DNA from: Dictyostelium discoideum
Taxonomy: Eukaryota
NCBI GenBank assembly: GCA_000004695.1
Contig: CM000153.2
Span: forward strand, 4,576,001-4,640,000
Reading direction: 5' to 3'
DNA: 64,000 bases
The notes beneath the pieces are model-generated. The model was not told the origin of the DNA and did not search any database. It saw only the letters and a program-made list of their open reading frames with translations. Below, piece by piece: positions 1-64,000 of the stretch (the first letter of the stretch is position 1; every line of letters starts with the position of its first letter). The position numbers were made by a program, and so were the translations under genes.

Positions 1-342
1 TAATGCTATAAATAGAATTATATAAGGTATATTATTGTTTTTTTGTTCTTTTTTCTTGTTTGTATCTTGAGGAGTTGTTTTTGTAGTTGGAATTGGAACA
101 TTTCTTTTTGAAATATTCGAAGATGATGAAGATGAGGATGGAGTAGAAGAGGGAGGTGGTGTAGAGGATGGAGTTGAGGAGGAGGAATAAAATGTACCTT
201 TTTTTTTATAATCTGAAATTAGTTCAGGAAAGAGTTTTACAAAAACTGGATTCTTTAAATTGAATGCCATCGATTGGGATGCAAGTTGTTTTCTAGTTTC
301 TTTTGATTTAACTATTGACCCAAACCCATTTTCATCTTCAGT
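1..342 (-). CDS. Ubiquitin-conjugating enzyme E2, J-type (Ubc6/UBE2J-like), exon 2; the 3' part runs off the window start
   Basis: Reverse-strand translation from 342 gives [48 protein letters not shown]..., then Ser/Pro-rich linker, then a hydrophobic tail ([10 protein letters not shown]) that is still open at position 1. This aligns to the region of UBE2J2 after the UBC core (SIETSDFTKRQLAVQSLAFNLKDKVFCELFPEV). A TATATACAG acceptor precedes it. The frame is continuous with exon 1 (phase 0). Confidence 0.6.
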
Positions 343-534
343 CTGTATATATAAGTTTTGTAGATATTGGTTAGTACAACAAATATTATTATTTATTATC
401 ATTATATCACACTATTGCTATTTTTGCTAATACTAATATAATACTAATTAAAAAAAAAGAGTATGATTATTTGGGAAATAATAATAATAATAATACTATA
501 ATAATAAATAAAAAAAAAAAACTAATAGACTTAC

Positions 535-885
535 CATGAATGAAATTAAACCTAAAATAATTGTGCAATTGGACCAAAAGGGTGACCAAGTATCAGGGTG
601 AAAATCAGACATTGAAGTGCAAATCCTTGAATTACAAACGAATCTACCTGATGGAGTAGTCATTAGAATTGAAGGTGGTTTGTATGGATATTCTACTGGG
701 AATATAATTTGACCATGGTAATATCCACCATGATATGGTGTGTCTGGTGGACCATAAATGACATAATGCCACTCCAAAATATTGCTAATCGAAGGTTTCG
801 CTATAAATATATCCTTTATATCCTCATTCTTTGATAATGCTAATAATTCTTTCTTTAATCTTGTCACACAAACTTGTGTACTCAT
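535..885 (-). CDS. UBE2J/Ubc6-like E2 exon 1 (UBC catalytic core)
   Basis: ORF 496..885 carries [69 protein letters not shown]. That is the HPN-less non-canonical E2 core typical of Ubc6/UBE2J, including the catalytic Cys in [17 protein letters not shown] donor follows the codon ATG (Met) at 535-537. The ORF tail beyond that is intron read-through. Confidence 0.75.
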
Positions 886-964
886 ATTTTTTTTTTTTTT
901 TTTTTTTTTTATAAAAATTTATTTAAATATTGTTTATATAAAAAGATAAGAAATTAAAAATAAG

Positions 965-995
<31 letters not shown>

Positions 996-1202
996 AAAAA
1001 AAAAAAAAAAAGAAATTATTTTTTTTTTATTTTTATTTTTTTTTATTTTTATTTTTTTTTTTTATTTTAATATTATCTGACCCAATAAATAAATAAATAT
1101 TTTTAATTTTCTTTTTTTTTTTTTTTTTTATTTTTTTTATAATTATTATTTTTTTATTATTTTTTTTTTTTTTTTTTTATTTTTTTTTTTTTATATTTGT
1201 AA

Positions 1203-2420
1203 ATGTCTTATTTTTCAAATTTAAGGGAAAGAATTTTTGGTAATAATGATAGCAATGGTGTGAACAACAGCAATAATAATAATAGTAATAATAATAATAA
1301 TTATGATTATGGAGCAACTGATATAACATTTAGAACAGAATTTTATCAATCAATTGATAGAGTTAGAGTATTAGTTATAGGTGATACAGCAGTTGGTAAA
1401 TCGTCATTAGTTCATTTAATTTGTAATGACCAAGCATTAACTAGGTCTCCATCATGGACTGTTGGTTGTAATACTGATGTCAAAATTCACGAATATCATT
1501 CAAAGGATTATTATATAGAATTTATTGATATTGGTGGATCAACTAAATATAAGATTACAAGACCAATACTTTATCATCAAATTAGTGGCATTATTGTTGT
1601 TTATGATTTAACCAATAAAATCTCTTTAAAAAATGTCAAGAAATGGATATTCGAAGTTTTAAATAAAATTTCACCAAACCAAACTTCTTCAAATTATAAA
1701 TTAAAAGAAACTGAAAGTAATCAAGTTTTAGAATTAGAAAATACAACAGATTCTTTAAATAATAATAATAGTAATACTAGTAATATTAACACCACCAATA
1801 GTAATAATAGTAATAATAATGGCTATTATTATTATCAACATCAATCACCAATTCAATCTTCACCAAATACAAATAATAATAATAATAATAATAATACGAC
1901 AACAACACCAACACAACAAACTCCAAATTTAAGAAGATTAAATTTTATAAATAGCCATAGTAAAAAGAATTTGGGAACTGAAAGTAATATAAATGTAACC
2001 AATAGTATTAGACCTACATTCCTATCACAAACATCATTATTTTTACCTTCAAATACTCAATCTCCAATTACACCACCAATAATTACAAATAAAAAGAAAT
2101 CAATTAATAGTAATAATGGCTATGGAAGTAATAAATCATTAAATAATATACCAGTACTAATAATGGGGAATAAATGTGATTTATATTTTGATAGACAATC
2201 AATCGAGTCTGATAGTCTTGGTAAGTTAAGTTTATTAGTCAGTGCAAAATTTCCTCAAACTTTTAGTCAATCATCTTATAATTTAAGTAGATTAGAAATA
2301 TTTTATAATAAAATGATCTCAAATTTAATTTCAAATAAAAGAGGTGGTAATCCAACTCATATGAGTTTTAATTCTCAAATTTATAATACTTTATTAAATA
2401 ATCCATCTCCACCACCAAAC

Positions 2421-2478
<58 letters not shown>

Positions 2479-2481
2479 GTA

Positions 2482-2514
<33 letters not shown>

Positions 2515-2885
2515 ATAATAATAGTAATATTAATTTTATGCAACAATCACCACCAATTTATTCATCTCAACACTCATACCCCACAGAAAGCGATTATTAT
2601 AGTTTAAATAATAATAATAATAATAATAATATTCAAATCGAATCGCCAACGACTCCATCACCACCACCATCTCAACTTTTTAATCAATATATAACTTCAA
2701 ATTTTACACCTCAACAATTAATGCCACCTCCAACTTTTATACCTACCCACAATAATAATAGTAATTTAAATAATAATACAAATAATAGTAATAATAACAA
2801 TTTGACTATCAACAATAATAGTAACAGTAGAACCCCATTAAGAAGTAGAAGTACATCTTTTGAAAGGAGTGCAAAAAATTTTTAA
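1203..2885 (+). CDS. Rab-like small GTPase (RABL3-like) with long Asn/Ser/Pro-rich low-complexity insertions
   Basis: N-terminus RVLVIGDTAVGKSSLVHLICNDQALTRSPSWTVGCNTDVKIHEY...YYIEFIDIGGS...GIIVVYDLTNKISLKNVKKW matches RABL3 (VLVLGDSGVGKSSLVHLLC...SWTVGC...YYIELWDVGGS). The later motif IPVLIMGNKCDL is the NKxD-like box. This is one continuous ORF. Confidence 0.7.
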
Positions 2886-2941
2886 TGTACAAATAGATCT
2901 CAACAACTAACAACCCAACAACAATGACAAACTACATAAAT

Positions 2942-2982
<41 letters not shown>

Positions 2983-3040
2983 AATATAACTATTTTAAAA
3001 AATAAAATCGACTTTATTTAATGTTTTATTATTTTTAATG

Positions 3041-3560
3041 CTAATTACTATTATTTTGATTATTATTATTATTACTATTATTTTGATTATTATTATTATC
3101 TTGATTTTGATAAGATAATTCAATTAATTTCTTTCTTTCACTTAATTTTGATAATTGATATTCGAGTGCTTTCTTTCTAGTTCTTCTTTCATTTAATAGT
3201 TTTACTTTGATATCTATTGACTCATCGATTGGTGTTTCACAAAGTTCAATCATTTTTCTAATATCTTGTTCAATCTTTTCTAATGGCTCAATCTTTGATT
3301 GATATTCCAATAAATTCTTTTCAATATATAAAGAGGAGGATGATAATGGTGTTTCATTTAAGTCACCAACATCAGAATCGATTGAAGCATCTGCAATATT
3401 ATTGTTATTATTGGTATTATTCTCTTCATCTTCAATAGTATTCTTTTGTTGTGAAGATGATAAAGATGTTGAAGAAGATGATGGTGTTGATGGTAAATTT
3501 TGGTTTGTAGTTTGAGTATTTGTTATAGTTATTGTTGGTAAATTTTGTTGTTGTAATTGC

Positions 3561-3635
<75 letters not shown>

Positions 3636-4600
3636 GATTGCTGTTGTTGTTGTTGTGATTGCTGTTGAGGTTGTTGTGGTGGTTGTTGAGATGATTTATT
3701 TTTACTTGAATTTGAAGAATTTGTAGAATTTGTTGAAGATGGTCTTTTAATTTCAGGTTGTTTTTGAATTTGAATTATTTCAAAATTTTCATCATCTTGA
3801 TCAGAATTATTTCTTGATAATTGTTTAATTGATTGAGAGATTAAATTTTGGAATAAAGTTGATAATTGACTTGGTAAATTATTATGAGTGACGATAGCAC
3901 ATTCGATTGTAAAATTTTGAAGGGATTGATTGAAAGGAATGGTATACCAATAATTATCTTGAATATTAAAGTAGTAACTAAAATTCCAACCAAATAAAAA
4001 CAATTTATTACCATAGTCAAAGAGTAATTTAAAAGGTTTATCGAAACAACCTTGGTTGGCTATAATTGGATATGGTAACGTTTTCATTCTATTCGAAGTG
4101 ATTGAATATCTTTTAAATGATTTAACAGTTAAAATGTAGATATGATTATTCTTTCTATCATTTCTAACGGCCAATACTCTACAATCGGATTCTGGTAAAC
4201 TAAATAATGGAAATAATCCAGAAGTGTAACCATACTTTATTGACTGACAACTGAATGAATAAACTTGTAAATTTGGTTTACCATTCTCTTGATCCAATGT
4301 GCCACCAAATAAATAAATATTCTTTGAACCATCATAAGCCGCTAATAAATTTGAGATTTGAATATCATAATCATCAACCACTTGAAATGAATTTGTAATT
4401 GTATCATACAAATAAACATCCTTAATTAACTTTCCACTCTTTATTCTTGATTTACCACCAAATATATATATTGATTTAAATCCATCATAAACTGGTGTTG
4501 ATGTTTGATTCAATTCAATTGGTAATAATCCTAAATTTTCCCAACTATTTGTTGGTAAACAAAATCTATATAAATAGTTATCACAACCATTATTATTATA

Positions 4601-4674
<74 letters not shown>

Positions 4675-4914
4675 AATTTATATTACAACTAATATTACAA
4701 CAATTATTTGCACTAAATGAATAAATATATTTATTAGCAACTTGTATCCAAATACCTCTTCTGTTTGATAAATCACCAAATTGAATTGTTCTCCATTTCA
4801 TATCGGTAACATTTAACATTTCCATTTTATAAAATGCTTCATCTTCAATAATTAATGATTCTGAATCCTCATTATTTATACCACCACCTCCACCAACAAT
4901 TCCACCACTATTTC

Positions 4915-4948
<34 letters not shown>

Positions 4949-5515
4949 ATTATTATCATCTTGTTTTAATAAAGTATAAATAAAGAAACCATTATCAGAT
5001 AAAGTTTCAGTTGAAGTGATAGTACCATAATTTTCAATACCAATTGATTCAAAATTTGTTAAGAGTACACATGATAATGGTTGATCTAAAAACTCTAAAT
5101 TGTCTCTATATGATTTCATTGCAAAATTTCTTTCACAAAATTCAACAAAACAATCATTATCTTTTAATAAAAGTTGTTTTTCAATTTGTAATAATTTAAT
5201 ACCATTGCCACTATTACTACTAATACTACTACTACTACCGCTAGAATTATTATTTATATTTGAATTTGAGGCTGATGATGAAAGTGAAGATGAAGATGAT
5301 AATGAAGAAGAAGAAGATGAAGATGATTCACCAACTGAACCTTTTTTCTTTGCTAAATTTTTATTATTACTAATACTACCACTATTATTTATTGTATGAT
5401 TTTCTTCTTTTGATCTACCAACTTCTTCTTGTTCCTCTTGTTCTTCTTGTTCTTCATTCTCTTCAATTATTGGTGGTTGTTTTTGTTGTTTTTGTTGTTG
5501 TGATTGCATTTGCTG

Positions 5516-5601
<86 letters not shown>

Positions 5602-6076
5602 GATGTTGTTGTTGTTGTTGATTATTTAATTTTATAGGTGAAAAACAATTTTCAATTGAATCTAAATATTTTAATTTCTCTTGAATATCTTGTTTTTTCT
5701 GATTGAATTTATCTTGAAGTTGTTTTAATAATTGAGATTCTCTATTTGCAATTAGTATCGATAAATCTTTAAATTGATTTGTAATTGCATTTTTACAACT
5801 TTCATAAGATTCTAATAATGATCCAATCTCGTCTTGGAGTGATGTTATCTTTTTTTGATACTCCTCATAGGAGGGCATCTCTGATGATAATTGATTATAT
5901 GATTTATAGAGGTTATCCAAATCATCACATTCTGTAAAATCTTTATGTTTATGACCTTTATGAACTCCTAATAAACATGCTTTACAAACTAAACATTCAC
6001 ATTCTTGACAAAATGAATAATATTTTTGTTCTTTATGAATTTTACATTCTTTTTGTCTTGAATATATTAATACCAT
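3041..6076 (-). CDS. B-box zinc finger / coiled-coil / Kelch-repeat protein (TRIM-like architecture) with polyQ and polyN tracts
   Basis: N-terminus CKIHKEQKYYSFCQECECLVCKACLLGVHKGHK is a B-box type Cys/His finger. Coiled-coil heptads follow (QDEIGSLLESYESCKNAITNQFKDLSILIANRESQLLKQLQDKF). Then come repeated Kelch-like blades (IYIFGGKS, IYLFGGTLDQ, W-x-x-L motifs) and a C-terminal coiled-coil. The ORF is an uninterrupted 1011 codons. Confidence 0.65.
3541..3700 (-). repeat. (CAA)n trinucleotide microsatellite encoding a run of more than 40 Gln inside the B-box/Kelch gene
   Basis: The plus strand reads (TTG)n almost perfectly from about 3541 to 3700, which is CAA on the coding strand. The ORF shows QQQQ... 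in this interval. Confidence 0.9.
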
Positions 6077-6478
6077 ATTAAATATATAGTTATATATATA
6101 ACTATATTTATATTTATATATTTATATATTAAAATTAAAAATATATGTAAATAATTTTATTTGTTATTAATTAACTTTGGTATTATTATTTATTTTTTTT
6201 AAAAATAAAAACAAAAAGAAAAAATTGATAATATTTTTAAAGATTGATTTATTTTTTTATTATTATTTTTTTTTATTTTTTTATTTTTTTTTTTTTCAAA
6301 AAAAAAAATTTATGATAATAATATAATTTTATTTTATTTTTATATTATTGATGATTTATTATTAAATCTTTTTTTATTATTATATATTGTTTTGTGTTTT
6401 TTTTTTCTTTACTATCTATTATTTATTTACTATTATTTTTTTTGTTTTTGTTTTATTTAATATTTATTATTATTGTTA

Positions 6479-6564
<86 letters not shown>

Positions 6565-7061
6565 TACGAAAGTGCACAAAGTGAGTGATAGTGTTATTTT
6601 TAGTTTATTGTTATAAAAATATATAATTAAAAAATAAATAAATAAAATAATAAAATAAAAATAATAAAAAAATATTAAAATAAAAAATAAAAAAATAAAA
6701 AATAAAAAAAAAAGGATTAATTAATTTAGAATTAATAAAATTCTTTTAAAAATTTAAGTGGGTGAGTTTATTTTGGTGTGTGTTCGAGTGGGGAATGTTT
6801 AATTAAATGATAAAAATCACGATCAAAAAATAAAAAATTAAAAAAATAAAAAATTTTACACACAAAAAAGATTCATATGAGCTAACTATGGTGATCAAAT
6901 TAATTTGTGATGATGGACGATGTGTTGTAATGTGATTAGTGTATATATATGTGTGTGTGTGTGTGTTTATGTGATTTATTTATCTGTATTTTTTTTATTT
7001 TCTTATTATTATTATTATTTATTATTATTATTTTTTTATTATTACTATTTTTTTTTATTAT

Positions 7062-7099
<38 letters not shown>

Positions 7100-7745
7100 G
7101 ACATACAATAAAATTGCACTAGCGATTAATCACACCACATTATCCATAACAAAAAAAGAAAAAAAAAAGAAAAAAAAAATTTAAAAAAAAAAAAAAAAAA
7201 AAATAAAAAAATAAAAAAATAAAAAAAAAAAAATTTTATAAAATTATCTTTGAAATTAGATTTTTTTCCTTATTTAGAATCTTTGAAATTAAAAAAAGTA
7301 AAAATAAAAATAAGATAAAGTAAAAAAATAATATCTTTGAAAAAAGAAATAAATTTTTTGATTTTAAAAAAAAAAAAAAAAAAATATTTTAAAAGTAAAT
7401 AAATAATTATATAAATAATCAAGTTTATAACTTAGTAGGGGTGAGAGAGGAGTGGTGGTGGTGGGGGTTAGATTAGTTATGTTGGAAAACAAAACAAGTA
7501 AAAATAAAAAAATATAATACTTCTGTTTCAATTTAATTTATTATGATTATTTTATTTTATTTTTTTTTTTTTTTAATTAAAATTTCCTACAATAGATTTA
7601 TTTAAGATTCATCCTTCATTTTTAACTACTAATACAAATACTTTTTTTTACCTTTTTTTTTATAAAATTTTTTAAAAAAGATAAAAATATCTTCTGTTAC
7701 AAAAAAAAAAAAAAAAAACTGAAAACAGTTTTTAGCTATAAATAT

Positions 7746-7785
<40 letters not shown>

Positions 7786-7863
7786 AAAAATAAAAAAATT
7801 TGGATCAATTCTTTACTTTTACCAAAAAAATATTTTCAAGGACTTTGGGATTTTCAAAAAATT

Positions 7864-7908
<45 letters not shown>

Positions 7909-8277
7909 TAATAGAAGATATTTTCCTTATTTAGAAACTTTGAAACTAAAAAAAGTAAAAAAAAAAAATTTTATTCCTAGCCATTGTTCAAAAATAAAAA
8001 AACAAAATTATATTTTTAGAATTTGATAGACAGAATGATTACATTCATTTTTTTTATAATTTATATAATTTTGTGCCATTTGGAGTGTTCTATTTATCTA
8101 TACTAAATTCATAATATAAATAAAATTAATTCATTGTTACAAATAAAATAAAAAAAAAATAAAATGAAAAAAAAAAATGAAAATTTTTTTTTTTTTTTTG
8201 TCAAATTTGACAATATTTTCATTTTTTATTTTTTATTTTTTTTATTATACGGTTTTTGGTTAAATTAATCAATATTT

Positions 8278-8309
<32 letters not shown>

Positions 8310-8315
8310 AAAAAA

Positions 8316-9302
8316 ATGTTATTATTCAGAAATTTAAATAAAATTAATAAAAATAATTTAATTTTAAATATTTCAAAAAATATTCAAAAATCATCTTCAT
8401 CATTATCATATTCAACAAATGTTTTAAATAAAACCAATCAAGTTAATAATAATAATATTGAAAATGAAGAAAGTGAAGATATTAATAATGAAAATTATTT
8501 AAAACATTATAGTCAATCAAGAGAACAAATGATGAATGATTATAAAGATAAAACTGGTAAAGATATTTATGAATCAAAAGCTAGACCAATTACACACACA
8601 ATTAAAGAATTTAGAAAACAATTTAAAGATCAATTAGAAAATGGCAGTAAATTAACAGACATTGAACAACCAATCATTTTAGCAGGCCGTGTTAAATCAA
8701 TCCGTATCTCAAGTAATAAACTAGTATTCATTGATATTAATTCATCATTAACAAATCAAGAGATTTCATATACTGATATTATTCAACAGCAACAACAACC
8801 ACAACAAAATAGTGATAGTAATGAAAATAGTCGTATTAAAGGTGGTCAATATTCACTTCAAGTTATGGCAGATAAAAAATTTTATAAAAATTCATTAGAA
8901 TTTGAAAATATTATATTAAATTTAAGAAGAGGTGATATTATTGAAGTTAGTGGTTTACCAGCAAAAACTAAAGTTGGTGAAATTTCAATTATACCAATTG
9001 AAATCAATATTTTAACACCATGTGTTCGTCCAATTCCACAGAAATTAATTGATAAAGAAATTCGTTATAGAAATCGTCCATTGGATTTCTTAGTTAATCC
9101 AACAACTCAAAAACCATTTTATATTAGATCAAAAATGATTACTTATCTTCGTAAATTCTTGGTTGAAAAAGGTTATTTAGAAGTTGATACACCAATTTTA
9201 TCAACAAATGTTGGTGGTGCAAATGCAAAACCATTTAAAACTCATTCAAATTCTTTAAATTTAGATTTATTTTTAAGAATTTCACCAGAATTATTTTTAA
9301 AA
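8316..9302 (+). CDS. Lysyl-tRNA synthetase (class II), exon 1, with an N-terminal presequence-like extension (possible mitochondrial isoform)
   Basis: Anticodon-binding OB region RGDIIEVSGLPAKTKVGEISI and motif 1 region RYRNRPLDFLVNPTTQKPFYIRSKMITYLRKFLVEKGYLEVDTPIL. The exon ends ...PELFLK, followed by GTAAGT at 9303. The N-terminus MLLFRNLNKINKNNLILNISKN is basic and hydroxylated and lacks acidic residues (presequence-like). Confidence 0.8.
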
Positions 9303-9343
9303 GTAAGTATCACATATTATTTTTTTAATTTAAAATTTATTTA

Positions 9344-9390
<47 letters not shown>

Positions 9391-9397
9391 AAAAAAG

Positions 9398-10258
9398 CAA
9401 TTAATAATTTCAGGATTTGATAAAGTTTTTGAAATTGGTAAACAATTTAGAAATGAAGGCATTGATTTAACACATAATCCAGAATTTACAACATGTGAAT
9501 TTTATCAAGCATATGCAGATTATGAAACAATGATGACAATGACAGAGGAATTATTAAGTGGTATGGTTTATGATACATTGGGTAGTTATGAGGTGGTGTT
9601 ACCATCGAATCCAGATATTAAAATTAATTTTAAAGGACCATATCAAAGAATTAATTTCATTGATAAAATTCAAGAACTTACTGGTAGACAATTGCCAGAG
9701 GATTTAGTATCATATGATTGTATACCTGAATTATTGGATATTTGTAATGAGAATAATATAAGATGTAAAGAACCATATACACCAACTAGAATATTGGATG
9801 AAATGGCATCGACTCTATTGGAACCATTATGCATCCAACCAACATTCATCCAAGATCATCCATTGGCAATGTCACCATTGGCAAAGATACACCGTAATTC
9901 AGCACAACGTACTGAAAGATTCGAACTATTCGTCGGTGGTAAAGAATTGGTTAATGCATACAGTGAATTAAATGATCCAAAAGAACAAAGAAAAAGATTC
10001 CTCGCTCAATCAATGGATCGTACAAGTGGTGATGAAGAAGCTCAAATACTTGATGAATCATTTTGTAATTCATTAGAATTAGCATTACCACCAACTGGTG
10101 GTTGGGGTTTAGGTATCGATCGTTTATGTATGTTATTCTCAAATACAACTACAATTAAAGATGTTATATTATTCCCAACTATGAAACCAATTAATCAACA
10201 AAAACAAGATAATAATCAACAACAACAACAACAACAAGAACAAGATAAAAAAGTATAA
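9398..10258 (+). CDS. Lysyl-tRNA synthetase exon 2
   Basis: After the AAAAAAG acceptor the frame reads [57 protein letters not shown]. This is near-identical to the human KARS motif-2 region ([45 protein letters not shown]). Motif 3 ([15 protein letters not shown]...[10 protein letters not shown]) is present. The exon 1/exon 2 junction ELFLK|QLIISG matches PELYHK|MLVVGG. Confidence 0.85.
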   Translation, partial: [286 protein letters not shown]

Positions 10259-10342
10259 ATAAATTTTATTTTATTTTTTATTTTTATTTCTTCTAAAAAT
10301 TCTATTTGTTTTGTTTTTTGTATTTTATTTTATTTTATTTTA

Positions 10343-10975
<633 letters not shown>

Positions 10976-11033
10976 TTATTAATAATACATAAATATATAA
11001 CTAATAATATTATTATCAATAGAATATACATAC

Positions 11034-11173
11034 CATTTTTCTAATTCTGTTGAAATTAACCAAATAATGATTGGAAGATTTTCTCTTTCTTTATAAGTTG
11101 GTAAAATAATAGTATATTTATCCTTGGTTATTGAACTTGATGAACTTTTATCACTTCTATTTTTTGTTGACAT
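11034..11173 (-). CDS. dpm1: DPM1 exon 1
   Basis: MSTKNRSDKSSSSSITKDKYTIILPTYKERENLPIIIWLISTELEK aligns to the DPM1 N-terminus ([23 protein letters not shown]). A GTATGT donor follows AAATG at 11033. The intron is 66 nt by my reading. The exact junction is uncertain by a few bases. Confidence 0.65.
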
Positions 11174-11625
11174 TTTACTATATAAATTTACTAATATTTA
11201 ATAAAAAATATACAAATAATAAAAAAAAAAAAAAGAAATAATAATATTAAAATATAGGGGTATCGTGTTCAATGATAATAAAAAAAAAAAAAAAAAATTG
11301 AATTTTTTTTTTTTTTTTCTTTTTTTTTTTTTTTTTCAGTCCACCTCTTTTTATTTTTTTTTTTTTTTTTTATTTATCGATTGATCCTTTTTTTATTATT
11401 TTTTTAAAGTAAAAACACAATAAATTAAATTTAATTTTTTATGATAAAATTAATTCTAATTTCTTTTTTTTTTAATTATTTTAATTATTTTTTTTTTTAT
11501 TTTTTTATTTTATTAATATTTACAAGTTTCCAAAGAATATCATTTTTTTTTTAAATTTTCTTTTTCTATACATAGGTTATTTTTTATATATTAAAAAAAA
11601 TAAAAAAAAAAATAAAAAAAATTGA

Positions 11626-12010
11626 TTATAAATTATCTTCATCTCTAATTACAGCTTCTTCACCTAAACTATTTTTAATTTCTTTTAAAACTTCTTTGGC
11701 ATCAATTCTATCCTCACAATCTTCAATTACTAAATGTACTTCAACTTCTGATGATGGTGCAATATTTAATATTTGTAACATTTCACCTGTTAAAATTTTA
11801 CAACCTGATGTATCTGCTAATTTAGTTACACTCTTTTTACATTCTTTAACTGATTCAATGGTTTGTTTTGATGCTGGTGTTGTTTCTAAATATCTAATTA
11901 CATTATTAACAAATTCATTTAATAATACTTGTTCCTCAATTCTTCTTTTATGTTTTAATAGTTGAAGTACTTCAAAATTTGTAATAATTTCTTCTTTATC
12001 TTTTTTTATT
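11626..12010 (-). CDS. RNA polymerase III subunit RPC9 / CGRP-receptor component protein homologue (Rpb4/RPC9 family), main exon
   Basis: Reverse translation reads (I)KKDKEEIITNFEVLQLLKHKRRIEEQ...VIRYLETTPASKQTIESVKECKKSVTKLADTSGCKILTGEMLQILNIAPSSEVEVHLVIEDCEDRIDAKEVLKEIKNSLGEEAVIRDEDNL*. Compare human CRCP NYEVFQLL...[47 protein letters not shown] acceptor lies immediately 5' of 12010. The listed plus-strand ORF 11696..11965 is the antisense of this exon. Confidence 0.7.
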
Positions 12011-12016
12011 CTAAAA

Positions 12017-12051
<35 letters not shown>

Positions 12052-12182
12052 AAAATAAAAAAAATTATAAAAAATAATAAAAAATTATAAAAAATTATAA
12101 AATTTTTTTTTTTTTTTTTTGATAATATTAGAAATTGAATATGTTTTAATAATATTTCGATTATTATTTTTTCCTATTTTAC

Positions 12183-12190
12183 ATTTTCAT
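12183..12190 (-). CDS. Putative 8-nt first coding exon of the RPC9 homologue (ATGAAAAT + GTAAAA donor)
   Basis: This is the nearest upstream minus-strand ATG. With a 172-nt AT-rich intron it joins in frame to give MKI-IKKDKEEIITNFEVLQLL, which parallels the short human N-terminus. It is purely a splice inference with no homology support at this length. Confidence 0.25.
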
Positions 12191-12406
12191 TTCAACTTTT
12201 GAAAACTTTTGCCAACAAACTACCAATTTTTATTTTTTTTTTTTTATTTTTTTTTTTTTTTCACAATTTTTTTTTTTTTTTTTAATTTTTTTTTATTTAT
12301 TTTTATTTTTTTTATTTTTATATATTTTATTTTTTATTTTTTTTTTTTTTAATTTCAAATTTTTAATTTTTAATTCAAATAAATATAAATATATAATATA
12401 CAAATA

Positions 12407-12490
12407 ATGGTTAAAAGTAGAGATTCTGATTCCGATGATGATTTGGATGAGGAGTTATTTCAATTAACTGAAAAGAAATCAAATAAAAGA
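12407..12490 (+). CDS. rtf1: RTF1 (Paf1 complex subunit) exon 1
   Basis: MVKSRDSDSDDDLDEELFQLTEKKSNKR, followed by a GTATAT donor at 12491. It joins in phase 0 to the downstream ORF. Confidence 0.6.
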
Positions 12491-12611
12491 GTATATTATT
12501 TATATGAATATTCATTATTTATTAAATTATTTTATTATTATTATTAATATATACTAATTTTATTAATATTTTTATTTATATTTTATTTTTATCATTTATT
12601 ATTTATTATAG

Positions 12612-14411
12612 ATTAAATCAAATGAATCAAGTGATGAAGATTTTGAAGAAAATAAAAATAAAAAAAAGAAAACATCAGGACCAGGTAGAAAGAAAGGTTC
12701 AACATCAATGCAACAATCAACTATAAACTATGGTAGTAGTCGTAGGAATAGAGGTGCATCAATTGAGAATGATGATGATTTTAATGATGGTTATGATGAA
12801 GATTTATATAAAGATGATAATGATAGATATGAACTTTCATTATTACCAGAAATTGATAGAGAAAATATATTATCAGAAAGATATGAAAAGAGAAAAGAAG
12901 CAAGAGAACTTTGGTTACAACAAAAATCAATTAGAGATAGAGAAAAGAAATCTGGTTCACAAGTTGACAATAAATTAAAATCACAATCATCAACTAGAGG
13001 ACGTAGTGAAAAAGAGGATAGACAAAGAGAAGCATTAAAAGATTTACAAAAGAAAAGAGAGAAATCTAAAAAAGATAAAGAAGAGGAGGAGGATAGCGGC
13101 GGTGGTGGTGGTGGCGGTACTACAGGTAGTGCATCAAGTAGTAATAATAACACACCAACTTCATTATCAGCCAATTCAACACCAAAAACTTCATCATCAA
13201 GAATTGAACAAGATAATCGTGATAGAGGTAGAGAAAAAGAGAGAGAACGTGAGCGTGAACGTGAACGTGAAAGAAATATAGAGAAAGAGATTCAAAGATC
13301 AGTTGATACATTAAATATCAACTTAATGAATCAATGTAGATTATCAAGAAATATGTTGGTTAAATGGGTTGATCAACCTTATTTTGAAAGGTATGCACCA
13401 AACTTTTTCGTACGTGTTGTTATTGGTTCACATTTAAATAATCCAATCTATAGAATTGCAGAGATTGTTGAAATTCGTACAGGTCATAAACAATATAAAG
13501 TAGAGAATAAAGAAACTGATAAACTTTTGGTACTATCCTATGCTGGCTCAACTAAAGAGTTTGGTATTGAGAATGTTTCAAATAATGCAATCACACCAGC
13601 CGAACACGAGAAATGGATCTCTGATATGGTACGTGCTAAACAAGTTTTACCAACACCTGAAGAGATTGATATGAAGATTGGTGATATTAAGAAAGCTCAA
13701 GATTATACCTACACCAATGAAGATATTGAAAAGAGAGCATCTGACAGAAGTAAATATCTAAAGACTCCTGTCAATATTGCCATTGAAAAGGCGAAATCAA
13801 TTGCACTTCGTGAAACATTGGATCCACAATCACAAGAATATAGAACCATTTGTGAGAAAATTGAAGAGTTGACAAAGTTGGCAATAAGCATTAAAGAAGA
13901 GAATGTTTCAAAGGTTGATCAATTAATTCAAACCATTAATAAAAAGAATAAATCATTAAACTTTAAATATCAATCAACTACTCAAACTTCAACTGAACAA
14001 GTTTCAAATGAATTTGATCCATTTGCAAGAAGAAAAACTAGAAATTGTGCTGTAGTTGCTGCTGATACTTCAAGTATAGTCATTTCACCAACCAATTCTA
14101 CAACTCCAACTACTACCAGTCCAATTAATGCTACTTTATCACCATCTGCTCAATTTTTAGAGAAATCAAAAAATTCAACTACCACCACTTCCACTAATGA
14201 TTCTAATAATACTCGTTCACTTTATGACGTTCATAGATCAATCGATTTAAATATTCATATTCCTGATCATCCAAATAAAATTTTATCAATGCAACCAAAA
14301 AGGAAAAGACAAATCATTCCTGCAAATATTGTTAAAAATGATCATTCAATGTTTAAAAATATTTTATCATTAAATGAATATTTAATTAAAAGAGATTCAA
14401 TGGTTCAATAA
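12612..14411 (+). CDS. rtf1: RTF1 exon 2 (contains the Plus3 domain)
   Basis: After the TATAG acceptor at 12607-12611 the frame reads IKSNESSDEDF...DDDFNDGYDEDLYKDDNDRYELSLLPEIDRENILSERYEKR (RTF1 N-terminal LESLPEMEREMILAERAEKR motif). Further on is the Plus3 domain NQCRLSRNMLVKWVDQPYFERYAPNFFVRVVIGSHLNNPIYRIAEIVEI...LVLSYAGSTKEFGIENVSNNAITPAEHEKWISDMVRAKQVLPTPEEI. This matches the human RTF1 Plus3 region ([36 protein letters not shown]...). Confidence 0.85.
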   Translation: MKSNESSDEDFEENKNKKKKTSGPGRKKGSTSMQQSTINYGSSRRNRGASIENDDDFNDGYDEDLYKDDNDRYELSLLPEIDRENILSERYEKRKEARELWLQQKSIRDREKKSGSQVDNKLKSQSSTRGRSEKEDRQREALKDLQKKREKSKKDKEEEEDSGGGGGGGTTGSASSSNNNTPTSLSANSTPKTSSSRIEQDNRDRGREKERERERERERERNIEKEIQRSVDTLNINLMNQCRLSRNMLVKWVDQPYFERYAPNFFVRVVIGSHLNNPIYRIAEIVEIRTGHKQYKVENKETDKLLVLSYAGSTKEFGIENVSNNAITPAEHEKWISDMVRAKQVLPTPEEIDMKIGDIKKAQDYTYTNEDIEKRASDRSKYLKTPVNIAIEKAKSIALRETLDPQSQEYRTICEKIEELTKLAISIKEENVSKVDQLIQTINKKNKSLNFKYQSTTQTSTEQVSNEFDPFARRKTRNCAVVAADTSSIVISPTNSTTPTTTSPINATLSPSAQFLEKSKNSTTTTSTNDSNNTRSLYDVHRSIDLNIHIPDHPNKILSMQPKRKRQIIPANIVKNDHSMFKNILSLNEYLIKRDSMVQ

Positions 14412-14676
14412 AATAAAATAATAAAAAAAATAAATAAAAAAAAAAGAATATTAATCTTGAAATACAATATATTTGTTTTGTTTTTTTTAGCAATTAATAA
14501 AATTAAATAAATTTGTAATAGGTTGATAATGTTTTCTATTTTCAAGCAAAACACCAAATATTTAAATAAAAGTAATAATAAAAGAAAACACACAATAAAA
14601 AAATCATTTTAAAATATACATATATTATTATTTTTTTTTGATGTTTTTTGAAAAAAAAAATTTATTTATTCAAATC

Positions 14677-15594
14677 TTAATCAAAGAGACCCATACCCAT
14701 ATCATCATCTGATTCTTCTTTCTTTTCTTCGACGACGACTTTCTTGGCAGCGGCAGCTGGAGCAGCAGCGGATGGAGCGGCAGCAACTGGGGCAGCAGCA
14801 GCGGCTGATTTGAATTTTTCAGCAGCATCGAAAGTGTAAGAGGTTTCGAATGAGATGGCTAATAAATTCTTGAAAGCATTCATGACTGAATGTGGAATTG
14901 AAGCAACGGTTGGGTAACCAATTTCCAAGGAGATGGCAGCAATGTTGAAGATACCTTGTTTGAATTTGTTGATGAGATCTTCTTCAGAGATAGATGGTGA
15001 ATAACAGGCACCAGCATCATAGATGATTTTTGGTTCTAAACCATAGGTGAATGGTTTGATGTTCAATTTTTGTAAGAGGGTAGCTTCTGAGGCACCAACT
15101 TTTTGACCGGTTTTAATGATGTGGACTTCATTGACGATATCGATTTGACCTCTGTTGATTTTAGTGGCAATCTTTAAATCTTGGAGGAAAGAGGTTTGGG
15201 TTGGTTCCATACCAGTTGGACCGGCTGGGATGATAACATCGTTTGGAGCGAAAACACCTGCTTTAGCTGGGGCACCAACACGTTGAGTATTGATAACACG
15301 TTTAACTTCAGCGATGTTATCTTTACAGAAAATGATACAGGTGTTTTGTTTTAAGTAGGTATTTAAGGCATCGAGTTCTGGTTTAGAATCAGCTAAATCA
15401 CGGATGACCTTACGGATCATAGTCTTCTTACCCATGAGAACGGCACCGATACCACGGATGGATTTTCTGATCTTTTGTAATTGGCTTGAACCTACAAAAT
15501 CAGCTTCGGCGACGATCATTTTGTCGTAAGTGGTGAAAAGCTTGGTAGCTTTTTCAATGAAAACGTTCTTTCTTTTACTTCCTGCCCCGGACAT
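14677..15594 (-). CDS. rplp0: 60S acidic ribosomal protein P0 (uL10)
   Basis: The 305-aa ORF is colinear with eukaryotic P0, for example IRKSIRGIGAVLMGKKTMIRKVIRDLADSKPELDALNTYLKQNTCIIFCKDNIAEVK and the C-terminal EESDDDMGMGLFD P-protein tail. Local GC content and codon bias are distinctly higher than in neighbouring genes (a highly expressed gene signature). Confidence 0.95.
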   Translation of the reverse strand: MSGAGSKRKNVFIEKATKLFTTYDKMIVAEADFVGSSQLQKIRKSIRGIGAVLMGKKTMIRKVIRDLADSKPELDALNTYLKQNTCIIFCKDNIAEVKRVINTQRVGAPAKAGVFAPNDVIIPAGPTGMEPTQTSFLQDLKIATKINRGQIDIVNEVHIIKTGQKVGASEATLLQKLNIKPFTYGLEPKIIYDAGACYSPSISEEDLINKFKQGIFNIAAISLEIGYPTVASIPHSVMNAFKNLLAISFETSYTFDAAEKFKSAAAAAPVAAAPSAAAPAAAAKKVVVEEKKEESDDDMGMGLFD

Positions 15595-16515
15595 CTTGTT
15601 GTGTATGAGAATTTAAAGATAAAGTCTGATAATAATAAAAATTATAATTAATATTCAATCCTTTATCAATTATTTTTTTTTTTTTCTAATCTAATCTTTA
15701 ATCTTTATAGATATATGATCAAATTAATGTCATAGTTTCGTTAAAGATTAAAGATTAAATATGTGATATGTAATCATCTCTGTCTAACTATCCATCAATC
15801 TCAATCAATATAAAATTATACATACAATACTGAGACTAAACTTTGAAAAAAAAAAAAAAAAAATTTTTATAGCCCCGCACAAAATTTTTGGAAACGAAAA
15901 AAAAAAAAAAATTTTCTCAATTTTTTCAGCATATCCCCATAAAAATAATAACGTTTGATTATTTATTTATGAATGTAAATAATCTATTTATATTTTCAGA
16001 TAAAATTCTCAAAAATTAAAATTATATATAAATAATATATAATATCTTTTAAAAAATTCAAATAAAAAAGAGATTAATTTTTTGAGATATAAAAAATTAA
16101 AATAATTATTATATTATAATAATAAAAAAAAAAAAAAAGGAAATAAAAATACAAGAAAGAAATACAAATTATATTAAATAAATAAAGGTATTTATTTTCA
16201 CCCCTACCACTTCTTTTTCTTTATTTTTTTTTTATTTTTTTTTATTTTTATTTTTTTTTTATTTTTTTTATTTTTTTTTTATTTTTTAAAATTTGTTTTT
16301 TATTTTTTATTTTTTAAAATTTATTTTTTATTAAAAAAAAAACAAAACGGAAAAAAAGACAAAAAAGATATTATAACATAAAATAGTTTATTTTTTTCTT
16401 ATTATCATATAAAAAAATAAAAAATTTTAAAAGAAAAAAAATAAAAAAAATAAAAAAATAAAACAATAAAGCAATATTATTAAAAATAAAAAAAAAGTTA
16501 AAATTAAATAATAGT

Positions 16516-16585
<70 letters not shown>

Positions 16586-16586
16586 T

Positions 16587-17541
16587 ATGGAAAATAAAGA
16601 AACTACAACAACAACAACTACAACAAATAATGGTAGTGATAAAAAAAAAAGAAGTTTAAAAATTGATTTACATACACATATTTTACCAAAGAATTGGCCA
16701 AATTTAAAAGAGAAATATGGTTATGGTGGATGGGTGTCGTTAGATCATCATTGTTCATGTAAAGCAAAGATGATGATAGATGGTAAATTTTTTAGAGAGA
16801 TCGATAGTAATTGTTGGGATCCAGATGTAAGAATTCAAGAGTTAAATAGGGACGATGTTGATATCCAAGTTTTATCGACAGTACCAGTCATGTTTGGGTA
16901 TTGGGCCAAACCTCAAGATGCATTAGATTTAGCACAATATTTAAACGATCATATAGCACAAGTAGTATCAGAGAACCCAAAACGTTTCATTGGTTTAGGA
17001 AGTTTGCCAATGCAATGCACAGAGTCATCGATTCAAGAGTTACGTCGTTGCATTTTAGAGTTGGGTTTACCAGGTATTCAAATTGGTAGCAATGTAAATG
17101 GAAAGAATTTGGACGACCCATCTTTATTCCCAATCTTTGAGGAATGTGAGAAATTAGGTGCTGCAGTTTTCATTCATCCTTGGGAAATGGTGGGTAAAGA
17201 TAGAATGCCACAATATTGGTTACCTTGGTTAGTAGGTATGCCTGCTGAAACTTGTTTAGCCATTTGTTCAATGATTTTCGGTGGAGTTTTCCAACGTTTA
17301 CCAAATTTAAAGGTTTGTTTTGCTCATGGTGGTGGCTCATTTCCCTTTACTATTGGACGTATCGAACATGGTTTTAATGCTCGTCCAGATTTATGTGCTG
17401 TCGTTAATCCAATTAATCCTCGTGAATACATTGGTAAATTTTGGGTTGATTCTTTAGTTCACGATGAAGAAGCTCTTAAATTTTTAGTAAATTTAATGGG
17501 TGAAAAAAAGGTAACATTAGGTACTGATTATCCATTTCCTT
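16587..17541 (+). CDS. 2-amino-3-carboxymuconate-6-semialdehyde decarboxylase (ACMSD, amidohydrolase-2 family) exon 1
   Basis: KIDLHTHILPKNWPNL, then GWVSLDHH, then DVRIQELNRDDVDIQVLSTVPVMFGYWAKPQDALDLAQYLNDHIAQVVSENPKRFIGLGSLPMQ, then HPWEM, then FAHGGGSFPFTIGRIEHGF, then GTDYPFP. This is the colinear ACMSD metal-binding pattern. GTAAGT is at 17542. Confidence 0.85.
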
Positions 17542-17636
17542 GTAAGTAAAATTTAATTTTTTTTTTTATTATATATATATATTCACCAAGAGAGAAATAT
17601 TAATTACTTTTTTTTTTTTTAAAAAAACTTCAAAAG

Positions 17637-17761
17637 TGGGCGAATTAGTTCCTGGTCAATTAATTGAATCAATTAAAGAATTTAGCGAAACAACTAAAGA
17701 AAATCTTTTAGGTGGTAATGCATTGGAATTTTTGGGGTTGGATCCAAATAAATATTTATAA
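17637..17761 (+). CDS. ACMSD exon 2 (C-terminus)
   Basis: Splicing T|TG reconstitutes Leu and gives DYPFP-L-GELVPGQLIESIKEFSETTKENLLGGNALEFLGLDPNKYL*. Compare human DYPFPLGELEPGKLIESMEEFDEETKNKLKAGNALAFLGL. The intron is 95 nt. Confidence 0.8.
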
Positions 17762-18245
17762 ATACATACATTGTTTTTTTTTTTTTTTTTTTTAGAAACT
17801 TTTTTTAAATTTTTTTTTTTCTTTAAAAAAAAAAAACAAATACAAAAAAATAAAATAAAATAAAAACAAAGGAAAATATTTTAATTTTATTCTTTTATTT
17901 TTTTATTTTTTTTTATACCTATTAAAGTTAAATCTTGATTTTTACCATTGGTGTTTTAGCAATATTTAAACAATTAACAATTTTTATTTTTTATTTATTT
18001 TTCTCAATTAAGTGTAATAGGTTTTGTTTTTTATTGTTTCCAAATCTTTAAAATAAAGTATTTATTATATTTGTAATTATGTTTTTTTTTTATATTTCCT
18101 ATTTTTGGTATTGTTTTTGAAATAAAATTAATTTTATTTTCATTTTTATTTTTTTGACAATTAAACTTTAAATAAAAAATTTAAAAATCTTATTGAAATA
18201 TAAATTAATATTTAAAATTGTTTTATTTTATTTTAAAGGTGGTTT

Positions 18246-19140
18246 TTAAAGTTTTGTACCAACACCAATATAACTGTATGATTTTAATTGTAATTTATTA
18301 TTTTCTAAAGATCTTTTTGGATTTTTTGATTTTGCAATTTCAATAAATAGTGAATCAAATTTTAATTTTAATTCATCAGTATGCAATAGATCTAAACAAT
18401 CAACATATGCAGGATTACTTTTTAATAATATTGAGAGATCTGATAATTCATTTACTTCTAATGGATGTTCAATTCTTGTAATTGAAACATCAATAAAACC
18501 AACTGATTCTAAATGATTTTTAAATTCCAATTCATTTGAAAGTGATGATGCCAATTGTTTGTGAGTTGTTGGTTTACCATTATTTTGTTCTGTTAATAAT
18601 TGATTTAAAGTTTCTCTAAAGATTTCTGGTAAAAATGAATCGGAGCACCATGATGCAATTGCGGTACGACTTTGATTATTTGATTTTAAAACTCTGTACA
18701 TTTCTTTCATGCCTTTTATTAAATCTGGAAAGAAAATTAATCCAAATATACTAAATGTATAATCAATTGAATCATTTTCAATTGAAATTAAATTCTGACC
18801 ATCCATTATATGGGTTTCAATATTTTTTAAATCATTTTCTTTAATGATTTTATAAAGAATTTCAATCATATTTGTTGAGAAATCAGTTGCAATAAATTTG
18901 GAGTTTTTTAAAAATTTCATTCGCTACAATTGTTAATGGTCCTGTACCACATGCAATGTCTAATATTTTCATTGGTTTTTCTTGATTTTCTTTTGGAATT
19001 GTTAAATTTATTGCATCAATTGCAAAAAGAGTTGTAAATCCAGTTGGTTTTGCAAAATTGTTTAAAAAAACTTGGGCAGTTTTATCCCATCCTTTTGATG
19101 ATGTTTGATTTAAATTGCTTTGAATATTTTCTAATGACAT
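18246..19140 (-). CDS. Class I SAM-dependent methyltransferase; the reading frame is broken by an apparent 1-nt frameshift near 18915-18925
   Basis: Upstream ORF (18883..19140): ...GWDKTAQVFLNNFAKPTGFTTLFAIDAINLTIPKENQEKPMKILDIACGTGPLTIVANE. This is SAM-binding motif I (DIACGTG). Downstream ORF (18246..18920) continues in another frame with (E)FLKNSKFIATDFS...IMDGQNL (motif II/post-I). The two overlap by 38 nt. Deleting one A from the run in GCGAATGAAATTTTTAAAAAACTCC joins them as ...IVANEFLKNSKFIATDFS. Confidence 0.6.
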
Positions 19141-20365
19141 TATTAAAAATAAAAAAAATTAAAAAAAAAAAAAAAAATTTTTTGATAAAAATAGATGTTG
19201 TGGAAAAAAAAAAAAAAAAAAAAAAATAATTCAAGTTTCTTTTTTTTTTTGGAAATCAAAAAGAAGTTTATTTTAGAATAAATAAATATAAATTATATTT
19301 TTTTTTGGGTTTTTTTTTTTTTTCGATATTTTGAAACCAATCCCAATAAAACTAAAGGTTTATAATTATTTTTTTTTATTACCTAAAAATCTTTTTTTGA
19401 TTTTTTGATTTTACAATTTCAATCCAAATTTTATATTTTATTCATTGAACTGTAGTTCTTTTATAATGAGAATGGAATATTTTATATTAGTTATTTATTT
19501 ATTATTTCATTTGTTGGAATTGCAGGTGAAAAGAAAACAACAGGATTTCCCCATAATAATAAACTGGTAACAAGCAATTGAAATTTTTTGATGGGTCGCG
19601 ACGTTTATAAATTTATTCTCCATATCAACCATTCTTGAAATGATTACAGAGTTTTACCATTCTCACCAATTGCAGTGTCTGTGGTATTTGGACCTGCATG
19701 ATCCAATAAAGTTAGTGGATTTGGTATTTGAATATTCATTCTATTTTTAAATTTGTGAGGGTGAATGTATTTTTTTGCGTTTTTTTGCGGTGTTTTGCCT
19801 TTTTTATAAATAATAGGGACCATTTTTTCTAAAAAAAACCAAATATAATAAATTAGGTGTACTGGTTTATTGAATTTAATTATAATTATTATAATAAGAT
19901 AAACAAAAAAGAGATTAATAGTTTATTTGTATATTTAAGATAGTAAAGAAAACACAATGATTTTGATTTTTATTTAATATTTTTAGAGTATTTATATTAA
20001 TTTTTTTGAGTACCAGGATTAACCTTCTAAAGTCAGTTAGTATTTAATATTATTTATTGTAACGACAAACCTTCTAAAGTCGGTTATGACTAGTAACTGA
20101 ATTATATTATGATTCTTATGATTTCCATATTAATATCAATACATAAATCCAAGTTAGTTTTTTTTTTTTTTTAATAACATCACTCAATTTGAGTGTGTTC
20201 TAGGAGAGTTTATTTGTTTTTTTTTTTTTTTTTTTTTTTTTTCTTTTTTTCTTGTTATTCTTATTTTTTTTTTTATTATTATTATTATTATATTATTATT
20301 ATTATTATATTATTATTATTATATTATTATTATTATTATATTATTATTATTATTATTATTGTTAT

Positions 20366-20404
<39 letters not shown>

Positions 20405-20409
<5 letters not shown>

Positions 20410-21722
20410 AGTAGTTGGTGTTATATGAGCAGTATGGTATGAAGTGTTCCGGGATGTTTATGGTCATGAGTTTCGAGTTCCAGTTGTGGCTGAATTTTTC
20501 GAGTCTTCTTTTTATTGATGCGGTCCGATTGATTGACTCTCGGTTATCAGTGCATCTTAGTTCTTGACGTAGTTGTTTTTCTACTATCTTTCTTGTTCTA
20601 TCCCATTCGGCATCTCTCGCTTTTTTGATTTTATGAATTATTTGGTTCTCTGTTATTATTGTAGTGTTATCGTTGAATTTTATTTGATTTCTTCTGTACC
20701 ATATCGATTCCATAATGGCTCCTATCAGATTTGATGAGAATGGTGTGAGTAGTTTTCCGAGAACTTTTTCGCTCCATGGACCGTGGTAAGTGTTGTTGGA
20801 GTCTTTACAGACCTTTTGATAGATTGAGTCGATATTCTGTTTTATTGATTTGCATTCGAAGAAGATGTGCATAGACGATTCTTCTTCTTTACATGAGTGG
20901 CAATTCTCCCCATGGTGTTTTGGAAGTGCCTTGAGTAGATATCTCCATGCTAAGTCTCTTCCTTTGATAGTTGTGATTGATCTGGCTTCTCTGAATGGTA
21001 GAATTGGGTGATTAATGTTCTTTTGAATCAGTTTTTGACCTGTTGTTGGCTGGTGTTTGTTCCATCCCTTGTATTTGATATCCATCATGTTTCTATAGAT
21101 TACTTTTAATTTTTGTTTGTTTTCGTATTTGGGTTTGACTTGGTTTAGTTTGAGAGTTATTCGCTCTCTTGGGTGGTGCAACAACTTCCAGGCTTTCCAG
21201 CATTTGATGTGAATCCTTGATAGTGAGTTTTCTTTTTCCGACTTCCAGACTTCCATATGTGGAGGGCAGTTCTGGTCGTCTTTTTCTCTGAGGTATTGTT
21301 CGTATATCCATGCTTTCTGGGCATTGGATCTGGTTGCCATATTCCAGAGTTCCAGGCCTCCAATTTCATAGTCTCTTCTGCTCCTTTCTTTTGAGATAGC
21401 CCACCTGTCCCCTTTGAATAACATGTTGGCATTAACGTTCTCCAGTTTCTTTATGTCATTTATTTCGTTGATGTATAGTTGGAATGTTAGTTGGGACAGC
21501 AGGTATGATTTGAGGATTGTGATTCTACCTTTTAGCGTTGATGACACGCTCGAATAGCATTTTGTGAGGTTTTCCAGTTTGTTCACCGTATCATCTACTT
21601 TGCTTATTACACCTTTGCGGTTGAAGAAAAAGCCAAGATATCTTTCTTCTTCTTTCGCCCCAATTGTCTTATATTTGGTCTTTATCTTTGGGTTTTTAGT
21701 GATGCACACACATTTATTATCG
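20405..21722 (-). CDS. Retrotransposon ORF2, C-terminal (post-RT) portion; N-terminal part lost in the assembly gap
   Basis: 438 real codons before the N-run. It has cysteine/histidine-rich stretches (HHGENCHSCKEEESSMHIFFECKS) as in LINE ORF2 C-terminal zinc-knuckle-like regions. It is similar to the second element in the window. Confidence 0.6.
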
Positions 21723-21822
21723 NNNNNNNNNNNNNNNNNNNNNNNNNNNNNNNNNNNNNNNNNNNNNNNNNNNNNNNNNNNNNNNNNNNNNNNNNNNNNN
21801 NNNNNNNNNNNNNNNNNNNNNN
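21723..21822. other. Assembly gap (100 N) inside the TRE5-type element
   Basis: Run of exactly 100 N. By convention this is a gap of unknown size. The RT/APE part of the element and any ORF1 are presumably hidden here. Confidence 0.95.
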
Positions 21823-22260
21823 AAGTGTTGTTGTTGATGTTTTTTCTCTTACTGATTATTTTTTCCTTTTTTTTGAAAATTTTGCGAAGCAAAATTTTCA
21901 AAAAAAAGAAAAAAATAAATTACAATAAAATAAAGAAATAAAGAAGTTTACTCTAAGTGTATTTTATTTTATTTTTTTTAAGTCTTTTTTTTATATGAAA
22001 AATGAAATAATCAAATAAAAAAAGTGTTGTTGTTGATGTTTTTTCTCTTACTGATTATTTTTTCCTTTTTTTTGAAAATTTTGCGAAGCAAAATTTTCAA
22101 AAAAAAGAAAAAAATAAATTACAATAAAATAAAGAAATAAAGAAGTTTACTCTAAGTGTATTTTATTTTATTTTTTTTAAGTCTTTTTTTTATATGAAAA
22201 ATGAAATAATCAAATAAAAAAAGTGTTGTTGTTGATGTTTTTTCTCTTACTCGTTAGTTT
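21823..22260. repeat. Tandem repeat, 199-bp unit x about 2.2 (copies start at 21823, 22022, 22221). Candidate duplicated 5' A-module/promoter module of the TRE5-type element.
   Basis: The unit AAGTGTTGTTGTTGATGTTTTTTCTCTTACTGATTATTTTTTCC...GAAATAATCAAATAAAAA repeats with a period of exactly 199 nt. The third copy diverges after 30 nt (..CTTACTCGTTAGTTTT) and ends about 34 bp before the tRNA. Confidence 0.85.
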
Positions 22261-22293
22261 TAATATGGTGAATTTTTATTCAAATTTCACCAA

Positions 22294-22367
22294 GCCTTAG
22301 TAGCTCAGTTGGTACGAGCGTGAGACTGAAGATCTTAAGGTCGCTGGTTCGATCCCGGCCTGAGGCA
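22294..22367 (+). tRNA. tRNA-Phe (anticodon GAA)
   Basis: GCCTTAGTAGCTCAGTTGGTACGAGCGTGAGACTGAAGATCTTAAGGTCGCTGGTTCGATCCCGGCCTGAGGCA. The acceptor stem GCCTTAG/CTGAGGC has one G-U pair. The D-arm is GCTCAGTTGGTA..GAGC. The anticodon loop is CTGAAGA. The T-arm is GGTTCGATCC with the discriminator A (box A/box B consensus). It is almost identical to canonical eukaryotic tRNA-Phe. Confidence 0.92.
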
Positions 22368-22438
22368 AATTTTTTATTTCACACCCCCCAAAATACAGAT
22401 CGCATGTTCGACTCCCATATAAAAATATAGAAAAAACC

Positions 22439-22456
22439 ATTTCACCCACAGTTAAA
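22439..22456 (+). repeat. 5' target-site duplication (ATTTCACCCACAGTTAAA) of the downstream retroelement
   Basis: Perfect 18/18 match with 25042..25059. The 5' copy lies immediately before the ORF1 ATG. The 3' copy lies immediately after an A16 tail. Confidence 0.8.
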
Positions 22457-23122
22457 ATGAATTTTTTCGATAAACTTAAAGGTGAACTCAACTTTGGCGA
22501 AGAAGAGTTAAATAAAAAAACTATTCAAATAAGGTTATTCTACCCACATACCTTGGAATTGAATAGTAATTCAACAAAATTAATAGATAATTTCATAGTT
22601 AATGGTACTCTTAACATTGTCAGAAGACAAAAGGGTATAACAGTATTCGGTAGAATACTAAAAGAAAAATTCACATTATTACACGAGTGTTACAGCACTT
22701 TCAAGTATGAAGATTTTCCACTGCAAAAATTCATACTTTACACCCCAGGATATCACTATGTCCACTTTTACACATTTACAAAAAACATAATAAAAAAAAT
22801 AAACAATCAAATGGTAAAAGAAAACTGGGGATTGGAGCCATTACTAATAGATGAATGCAACATAGTACTGCTACCAGATGTGATTAGATATTCATGCATA
22901 CTATTATTTAATAAAGAAGATGATATCTCAATCATTGATGCTATAAAAGGTAGTAAGCATCCAATAAGAGCCTTCATCTCTGAATATAACAATAAAGAAA
23001 TAAGAGATGTTAGAAAAAAAAAAACACAAGTAATAAAAACCAACAACCAACAACTACAAATACAACTAAATCAATACCATCAACTCCACCAACAACTAAT
23101 GCATCAACAACCACACCAATAA
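22457..23122 (+). CDS. Retrotransposon ORF1 (221 aa)
   Basis: First ORF of the element, starting exactly at the TSD boundary. It has a Gln/His-rich C-terminus. I have no recognisable domain by eye. Confidence 0.5.
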   Translation: MNFFDKLKGELNFGEEELNKKTIQIRLFYPHTLELNSNSTKLIDNFIVNGTLNIVRRQKGITVFGRILKEKFTLLHECYSTFKYEDFPLQKFILYTPGYHYVHFYTFTKNIIKKINNQMVKENWGLEPLLIDECNIVLLPDVIRYSCILLFNKEDDISIIDAIKGSKHPIRAFISEYNNKEIRDVRKKKTQVIKTNNQQLQIQLNQYHQLHQQLMHQQPHQ

Positions 23123-23318
23123 CAACCACACCAATAACAACCACACAAACAACAACCACACCAACAACAACCACACATCAATTACCAACAAGCAATACAA
23201 CAATCTACAACCTAAACAAAACTACTACTACTACTACTACTACTACTACAAAACCTATCAATAAAATTACTACAAGCAATGGTACCAAGTTTCCAATTGC
23301 CAGTAGTATTAGAAAATA

Positions 23319-24506
23319 ATGGAACAATTAAAATTATTACTATGGAACTGCAGAGGTAATCAATCAACCAACGCTAAGAATAAAACAGAAGAAACGATAA
23401 AAAGAATTGGCACTCAATTAGCACTCCTAACTGAAACTAATTTCAATGGATTCAACCACCACAAAACAATGTTCAACTTTGAAAGAATAGATCATGGTTC
23501 AGGTAAAGGAACTGGCATAGCAATAGAAAATAGAGATACAAGAAAAGGCCACATATCAATAAACTTCAAAGACGATGATGGTAGAATACTATCAATTAAA
23601 TACAATTCCTTTAATTCTATCAACATATTATTGATCTATGCTCCAGCGACTATATCTGAAAGAAACACCTTCATAATCAACTCAAAATCACTGTTTAAAA
23701 AATATAATTCAATCAACCATCAAATAATAGCAGGCGACTTCAATAACAACCACGATTGCAACAGCTTCTTCGGTACTGAATTACGTAAAATAATAGACCA
23801 AGACATGCTACTAGATACTGGTATTGAAGATAACACTCCAACATTTCCAAGATCAATGAAGAGACTAGATAGAATCTACTGTCATCCAACACTACTAAAC
23901 CAAAATTCAAAACTGGTAGTCCACAACACAGTATTTAACAAATCAGATCACTTTCCCATCACAATCACAATACAAACCAACAGAGAAACAACAACAACAA
24001 CAACAACCAAACTAGAAAGACTCCCTTGGACATTATGTAAAGAAATTCTCAACAACAAACATATACATGATGGGTTATCAGAATTAATCAGTAAGAACAA
24101 AGATAAGATCAAATCAGTGGAGGAATGGACGAAATTTAAAAATAATGTCATCAGAGATTATTTAAAAAAAGAACAAAACAAAATAAAGAAAGAAAAGAAC
24201 AAAAGAAAATACGTAATCCACAAATTACTTGGAAATAGTGATATCATTCCAAAGATGAGAAAAGAACTCAATGAAGAAATAAGTAGAATATTAGAAGAAG
24301 AAAGAAAGGTAAAAGCATGGGATATCAAATTAAAACTCCACCTGCATCAAGAAACACCAAGCAAATACCTCACAAGTATCCTTAAATCCAAGATCACTTC
24401 CAGGTATCAACCACGAAAGAGACACCAGATGCAAGATCTGTGGCCACCTTTTCAGAGACCCTTATTCTCACCTCTTCACTCTATGCCAAGATATCCTAGA
24501 TATTGA
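23319..24506 (+). CDS. Retrotransposon ORF2 N-terminal part: AP-endonuclease (EEP) domain, truncated before the RT domain
   Basis: EEP catalytic motifs are in order: N-x-R-G (WNCRGN), TET (LTETN), GDFN, and SDH (KSDHFP). The ORF ends at 24506 without reverse-transcriptase motifs, so the element has an internal deletion. Confidence 0.65.
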   Translation: MEQLKLLLWNCRGNQSTNAKNKTEETIKRIGTQLALLTETNFNGFNHHKTMFNFERIDHGSGKGTGIAIENRDTRKGHISINFKDDDGRILSIKYNSFNSINILLIYAPATISERNTFIINSKSLFKKYNSINHQIIAGDFNNNHDCNSFFGTELRKIIDQDMLLDTGIEDNTPTFPRSMKRLDRIYCHPTLLNQNSKLVVHNTVFNKSDHFPITITIQTNRETTTTTTTKLERLPWTLCKEILNNKHIHDGLSELISKNKDKIKSVEEWTKFKNNVIRDYLKKEQNKIKKEKNKRKYVIHKLLGNSDIIPKMRKELNEEISRILEEERKVKAWDIKLKLHLHQETPSKYLTSILKSKITSRYQPRKRHQMQDLWPPFQRPLFSPLHSMPRYPRY

Positions 24507-24564
24507 AAAAACCATCATATCAACAGTTAACAAATTATCATTCATCAAAATCCACAGATGGTCA

Positions 24565-24882
24565 ATGGAAACCTTAGACATATCAAAATACAACAGAACT
24601 GAGAGAATCTTCCCCAATCTCATAGGAATAATAGCACACCAATTATGGAAGATAATCTGTCACAAATTGTTCAACACTGATGAAAGCAAACCAGAGCCAA
24701 AATTCGAACAAAAGGTCATAGAAACAGAATTACTAAATCTCATCGAAACTGAAAAATTCATCACACTAAAGAAAATCAAACACGACGAAGCAATACTAAA
24801 AAACACCAATCAAGATCTTCACAAATACAAATTCAACAAAGCCTGGCAAACCCCAGCAGCTCCGAACCCTCTTCCAATTTAA
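24565..24882 (+). pseudogene. Remnant of the ORF2 C-terminal region of the TRE3-type element
   Basis: IGIIAHQLWKIICHKLFN... resembles the C-terminal segments of the two minus-strand elements (LIGAIMESIWYRRNQIKFN; LMALILHNIWIWICNQIY). It is in a different frame from the APE ORF. Confidence 0.45.
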
Positions 24883-25041
24883 GTAGTAGTAAAAAAAAAA
24901 AAAAAAAAAAAAAAATAATATAATATAGTTTAAAAAATTTAATACAATTGAATAATAAAAATAAAACCGTTTAACAAACACCGCCGAAAAGACACAAGGA
25001 CATTCCTTGAAGGTCTGATCACAGGTAAAAAAAAAAAAAAA

Positions 25042-25059
25042 ATTTCACCCACAGTTAAA
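25042..25059 (+). repeat. 3' target-site duplication (ATTTCACCCACAGTTAAA)
   Basis: See the 5' copy at 22439..22456. It follows A16. Confidence 0.8.
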
Positions 25060-25191
25060 TTAATTATTTTTATTTCTTTTACTGGGATAATTGAAAACAT
25101 TAGAATTTAAACATTTCTTTTTAAAATTCAAATTCCTTAAATAAAGCTATTAATTATTCTATATTTCCTTTAAAGGATAAACTATGATCAA

Positions 25192-25222
<31 letters not shown>

Positions 25223-25241
25223 TCATACCCAACTATATTTT

Positions 25242-25275
<34 letters not shown>

Positions 25276-25294
25276 TCATACCCAACTATATTTT

Positions 25295-25334
<40 letters not shown>

Positions 25335-26944
25335 ATCTTCATTTTTTCTATAAAAAAAAAAAGGGTGTATCTAACTCTTTATTTTTATTGTTTTATTATT
25401 TTTATAGATAATTGTGGATCATCTATGTATTAAATAATATATGAATCCTATTTAAAAAATGGCAGATGCTTTAAATATTTGTGTAGAATCTGACATATTC
25501 AATGAATCATATTTATCTCAATTTATATAATAATTTTAAATTTAAATAAAAAATCTAAATATGGTTTTTTTTTTTTTAAAGAGATAATTCATGGGTTTTG
25601 AAAGTATTTATTTTTATTTTTTATTTTTTATTTTTATTATTTTTAAAATAAAATTGAATAATAAAAAAAAAATAAAAAAAATAAAAAATATAAGAAAAAA
25701 AAAAATTAATCAATCTAAATCAATTTCTATTTTGAAAAAAAAAAAAAAAGAAAAAAAAAAAAAAAAAGTAATTAGGATGAATTTTCCTTATTGGGAAATA
25801 AAAAAAGTAAAAAGTATAATTTTTTTTTTGGAAATCAAGATCAAAAAATGTAACTCTTTTTGGGTTTACCAAATTTGGGTATCTTTTATTAAAAAAAAAA
25901 AAAAGTTTCAATTAAAATTTTTTAGTATAAAAAGACAAAAAATTATTAATTATTTTAAAAAAAAAAATAAATAAAATTTCAAAAAAAAAAAAAAAAAAAA
26001 AAAAAACAAAGAAATTTTACATTTTAGAAAAAACAAAGTTATAATTTTAATGTAAAAAAAAAAAAAAAAAAAAAAAAAAATTATAATTCTGGACATAAAA
26101 TATCAAAAGGTAAATTTTAATTTTAATTTTCTTATTTTTATTTTTTTAATTTTTCAAATATTTAATACATTAAATAATTTACCATTCTCTTTCTAATTAT
26201 TAGGTATAATGTAAAATTTATTTTTGTCTTTAAACTGTCCCAAATGAAATAAAACTTCCAACAGGTGTAATTAAATGTCAATACAACGGTTTTTTATTTT
26301 TTAAAAAAAAAAAGATAGTTTTATTAAGTGGTAGTTTATTTAGTATTGGTCGGTACTAACTCAATGTCTGAGAATCAAAGGATTTTATTTATTTTAAAAA
26401 ATAAATCTTTCAATTCTCAGGCTTTGCTAATTGGTAGATTGGTATTTAACAGCTTTCACTTAATAATATTTTTAAATTAAATAAACTAACTGATTGTCGA
26501 CAATAAACCATAATTTTACATGATAATTTGGACTTAATGCAAGGTAAACTATATTAATACTTTAATTCCAACACTATTTTATAAATATTGCAATTTTCTA
26601 ATAATATATATTTTAGATTGATCCAAGGATTTAATATCTGTCAACAGTACTATTAAAGGATATTGGAAGGTTAAAATCTAAACGTTAAAAAATAATATTA
26701 AATAAAATAAAATAAAATAAAAAAATATAAAAAAAATCTTATTTTAAAAACAAACAAACAATACATATTAATCATTAAATACTAATAGATTAAATTGTTT
26801 TTTATCCAATTAAAGGTCAAGATAAAATCGGGTAGATTTAATACTCGAAAAAAAAAAAAAAAAAAAAAAAAAAAAACAATAATAATTATAAAAAACAAAA
26901 ATAAATTAGGTTTTAATTGAGATGTATTATAGATTATTATAATT

Positions 26945-27153
26945 AATGATTTCTAATATTAGATTTTATTTTTATTTTATTTTAATTATTTTCCCAATTA
27001 ATTATTTCTTAAAAAAAATAAAATTAACTATATAAAAATAAAACTTCAATATATTTATGTAGTTAATTTTATTCCTTTTTTATGAACTAATTAATTGAAA
27101 AAATAAAATAAAATAAAATTATAAAGGATAAAATCTAATATTAGAAATCATTT
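26945..27153. repeat. Inverted repeat / large palindrome. There are perfect 26-bp arms (AATGATTTCTAATATTAGATTTTATT at 26945-26970; reverse complement at 27128-27153). Imperfect extension of the arms runs inward.
   Basis: Direct comparison of the two arms. The inner flanks TTTTATTTTATTTTAATT and AATTGAAAAAATAAAATAAAATAAAATT are also mutually complementary. The central spacer is about 60-100 bp. Confidence 0.8.
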
Positions 27154-27332
27154 TTAGGGTAATTTGATTGAAAATTCAAAAAAAACTATTTTTTATTTTT
27201 TTTTTAATTTTTTTTTTTTTTTTTTTAAAAATAAATTTGGAAGATTCTTTTTTTTTTTGATGTTCTTAGAAGATGACATAAGAAGATCAGCAATTTAATT
27301 AAATTTAATTAAAAATTAGATAAAAAAAATGA

Positions 27333-27369
<37 letters not shown>

Positions 27370-27486
27370 TGCAAAGATTGATTCTTATTTAAAGTTTTTT
27401 TTTTTTATTTTTAATCATTAAATAAAAATAAAATAAAAAACATACAAATAAATAAATAAAAAAGTAAAAAAAAAAAAATAATTAAA

Positions 27487-28368
27487 ATGAATTCAATTGA
27501 AAATAATAATAAAAATAATAATAAAAATAATAATAAGATTTGGTTAATCACAGGAACATCAAGTGGCATTGGTTTAGAATTAGTAAAGAAGTTATTAACA
27601 TATGGTTATAAAGTTTCAGCATTAACTCGTAGACCAGAAGAAATTGAAAAAGAGATTAAAGAAATTCAATTTGAAAAAGATAATTTATTAATTGTTAAAA
27701 CTGATATTACAAATAATGAATCAGTAAAGAGTGCAGTAGAAGAGACTATTAAACAGTTTGGTAGAATTGATGTGTTAGTAAATAACGCTGGTTATGGTTT
27801 AGTAGGTTCAATTGAAGAGTTATCAGATTCAGACGTTAGAAAGATATATGATGTAAATGTATTTGGTGTTTTAAATTTATTAAGAAATTCAACACCACAT
27901 TTTAGAAAACAAAAATCAGGTTTAATAATTAACATATCCTCTCAAATGGGTTGGGATAATATGGAATATTACTCAGCATATAGTTCAACTAAACATGCAG
28001 TTAATGCAATCACATTCTCTGCACAAAAAGAGTTAAAAGCATTTGGAGTGAATGTAATATTAGTTAGTCCAGGTGGATTTAGAACTGGTTTTGTTGCTGG
28101 TCAACAATCAAACTTTCAAGTACCTTCAAAATTAATTGATGAATACTCAACTCAATCATTCATTGAAATGTTTAATAAACACTCACCATATTCAAAAGGC
28201 GATCCTGAAAAAGCAGCTGAACTCTTAATTAAATTACCAACAATTGAAGAATTACCAAATAATTTATTCATTGGCTCTGATTCATTATCAGCTGCCAAAC
28301 AACAATTACAATCACATTTATTAGAAGCTGAAAAATGGTATGACCTTTCAATTTCAACTGATTATTAA
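27487..28368 (+). CDS. Short-chain dehydrogenase/reductase (classical SDR)
   Basis: WLITGTSSGIGLEL (TGxxxGxG), VLVNNAGYG (NNAG), SSQMG...YSAYSSTKHA (S...YxxxK catalytic triad), PGGFRT. The ORF is an uninterrupted 293 codons. Confidence 0.9.
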   Translation: MNSIENNNKNNNKNNNKIWLITGTSSGIGLELVKKLLTYGYKVSALTRRPEEIEKEIKEIQFEKDNLLIVKTDITNNESVKSAVEETIKQFGRIDVLVNNAGYGLVGSIEELSDSDVRKIYDVNVFGVLNLLRNSTPHFRKQKSGLIINISSQMGWDNMEYYSAYSSTKHAVNAITFSAQKELKAFGVNVILVSPGGFRTGFVAGQQSNFQVPSKLIDEYSTQSFIEMFNKHSPYSKGDPEKAAELLIKLPTIEELPNNLFIGSDSLSAAKQQLQSHLLEAEKWYDLSISTDY

Positions 28369-28605
28369 AAATATTAAAAAAAATAAAAAAAAATAAAAAA
28401 AAATAAAAAAAAAAAAAAAAATAAATAAACCTTTTTGTAAATAATAAACCTTTCAATTTCAACAGAAAAAACCAAAACGAACTTCTGTAGATTAATTTTA
28501 TTTTAAGAGATGTTTATCTTTACTTTTTTTATTAGTTTATTTTCAAAAAGAAAAAATGATTATTTATACTATTCATTTTCATTTGGATCACATAAAAATA
28601 ATAAT

Positions 28606-28637
<32 letters not shown>

Positions 28638-30135
28638 AATTTAAAATACACACACCCACAATCTGAAATGATTCCAAACCAGATTTAAAAAAATGGGTTT
28701 GGAAATATATTTATTGTCAATTAATTTTTTTTTTACAATTTAATGTCGTTCATTGTTTTTGTAATTATTTATTTTTAACTTTGTTTTCAATTTGAATTTT
28801 TTTTTTTTTAAATGAAATAGCACTGGTACTTATAATGATGATTAGGATTTAATTTTTCATTTTATTACTATTCAACTACTAATAAAAAATTAATTTACAC
28901 TTTGTGTGGAAACCTTTAAGATGCAAATTAAGTGTTTCTCTTAAATGTAAAATGAGGTAAACATTATTGATTTATAAATTAATGGAATTCGTGAATAAAT
29001 ATTAAAAAAAAAAATAAAAAAAAAATGGAAATTAATTATCAAGTATTAATAATTCATATTTTTTAGGCATTGAAACAAAGAAATTCAACAAAATAATTAG
29101 TTATTATTACAAAAGCTTTTGATATTAGTTTGCCCATTTCTTATTCCTATTTCCTTGATTCCCATTTCCTGTTTTGGAATGAAAAAAAAAAAAAAAGTTT
29201 GGCATTCGGTTGGAAAAATAAAAAATAAAAAATAAAAAATAAAAAAAATAAAAAAAAATAAAAAAATAAAAATGAAATTTATGACATTATAAAATTTTAT
29301 ATTTATAGGTTTTTTTTTTTTTTCAAAATCACACTTTCATACCTGTCATAAAAAAAAAAAAAAATTATTATTATTACAATAATTTATCTTTAAAGTAAAT
29401 TAATAAATAAAGTAGTGAAATTGATTTTATTATTATAATTTTTTTTTTCCTTTTTTCTAAACAGATTTTTATTTTTTTTTATTTAATTTTAATGTAATTT
29501 TATTTTTTTTTATTTTTTTTTTTATTTTTTTTTCAATCACAACAGCCAACAATTTTTTAACAAAAAAAAATATCTTAAAAAACATATTTAAAAAATTTAA
29601 AAAATAAAAAAAAAAAAAAACGATCGTTGTTGAAAAATGTTAAAACATTGCAAGGTGGACAAATTATTTTTTTTTTTTTTTTTTTTATTTTTTTATTTTT
29701 TTATTTTATTTTTTTTTTTTTTTTTTTTTTTTTTTATTAAAAATGAAAATATATGACCACCAAATCGCTATTGATTATTATTGATTTCTTCCATACAACC
29801 TTCACATCAATGTAATCTTTAATATACAACCCAAACACCTTTGTATTATCAAAAAAAAAAAAAGAAAAGAAAAGGAAAAACAAAAGCAAAATAATATAAT
29901 AAAAAAAAATTACCTCAAAACAGAAAGAGTTTTTTTTTTGAGGAATTAATTTTTAAAATAGTTATTTTTTTTATTATTATATTTTATTTTTTTGAGAGAA
30001 TTTCTATTACAATTAATAATCAAAAAAAGGTAATTTTTTAAAAACTTTAATTATTTCATACTTTCACAATTTTTTTTTTTTTTTATTTTTACCATCTTAT
30101 CGAATCGAACAATCAAAAAAAATTTTCAAAAAAAA

Positions 30136-30167
<32 letters not shown>

Positions 30168-30790
30168 AAAAAAATATAAATCAAATTGATATAAAAATAT
30201 AAACATAAAAAAATAATAAATTATCATAAAACATTTTTCAAGCAAAGAAAGTGTCGTTGTTATTGTTTTTTTTTTTTTTTTTTGTGTGTATTGTAGGGGT
30301 AAACCAACACATCCAAACATTGAAATAAAACTGATTTGTTTTTGTGTTGTGTTGTGTCGGTGTGGTCTTTTTTAAATCTTTTTTTTCTTTTTTTTATTAT
30401 TATTTTTAGTCTTTCACACCTTTTTTTTATTTATATATACTATTTTATATAATTTCTACAAATGTTATAATCAAAATTAACAAACCAAGCACACTTATAA
30501 CCCCACATGTGATTAAAAATTAAAAAAAAAAAAAAAATAAAAAAAAAAAAATAAAAAAAAACTTAAAATTATTTATATTATTATCATTATTATTATTTTT
30601 TTTTTTTTATATTTTTACCTTTTATTCTTTATCTCAATGATAAATATAATTTTAATTTTTTAATTTATTTTTAACCCATTTTGTTTATTTGCGTGTTGAA
30701 GTTTTTTTTTTTTTTTTTTTTTTTTATCATCTCTCTATTTGTACATTTAATTAAATTTGTAAAACTACCCATCAATTTCTTTTATTTAAA

Positions 30791-30824
<34 letters not shown>

Positions 30825-31141
30825 TTTTATATTTAATTTTATTATTTTTTTTTATTTTTTTTTATTTTTTTTTTTTGTATGTAAATAACCCACATATACT
30901 AATAAACATAAAATAATTATTATTTTTACCCATATTATTTTTTTAGTATATAATAAATTGTACATATACAATATATTCACCCATATATTTTTTTTTTTTT
31001 AAAAAAAAAAAAAATATACAAAATAAATTACTTTAATATAATAATAATAATAAAAATAATAAAAATAATAATAATAAAAAAAAAAAAACAAAGTTATATA
31101 TATATATATAACTAAATTCAGTTATAAATTTTTTTTTAAAT

Positions 31142-33511
<2,370 letters not shown>

Positions 33512-33675
33512 AAAATAGTTTTTAACAAAAAATAAAGAAAATGTATGAAATAAGAAAACATACATACATACATACATATATACAAACAATAAAGTTTTAT
33601 TTTTTTAATATAATATAAATATATATATATATATGTGTTTTTTAATTAATTAATTGTTTATTTTTTATTTATTAT

Positions 33676-34629
33676 TTAATTAAAATAATAAATTTGTTCA
33701 AAATCTGGTACAGTTGATTCAGAATATTGTGGAGTATAATTATAAATTAAGGTTGAAGCTTCAACTGATGGATCAGAGAAAGAGTGAAGTGATTTTCTAC
33801 ATTCATTAACGAAAAAGTTTGAAGTGTATTGATTGGCCATGATTGAGTCGAATGAATGATTCATTACTTCTTGATCCCACCATTCGAAAATTGGTTTCTC
33901 TGGATGCCATTGAGTACCATAGATTGGATAGTTCTTTGCCTCGATGGTAGAGATAAAGGTATTACCATCACGATCTACATTGGTTGATAAAACATCAAAG
34001 AAAGTATTGATTGATGATGTTTGTTGATAGGTTTGTGGTGATAAACCAAATTGATGATTATTCATTGTAATTGGTTCGCTTGCTAATGATTGCATAATGC
34101 TTGATGATGCCAATGAGAATAATCTACTACCGGCTGCTAATGATGTGAAGTTTAATGGTACAGTGTAGTTTTCTGAATTGTAGGATGAGAGTAAATTGAA
34201 ATTGTCTGCTGATAATAATGCCAACTCTTGGAATCCCATGCATGTTCCCCATAATGGGAAATAGTCACCATTGTTGTTAAACTCTACTACTTGAGACCAA
34301 ATCGATTGGATGGTGTCAGTGTAAACGGTTTGATTGTTGAAATCTACACCACCACCTGGGAAGAATACACCATTGATTGATCCCATTAATTCTGTTAAAC
34401 TCTTAATATCGATATCGTATAAAATTGGTACAACTCTTGCTCCTGCACTTTCAATATATTTGACATAACTGGCTGCAATATATTGACTTCCAAATGTAGT
34501 CATATCACCATCAGTTGGTTGTGTTAATATACCAATAATTGGTCTATTATTGATTTTAGTTTGTCCATTTACTTTTACAATACCAACCATTAAAATGATT
34601 GAAATTATTACTACAATTAATTTATTCAT
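33676..34629 (-). CDS. Gamma-glutamyl hydrolase (peptidase C26, class-I glutamine amidotransferase-like), secreted
   Basis: Signal peptide [28 protein letters not shown]... then FFPGGG, then the catalytic Cys in [13 protein letters not shown], then the catalytic His in GTQWHPEK. Colinear with human GGH. Confidence 0.85.
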
Positions 34630-35231
34630 CCTTTTTATTTTTTTTTTTTTTTAATATGGATGATTTATTTAATGAAATAAAAAAAAAATGAAAAAAAAAA
34701 AATGAAATAATACGATAAATTTTTAAAAAATAAAAAAAAAAAAATAAAAAAAAAATTAAAATTAAATTTTTTTTAAAAAAATTAAAAACAATTGTCTTAA
34801 ACCTCGTGGGAAATTTTAAAATAAAATCAAAAAAAAATATCTAAAAACCCCCAGGAATTATTTGAAATAAAAAAAAATGAAATACGGAGTTCATATTATC
34901 ATTCGTGTATTTTTTTCTATTTTATTTTTTAATTAAAATGATTAAATTATTAAAAAAAAGTGTCGAGCTTTAAAATTTAAACTCGGCAAAGATCTTTATT
35001 CTTCAAAAAAATTAATGACCTCATTGTGTGAAATTTTTTTATTTTTTTTTTTTTTTTTTTTTTTTTATTTTTATTTTTTATTTTTTTTTATTTTTTTTTA
35101 TTTTTATTTTTATTTTTGTGTGGTTCACATAAACCATAATATTATAATAATTATTGTTTAATTTTAATATTTATTAATTTTTTTAATTTTTTAATTTTTT
35201 TTTTAATATATTTCTTATTACATAATTAAAA

Positions 35232-35364
35232 ATGAACGGAGATGAATCAAACCTCCATAATAATGATATAATTGATGAAGGTAAATTCAAAATATATAAA
35301 CAAGGAAACAAAACATATTGGTATAAAATTGATATTTATCAAAGTTTATTATCTTGGTATGAAA
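35232..35364 (+). CDS. Exon 1 of a large low-complexity protein (start of a PH-like domain)
   Basis: MNGDESNLHNNDIIDEGKFKIYKQGNKTYWYKIDIYQSLLSWYE. A GTGAGT donor is at 35365. It joins in phase 1 to the long ORF. Confidence 0.6.
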
Positions 35365-35538
35365 GTGAGTATAAAAAATTTTTTTTTTTTTTTCCTCCTC
35401 TCTTTAAAATTTTATTATAAATAAATTAATTAATTAATTAATTAATTAATTTTCAATCAAATTACTTACTAATTTTAATTTTAATTTTTTAATTTTTTAA
35501 TTTTTTTATTTTTATTTTTTTTTTTTATTATATAATAG

Positions 35539-37485
35539 AAAGAGATGACGAATCAGCAACATCATTTTTAATGGTTCATCAAATTACATCAATTGAACCA
35601 TGTACAAGTCCAAATAATGATAGTGATAAATATTTTGTAAAAGTTTTTTTAAATGAAAGGGAAAAAATTTCAAATGATGACAATGAAGAAATTGATGATG
35701 ATAAGATTTTATTTATTTTTAGTTATTCAAAAGAGAGAGATGCATTCATTGAATCATTGAAAAAATGTAAACAATTTAAAATTGAAATTAATAGTAAGAA
35801 TGTTACAAATATTAAACCAGCTTCACCAAAGGGTAAATCGTCATCATCACCATCATTATCAGCATCACTTTCACAAAAAAAGCCATCAACCGGTAGTGGT
35901 TTCATTGGTACCAATAGAAAATCTTTAACAAAACCCCAATCTTTCTCTCAAGTTAAAGCACCTTCAAGACCTGGTAGTCAAACTTTTTTAATGGGTTCAT
36001 TTAGACAAGTTGAAAATAATAATAATAATAATAATGATGATGATAATGATAATGATGAAATTGATGATCAACAAGAAGAAGAAGAAGAAATAGAGCAAGA
36101 AGAAGAGCAATTAGAAAAAGAAAATGAAAAAGAAAAAGAACAACAAGAAATTATTGAAAAACAAAAAGAAATTGAAAAACAAAAAGAAATTGAAAAAGAA
36201 AAAGTAAAACAAAAAGAACAAGAAAAAAAAAATGAAAAGGAAAGACAAGAAAAAGAAAAACTAGAAAAAATAAAAGAGAAAGAAAGAGAAAGAGAAAAAG
36301 AAAGAGATAAAGAAAGAGAGTTAGAAAAAGAAAGAGAAAGATTAAAAGAAAAAGAAAGAGAGAAATTAAAAGAAAAAGAAAAAGAGAAACAAAAACAAAA
36401 AGAAAACGAAAAGCAAAAAGAAAATGAAAAACAAAAAGAACAGGAAAAACAAAAAGAAATCGAGAAGCAAAAAGAACAAGAAAAACAAAAAGAACTTGAA
36501 AAGCAAAAAGAAAACGAAAAACAAAAAGAAATTGAAAAACAAAAAGAGCAAGAAAATGAAGATTCAATGAATATAATTCAAGACGAAATTAATGGAAAGA
36601 AAGAAGACGAACAACAACAACAGCAACAACAGCAACAGCAACAGCAACAACAAAAACAATCATTACCAATTAAACAAGTTAAATTTGAAACAATTGAGCA
36701 AGTTGAAAGTTTAAAAAATAGTTTACAAATTAGTTTTGATTCAAGCGAACAACCACAAACTAAATCAGAAACAACTGAAGGAGGAGAAACTACAACAACT
36801 TCAACAACCTCAACAACAAATTCTACAATTCAAAGTTTAAAAGTTGTAAATTATAGATCAACAGGTCGTTCAGAGGATGATGATAATAATATACCAGTTG
36901 AAAGTAAGAGTGCTATTACATTTAGAAAATCACCATCATTAAATTCAAGTGGTGGAGGTGGAAATAAAAGAGTTTTTAATAGTAAAGTTAATGGTAGTAT
37001 TAATAGTAGTGATGATGGTAATTCAAATCTATTTGGATATGGTGGCAGTTTAAATGGTAGTAATAATTCATTAACAACAACAACAACAACTACAACTTCA
37101 TCATCAACATCAACACCATCCTTAAATAATTATCCAAATAATATTAGATTATCAGGATCAGGTACAAAATTACCAATTGGTCAACAAGGTTTAAGCCAAG
37201 ATTCAAATGGTTATTATATTATTGGTAATAATACAAATCAATTAAGATCAATCATTGGTAGATCAGTTGCTGGTGATTCATCCTTTACTGGTATTATAGC
37301 TGGTAAATTTAAAATCGATTGGAGACCTACCCAACAAATTTGGCTTGTAAATTTAGAGAGTGGTGGTGGTAATAGTGGTAGTAATAATAGTAGTCCATTA
37401 TTATCTCATAGTAATAATAGTATTGATAGTTATGGTAGTGGTAATAGTAATAACAGTAATAACAATAACAATAATAATAATAGTA

Positions 37486-37579
<94 letters not shown>

Positions 37580-37869
37580 CAACAGTAACAATGAAATTGA
37601 AATTGGACCAGCGACACCATCAAAAGAAGAATTACTATTTAGATTGGAGAGAAAGAGAGAGAAAGCATTAGAAGAGAATGATACAATTTTAGCTAACTTA
37701 TTAAAACAAAGACAAATTGAATTGGAACAGTCACAAGAAGAAACTTTCATATTCAAAGGTGGTATTGTTTTAGCACATAGAAATGAAAAATGGGAATTAT
37801 TAGAAGCGCCAATACCAAAGAATTCTTCAAAAACACCTTATCATCAAGATAATAGACCAAATAATAATA

Positions 37870-37956
<87 letters not shown>

Positions 37957-39491
37957 TTCAACAATCACCATCAATTTCATCAATTAATATATCACAACAA
38001 CAATCACAAACATCACCTGTAATAATACCTCAATCAATGACATCATCTATTTTCGATGGTTTAACAAAAGTTTTTAATACTGTCAGTTCTGTAGTTGAAC
38101 CAAAATTAGACCAATTATTGGATTCATCTTTATTGGGTGGTAGTGGTGGTAATGGTAATAACAACAATAAACAACATGAACAATTACAAAAAGAGAAACA
38201 ACAAGAAAAACAAATTTTAACAAGTTTAGAAAAGATTGAACAACAACAGCAACAAATTAATAAGATACCAATTGAAGAATTAAAATTATCAAATAATCAA
38301 ATTCAAGAGATTTATATTAAACCTTTAAAGAAGTCAATATTTGATATTGCAAATTATTTCGGTCAAAATAGTAATCATACAAAATTGGAACAATATTCAT
38401 TGGGCGATGATGCTATCAATAAAAAGATTGCAATTTTAGTACGTGGTAGATTAGCAACTGCTATCGCAAATTTAGTATCACATGGTTTCATAGTTTCACC
38501 AACTAATATGGTTGGATCAATATTTAGAAATGTAATCAATGGTGCTACTGGTAGTGGTGGTGGTGGTAGTGGTGGTGGTAATAGTCTATCAAGCAGTTTA
38601 GGTAATATAGTTACAGGTAAACGTCATCTTTGGGAATTCATTGAAAATTATAAAAAAACAACACAACATGGTACAATCGCAGGTATAAGTTTGATTCAAA
38701 CCATTAATACAATCAATTCATTTGAAAATATTTCATCCGCTTGGAAAGATCCAAATATTAAATTTAGAACTTTAATTTGTGTTGGTTTAAATCAACATGT
38801 CCTTGATCAATGGTTTGCTTTACTTCAAACTGATACAAATGGTATCTCTCATTATTTCCATCCAAATGCTATCATTAATTCATTGGATCATTGGAGATTG
38901 TTTTGTCAATGTTTTGCTCCAATCTTAAATTTACCATTTAAATTATCTTTAGATTATGAATGTAAATTTATAAATTCTCCAATAATTAATAATGGTATTG
39001 CAAGAAATTCAAATTCTCCATCAATTAATTCTTCAGCATATGGAATAACAACAACACCAACAACAACAACAATAACAAATTCTTCACCATTTTTGTCATC
39101 AATTCCAACACCAAATGTTGGAAATATTAAAAGTCAATTGGCAAGTTTTTCAAATACATTAATAGATGGTACTTCAACTTTATTCACAGAGTTGTCTGAA
39201 AACACTAATAGTTTAACTCAATCAATTCATTCAAAATACTCAAATTTAACAAATTCAATGTTCCAATCTTCAAATGAAAATAATGATACCAGCATCAATA
39301 ATAACAGTAATAATGATAATAATAACGATAATTTATCATCAAGAAAAAGAGTAACTTTCTCTGAGGATGGTGAGATTCAACATGGCCATCAACAACAACA
39401 ACAACAACAAAATGGTAATATGCTTGAAAAAATCCAATCATCAATTAAACCACTTTCTCAAAAGATTGGTGAATATTTTGATGGCTATTAA
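35539..39491 (+). CDS. Exon 2 of the large protein: PH-like N-terminus, a KEKE/EKQKE charged repeat (coiled-coil-like), polyN tracts, and a conserved C-terminal globular region (possibly a RUN-type domain)
   Basis: After the TATAATAG acceptor the join gives ...SWYE-K-RDDESATSFLMVHQITSIEPC...KYFVKVFLNEREK...ILFIFSYSKERDAFIESLKKC (PH-like topology). The (EKQKEIEKQKE)n repeat at 36120-36570 is nearly periodic. C-terminal block: IAILVRGRLATAIANLVSHGF...KRHLWEFIENYKK...FRTLICVGLNQHVLDQWFALLQ. The domain assignment is tentative. Confidence 0.55.
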
Positions 39492-39802
39492 GTAATAGAA
39501 AAATAATAAATTGTTACTTTTTTTTTTTTAAAATAAATATTTTTAATTTTGGTATCAAGCCAAAAACCATTCTATTTTTTTTTTTTGGGTGTTTACTTTC
39601 AACAAAAATATCTTGTTAATACTAATATTTTATTTATTTATAGTTATGTTTAAAACAAAACTACAATTTAAAATAATTATTAAATAATTAATAAGTATTA
39701 AATTGTTTAATTAATAGTTTATTTATTTAAATACTACTTTATTAATAACTTTATTAATTTTATTAAATTTTTTAAACTCATAAAAATAATTTTATTAAAC
39801 AC

Positions 39803-39925
<123 letters not shown>

Positions 39926-40197
39926 GTCCTTGACACAAACATTTTTTAATTTATATATTTTATTTAATTCACATAAACTTTTTTTTTTGTTTTTATGAAA
40001 TTTTTATTTATTATTTTCAAATTATCCGTTCATTTCATTTGATTTCATTTGATTTCATTTGATTTGATGAAATGAACAGATAACTTTAAAAAAATATTTT
40101 ATTTGAAAACACCATTATTATTCTTATATTCTTTATTAAATTCTCCAAGAAAAAAAAAAAAAAAAAAAAAAAATTAAATATGGTAAAATTAAAAAAT

Positions 40198-43100
40198 TTA
40201 TTTTTTAATTTTTAAAATTTGTTCTTTAATAATTAAATAAAGTTGAGATAATTGATCAGGATCTGTGATATGAATACAATGTTGAGATCTATAATCTACA
40301 GATTTAATTCTTTGAAGATGTTCAAAGTGTAATAGTAAACCGTCTGGAGTGATTTCACAAGATTTAATATTCTCAAAAGTTGAAGACCATCTGAATGAGT
40401 AGCTATTCTTTATTTGTTTAACAAGGAGAATACGAAGATTTGTTATTAAAGTGATATAATTCTTTACGCCACCATTATTGAAATGAATGATATAGGTATC
40501 GGAATTTTTGAATCTACCCTTGAAAGTTGTTTCCAAAATGTAGTGACCCTCTGATTGTTCGAAATTATATTCAACCAAAAGATTATCGGTACCAAAACAA
40601 CGTGGTGGTCTCATTCTAGTTGTGTCTTTAAAGAGATTAGTTGTATTTCTTATTCCTTCGGTGGTCATTGTAACCAAATCGAATACACCGACTACGGGTT
40701 TGACAGCAACACCAACCACACCCTGCGCCATACCTTTGGCGAAACCTTCAATACTACCTTTGATAGCACCTTCGATTGGTTTGGTTACAACGCCAGTGAC
40801 ACCATCGATTACACCTTTACCAAGACTTTTGAAACCATAGACCACACCTTCACCTAAATGTTTTGCTTTCTTTTGACGTGATCTTTGACGATTTCTAAGG
40901 TATTGATCATCGAATGATAATATTGCAACACCTTTACCAACGGTGTTTGATAGTTTCGATAGAGTATTAAATAAACCATAAACTGAATTTTTCACTAAAC
41001 TAATACTACCTTTTGCTAAACCTTTGCCAAAATCTTTTGGAGAAGTTATTAAACCTAATGCAGGTTCATAAAAGAAATCTTTTACACCAGTACCAATATG
41101 ATTGAATAAACCAACTGGGTTACCAATATTATCTGATGAACCTATCACCTTGTATAATTGATTCAATGATTGCATAGTATAATGTGATTTAATTCTACTT
41201 GCAAATAAACGTTCCGATAAGAATGGATGCTCCAATATCAATGCATTCAAACATAATGGTGTTCTATCTAAACCAAATGAAACACCAACAACTTCTAATA
41301 AAATACCAACGAAATCTGAATTTGAATGACCAACAAATCCATCTCTAACAAATGAAAATGATAATATAACTTTAATTGGATTTAATAATAATAATTTAAT
41401 ATAAATCATTGATTTCTTTTTCTTTTTCTTTGTTAAATTATTATTATTATTATTATTATTTGATGAAATTGCTGAATTTGAAGTTGGTAATAATAATGGA
41501 TCACTTGAAATTGGTTCAATATCATTTAAAAGTTGAATTTTTGATTTTTCATCATTTAATATAAATGGTGAATTAATTGGATTATTTTGAATTTCATTAT
41601 TTTGTTGTTGTGGTTGTTGTTGTTGTGGATTTTGTTGTAATTGTTGATTTTTTTTATGTTTTTTAAAGTTTTTATCTAATTGTTTAATTTTTGTAATTGT
41701 TTCAATGATTGATGCTAAAATACTATCATCCAACATTAAATTAACCTCTTGAATTAATAATGATAAAAGTTCAAAATATTTTAAACCTTTCTTTTCTTCA
41801 TTTTTAATAAAACTAAAATGTAAGAATGGTTTTGGATCTTGTTCTTCATTGTTACTATTATTTGTATGATAAAAGAGGACAGGATAATCAGTATTCATCA
41901 ATTGATTATCAATTTGCATATTGGTTACAATCAATTCAAATCTTGAGAAAATGTTTGATAATGAGAATGATAATGATATATCATTCAATGATAGATAAAT
42001 CAATTCTTTACTATTATGGTCAATTAAGGATACACCAATTCTTGGTAATGATAATTGTAAATCCAATTTACAATTTTCAACAGTTTGTGATAACTCTGAT
42101 GATGAATCATCCTTTGGTTGATCATAAGATAATACCAATACACGTGTTGGTCCATCAACTTTCATAAATGAATAAATTGTATTGGTACCTATTTTAATTG
42201 GTTTAAAATTTTTAATTTTCATAATATTACAATCTAATATTACACTTGATGAAGAGTATGATGATTCAAATGTTGAATGATTTTCAATATATTGATTATT
42301 ATTATTATTATTATCATTATTTATATCATTAGTTGAATTTGTTGTTGTTGTGGTTGTGGTGGTTGTTGTTGAAGAAATTTCAAGACGTAAAATTTTTGTA
42401 CCTAGTAATTCATCCCAAATATAATCAATTGATTGATATGGTGGTAAAATATCAATGATTGAAGTACCAATTTGATAGAATTTAATTGAACGTGGAATTT
42501 GATTTTCAATTCTAAATGGTGAATATTCTGTATCTTGATCATAGAAATGAATACTTGTATGAGTATCATTATCTTTAATATCGACTCTACCAAGATATGG
42601 TTTTGGAACTTCCATTAGGTTTAAGGATCTTTGTTTCACAGTTAACTCTGCTAAATCGTCAATTGTAAAACTACCACTCCAATCATAGTAATCATCATCA
42701 AATTTAATTTGAATTAATTTTTCACCATGTCTATTTGGCCAATGGAATGGTTTTGATTCACCTGGTTCAATTGATTCAATTCTATAGGATTGTCCAATTT
42801 GTCTATATAACATTCTTCTTGAACTTTTATTTATGAAAATATATTGGAAATTAATTGTTACCATCTTTGTACGTTGTAATTTATTTTTACCCATACTAAT
42901 TGATGCTCTAAAATTATATTCTCTATTATCACTATTTGATTTTAATTTACTTAAATTTATTGATGATGATGATGATGGTGGTGATAATGAGTTACTAGTA
43001 TTGTTATTACTATTTCCATTATTTATATTATCATTACTACTATTATTAAAAGTAGATGAATAAAATGGGTCTTGATGATGATTTGTAGAATTATTTGAAT

Positions 43101-46100
43101 TCGTATTTGAAAAACAATGAATTATACCATCAGTACCAACAGTTTCTAAAGAGAAAACATTTGACCAATCAGAATTTGGTACTTTAATATAGAGTAAGTC
43201 ACTACTATATAGAATCATTGTATCAATGGTACAATGATTATGTCTATGTTGTTGTTGTTGTTTTTTACTCTTTCTACCTTGTTCAATTTTTAAGGAATTC
43301 TTTGATTTTGCAATCATTTGTGGTATTTTAGATTCCTTATCAGCGAATAACATTGGAATGAAATTTGGTTTCTCAAAAATCATTGGTAAACCAGTTTTAT
43401 TAATGATCCAGTAGACAGAGTATAATGCTAATTTTCTTACACCTTCGACTTGATCTTCACGATTTGATATCATAATATTCAATGGTTTCAAAATTTTATT
43501 TGGATCTTCTAATTTAATTTTACTCTTTATAATTGGTTTGTTGCCATTGGAACCATTGTTTCTATCACAATCAACAATTAGATGTTTTTGATCAACGAAT
43601 CCTGGTATACCAGAGATCTTTACATAGAGTGAACTTCTTGGATCTTGTGTATAGAATGGCACTGATTGACATGATTCCAATGTACTAGATTCTAATGGTA
43701 TATCACCTTCATATAATGTTAATTCAATCTTGCATGGTAATAAATTTTCAATTACTAATGGTGATAAAATTTTAATAATATTTTGTGAATAAATATTATT
43801 AAATGAACTCATTGTTGAATTAATTGTTGTTCTTTTTGTTGTAGTAGAAGTTGTTGTTGTTGCTGGTGGTGGTGATGATGATGATGATGTTTGAGGTGAA
43901 GTTGGTAGTTTTGAAATTGTTGATCTTAATAATTTTGATTTATCATTTCTTAAATTAATTTCATTTGGTAATAAATTTGCTAAAGTTTGTTCTGTATTAA
44001 TTTCATCATTTACACTACTATTATCAGTTGAATTTATAACACATTTTTCATAATTACTATTTAATAAGATTAATTTAACATTATTATAAGTTGGTGGTGT
44101 TATATTATTATTATTACCATTACTATTATTATTATTTTTCATATGAATTTGAGGTGATTTTGGTATAATTTTTGGACAAGTTAAAATTTTATAAAGTGAA
44201 TGAATATCATTATCATCTAATGCAATTAAATCATTAAATGGATTTGAATGTTTAAATTCTTCACCAGAATCACCAATTGGCAAAATCGATAAATATTTAC
44301 CACTATTGATATATTGAAGTGGTACTGGTAATTCTTCATTTGGGAATAGAATCTTTTTAATTTCTTTTGGAGTATTATTGTTATTTGACGATAAACTACC
44401 ACCATTACTTGTATTAATTTGATTATTTATAAGTTTAACTTCTAAATTCATTGTTGTAGTATTCTTTAAAAGTACATTTGATCTAACTGTAATAACTTTA
44501 CTACCATCTTCATTCCAACCAACTTCAAATATTAATTTTTTACCACCAACTTGAATTAATCTATATCCAACTCTACCAATTGGTATTGGATTTGATGAAG
44601 ATGATGATGGTGAGGAAGAAGAAGATGGTGATGGTGATGATGAATTATAACCACTACTATTACTATTAACTACACTATTATTAACGAAATTTTTAACATT
44701 CTTATTATGATTTGATAATTTAATAGTAATATGAGGTCCTTGATCTAATGATTCATCTTTAAATCCACGGAAATCACGAGTTTTCTTTGCTGTTAATAAT
44801 GATTTTGAATTTTCAATTGAAATTGGTTGTTTTTGTTCATTCTCTAAAAAGAAGCTAGCATGGGTATATTGAGATGATGACGATGACGATGATGATGGTT
44901 GTGAAGATAATGTTGGTGATGTTGATGTAGAGGTTGATTTCTTTTTACCTTTTTGTTCTCCTGATAAAACTCTAACAGTATATTCTAAATTTACACCAGT
45001 TTTATTAATAATCCAATATGGGTGGAAAGAAGATGTTAATTTTCTAATTGAAATAGTTTGTAATAATGGTGAACTTCTGACAGTTGCTGGCAATGGTTGA
45101 ATTATTGGTCTTAATAATGTTGAGTTATTAAAAAGTTGTTGTTGTTGTTGTTGTTGTTTTAATTGTTGTTGTGATAATAATGGAGATGTATTAAAACCTA
45201 ATCTATTACTTGTTAAATTTGGTGATGTAACTAATGTTGAAACTGAACCTAATGGATTTTGACTTAAACTACCTGATCTAATTCTATTTGTACTTGAAAT
45301 TGGTAAAATAATATCAGGTGATAATCCACCGCCATTATTATTATTACTATTATTATAACCACTACCATTTGGATTATTACTAGTACTAACAGCTAAATTT
45401 AAAGAATCAATAGTTGATGATCTTATTAATGGACTACTACTATTTGATTTTTTAAATCCACCACTACCACCACCACCAACTAAATTTGTTGATATAGTTG
45501 GTGGTGAGAAAACTCTTGTTGGTTGTTGAGTTGATGACAGGGATGGTGATGATGATAATTGAAAAGTTGAGAATTCAGGTTTAGTTTTAAATAAACCCAT
45601 TATAATTGGTAAAGTTGTAGATAAATCATATTGAATACTATGATAAGTTGATAAAAGTGAATGAGCGAAACCATAACTTGCATTAATATTCAAGAATTGA
45701 TTTGAAGATAATTGAATTGAAGTTGCAGGTTTATTTGGACTATTTTGATTATTTAATTTTATCATTTGTAATTGTATATCCCAATTTTCAATCAATGGTT
45801 CAAATGCCATCTTATTGATATTGAAATAGTCCATTACAATCTTTGAATCCACGGTAACTTTAATCTCATCACCAATCGTACCTTGAATTAATAAATCCAA
45901 TCTATAGAAACTTAAATCAATCAATGGTAAATTTTGATCCATATAATCATTAACCAATGTTAATCCAAATTGTGGTGAATTAAATTTAACTGTTAAAACA
46001 TTATTTATCATTTTTTCATTTTTTAATTTCTTTTGAGTTAAAGTAGTTGTAGTTGTCGTTGATTTCTTTGAAGATTTTGATAATTTTGGAAATTCTTTTT

Positions 46101-47179
46101 TTAATTGGCCAATGATTAAAGCAATTAATAAAATATCATGATAGGAAAGGAATAAATTAAATTGATCAATATTTGCGTTTACATCAATTAAAAGATTTGA
46201 TTTTTCAATTGATGGACAAGTTGATTTAATCAATAATAAATTACAACCAAAATCAAATGTAACTGGATCAATTAAAGAGGCAGCACGTGAACTTGAAACA
46301 TTTGCAATTGAATGTCTAAATGAAAACATTTGAAAGTTTTTAATCGATCCACCAATAATTCTACTTGAGCCATTCATTGTTTCATCAAATGATGCATCAA
46401 TTGACATTTTAACAATTACTAAATTACTAACTTCTGAATTTGGATTCTCTACTAATAATATCTTCAATTTTTTAATATTTGTTTTTAAACTTATAATTTT
46501 CTTTTTCTTTGTTGATATACTATCTTTTTCTTCTTCCTCCTGGTTATTATTATTATTACTATTTGTATTATTATAATTATTATTGTTATTATTATTATTA
46601 TTATTTGTTTTACTAAATAATTGTTTAATTTCTAATTTAACTTTTGAATAAGGTTCTAAAAAGAAACCAACCATCATGAAAACTATAGTTGGTGAAATGT
46701 GAAGACGTGGTTTTTCAATTTTAACATCTAATGTTAATTTGTTTAATTGTTTATCGATATCAATAGAAGCTGTTATTAATGGTTCTTCTTGGTTGCTGCT
46801 GTTATTAAAACTACCACTAATGTTAATATTTGTTAAAGAATCTTTTAGTGGACCTTGGAATGTTGTAATATTTTTACTACAAAATAAATCAATAAACTTT
46901 GAACCACTATCAACTCTTGAATCTGATAATCTAATTGATCTAAGGAAACATTTAATTGATGTTGATTTATTACCAATGGAAATTATATTTGCACCTAAAT
47001 CATTTATTTGTAAAGTTGCTAATTGATCTCTAACTTTATCCATACCATGATTTAATAACATTAAAAATCTTAATTCTGATAATTGTACTGTTATTTCTGT
47101 TTTTATATCAATTTCTTTACCATTTTCATCAATTAAAATTTGTTTTTTCTTTTTCTTTGAACTATTATTAATAATATTT

Positions 47180-47255
<76 letters not shown>

Positions 47256-47976
47256 AATTCTTTTTTAATAATAAAATTGGTTCTAAAGAATTTTTATAAC
47301 AATTCATATAATTAATTAAAATATTTAATAATAATTGATAACCTTGGTGACTAATATTAAAACTAACAGATTTACAATGAATATTAACTTTTTGAATTGG
47401 TAATGGAGCATTATTATTATTATAATGATTAGATGTTGAACAAATCTTTGAATATGATTGAAAATCATCTACTATATCAATATTAACAACCAAACTAACA
47501 TCTTCTAATAGATGACATTTATTTCTATATGAATCATCACCACAACCATCTGGTAGATTTTGGTTAAACTCTTCGAAACTACTACCAACATAACTCGATG
47601 ATTGAAATATTTCAACGAATAGATTTGATAATTGAATTTCCATACTTTCATAATTTAAATCTATACCTTTAATAGTTTTAAAGTAAAATAAATTCTCAAT
47701 ATGAATTTTACCTAAATCAATTAAAATCGCATCATCCTCATTTAACATTAAAACGATTTGTGGACTTTCAACATTTATAACTAATTTAACTTTAATTGAT
47801 TTCTTTTCTTGTTGCTGTTCTTTTTTTGATGATTTGGATGATGATGATTTGGATGATGATGATTTGGATGTAGGTGATTTATTACTATTATCATTAATTA
47901 ATGGCATTACAATTGAATTTTGTTTTTTCAATCGTCTATTACTTCCAATTGAGATAGTTGGTATTTTTGCTGTCGA

Positions 47977-48033
<57 letters not shown>

Positions 48034-51000
48034 AGTTGATATAGATGTGTTATCTAAAGAAGATGTTGATAATGATAATGGTGTCATATCACTAATAATT
48101 GATGAATTTGATAAACTATTGATTTCATTATTATTTGGTGTTGATGTAGCTGTTTTATTCTTTTTAAATTCTAAAACTTTTTGAATTACAGGTGTAGCAA
48201 ATTCAAGAATTGATGAAATGAAATTCAATGAAACTGTAATTTGAAATTGTCTAAGAGTTAAATTTAATTCTGAATCGAATGGATGAATATTTTCTTTTGA
48301 TTGAATTGGCATACGTTTAAATAAACTATTCCCACTACCATTACTAGTATTATTATTATTATTACTATTATTACTATTATTATTATCATTATTATTATCA
48401 TTATTATTATTTGATAATGTTGAAAAATTAACTTCTAAAGTATTTATAACAGAATTATCTTTTAATGATAAAATCTGTTCATATTGATTTGGATCTTGAA
48501 TAATTTTATCAATTGGAATTGTAAAAGATAATTGATGTAATTGATTAAAGAATAAATAGATTTTACCAATTGATATTATACTTTGTTTATAACCATCAAA
48601 CCCAATATCAGATTTAAATTTAGTATCTTTAATATAAAATAATGAACCAATCTCTTCAATATAGAATCTAACTGAATCAATTTTTAAATTTAATTTCAAT
48701 TTCATTCTACCATTACTACCACCATAATTCAATTTATTAATTGGTGCTTCTTCTATTGGTAATATCTCCTCCACTTGATTAATTTGTTGATTTGGTAATT
48801 TATTTACTAATCTATTTAAATTTGAATTTGATTGTTGTTGTTGTTGTTGTTGCTGTTGTTGCTGTTGTTGTTGAGAAGATGGAATAAACTTTTTAAATGG
48901 TGAAGTTGTTGATTTTCTTAGTGGTGACATTAATGATAATTTTGGTGATGGTGGCTTACTATTTATAGATTTTTGTAGTTCTTCATCTTGTTGTTGTTCT
49001 TGTTCTTGTTGTTGTTCTTGTTTAATTTTTAAATTTAAAAATTCAGATTTAGTTGAATTAATAATAAGCATTAAATTTGAAACTCTATCCATTAAGAACA
49101 TGATATCATTTTGATTAATTTTAAAAACCACATCACATAAATTAACATCCAATACTAATCTTGGTGGTGGTAATACACCAATACCATTTTGATTATCTTT
49201 CCAAACTAGAATACTTGTCATTTCAACATTTAATCTTAAATTATTTAAAACTAAATTCTCTTTAAATCTATTATTGTTGAATTGAATAGTTTTTAAATTT
49301 ACATTTGATAAATTAAAATGAAATAATGATAAAGTTTGATTTGAAATGAATTCATTATTAATTTTTAATAAACCTAAATCAATAATAAATTGATTCCTAG
49401 ATAATTGATTCTCTGGTATAATTAAAAGTGGTGCTTCCATTCTTGCATTAATTTTAATACCTTTTTTCTTTTTATATTTTTCCATATTACTACCATCATT
49501 AATAGTAGTTGTTGTAGTTAATTCTTTATTAGTTTTCTTTTGCTGTTTAATTAAACCAGGTATAAATTGGAATAAATCTAAAATGAAATCTTTTAAAACA
49601 TTTAAAAAGTTTGGTAAAAGTGAAATTTGAAATCTATTTATATCAGCATCTAATAATACTAATGGCAATGCAATTTTACTAATACGTTCATATTTAAAAG
49701 TTAAAAGTAAATTTGAATCATCATAATTTGATAAAACTTTGTTATATAAATTGGTATTGAAATCATTTACAAGGTCATATAATTCAAATCCGTCTACAAA
49801 GAAATCTAAAATTAATCTGTTTGGTAATTTAGTGATTTCAAGATCAACTTCTTTCATATCGAATCTACTAATTATTTCTTCTTTATATTGTTGATTGTTT
49901 TGTTGAGTAGCCACAGTATTTGTTGTAGTATTAATTAATTTTGGTAACATTAATATTGATTTTATACCTTTAACAGAAATATAAATTAAAACTTTATTCA
50001 CAGTGAATCTCGATGGTGGTCTTCTCATTCTTTGTTCTTCTAATTGACGTTGAACTGATTGAGTTACCTTTCTATTCACAACGACAATCATTTGAATGAT
50101 TTCAATTATATTACCAGTAATTTGCGGTATTAAATTACAATAAGATGTTGATAAATTAATTTTAATATCTGATAATTTTTCATATGTTGGTACAAGTTGT
50201 TTATTATGAAAAATTGTACCATAAATAATTGGTTTCTTTTCTTGTTCTTCTTCTTCTTGTTCATCATCTTCAGTATTACCTTCGTTTTGTTCATTTTCTT
50301 CTTTTCTCTTATTTTTAAAATATTTTGGAGATTTAAATTTATTAAAATTTGAAGAGATGACAATATCATCATCAGTATATGATGGATGACCATTTGTACC
50401 TCCTCTTTGATTTTCATTTGTACATTTATAAATATTACAATCATTGAATGCATAATCACCAATTACAGTTGTATCTCTTTGATTACTTTTCTCAACTTTT
50501 AAATTACTAACCAATTGATCCGATTTAATATGAAGTATTGGTTCTACATCAATAGTTGATAAATTAAATAAATTTGTAACAATTATATTTATATCATCAA
50601 ATACAACATGACTTGAAAATACAATTTCACGTTTTCTTATAATTTCATTTTCTTTTCCTATTCCTATTCCTGTTGATTCTGTTAAATTATTAACCATTGT
50701 AGATAAATTTGAATTTGATGTTGATAGCCATTGTCTTTTAGATTTTGATGGTGAATCTGTATTATTATTATTACTACTATTACCATTTTCAATATCTATA
50801 TGATTATTTTGTAAAGTTGATGGTTTATTATTTAAAGAATTAAAAGTTGGTGAAGTTGTTGAATTTGATCTAATTTTAAATTGAAATGATGAAATGAAAG
50901 CTTCTTCAACTCTTTGAATTTCAGACATTAATTGAAATACGAATAAACGAATTTGATAAAATGAAAATGGTGAGAAATAAAATCTAACAAATGGAAAATT

Positions 51001-52716
51001 AACATTCATTATAACTTTTGGATTTTCATAATCTGGTTGATCAGATTTTCTCTTTTTCATATGTACAATTAATGAAGTTTCAAATAGTATTTTATCCATT
51101 TCAGTACGTTGATTACAATAAGTTTCAATTTTATTATCCTCTTTAAATGATGGATGATGTTTTCCAAACTTCAATGTTGTTGTTGAACCAGTAAGTGTTG
51201 GTGGTTTAGTTAAAATTGATTTAATATTCATTGTTGAAATTTGAAAATTTTGATATTCAACATTTGATGATGATGATGGTATTGGTAAACTTGGTGAGAA
51301 ATTACCATCATTAACACCAATTGGTGAAGATGGTAACATTTCTAATGAAATTTTACCAAGATCTAAAATTGCAACTGTATTCTCTGAAAATGAAATACCT
51401 TGTTGTTTCTTTGGTTTATTTGTTGTTGATGTTTCTTCAGTTGGTTTTGGAGGTGGTGGTTGTGATGACGATGATGATGATGATGATTGATTATTATAAT
51501 TTTCAGCAGATGAAATTGGTATGATTACAGTTGGTGATTGAGCTATAATTGATAAAGTTACTTTATTTCTTGAGAGTGGCCTTTTTTTACCAGAACTAAA
51601 ACCTGATAAATCTATAGTATGATTTGGTGTGATTAATTGTAAATACCTTAAAATTGCTGCACTATTTAAAACGAAAAACATTGGTTTAACATCAATTAAA
51701 ATTGTAATATTCTTTGGTGTTGATTGAGGTTTCTTTTTACTACCACTACCATTACCATTGGTTGTAATAATTGTTTGTAATGGTGATGTTGTACCACTAC
51801 CACCTCCACCAACACCAACACCAACACCACTACTACTATCTAAAATTGGACTCATTTTCATTTGAAATGATAACCAATTTTCAGAGATTGTTGAAGATGA
51901 AATCATATCGGGGAATTGTTCATTTTGAACCCAAAGACCTGATAATTTAATTGATTTAATTAAAGAATCTAAATTCATTACATCTGCTTTCTTATATAAT
52001 GAAAATGATATATTACTAATATCACCATAAATTAATGTTGCTTGCTTATTTAATTCTTTCTCTGGTTCATCACTTAATAATTTAACATGAATAGTTTTGA
52101 TTTGAAAATTCATTATTAATTCTTTTTCAATTCTCTTTGGTTGTATAGGTTTAGAAATTAACATTGGTGATAATGAATTATTTGATGGTGATGTCGCTAA
52201 TATATTTGGTGACGATGATGAATTATTATTACTATTATTGGTGGTGGTTGAATTTGATGTTGGTGATACATAACCAATTGTATCATAAAATTGTTGTTTT
52301 AATAACTCTTTTGAAGGTTTTTCTAATGATTGTAATGAATCTGATGAATCGGATTTCGTTATTAATTGTTGTGGTTCAACTTCAAATTCTATACCTTTAA
52401 TTTTATTCTTTTTAGAGTCTTTTGATTTACTCTTTCCTTTTTCTTCTTTTTTCTTTTTCTTTTCCTCTAATTTTAATTTTTCTTTTTCTTTTTTCTTTTC
52501 TTTTTCTTTTTCCTTTTCTTTATCCTTCTCTTTCTCTTTATTTTTATCTTTAGTTGGTGTATTATTACTACTATTACTACTACCAATGCTACTGCTACTA
52601 CTATTAATATCATCTTTTTTATCATCTTTTTTATCATCTTTTTTATTAAGTTTTATAGTTGCATTCTTTTTTAAAATACTTTCAAATGCACTTTTATTAT
52701 TTTGAGTTTTTTCTTC
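40198..52716 (-). CDS. VPS13-family bridge-like lipid-transfer protein, exon 2 (about 4,172 codons, to the stop)
   Basis: The frame is continuous from the TTTTAG acceptor at 52717-52722 to the stop at 40198. The C-terminal third carries the conserved VPS13 C-terminal region (SHR/ATG2-C-like block): ...ILLEVVGVSFGLDRTPLCLNALILEHPFLSERLFASRIKSHYTMQSLNQLYKVIGSSDNIGNPVGLFNHIGTGVKDFFYEPALGLI. Long repeating-beta-groove body with many low-complexity inserts. The N-terminal exon provides the chorein-N domain. Confidence 0.85.
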
Positions 52717-52806
52717 CTAAAATTATTTAAAGGAATTAGTATACAGATAAAATGAATAAATTTTAAGTTTTAAAAAAATATATATATTAAATAAGTAAAT
52801 ATTTAC

Positions 52807-54066
52807 CTTAATATCATTTACAAATTCACTAATATTTTCTAAAATACTTAAAAGTGAAGAATATTGCTGTGGTTCTAAACATAATCCAATTTCTTCAATG
52901 ATTGATTCAATTTCAATTTTATTTATACTTTGAATTGAACCTGCTGATTGATGTAACTTTAAGCAAAGATTCGCTGATAGTGGATCTAAAAACATATGAT
53001 GAGATAGGGTATTTTTACTAGTTGGTATAGAATCTCTTAATGCTTGACATAAATCTTTAGTTGGTAAATTTTTCATTGGTTCTTGATCATGATTTATGTA
53101 AATTGATAAATCTGATAATTTAGCTAATTTATTTAAAATTGATGACGATGATGATGATGATGTAGTATTGTTGTTGTTGTTGTTGTTGTTGTTATTGCTT
53201 GAAGTTGTTGAAGTTGGCATAGTGTCAATAAAAATTGGGTTCCAAGATTCGTCAGTTGATTGTACAAATAATTTATCTAAACATAATCCAATTGCTATAT
53301 TTCTATTATTTTTACGTTCTTCAATTCTAATATGCACTTTTTCAATAACAACTTGTAAATTATTTATAATTTTCGTTATTAATTTCTCTTTAAATCCATC
53401 TTTTTTCTTTTTACCATTTACTTCAACATTTAGTTCATTTAATGATTCTTCATCGAATTCTATATCGTTTTGACTATCTATATTATTATTATTTTTATTT
53501 TTATCGTTACTATTATTAATGCCATTATTATTGGTTGTAGTATTGGTACTTTTTAAATCACCATTACTATTTTCTTTTTTCGGTTTTTTTTTATCTAATT
53601 TTAAAAATTTTAAAAATTTCTCTGATGATGAGTCATATAATTGTGAAGCAGTTGATGTTGTATTTGATGATGACGATGATGAATCATTATTATTATTATT
53701 ATTATTATTACTACTACTATTGTCATCATCTGAATGATAAGATGAATCATCATCACTACTTGAATAATTTGATGAAACATTTGTTGATGATGATGATGCT
53801 AAAATATAAATATCTTGAAGATGAACTACGACTGATTCTGATTTTAATGATGTCCATGGTACTTTTATTGTTAATTTACCAACTATACCTCTATCAATTG
53901 ATAGAGGTAAATCAAAGGCTTTGAATGCTTCAGGTTTAACTTCTATGTTTTTCAATACTACATTTCCATTTAATACACCAATCTTTAATTGTTTTTTACC
54001 AACTTCTTGTAAAAATGATCCTAAAAATCTATCAATCACTTCTGCTACTACACTTTCAAATACCAT
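52807..54066 (-). CDS. VPS13-family gene exon 1 (chorein-N domain)
   Basis: MVFESVVAEVIDRFLGSFLQEVGKKQLKIGVLNGNVVLKNIEVKPEAFKAFDLPLSIDRGIVGKLTIKVPWTSLKSESVVVHLQDIYIL matches the chorein-N consensus ([42 protein letters not shown]...DALD.LNLPI.V..G.LG.L.L.VPWSSL). The exon ends ...EFVNDIK. A GTAAAT donor is at 52806. A 90-nt intron follows. The junction is in phase 0. Confidence 0.85.
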
Positions 54067-54600
54067 TTTTTTTTTTTACCTTTTTTTACCTTTTTTTTCT
54101 TTTTTTTTTTTTTTTTTTTTTTTTCGTTTTTTCTTTTTTTTTTTAATTTTTAATTTGTAAAAATAAAATAAATAAATAAATAAATAAATAAATAAATTAT
54201 ATTTGCTTAACCTTTTTTTAAAAAAATAAAAAAAAAAAATATATATATTTTTACAATTATTACTATACAAAAATATTATTACAAAATTTATATGTTTTAC
54301 TTTTTTTAAATAAATATTTTATTTTATTTTTATTTTATATCTTATTAAATTAGATAAATATATTCATTCATCTATGAAAATATTGATAGATATAATTATC
54401 CTTTTGACAACACACAACAAACACTGGTTTTAAATTGAAACTTTTTTTATTTTTTTTTTCATTTTTTTTTTTTTTTTTTTTTTTTATTTTTAAAAATTTT
54501 TTTTTTTTTTTTTTTTTTTTTATTAATTGCTGACGCAAAATTACGCAATAAAATTTTTTTCGGGATGTAAAAACATTCTCCAGTATTGAATAATCCGATT

Positions 54601-54634
<34 letters not shown>

Positions 54635-55059
54635 TTTGAATTTAGTTGTTAATTTTTTAAAAAAGGTAAGAGTTTTTTAAGGTTGGGATTAGTAATTAAT
54701 TTGGAAAATTGAATTTTGTAAAGATCTTTTTTTTTTTTTTAATAATAATAATAATAAATCAAAATCCATATTACCCTGGTAATGAAAGAATTAAAAAATT
54801 ATTAGGATCAAGAAATGTTGAACAAATATACAAATAGAAAATATTTTTAAATTTTAAAAAACCTGATTTATTTCTTTATTTTTTGGATATTTACCCACAA
54901 TCGGATTGATCAATTTTCAATATTTTCAAAAAAATAAAAAAAAAATAAAAAATTTAAAAATAGAATAAAAAATATTAAAAACAGATAAAATTTTTTAAAT
55001 TAAATATACATAAATTAATTTTTATTAATTGTTGACACTAAAATTAGTTTTGTTGGATT

Positions 55060-55095
<36 letters not shown>

Positions 55096-55119
55096 TAATA
55101 GATAATACAGATATGGACT

Positions 55120-56211
55120 CTATTCACAATAAATATTTGTATAATATAAAGTTTTAGAAGAAGATGACGATAATAAAAATATAGATGGCTTGACTGTGAT
55201 TGATTCTGATTTAAAATAAGCACCATTTCCACCACTTCTGTAAAATAGATTTCCATTAAAATGACCACGACCACTTGAAACAATACCAGTACCAATACTA
55301 CCAGTATTGCCACTATCACCATCATCACCACTAGTTACACCGGTACTACCACTACCACCAGTACCTGTACCACCAGTATCAATACCACCAGTATTCATAG
55401 AAGAACTACCAGAACTACCACCTTCATCACCACCATCACCACCAGAACTACTATGACCACCAGTTGAAACTACTGAACTACCAATACCTGGATTACCAGT
55501 TGAAACTACAGAACCTGAACTTCCGCCATTAGTTGATGGAAATTCTTCAGATGAACTATTAAAGAATGGTAAAGTTTCTAAACATACTAAACTTTTTGCA
55601 ATTGGTGGAAAACATGAACCGTCACTTCCTGGTGGACAAAATTGGGTGAATGGTAAACCAGTCTTTTCATCACAGAAGAATGTTATTAAATTGGCTCTAC
55701 TTCCATAGGCAATTTGGGTATCGTTCATAATATATTGAGCTAATAATACTTGATCATCATCACAACTTTCACTCATGAATGTTGTGACGTACGAGTTGGA
55801 TTGGAATGATGGTTGATCGGATTTCATGACCAAATAATATAATGGTTGCGATGAAATTGGGTTTAAGTATAAATTGAATGTGAAATCTGCTGGTATGCAA
55901 TCACCGATTTCAGCTTGTTGCGATGGTTGTTCAATTGGTACCAAACAATCAATTGCTCCTTGAACATCATAAAAATTTTTCCAAACTACCATATCTCCTA
56001 TAACTTGAACGATATGACTAGTTGCATTATCCAATGTAAAACATGTATCAATAACAATTGCATATCCAACACCTTCACTACTTACATCACCTGAACATTG
56101 GTCACTACTATATGGTATGAAATTTATATATTCATATCCATTTATAAAATTTATTAATAATAATAATAATAATTTACTAAAAACTATTGATTTAATAAAA
56201 TTTAATTTCAT
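55120..56211 (-). CDS. Predicted secreted Cys-containing protein with a C-terminal Gly/Ser/Thr-rich (mucin-like) region; function unknown
   Basis: N-terminal signal peptide MKLNFIKSIVFSKLLLLLLINFING. About 12 Cys in the first 230 residues. Then a (GGS/GTG)n-type region. The C-terminal end as called may be distorted by an unrecognised intron. Confidence 0.45.
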   Translation of the reverse strand: MKLNFIKSIVFSKLLLLLLINFINGYEYINFIPYSSDQCSGDVSSEGVGYAIVIDTCFTLDNATSHIVQVIGDMVVWKNFYDVQGAIDCLVPIEQPSQQAEIGDCIPADFTFNLYLNPISSQPLYYLVMKSDQPSFQSNSYVTTFMSESCDDDQVLLAQYIMNDTQIAYGSRANLITFFCDEKTGLPFTQFCPPGSDGSCFPPIAKSLVCLETLPFFNSSSEEFPSTNGGSSGSVVSTGNPGIGSSVVSTGGHSSSGGDGGDEGGSSGSSSMNTGGIDTGGTGTGGSGSTGVTSGDDGDSGNTGSIGTGIVSSGRGHFNGNLFYRSGGNGAYFKSESITVKPSIFLLSSSSSKTLYYTNIYCE

Positions 56212-56253
56212 TTAAATAAAGAAATAAAAAATATTTTTAATTATAATTCAATG

Positions 56254-56290
<37 letters not shown>

Positions 56291-56308
56291 CACAATGGTG
56301 TGAAAAAG

Positions 56309-56339
<31 letters not shown>

Positions 56340-56634
56340 AAAAAAAAAATCTCATGAATATGAGTTGTCAATTAAAAAAAAAAAAAACTAAAGATTTTTT
56401 GTGTAACTCAAAAAAATAATTATTTTTTTGATTTTTTATTTTTTTTTTTTTTTTTTTCTACTAAATTATTTTTTTTTTTTATTAAAATGAGTTTAAAAAA
56501 ATCGTTTCAATAAGTTCGGAAATAAAAAATAAAAATTATTTTATTTTTTATTTAATTTTTTATATTTTTTTTTTATTTATTTTTTAATACCCAGAAATGT
56601 AAAAAGCGCGGGATAATTTTTTTTATAAAACCCC

Positions 56635-56665
<31 letters not shown>

Positions 56666-56776
56666 TTATGTTTTTAATTTATAAAATTTGAAGATTATTA
56701 CTTTTTTTTTTTTATGACAATTTAATTTATCTATTCATTAATCATATAAGAATAAATAAATAAATTAAATAAAAAA

Positions 56777-58262
56777 ATGGATTTTACAATACCAATGACT
56801 AAAGAAGATAATACACCAACATCTGATTCTTCTTTATTAATTTCAAATCCTTCAAATAAAAATAATAATGATGATAATAATCACGAAACCAATGATCATC
56901 AACAGTACCATCACCACCATCATCACCATAATAATAATAATAATAAAAAGAAACCACCATTAGAAGAACCACTATCATCGACTAGGATTGAATCAACTAT
57001 TGAATATCCTCCATCAACTATTTTTGATAATAATAGTAATTTAAATAGTAATATAATTAATAGCGCATTTAGTAGTAGTACAGCATCAACTGTTAGTGGC
57101 GGTAAAAGTGACCTATCAGGTACAATCGATTCAACATTAGATATTACTACTAATAATAATAATAATAAAAGTATTAATAATGAAGAAGATGATGATGAAT
57201 CCACATTACCAGAGCAACAACAACAACCACCACCACAACAAAAAAAAGATTCACCAACTAAACAACAACAACATCATTTGGATGACGCTAACAATGTTCT
57301 TACATTGATTCCAAATTTAATAACACCAAAGAAAATTGTAAAAAATATTTCAAATAAATTAATTGAACCAAATTTATCAGATGAAGAAAATGATAGTGAA
57401 AATGAAATTGAAAACAAAGAAAAAGATCAAACAAATGGTGATAACGATAATGATAAAACACTTGATGACATTCAAGTTGAAGTACCAGAGGATTTGCTAA
57501 AAGAAAAACAACAACATCCCCTCCAAAAAGAAACAATAAAAAAAGATCAAACAAATGTTGATAATGACAATGATAAAACACTTGATGACATTAAAGTTGA
57601 AGAAACTGAGGATTTGCTAAAAGAAAAACAACAACAACAACAACAACACGCCCACCAAAAAGAAACAATAAAGAAAGATCAAAAAGATAATAATAAAGAA
57701 GAAGAAGAAAAAGAAGAGGAATTTATAATACAAAAGAAATCTGCTAGTGGCAATTCGAATTTCTATTCATATCATGAGTTAAACAATAGTAAAAGAAAAC
57801 AACCTGATAATACTAATAATGAAATTATTGAAAATAATGAAAATGATTCAGTAATAGATTCTGATTTTATTCAATCAAAGAAAATAAAACTCTCAACAAC
57901 TGATTCAACCGCCGCCACCAACACCAATACCACCACCACTACCACTACCACCACTACAACCGCAACAAAAATACCAAAAATACCAAAACAAACTAAAAAG
58001 ACTGGTGCAGGATCAACTAAGAAAATGTTAGGAGGCACTAAAAAAATTGAAGAGGAAATTAAAGGTCCATTGGATTTAGCTCAAAGACAATCACAAGATG
58101 AAAATGAAAATATTTTACCACCAAAACCAACAAATCGTAAAATATTAATAAATAATAACAACGATAATGTAGACGATAATCAAACTGAAAAATCAACGAA
58201 AAAATTAAAAAAATTAATTGAACCAGAATTCAATGATAGCGAAAATGAAACAACAAATAATA

Positions 58263-58313
<51 letters not shown>

Positions 58314-59500
58314 GTGATAATGATAATAATGATAATAATATTGATAGCGATGAAAGTAGTGAAATAGAAAATGAAAATGTTAAAAAGATTCAAAAAAAAA
58401 AATTAAAAGATAGAAAAAAAGAAAAAGTTATTCAACAAGCACCTGAAGAAATTATTGAACCAGATCATAATACAAGTGTTGAAATTGAATATATAAGCGC
58501 AAATGAAGATGATGGAAAAAAGACAAAACCAAAGAAATCAAAAACAACAAAATCAAAAACAAAAAAATCAAAAACAATCAAACCAAAAATTATTGAAAAT
58601 CAAGATGATGATGATGATGATGATGATGAATCTACAGATTTAGAACAAGATGATTCAAAACATGTAAATAAAAATGATAGTGATTATGAAGAAGAAGAGG
58701 AGGAAGAAAAAGTTAAAATTAAAAAAAATAAAAATAAAAATGATAGTGATTATGAAGAAGAAGAGCGAGAAGAAGAAGAAGAAGAAGAAGAAAAAGTTAA
58801 AATTAAAAAAAATCAAAAATCAAAAACCAAGAAAAATAAATTAAAAAAGAGTGAATTATTTAAAGGTTTCAATTTTATAGTTACAGGTATTCAAGAATCT
58901 GATGAAATTAGTGAAATGATAAGTAATGGTGGTGGTAAAATTCATTCATTGGCACAATTCTTTTCATTGGGTGGTAGTGCAAAATTGAAAAGATTTTGTA
59001 TTGCTGGTGATAGTCCAACTACAACTATCAAGTATATTAGATCAGTTATTGAGGGTGTACCATGTTTGAATTATGAATGGATAGTTGATTCAATTAAACA
59101 GGCGGAAATATTGGAGACCGATGATTACCTATTACCAATTGGCTACTCTGTATTAAGTAATAAGCCAATTGAATTTAACCAACAATTCAATTGTTGTGGA
59201 ATTTTCAATGATTTTCGTATTGAACTATTCACAACCAATAAAAAATCAACATTCAAAGACGATTGGTCTGTAATCTTAAAGAAATGTGGTGCTATCATAG
59301 TTCAACGTATGTTAAGTACAAGTTGTGGTAAAATTGATGCAATCTTAATCGAAGGTACTATGGGCTCTTATTTACTTCAACAAGTTTCCACAAATTTAAA
59401 TATTCCAATTTTATCAATCTTTTGGGTAATTCAATCAATACTTCATCAAAGAAAATTACCATTTGATGCTCATCCATCATTTTTAGTTAATTCAAATTAA
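56777..59500 (+). CDS. Tandem-BRCT-domain protein with an acidic, repeat-rich N-terminal region (53BP1/MDC1/PAXIP-like architecture)
   Basis: The C-terminal 210 residues form two BRCT-like modules: LFKGFNFIVTGIQESDEISEMISNGGGKIHS...FCIAGDSPTTTIKYIRSVIEGVPCLNYEWIVDSIK, and FNDFRIELFTTNKKSTFKDDWSVILKKCGAIIV...ILSIFWVIQSIL. The N-terminal part has internal tandem duplications (57420-57680 and 58670-58810). It also has poly-His, poly-Asn and poly-Asp runs. Confidence 0.6.
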
Positions 59501-59712
59501 TAATTTTAAAAAGAAATAAATAAAAAAAAAAAAAAAAGTATAAATAATTAATAATTAATAATTATTATTATTATTGTTATTTCTTTCTTTTTTTTTTTTT
59601 AAAACATTTTTATTTTTTTATTTTTTTTTGTTATACTTTTATTTTTTACTTTTTTTTTTTTTTTTTTTTATTATTATTAAATATTATTTGATTTTTTATT
59701 TTTTTTATTTAT

Positions 59713-60207
59713 TTATTTATCAACAACATCTCTTGTACCTAAAGCACTAAGGAAACCGATAGTAGCACCAACAACACCACCTAATGAACTTCTAACGATA
59801 CCTTTTGGTGCACTATAGAGTAAACCAACAGTAAAACCAGCAATGGTTGAACAAATGGTACCCTCTTCATGAATATCGTATGCACTGTATATTAAACGTT
59901 TAATCATACCAAATGTGAAAACAGTACTGGCTGTTGTATTGGCACCTCTTGATGTGATTGGGCCAGCAGTTGAAAGAATTGTATTGATTTTAGCTTTGAA
60001 ATTTTGTTTAGGTTTAACTTTTAATATACCTTGAAAAATACCAGCTATACCTGCTGAAAGACCTGCTCCTAAATATGAAACACCTGTAAATAATAACATA
60101 TTACTCTCTCTTTCATATTCATTTAATGTTGTAAATTCAACTCCTCTTGGTCTTTCTGCTGTAAATTGTCCATCTTCACTAATTGTTAAATCTTCTCTAT
60201 GTGACAT
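59713..60207 (-). CDS. tim23: Mitochondrial import inner-membrane translocase subunit Tim23 (Tim17/Tim22/Tim23 family)
   Basis: RPRGVEFTTLNEYE...LLFTGVSYLGAGLSAGIAGIFQG...ASTVFTFGMIKRLIYSAYDIHEEGTICSTIAGFTVGLLYSAPKG aligns to human TIMM23 (KTRGRFELAFFTIGGCCMTGAAFGAMNG...AEDDLNTVAAGTMTGMLYKCTGG). It has the GxxxG-rich TM helices and a short hydrophilic N-terminus. Confidence 0.75.
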   Translation of the reverse strand: MSHREDLTISEDGQFTAERPRGVEFTTLNEYERESNMLLFTGVSYLGAGLSAGIAGIFQGILKVKPKQNFKAKINTILSTAGPITSRGANTTASTVFTFGMIKRLIYSAYDIHEEGTICSTIAGFTVGLLYSAPKGIVRSSLGGVVGATIGFLSALGTRDVVDK

Positions 60208-61482
60208 TTTTCTATATATTCTATATTCTATATTTGTATATGTTTATGTTTTTATATGTTTGTATGTTTGTATGTGTATTGATATTTATTTTTTAATTTG
60301 AATTAATTCGATTTTTCTTTTTTTTTTTTTTTTTTTCAAATCTGGTGTTGATAAATAAATATGTATTTTTGGAGAAATTTTTTATAAAAATTTATAAATT
60401 TTATTTTATTTTATATAGTATATAGTATATAGTATAGTTTATTATAGTTATTATTTAATTAAAAATAATATTTAATTTAGGAAAATGAATTAATCAAGTA
60501 TAGTTGATGAATGTAACCAATTATATTGAAATGAAAAAAAAAAAAAAAATATTTTTAAAATTTTATTTTTTTTTTTTTTTTTTTTTTCGTTTTTTTTGAT
60601 AATGACCAAAATATTCGCATTCATATTTTATTTTTTTTTTAATTTTATTTTTTATTTTTATTTTTTTCATTTTTCTTTGATATTCAGAATGTTGGAGGGA
60701 ATCTTATTTTAATATTAATATATATTTTTTTCATATTGTTTATTATTTTTTCCTTTTTTTTTATATTTTTTATTTTTATTTTTATTTCCAATTTTTTTTG
60801 ACCAGTTTTTGTTTTTTGAGTGGTTTGATTTGTTTTGATTGGTTTTGGTTGGTTTTGATTGGTTTTGATTGGTTTTTTTTTTTTTTTTTTTATTAATATT
60901 GATAAATCAGTGTTTATCCATTAAAGGAAACTTTAAGATAAGAATTGGTTATAATTTAAATTTAAATTATCAAATAATTAATTTTAAAATAAAGTGTTAT
61001 TATTATTTTATTTTAAAACTAAATAAATCAAACAAATAAATCAAATAATAAAGTTGTAACTGAATAGATGAATTGGTGAGATGAATTTTATTACGTCGAG
61101 TTGGCCGGTGTAAAGATACTAGTTGTAGTAGTTCCTATTCGAATGTCTGCAATTATTGCTCTTCCTTCTATGAATATTGGTGTGAGATTTGTTGTGATTT
61201 AGGATACCTATTCCGTTTCCTCTATTTTTCACGCTAAACATGTACTCGTATTTCCCAATCCTTGATAGGTCCGTTGACTTTGTTTATCACGATTAGGTGT
61301 AATTGCAATCGAATTTATTATTGATTTGCAAGGATCTCATTATGGGAATCTTTTTTAAATTTTTTTTTTTTTTTTTTTTTAATATTGGATTAACAAGATT
61401 GATATATGTCCATCTGTGTTAATACGAGTTTTATTTAATATTTATTTAAAGGCTTATCATTTAAGCTGAAGGGTTATTTTAA

Positions 61483-63599
61483 TCATATGAATTGATCAAA
61501 AGATATAATATTTGGGAGAGATGATTCTGGAATACAATAGTAATTAGCTGTTGTTTTTCTTAGCTTGATCGTTGAAGTGAGAAGGATCTTAGGATCTTTG
61601 AAGTTATTATGGTCTTTTGCTGATAAGTTTTTCAGATCTTTTGCTTTTTTGATGTATTCTAGAGTGGCCAATTTGTGCCATTTCTTTAGAAGGGAGCTGT
61701 ATGATAGTGATTCATCTGTTAAAGGATCTTCACTGTATATTTGATTGCAAATCCAAATCCAAATGTTGTGGAGGATAAGGGCCATTAGGTTTCTATATGC
61801 GAATGATCTGGTTAGATCATAGTCTATTGCTTTATAGTTCCATTCAAAGTATTCTTTGTGGAATCTGTGGTTGGCGTAATCTGCATTCACTTCTTGATCT
61901 TTTTTGGCTGTCGGTGATAATTTTGGAGTTATTCTATTAATGAAATTGTTATTTTGCCTAATTCTTGTATGGTGCCAGTTTTTACCTTTGCCTGTGGTAA
62001 TATAGATGAAATTTTTGAGTTTATTTATTTTTATGAATTGTTTTGTTTTCTTGCATGAGAAGAACAGGTGACCGTATGGGTCTTTGCTCATATCTTCTTT
62101 GCAGAGTGGGCATTGTTTGTTGTGAAGGTAGTTTATTGGAAGGCATCTGGCATGGAATCTAAACATTGTGTCTCTTGTTTTAGGGTCTTTTATCTTCAGT
62201 ATGTTGTTGAAGAGTTGATTATAGCTGTAGCCTCTTAAGTTTAGAGATGATTGGAATTCCGTTTTAGGGATGGTTGGATTTTGGTCTTGAATTGTGGTAT
62301 ACCATTCTGCCAGTGAAAGTGGTTGTCCATTTTCGTTTTTTATGGATGTGAGATTATTGTTGAAGATTGCTTTTTTTATTCTTATTTTGTTCCATTCATC
62401 TAAGTTTTCTTTTAGGTATCTGGATGTGAATTTGTTTTTTTGGATCTGATATTCCCAGCTTTTGTGATGAGATGAGTTTGTTTGTTTGGTTTCTAGTGCT
62501 AGGATGAACTGGTTTATGATCCAAAGTTTCTGCGCCAGTTGTCTCAATTCTATATTCCAAATGTTCCAGCCCCCTACTTTTAGTGGGTATCTTGCTCTTT
62601 TGGTTCTCATTAAATTAATAACTTGAAATCCACTAGCATTTTTGTTGTTTGGTGCCGATAAAAACCATTCGACTAATTTATTGATTTGGTTTAATTCCTC
62701 TTCCTTAAAGTTCTCTACATATGAATAGTAGGTTAATTTAGAGAGTGCGAATGCTTTGAGGATGTTGGTTTTGGTTTTGATTGTTGAGTCAGTGGTTTTC
62801 CATAGTACTAAGGATGATCTTATTGTGTTTAATATTTCTGGTATTTTTCTTGTTATCCCTTTGCCTGTGAAGAAGTATCCCAAGTATCTTTCTGGATTTG
62901 TAGATATTGGTATTCTTTGGTTGGTATTGTCTGGGTTGCCTATAAGAATTGATGAAGATTTGTCGATGTTTAGTTTTGAGGAAGTGGCTTTGCAAAATGA
63001 ATTGAAGTGTTGTAGTACTAATTCAAGTTGTTGAGAGTCTGGGACCATTGAAGCCGAGTCGTCTGCAAAGCTTTGGAATTTCTCTCTGTGGTCGCTGTTG
63101 TTTAGAGGAAGGCCAGTAATTCGGTCATCTTGTAAAATTTTTCTAGCTAAAGCCTCTATTACAAGGACGAACAGGGTGGGTGATAGTGGATCTCCTTGTT
63201 TGACTCCTCTTTTGATCTCAAAGGGTATAGTAGTTCTACCATTAATTTCAATTCTTGCTTCAGATTTGGTGAGTAGATTCATTATCAGGTTGATTATATT
63301 GGTTGGAATGTTGATGTGTTGTAGTGATCTGAGTATTGAACCGTGTGAAATCGAGTCAAAAGCTTTTTCGAAATCATATAGTGTAATTATTCCGTTAATT
63401 CTTTTATCATTACAATAGTTGATTAATTCGTTCATTGATATGATATTATCTATAATGAATCTGCCTGGTACGAAACCTTTTTGATTGTGGTTGATCACTT
63501 TCGTTAGTATTGGGATTATTCTATTGTTTATTAGTTTTGAGTGGATTTTATATATACAGTTAGCCAGTGTAATTGGTCTTCTGTTTTTGATTAGTTCGG
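61483..63599 (-). CDS. Retrotransposon ORF2 (reverse-transcriptase domain and C-terminal region); the real sequence ends at the N gap
   Basis: RT boxes as above. The C-terminal Cys/His-rich segment is CPLCKEDMSKDPYGHLFFSCKK. The X-containing ORF in the six-frame track spans the gap artificially. Confidence 0.7.
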
Positions 63600-63699
63600 N
63601 NNNNNNNNNNNNNNNNNNNNNNNNNNNNNNNNNNNNNNNNNNNNNNNNNNNNNNNNNNNNNNNNNNNNNNNNNNNNNNNNNNNNNNNNNNNNNNNNNNN
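63600..63699. other. Assembly gap (100 N). The sequence after it (63701-64000) is an exact copy of 62400-62699.
   Basis: Direct string comparison: CTAAGTTTTCTTTTAGGTATCTGGATGTGAATTTG...GGTTTAATTCCT occurs at both places. Confidence 0.9.
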
Positions 63700-64000
63700 T
63701 CTAAGTTTTCTTTTAGGTATCTGGATGTGAATTTGTTTTTTTGGATCTGATATTCCCAGCTTTTGTGATGAGATGAGTTTGTTTGTTTGGTTTCTAGTGC
63801 TAGGATGAACTGGTTTATGATCCAAAGTTTCTGCGCCAGTTGTCTCAATTCTATATTCCAAATGTTCCAGCCCCCTACTTTTAGTGGGTATCTTGCTCTT
63901 TTGGTTCTCATTAAATTAATAACTTGAAATCCACTAGCATTTTTGTTGTTTGGTGCCGATAAAAACCATTCGACTAATTTATTGATTTGGTTTAATTCCT

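Follow-up and report, generated by a model that had tools for sequence, protein, structure and literature searches.

In Dictyostelium discoideum, a tRNA-gene-targeted non-LTR retrotransposon (TRE) is present at 61% of the tRNA genes, and at 13% there is both a TRE5 and a TRE3 (PMC5006619). [quoted passage not shown] The structure of TRE5-A, also named DRE, is AB-ORF1/ORF2-BC, with a 200-bp A-module (PMC3159450); B (290 bp) and C (134 bp) modules follow ORF2, and its 3'-terminal hairpin is important for retrotransposition. The consensus length is 5971 bp for TRE5-B and 4734 bp for TRE3-C, and an outlier position has been reported for TRE3-C (PMC5006619), with an RT domain almost as near to TRE5 as to the other TRE3s. 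The yeast elements Ty3/Ty1 likewise direct their integration to Pol III genes and keep out of coding sequence where the genome is compact (PMC5911963), although they are LTR elements that use an integrase and integrate at other distances.

We analyzed a stretch of 64,000 nucleotides from D. discoideum (GCA_000004695.1 CM000153.2:4576001-4640000), denoted as the window, in which tRNA-Phe(GAA) is the sole tRNA found by ARAGORN. Very probably, this gene was hit independently by both known TRE classes, with a TRE5-B-like element upstream and a TRE3-C-like element downstream. This reading is based on the anatomy, distances, orientations and target-site duplications (TSDs) of the two elements, and on the same geometry recurring at other tRNA genes. 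As the original prediction had stated, the locus is known biology and not a new system, and it adds no new principle because TREs, and both classes together, have been reported at the above fractions of tRNA genes (PMC5006619). It is a clean and dissectable case of two LINE lineages, both Pol III-complex-directed, at one tRNA gene of a gene-dense genome, and the small practical gains are corrected boundaries, the content of an assembly gap, the recognition of a dead relic that lacks its reverse transcriptase (RT), and a 5' array of 5.4 units in a gap-free assembly. The features are listed in Table 1.

Table 1. Positions of the annotated features in the window
Feature	Position	Strand	Remark
Upstream TRE5-type element, whole	20162-22252	-	5' end towards tRNA-Phe
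Distal 9-bp TSD copy, GTTAGTTTT	20153-20161		last 4 T may instead be tail
TRE5-type 3' UTR and poly(A) tail	20162-20404	-	from alignment with L001 and L003
TRE5-type ORF2, C-terminal part	20405-21722	-	438 codons and stop, open up to the gap
100-N assembly gap	21723-21822		interrupts the upstream TRE5-type element
Tandem 199-bp A-like 5' modules	21823-22252	-	5' terminus of the TRE5-type element
tRNA-proximal 9-bp TSD copy, GTTAGTTTT	22253-22261		identical to distal copy
tRNA-Phe(GAA) gene	22294-22367	+	ARAGORN; Rfam RF00005, 62.5 bits
A box, TAGCTCAGTTGG	22301-22312	+	within tRNA-Phe(GAA)
Internal B box, GGTTCGATCCC	22346-22356	+	within tRNA-Phe(GAA)
T6 run	22370-22375	+	just 3' of tRNA-Phe(GAA)
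External B-box-like motif, TGTTCGACTCC	22405-22415	+	38 nt 3' of tRNA-Phe(GAA)
Left 18-bp TSD copy, ATTTCACCCACAGTTAAA	22439-22456		TRE3-type element
Downstream TRE3-type element, whole	22457-25041	+	same orientation as tRNA
TRE3-type ORF1	22457-23122	+	begins at the element's first base; 221 aa
TRE3-type ORF2, N-terminal part	23319-24389	+	endonuclease (apurinic/apyrimidinic-type), Exo_endo_phos 9.6e-11
TRE3-type ORF2, C-terminal part	24390-24882	+	158 codons, other frame (24406-24882)
TRE3-type 3' UTR and A15 tail	24883-25041	+	UTR 144 nt, internal A25 run
Right 18-bp TSD copy, ATTTCACCCACAGTTAAA	25042-25059		TRE3-type element
Third TRE element, TRE3-type, different subfamily	61350-64000	-	RT (RVT_1 2.4e-32), ZF; runs past window end

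The tRNA-Phe gene and its Pol III signals

The tRNA-Phe gene had been predicted at exactly these positions and is borne out by both ARAGORN and the Rfam model. The T6 run is presumably the Pol III terminator that is expected at this place from general knowledge of Pol III genes. Extra B boxes are known to exist, and their consensus is GTTCRAnYC (PMC3159450, PMC5911963). The core of the external B-box-like motif, GTTCGACTC, agrees with this consensus, and the 9-mer alone is not statistically rare, with 8 occurrences observed vs 4.6 expected.

Structure and subfamily of the upstream element

The upstream element runs along the minus strand, head-to-head with the plus-strand tRNA gene and with the A-module array proximal, at a distance of 41-42 nt; counted from the 5' end of the element (22252) to base 1 of the tRNA (22294), 41 nt lie in between. 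A minus-strand LINE-like element with duplicated 5' modules approximately 35-45 bp upstream of the tRNA, as in the original prediction, is confirmed. The same head-to-head arrangement was seen at three other loci, which do not amount to a census. A TRE5-type 5' end precedes tRNA-Thr by 46 nt in locus L001 and tRNA-Glu by 48 nt in L004, which is from D. citrinum, and in L003 a TRE5-clade copy that is more distantly related precedes tRNA-Leu by 45 nt.

The assembly gap interrupting the element was compared with a second, gap-free assembly, GCA_054883475.1, whose chromosome CM142510.1 shares 99.8% identity with the window. On the two sides of the gap, 17 kb and 16.5 kb of orthologous flank show 99.8% identity, and window 21823-38385 aligns contiguously at 99.8%. 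In the orthologue, the 100-N gap is 4312 nt, which hold 3.2 further A-modules, ORF1, and the endonuclease (APE) and RT of ORF2 in a colinear order, and the upstream pieces form a single continuous element of approximately 6.3 kb. [quoted passage not shown] In the window, the C-terminal part of ORF2, after the RT, has a zinc-finger-like motif, CX2CX7HX4C, and 82% identity to a D. discoideum protein with RVT_1 (P0001); all homology hits bear the name hypothetical protein. The 199-bp unit is present in 2.2 copies with 100% identity at 21823-22251; in sense phase, two full units (22251-22053 and 22052-21854) are followed by 31 nt of a third and then by the gap. In the gap-free orthologue, the array is 1076 nt, corresponding to 5.4 units. 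The 5'-terminal sequence of the element also opens full-length relatives in L001 and L004. As such, the assignment to the TRE5 type is supported, with a two-ORF non-LTR element carrying APE, RT, and ZF that lies 41 nt from the tRNA head-to-head, and with relatives that are alike.

The far boundary, in contrast, had to be moved. The element had been predicted to start at 20375-20405, whereas its true 3' end is at approximately 20162, in the T-run at 20158-20172 that represents an A11-15 tail; the predicted start is therefore approximately 210 nt too far right. The A39 run (T39 at 20368-20406) is internal and immediately follows the ORF2 stop. The 3' UTR also holds low-complexity stretches, A-rich and (AAT)n, and its terminal segment is conserved and includes a hairpin (20176-20199 in plus-strand coordinates). 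Window 20158-21715 aligns to L001 12637-11105, the elements of the window, L001, and L003 can be aligned at their 3' ends, and the consensus 3' hairpin, on a segment of approximately 50 nt, has one compensatory pair among these three sequences. Both copies of GTTAGTTTT directly abut an end of the element. This 9-bp TSD is short and half T, a blind 9-mer search gives several matches at chance level, and the TSD is credible solely by its exact position at the junctions. The related element in L001 is flanked by an analogous 11-bp TSD, GCAATTTTTTA.

By structure, length, and exclusion, the upstream element is best described as TRE5-B-like and not as TRE5-A. It resembles TRE5-B in its location approximately 40 bp upstream of the tRNA gene and head-to-head, in its two ORFs with APE, RT, and ZF in ORF2, in a 3' end without a C module, and in its size class of approximately 6 kb, although the length comparison to the consensus is loose, the element measuring ~6.3 kb with its 5.4 A units and ~5.4 kb when a single unit is counted. 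The 199-bp array, with 5.4 units in the gap-free assembly, and a nucleotide divergence of 21% from L001, the only other full-length relative fetched, are traits of its own in comparison with TRE5-B. Given this divergence, the element could be a sublineage that is not identical to the TRE5-B consensus.

Alternatively, the element could be a TRE5-A copy with the 199-bp unit as the canonical A-module. Marschalek et al. reportedly described, in 1992, one or several tandem A modules at the tRNA-proximal end of DRE/TRE5-A, and the ~200-bp promoter-bearing 5' module of TRE5-A, which can repeat in tandem, its target position, its orientation, and its 3' hairpin all have counterparts in the upstream element. 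The unit of 199 bp is also close to the 200 bp of the A-module (PMC3159450). However, no B or C module was found at the 3' end of the element, where ORF2 is followed by the A-run, the (AAT)n sequence, and the hairpin segment instead, and the B-module duplication of TRE5-A is missing. The array is separated from the ORF1 ATG by only ~110 nt in the orthologue, and four qPCR primers for TRE5-A ORF1/ORF2 (PMC4559204) had no match in the full-length orthologue even when as many as 6 mismatches were allowed, in a search without a positive control. Furthermore, a 129-nt fragment of L003, a putative C module that fits the positions T15, C26, A35, and C38 mutated in PMC3159450, has no counterpart in the window. 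We thus regard a TRE5-A copy as very unlikely, and the reading of the 199-bp unit as the TRE5-A A-module is not retained.

In mouse L1, the 5' UTR carries monomers, promoter units of approximately 200 bp that are repeated in tandem at the start of the LINE in variable copy number. The putative promoter array of the TRE5-B-like element resembles these monomers in layout, while sequence and host are unrelated.

It is scarcely conceivable that the blocks flanking the gap belong to different elements or to a scaffolding artefact, with no single TRE5 at the tRNA: the 100 N do separate the ORF2 tail (20405-21722) from the array (21823-22251), and the units are 100% identical, as is often the case in collapsed repeats, but the independently assembled orthologue joins both blocks via the 4312 colinear nt with A modules, ORF1, and ORF2, and the relative in L001 is organized alike from end to end.

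The downstream TRE3-type element

The downstream element begins 89 nt after the 3' end of the tRNA; the internal B box lies 100 nt before this start, and the external B-box-like motif 41 nt before it. A plus-strand LINE-like element approximately 90 bp downstream, whose 18-bp TSD is perfect and whose tail was given as A16, had been predicted here and was found. The TSD, ATTTCACCCACAGTTAAA, has two matches only in the window, where 0.01 are expected by chance, and the tail is A15 at 25027-25041, becoming A16 when the first TSD base, an A, is counted with it. Copies of the same family are located in L002, one in a TRE3 tandem downstream of a tRNA-Phe and a 5'-truncated one downstream of a tRNA-Pro, and a 3' fragment lies ~60 nt downstream of tRNA-Lys in L004; TRE3-type copies at these other loci are ~60-100 nt downstream of tRNA genes and in the same orientation. 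The predicted TRE3 type is supported by orientation, distance, TSD, poly(A), and the tRNA-downstream position of other copies.

Compared with the 291-aa ORF1 of an L002 copy, ORF1 has a 12-nt deletion and a frameshifting 1-nt deletion. The C-terminal part of ORF2 has a zinc-finger-like motif, CX2CX9HX4C, and a domain search did not match RVT_1 in any piece of the element. With the breakpoint mapped against L002, whose copy retains the RT, approximately 2 kb of ORF2 including the RT are deleted at the junction 24389/24390, and the RT-deleted form is likewise present at the orthologous locus in GCA_054883475.1. The downstream copy is dead, being RT-deleted and frameshifted in ORF1.

In terms of subfamily, TRE3-C is the best fit, as judged from length and relative divergence. 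The intact length is estimated at ~4.5-4.7 kb, with the breakpoints placed on the ORF2 of the other TRE3 type, vs 4734 bp for TRE3-C, and the poly(A) tail, the TSD, and a one-base ORF1/ORF2 overlap are shared with TRE3-C (and TRE3-A/B). The RT of the family shares 41.8% identity with its counterpart in the other TRE3 type and 37.9% with that of TRE5, and RT and APE together are about equidistant from the TRE5 element and the other TRE3 type, which agrees with the outlier position of TRE3-C (PMC5006619). In contrast to TRE3-C, this copy has lost approximately 2 kb including the RT, and its ORF1 is frameshifted.

There is next to no likelihood that the downstream element is instead Skipper-2/DGLT-P, which is an LTR retrotransposon, or a generic LINE whose insertion here was fortuitous. 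Skipper-2 too sits downstream of tRNA genes (PMC5006619), but in D. discoideum at 8-23 bp, and the present element has no LTRs, ends in poly(A) within an 18-bp TSD, and encodes an endonuclease of the APE type and a zinc finger at the C-terminus. An assembly collapse in place of a true deletion is also extremely improbable, since the halves of the element match different places and strands in L002 but L002 is a different locus holding two separate copies, and the independently assembled orthologue has the 24389/24390 junction contiguous at 99.8%.

A more speculative and unlikely reading is that the RT-less element, which has both termini, the endonuclease, the ZF, and the perfect 18-bp TSD, could be a non-autonomous TRE3 that moved in its deleted form via an RT in trans and, as a point of its own, that the upstream copy may represent a sublineage of TRE5-B, ~21% from L001, with a 5' promoter-module array of variable copy number. 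The closest known case is TRE5-A.2, which is non-autonomous, ORF2-deleted, and mobilised in trans, and the downstream element resembles it in an internally deleted ORF2, intact termini, and a clean TSD. In comparison to TRE5-A.2, the deleted TRE3 form is known here as a single copy and its transposition in the deleted state is putative.

Proposed integration and a third element

Integration of TRE5-A approximately 50 bp upstream needs an intact B box, where TFIIIC binds, and probably a DNA-bound Pol III transcription complex, and the TRE5-A ORF1 protein binds to TFIIIB subunits in vitro. For TRE5-A, target-primed reverse transcription is the assumed route of integration: the target is nicked by the endonuclease of ORF2, and cDNA synthesis on the 3' end of the element is then primed from the 3'-OH. 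The same targeting logic would hold for the TRE5-B-like element, and the TRE3 element may find its target via recognition of the B-box-bound complex.

The third TRE element of the window has a 3' UTR of ~100 nt, a poly(A) represented by the T-run at 61350-61380, and an N gap at 63600-63699. It fits TRE3-A or TRE3-B, of approximately 5.2 kb, and shares 99% identity with a full-length L002 copy, which itself begins ~100 bp 3' of a different tRNA-Phe gene.

The tRNA-Phe gene and its flanking elements

The original prediction placed a tRNA-Phe gene between a TRE5-type element upstream and a TRE3-type element downstream. This arrangement proved to be real and well above chance, and the class-level reading of both elements was right. 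As the prediction also held, this is known biology: 61% of D. discoideum tRNA genes have a TRE (tRNA-gene-targeted retrotransposon) and 13% have both classes (PMC5006619), and the flanked tRNA-Phe structure is ordinary for this genome. The corrections concern the 3' boundary of the upstream element, 4.3 kb of sequence within its assembly gap, its TRE5-B-like identity, and the downstream copy, which lacks reverse transcriptase (RT) and is frameshifted.

Behind the tRNA gene, the core GTTCGACTC of a second B-box-like motif matches the D. discoideum consensus GTTCRAnYC as quoted in PMC3159450. Such a core is not rare by itself in the window (8 matches observed vs 4.6 expected; G+C about 23%). The motif sits at the position of the "external B boxes" described behind about 80% of D. 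discoideum tRNA genes (PMC5911963). The 5' end of the upstream element lies 41 nt from tRNA-Phe, and the downstream element starts exactly 100 nt past the internal B box and 41 nt past the external B-box-like motif.

Coordinates of the features at the tRNA-Phe locus and elsewhere in the window (L001 and L003, comparison loci near other tRNA genes)
Feature	Position	Strand	Remark
tRNA-Phe(GAA) gene	22294-22367	+	ARAGORN, sole tRNA gene found in the 64-kb window; Rfam 62.5 bits
A box TAGCTCAGTTGG	22301-22312		within tRNA-Phe
Internal B box GGTTCGATCCC	22346-22356		within tRNA-Phe
T6 run	22370-22375		3' of tRNA-Phe
Second B-box-like motif TGTTCGACTCC	22405-22415		38 nt 3' of tRNA-Phe
Target-site duplication (TSD) GTTAGTTTT of upstream element	20153-20161 and 22253-22261		at junctions corresponding to those of L001
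3' hairpin	20176-20199; L001 12595-12620; L003 11565-11590		minus-strand RNA in the window
Assembly gap, 100 N	21723-21822		between ORF2 tail and 199-bp array
Ribosomal protein P0 host gene	14677-15594		used for look-up
SDR-like host gene	27487-28368		used for look-up
Third element	61350-64000	minus	RVT_1 2.4e-32

The upstream element

The window holds the upstream element in two pieces. Left of the gap, the minus-strand ORF 20405-21722 runs for 438 codons with zero stops; taken alone it has no Pfam match, but shares 82% identity with the C-terminal part of P0001, a D. discoideum protein with RVT_1. The C-terminal region of ORF2 contains a CX2CX7HX4C motif. On the other side, the 199-bp unit, a tandem A-like 5' module, is present in 2.2 copies at 100% identity (21823-22251; Tandem Repeats Finder and a repeat finder). 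We reached the orthologous locus by exact-protein look-up of two host genes, which led to L005 and L006, overlapping pieces of D. discoideum chromosome CM142510.1 (GCA_054883475.1) with 3930 identical bases in common, and these were joined into a 37,870-nt composite. Considering that the window aligns with this composite at 99.77% (4660-21722) and 99.80% identity (21823-38385), the CM142510.1 piece is the orthologous locus. In it, 4312 nt take the place of the 100-N gap, and since the gap-free copy joins both sides, the pieces in the window form a single continuous minus-strand element. The 5' array of the gap-free copy comprises 1076 nt of the 199-bp unit, or 5.4 copies (L005 3697-4792), followed by an A33 run, about 90 nt and an ORF1 of 454 aa. 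Its ORF2, open in two pieces, matches RVT_1 strongly (1.6e-37) and Exo_endo_phos weakly (1.3e-4, under Pfam's cut-off). Given 2.2 units beside the gap and 5.4 in the gap-free copy, the array was probably the cause of the assembly break.

The T39 run at 20368-20406 had been taken as the poly(A) tail, without a convincing TSD. We rejected this boundary because the 3' ends of the window element and its relatives in L001 and L003 align past the A-run and TSDs were found at the new junctions; T39 is an internal A39 run, and the true end lies further on. The megablast alignment with the related full-length L001 element continues to window 20158, and the three 3' ends have in common a terminal segment ...CTCCTAGAACACACTCAAATTGAGTGATGTTATT and, after it, a second A-run that closes the element. 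When ended at this A-run, the L001 element has an 11-bp TSD, GCAATTTTTTA, on both sides. Based on the shared 3' segment and the junction TSDs, the upstream element extends over about 20162-22252, with a 3' UTR (20173-20404) including the internal A39 run and (AAT)n. The terminal segment folds as a hairpin, in which one pair is compensatory over the three sequences (U-A, C-G, U-G). The hairpin, with its loop AAAUU, stands directly before the poly(A) tail in three TRE5-clade lineages (n=3 sequences), and is reminiscent of the essential C-module hairpin of TRE5-A.

Subfamily names used in this study are inferred from structure, length, relative divergence and exclusion. Protein homology searches and a cluster look-up for these names gave matches from recent Dictyostelium assemblies, all annotated as "hypothetical protein". 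At the exact-protein level, no record matched the transposon ORFs of the window or one of its host ORFs. K-mers of the 199-bp unit led to no relevant literature, and BLAST with the low-complexity filter off gave only AT-rich noise. The proposed comparison of the 199-bp unit with the TRE5-A A-module had implied a TRE5-A identity, which we rejected because the B and C modules that follow TRE5-A ORF2 (PMC3159450) are missing. Four TRE5-A qPCR primers (PMC4559204) had no match in the window, in any fetched locus or in the full-length orthologous copy, a test that is useful only as a negative since it had no positive control. TRE5-B is described as the close relative of TRE5-A and as lacking the C module (PMC3159450, PMC4559204), and the size class of the upstream element is compatible with the TRE5-B consensus of 5971 bp. 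Taking the missing C module, this kinship and the size class together, we term the element TRE5-B-like, a name resting on structure, size and exclusion.

The downstream element

The downstream element runs from the ORF1 ATG at 22457 to an A15 tail that ends at 25041. On either side stands the perfect 18-mer ATTTCACCCACAGTTAAA, the TSD of the original prediction; these are its only two occurrences in the window, where 0.01 would be expected. ORF2, from 23319, encodes an endonuclease of APE type (Exo_endo_phos, 9.6e-11), and the RT domain is absent from every ORF2 piece. We compared the element with copies in L002, a different tRNA-Phe locus of another D. discoideum strain, which was rejected as the orthologous locus because its flanks do not match. 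Nucleotides 1-1934 are 98.2% identical to one L002 copy and the last 653 nt are 98.3% identical to the 3' end of another. The joint between the two parts falls at window 24389/24390, where the sequence across the deletion junction reads ...CCTTAAATCC / AAGATCACTTCC... Past the joint the frame shifts, and the C-terminal 158 codons (24406-24882) contain a CX2CX9HX4C motif. With the breakpoints mapped onto ORF2 of the other TRE3 type, the lost part covers about residues 391-1017, or about 1.9 kb, RT included. Since the identical junction occurs in the independently assembled orthologous locus, the deletion is real. Compared with the 291-aa ORF1 of L002, the downstream ORF1 has a 12-nt deletion and a 1-nt deletion causing a frameshift. 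The downstream copy is dead.

The intact length of the downstream element is estimated at about 4.5-4.7 kb, and the RT of its family stands nearly as close to TRE5 (37.9%) as to the other TRE3 type (41.8%). Estimated length and RT distances both fit TRE3-C, whose consensus measures 4734 bp and which is reported to be an outlier near TRE5 in RT trees (PMC5006619). The TRE3-C-like element starts exactly at the ORF1 ATG in two independent copies (window 22457; L002 8976), and the family appears to be without a 5' UTR.

Other tRNA genes, targeting and minor insertions

Relatives of both elements recur at other tRNA genes. Upstream of tRNA-Thr in L001, a full-length, colinear relative of the upstream element (75-79% nucleotide identity) stands head-to-head with the tRNA gene at a distance of 46 nt; its 5' end matches part of the 199-bp unit at 91-97% identity. 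In L004 (D. citrinum), 1.4 A-like units precede tRNA-Glu by 48 nt, and in L003 tRNA-Leu is preceded at 45 nt by a 5'-truncated element from a more distant TRE5 clade. The downstream family is represented in L002 by one copy within a head-to-tail TRE3 tandem that follows tRNA-Phe and by a 5'-truncated copy following tRNA-Pro, and in L004 by a 3' fragment that follows tRNA-Lys at about 60 nt, all oriented as their tRNA. This geometry agrees with the literature rules, 40-54 bp upstream in opposite orientation for TRE5 and 40-150 bp downstream in the same orientation for TRE3, with an internal or external B box as guide (PMC5911963, PMC3159450; ranges by family in PMC5006619 Table 1). The L001 element (6551-12637), the sole other full-length relative fetched, differs from the window element at about 21% of nucleotides and has about 850 extra nt in the region of ORF1, which suggests at least two TRE5-B-like sublineages among D. 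discoideum strains.

Positions, orientations, TSDs, tails, domain content and recurrence near other tRNA genes were observed here, while the targeting steps come from work on TRE5-A. For TRE5-A targeting, the B box, to which TFIIIC binds, must be intact, and a Pol III transcription complex bound to the DNA is probably needed as well; the TRE5-A ORF1 protein, like that of TRE5-B, binds subunits of TFIIIB in vitro, target-primed reverse transcription is the assumed route of integration, and the 3'-terminal hairpin is essential for retrotransposition (PMC3159450, PMC5006619, PMC5911963). By analogy, the same targeting and integration logic may extend to the TRE5-B-like copy, its conserved 3' hairpin would be a putative RT recognition site, and a B-box-bound complex may position the TRE3 element.

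The third element is 99% identical to a full-length L002 copy of about 5.2 kb that starts about 100 bp behind tRNA-Phe, and is assigned to TRE3-A or TRE3-B. It is interrupted by an N gap (63600-63699), and the 301 nt past the gap (63700-64000) are 100% identical to 62399-62699, indicating either two tandem copies or a mis-join. Its target tRNA gene would be past the window end.

At 25196-25332, which would be about 225 nt behind tRNA-Phe without the TRE3 element, three long A-runs (A25, A31 and A37) alternate with the 22-mer CTTCATACCCAACTATATTTTC, which stands between them in two identical copies and follows the last of them in a degenerate third. The pattern resembles a series of scars from TRE3 insertions with extreme 5' truncation, each leaving a poly(A) run and a TSD; alternatively, it could be a slipped minisatellite. 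In L003 (9835-11775), the target (at)atatacattct occurs three times, around the 5'-truncated TRE5-clade element and then a separate A-tailed 129-nt fragment. As this fragment agrees with the C module at the four positions that were mutated in PMC3159450 (T15, C26, A35, C38), it probably represents insertion of a TRE5-A C module alone at this same site. Behind tRNA-Pro in L002 (15775-16060 and 15000-15035), a 14-nt minisatellite of about 20 TTCCTTTTTTCAA-like copies harbours a TRE3-C-like copy truncated at its 5' end, and a second, tiny fragment whose end reads ...AGGT(A)n.

Follow-up and report, generated by a model that had tools for sequence, protein, structure and literature searches.

The TRE3 retrotransposons of Dictyostelium discoideum comprise TRE3-A (Tdd-3), TRE3-B, TRE3-C and TRE3-D. 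These elements insert 40–150 bp (~100 bp) downstream of tRNA genes and in the same orientation, and the exB box has a role in their targeting (PMC5911963). They carry an oligo(A) tail, reach ORF2 via a -1 frameshift and follow the domain order APE, reverse transcriptase (RT), zinc finger (PMC5911963, PMC5006619; domain order, PMC5006619). A tRNA gene with TRE5-A upstream and TRE3 downstream is a known arrangement that applies to 13% of D. discoideum tRNA genes (PMC5006619). TRE5-A.2, which is without ORF2, is efficiently mobilized in trans; ORF1 helps in cis, and the 3′ UTR is essential (PMC3159450, PMC5633606). Experiments showed that the 5′ end, ORF1 and the 3′ UTR suffice for this mobilization (PMC3159450). 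Target-site duplications of LINEs are roughly 7–20 bp long and result from target-primed reverse transcription (PMC5391098).

We analysed a 64,000-nucleotide stretch of D. discoideum DNA (the window) in which a preliminary description had reported an internally deleted TRE3-like copy between two identical 18-mers. The element is very probably a TRE3-family copy that sits at a normal target of the family, is bracketed by a target-site duplication and has decayed.

The element downstream of tRNA-Phe(GAA)

The only tRNA gene that ARAGORN found in the window is tRNA-Phe(GAA), on the plus strand at 22294–22367 (Rfam tRNA, 62.5 bits). It has its internal B box, GGTTCGATCCC, at 22346–22356; an exB box, which three diverged isolates also have at their orthologous locus, follows on the plus strand at 22406–22416. 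Like the tRNA gene, the element is in plus orientation, and it begins 89 bp downstream of that gene; the insertion lies 22 bp past the exB box, and the putative first-strand nick, at the left edge of the 5′ 18-mer, is 71 bp past the end of the tRNA. The distances from the tRNA gene fall within the range described for TRE3. A TRE5-A lies upstream of the same tRNA gene. Two sub-threshold Rfam ‘mir’ matches (21858–21916 and 22057–22115) were dismissed, as they correspond to a palindrome within the TRE5-A A-module, and a repeat search over the whole window was dominated by AT-rich low-complexity families.

We set the ends of the element by comparison with sibling copies at two other loci, L002 and L003. 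This places a 2,585-bp non-LTR retrotransposon at 22457–25041 (plus strand), with a full-length 5′ end, an internal loss of ~1.9 kb and a poly(A) tail at the 3′ end. Window positions 22454–24390 align with L003 8973–10912 at 98.2% identity, and positions 24389–25042 align with L003 15688–15036 (minus strand) at 98.3% identity. Among proteins, the best matches were D. discoideum retroelement gene models (92–96% identity), all of them named ‘hypothetical protein’. We note that the element starts right at an ATG, with a leader of 0–3 nt in the two copies in which this was seen, which is odd for a ‘short 5′ UTR’.

ORF1 occupies 22457–23319 (plus strand) and ends in a TAA at 23317–23319. Three-frame translation and alignment to the intact, 291-aa ORF1 of the L003 sibling revealed that it is disrupted: one A is lost from the A run at ~23013–23025, which causes a frameshift, and 12 bp are lost in frame at 22932. 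ORF1 had no Pfam match. The ATG of ORF2 overlaps the ORF1 stop codon as TAATG (23317–23321) and thereby places ORF2 in the -1 frame. Translation and Pfam delimit an N-terminal part of ORF2 of 357 codons (23319–24390, plus strand) with an APE endonuclease domain at residues 8–211 (nucleotides 23340–23951; Exo_endo_phos, 9.6e-11, profile positions 2–225 of 225). The C-terminal part of ORF2, at 24391–24882 on the plus strand (translation; stop TAA 24880–24882), does not share the reading frame of the APE part; it shows 96% identity to P0003 and contains a CCHC zinc-finger motif (C-x2-C-x9-H-x4-C, 24430–24486). The 3′ UTR (24883–25041, plus strand) consists of GTAGTAGT, a run of 25 A at 24891–24915, ~111 nt of unique sequence ending in GATCACAGGT and a tail of 15 A at 25027–25041. 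Other copies have the same 3′ UTR layout, with internal A runs of variable length.

The label ‘TRE3-like’ given earlier agrees with the published description (PMC5911963, PMC5006619) with respect to the poly(A) tail, the TAATG overlap of the ORFs, the APE domain, the CCHC motif and the position downstream of a tRNA gene. A tail of 15–16 A and an 18-bp duplication, with duplications of 14 bp and 17 bp in siblings, match the architecture of a non-LTR element. The two ORFs and the order of APE, RT and zinc finger also match, with RT seen in the sibling only and not in this copy.

The internal deletion and its origin

Alignment to the sibling copies mapped the deletion junction to 24390/24391 (24389–24392, plus strand). 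Undeleted copies read ...CCTTAAATCCA up to the left breakpoint and GAGCC after it, and ...CCTTCTTCTCA up to the right breakpoint and AGATCAC after it; in this copy the junction reads AGTATCCTTAAATCCAAGATCACTTCCAGG (a 30-mer), with a 2-nt microhomology, CA. The missing sequence amounts to ~1.88 kb (~627 codons), an estimate for which the element is taken to be colinear with L002 copy 1/P0003, from a related subfamily. In the sibling that is 98% identical to this copy, the sequence right after the left breakpoint holds a complete RVT_1 domain (Pfam, 3.4e-37), which falls between APE and the zinc finger. None of the reading frames of the element had a reverse-transcriptase match in Pfam, in which Exo_endo_phos was the sole match. 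Past the junction, the open frame of ORF2 continues out of register until a stop at 24504–24506.

These breakpoints, and the RVT_1 domain in the lost stretch, confirm the reported deletion of the whole RT domain. The accompanying statement that the copy kept ORF1 and APE holds for APE but not for an intact ORF1, which has the frameshift and the 12-bp loss. With the RT domain deleted, the zinc finger out of frame and ORF1 frameshifted, the element is inactivated and cannot encode its own mobility. The term ‘non-autonomous’ is apt in the sense that the copy cannot move by itself, which does not imply that it ever moved as a deleted element.

We consider it somewhat more probable than the reverse that a full-length TRE3 of ~4.5 kb inserted here and later lost ~1.9 kb in place, by microhomology-mediated end joining or replication slippage, and that the ORF1 frameshift followed. 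Nothing that was searched had the junction at a second locus: a junction 22-mer had no second locus among the fetched loci and was present in the AX2 counterpart, JGI metagenomes returned no matches to the junction, an exact look-up of the 395-aa ORF that spans it returned no record and no other gene model crosses it. The copy bears other marks of decay, namely the 1-nt loss in the A run and the 12-bp loss. The L003 sibling has indels of its own, 7 bp and 3 bp long, and small deletions therefore do accumulate in such elements. No direct evidence counts against loss in place, which on present data looks the same as a deletion made during the insertion event.

A clearly less probable account is that the deleted form itself transposed, as an RT-less RNA that came from a deleted master copy or from template switching and that used the ORF2 protein of an intact TRE3 in trans. 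The copy retains the parts that elements of the TRE5-A.2 type need (the full 5′ end, ORF1, and a complete 3′ UTR with its tail) and so has the cis elements for mobilization without RT, with an ORF1 that is now frameshifted. It has clean junctions on both sides and a perfect duplication; the 2-nt microhomology fits template switching by reverse transcriptase, and TRE5-A.2 sets a precedent (PMC3159450, PMC5633606). Against transposition of the deleted form, the junction occurs at this locus only among the fetched loci and had no metagenome, gene-model or ORF match, which is a weak argument from a very small sample. Wherever another copy spans a breakpoint, as one in L002 and two in L003 do, it is undeleted at that point. 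If the deleted form did transpose, it would be the TRE3 counterpart of the non-autonomous TRE5-A.2 and the first sign that TRE3, like TRE5-A, supports non-autonomous derivatives made of ORF1 plus 3′ UTR; it would also offer a natural template for a tagged TRE3 reporter.

The duplicated 18-mer and the insertion ends

A scan of the whole window for exact matches located ATTTCACCCACAGTTAAA exactly twice, both on the plus strand, at 22439–22456 (5′ copy) and 25042–25059 (3′ copy), as the preliminary description had it. Allowing ≤3 mismatches added one more match in the window, at an unrelated site (8589). Given the base composition of the window, an 18-mer of this sequence has a chance of 2.3e-11 per position, and ~3e-6 extra copies are expected in 64 kb on both strands.

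Independent copies of the subfamily at other tRNA genes share its ends, which read ATGAATTTTTTCGAT... at the 5′ side and ...GATCACAGGT(A)n at the 3′ side. The L003 sibling starts at the same ATG, ATGAATTTTTTCGAT, behind an unrelated upstream flank. In L002, two TRE3 copies behind a tRNA-Val have duplications of their own, 14 bp and 17 bp long and different in sequence, and one of these copies has the identical 3′ end, ...GATCACAGGT(A)17, followed by the duplicated flank ATTGATGTTGATGATGT. Because the siblings have like ends and differ in their flanks and duplications, the 18-mer is a target-site duplication and not element sequence. This agrees with the earlier claim, and the sibling copies do not carry the 18-mer within the element. 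The possibility that it is a terminal direct repeat of the element or a repeat by chance is negligible: three other copies of the subfamily share its termini next to other flanks and duplications, the expectation by chance is minute and the 18-mer was not found in any fetched locus other than the AX2 counterpart, L001, which has both copies.

The 5′ 18-mer directly adjoins the ORF1 ATG at 22457, as reported. A run of 16 A (25027–25042) is also real, but it does not precede the 3′ repeat as had been described; 15 A precede the repeat and the last A is base 1 of the 18-mer. Owing to this shared A at the border between tail and repeat, the duplication measures 17 or 18 bp at its 3′ side. At its 5′ side, the trailing AAA may be partly junction microhomology, and a sibling copy also has A residues before its ATG. 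The true duplication is 14–18 bp long, within 18 bp of identity.

At the orthologous tRNA-Phe loci of three diverged isolates (L008–L010, reached via the ACMSD neighbour), the tRNA and the exB box are kept and the element is absent; the interval that in the window comprises the element and ~395 bp measures ~490 bp in L009. Beyond the exB box, the divergence of these three loci is too great for the insertion point to be aligned, and the base-exact empty site, reconstructed as GAAAAAACCATTTCACCCACAGTTAAATTAATTATTTTTATTTC, was not found. Exact look-ups of flanking proteins (an SDR gene at 27487–28368 and ribosomal protein P0) returned the AX2 assembly only, and the closest SDR homologues (L006 and L007) were rejected as non-syntenic paralogues. 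In two other isolates, a similar motif, ATTTCCACCCATCG, follows the orthologous tRNA-Phe at a distance of ~85 bp and, if anything, points to the 18-mer being host flank.

Target-primed reverse transcription had been read directly from the duplication; the mechanism is an expectation from what is known of the family, but the sequence itself does not show it. By this mechanism, the element endonuclease would first cut the bottom strand 71 bp beyond the tRNA, at the left boundary of ATTTCACCCACAGTTAAA, and the 3′ end set free there would prime the synthesis of cDNA with the poly(A) tail as template. A second cut, staggered by 17–18 nt, would then be filled in, leaving the 18-mer on both sides.

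The repeat had also been likened, with the caveat of coincidence, to the Dictyostelium upstream sequence element (DUSE). It carries ACCCACAG, whose final base departs from the [AT]CCCA[CT]AA consensus. The window holds 4 exact matches to the consensus, compared with 10.5 expected, and none of them is inside the repeat; Rfam detected no ncRNA other than tRNA in 21800–26000 (E ≤ 1, above gathering score). We rejected the repeat as a DUSE on account of the motif mismatch and the lack of an ncRNA; the resemblance is due to chance, and the caveat was justified.

An assembly artefact as the source of the deletion or the repeat, to which the N gaps in the window (21723–21822 and 63600–63699) and the collapse there of the neighbouring TRE5-A by comparison with the AX2 assembly might point, is ruled out for practical purposes, as L001, in an independent AX2 assembly of the AX4/AX2 lineage (GCA_054883475.1; Nanopore and Illumina; bioRxiv 10.1101/2025.08.01.668227), is base-for-base identical to window positions 22294–25100, which cover the tRNA, the junction, the ORF1 A run and both 18-mers.

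Comparison with known systems

The insertion pattern is already known, textbook TRE3 biology. The value of the locus lies mainly in annotation, as a base-resolved example of a TRE3 insertion (putative nick 71 bp and 5′ junction 89 bp from the tRNA gene, 22 bp beyond an exB box, and an 18-bp duplication), and the copy illustrates how TRE3 insertions decay. Mobilization in trans of TRE3 copies that have lost RT, in the manner of TRE5-A.2, would be of some interest.

Human LINE-1 and other APE-type LINEs resemble this element in their APE endonuclease, poly(A) tail, 5′-truncated copies and variable duplications; in contrast, L1 does not target tRNA genes and the ORF1 proteins are unrelated. With TRE3, compared here by its published description, the copy shares the host, the site downstream of a tRNA gene by an exB box, the orientation, an ORF2 in the -1 frame, the oligo(A) tail and duplications of 14–18 bp; it differs in that the RT region is gone, from an estimated full length of ~4.5 kb, and ORF1 is broken. 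TRE5-A.2, the ORF2-less derivative of TRE5-A, is alike in its internal deletion and in the retention of the 5′ end, ORF1 and the 3′ UTR. However, TRE5-A.2 belongs to another subfamily, inserts upstream of tRNA genes, is present in multiple copies and has proven retrotransposition, whereas the element described here is the single known copy with this deletion and still has the APE part of ORF2.

The 18-bp repeat flanking the TRE3 copy

The sequence ATTTCACCCACAGTTAAA has two exact copies in the window, at 22439–22456 and 25042–25059, both on the + strand, and a whole-window scan found no others. At the window's base frequencies (A 0.37, T 0.38, G 0.13, C 0.12), a match would arise at a given position with probability 2.3e-11, and chance would supply ~3e-6 extra copies over both strands of the 64 kb. 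The 5′ copy directly abuts the ORF1 ATG at 22457, as had been reported. The preliminary description also placed 16 A's ahead of the 3′ copy; the run is indeed 16 A's long (25027–25042), but its last A is base 1 of the repeat, so that 15 precede it, and with this overlap the duplication measures 17 or 18 bp at the 3′ side. A's precede both known 5′ ends of this element subfamily (the window copy and a copy in L003, another tRNA locus), and microhomology at the junction, not duplication, could thus account for the AAA that closes the 18-mer. The identity spans 18 bp, and the true duplication is most safely given as 14–18 bp.

A target-site duplication had been proposed, with a terminal repeat belonging to the element consensus as the alternative. 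We compared the element (22457–25041; 2,585 bp) with independent members of the same subfamily at other tRNA genes of the AX2 assembly. Behind tRNA-Val(AAC), L002 carries a tandem pair of 5′-truncated TRE3 copies: the second shares its 3′ end with the window element (...CCTTGAAGGTCTGATCACAGGT(A)17) and has ATTGATGTTGATGATGT on both sides; the first, from a related subfamily, is flanked by GTTTTGAGGTTGAT. In L003, a sibling copy with 98.2% identity to window 22454–24390 and an intact ORF1 (291 aa) starts at the same ATGAATTTTTTCGATAAAC, directly adjoining an unrelated A-rich 5′ flank; the locus also holds a third, minus-strand 3′ fragment ending in GATCACAGGT(A)n, again with a different flank. 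The 18-mer was not found in any fetched locus save both views of the window's own locus. Copies with the same ends and other flanks rule out a terminal repeat, and together with the absence of the 18-mer elsewhere this comparison of sequences shows that the repeat is duplicated target DNA, outside the element.

Under the general model of target-primed reverse transcription (PMC5391098), a first nick, in the bottom strand, would fall at the 18-mer's left edge, where pairing of a terminal T with poly(A) is possible; cDNA synthesis would follow, and a top-strand nick 17–18 nt downstream with subsequent fill-in would produce the duplication. Nicking, priming and fill-in are drawn from that model and not from the sequence itself, and the claim that the sequence demonstrates this process was too strong.

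The repeat had also been likened, perhaps by coincidence, to the Dictyostelium upstream sequence element. We reject this identity: ACCCACAG within the 18-mer mismatches the last base of [AT]CCCA[CT]AA, the window holds 4 exact matches to this consensus (0 inside the repeat), fewer than the 10.5 that chance predicts, and an Rfam search of 21800–26000 returned no match above threshold except the tRNA. The likeness is due to chance, as suspected.

Two 5′-truncated copies of the same subfamily, L002 9848–10610 and L003 15770–15036 (minus), start at the identical nucleotide (CGGTGAGATACAACACAGC...), although they are independent, with different tRNA genes and different duplications; such a shared start could mark a point at which truncation is favoured, or a short form of ~0.76 kb that propagates. 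Downstream of tRNA-Pro, a 13-bp unit (GGAATTGAAAAAA) is repeated in tandem across L003 14960–16065, broken up by the 0.76-kb TRE3 fragment and tiny TRE3 3′-end-plus-poly(A) fragments. The pattern suggests a series of insertions, each of which duplicated one target anew.

The tRNA-Phe locus and its counterparts in other isolates

The element's proteins are 92–96% identical to D. discoideum gene models and a neighbouring ACMSD exon matches the AX4 protein at 100% identity; the window is from the AX4/AX2 lineage. Window 22294–25100 is identical in L001, the same locus in GCA_054883475.1. This assembly combines Nanopore with Illumina data and comes from a sequencing study of AX2-214 and nine wild isolates (bioRxiv 10.1101/2025.08.01.668227). 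We infer that this is the AX2-214 genome because its locus and proteins are in common with AX4.

The sole tRNA gene in the window, tRNA-Phe(GAA) (22294–22367, + strand), has its internal B box at 22346–22356 and an external B box, GTTCGACTCCC, at 22406–22416. The 18-mer begins 71 bp past the tRNA end, 22 bp past the external B box and 93 bp from where the internal one starts; the element's first base is 89 bp past the tRNA end. Upstream of the tRNA, a TRE5-A-type element on the minus strand (20405–22261) points its repeated 199-bp 5′ modules toward the gene. An N gap (21723–21822) conceals several kb of it; the AX2 assembly (L001 1737–7800) resolves this part and shows a 454-aa ORF1, an RVT_1-bearing ORF2 and five or more 199-bp modules. 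About 160 bp past TRE3, 25196–25332 reads A25, CTTCATACCCAACTATATTTTC (25221–25242), A31, the same 22-mer (25274–25295) and A37. This direct repeat encloses poly(A) alone and looks like a non-LTR insertion so severely 5′-truncated that just the tail is left, with a duplication of its own.

Exact searches for other strains' loci with the proteins of flanking genes matched the AX2 assembly alone, and SDR homologues were dropped as a route because their loci are non-syntenic paralogues. The ACMSD neighbour gave access to orthologous loci from three diverged isolates, of which L008 and L009 are labelled D. discoideum and L010 is labelled D. cf. discoideum. All three keep tRNA-Phe and the external B box, and the flank past this box is unalignable. 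In L009, no retroelement lies on either side of tRNA-Phe, and the distance from the tRNA to a recognizable landmark further downstream, GTATCTAACTCTTTA, is ~490 bp, compared with ~395 bp in the window minus the element and one 18-mer. The element is therefore absent at the level of the locus; the base-exact uninterrupted site proposed as a check was not recovered, as the flanks are too diverged. L008 and L009 each have a single ATTTCCACCCATCG ~85 bp after tRNA-Phe, perhaps the insertion target in diverged form.

The external B box, GTTCGA(C/A)TCCCA, lies ~40 bp past tRNA-Phe and is conserved in 4/4 genomes (window 22406–22418, L008 ~15017–15029, L009 ~14008–14020, L010 ~14038–14050) in a flank diverged past alignment. 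From ~15090 in L008 and at ~14200–14290 in L010, at least ~110 bp downstream, different sequence follows the tRNA-Phe flank. The two have similar stretches in common (for example, ...GGTAGAGGTAAGCACTGGACACATGAAAGAATTAGATCC...) and may represent another tRNA-targeted element.

Coding content of the element

Three-frame translation places ORF1 from 22457 to the stop TAA at 23317–23319. ORF1 had been described as kept; it is present but not intact, changing frame within an A run near 23013–23025, and compared with the sibling it is one A short in a homopolymer and has an in-frame loss of 12 bp. A TAATG overlap sets ORF2 (ATG 23319–23321) in the −1 frame, with an open stretch of 357 codons that reaches 24390. 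Homology passes to another reading frame at 24391; this one encodes a CCHC motif, RCKICGHLFRDPYSHLFTLC, at 24430–24486 and ends at TAA 24880–24882. The 3′ UTR comprises an internal A25 run (24891–24915), ~111 nt of unique sequence ending in GATCACAGGT, and the tail. The APE domain is complete, as claimed (Exo_endo_phos, ORF2 aa 8–211; Pfam 9.6e-11, profile 2–225 of 225), and the Pfam search found no reverse transcriptase anywhere in the element.

A 373-bp fragment of the element, with 97.6% identity to window 23224–23596, is present in D. citrinum (L011 6769–7141), and the protein match P0004 has 99% identity. By contrast, host intergenic DNA at the tRNA-Phe locus is unalignable even among discoideum-clade isolates. 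The contrast could stem from purifying selection acting on the element, or from a recent transfer between species.

The internal deletion and its timing

Alignment with other copies gives ...AGTATCCTTAAATCCA|GAGCCAAAGAT... at the left breakpoint of the full-length sequence, ...CACCTTCTTCTCA|AGATCACTTCCAGG... at the right and ...AGTATCCTTAAATCCA|AGATCACTTCCAGG... in the window, which together define the junction as 24390|24391 with a 2-nt CA microhomology. In the 466 codons after the left breakpoint, the sibling encodes a complete RVT_1 (3.4e-37, profile 3–204 of 205) with the FADD active-site motif, bearing out the described deletion. Assuming colinearity with a related L002 copy (P0003), we estimate that ~627 codons (~1.88 kb) are missing, and thus that the full-length element is ~4.5 kb. 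Because its length is not divisible by three, the deletion leaves the zinc-finger part out of the ORF2 frame. Both this deletion and the ORF1 losses are identical in the AX2 assembly and are therefore real.

We lean slightly towards a deletion that happened in place, after insertion. The junction was found at the window locus alone (fetched loci, exact ORF look-up and JGI metagenomes), and the few other copies spanning a breakpoint are undeleted there; given the very small sample, both points argue weakly against the insertion at tRNA-Phe of an already deleted RNA or cDNA. This route seems rather unlikely, even though the copy resembles TRE5-A.2, the ORF2-less derivative of TRE5-A, in retaining the 5′ end, ORF1 and 3′ UTR that TRE5-A.2 requires for mobilization in trans (PMC3159450; PMC5633606).

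Overall, the earlier observation is confirmed and its interpretation supported, with minor corrections. The transposons of the D. discoideum reference genome have long been catalogued and this copy adds little to the known picture: it is a known kind of element, acting exactly as described for the TRE3 family.
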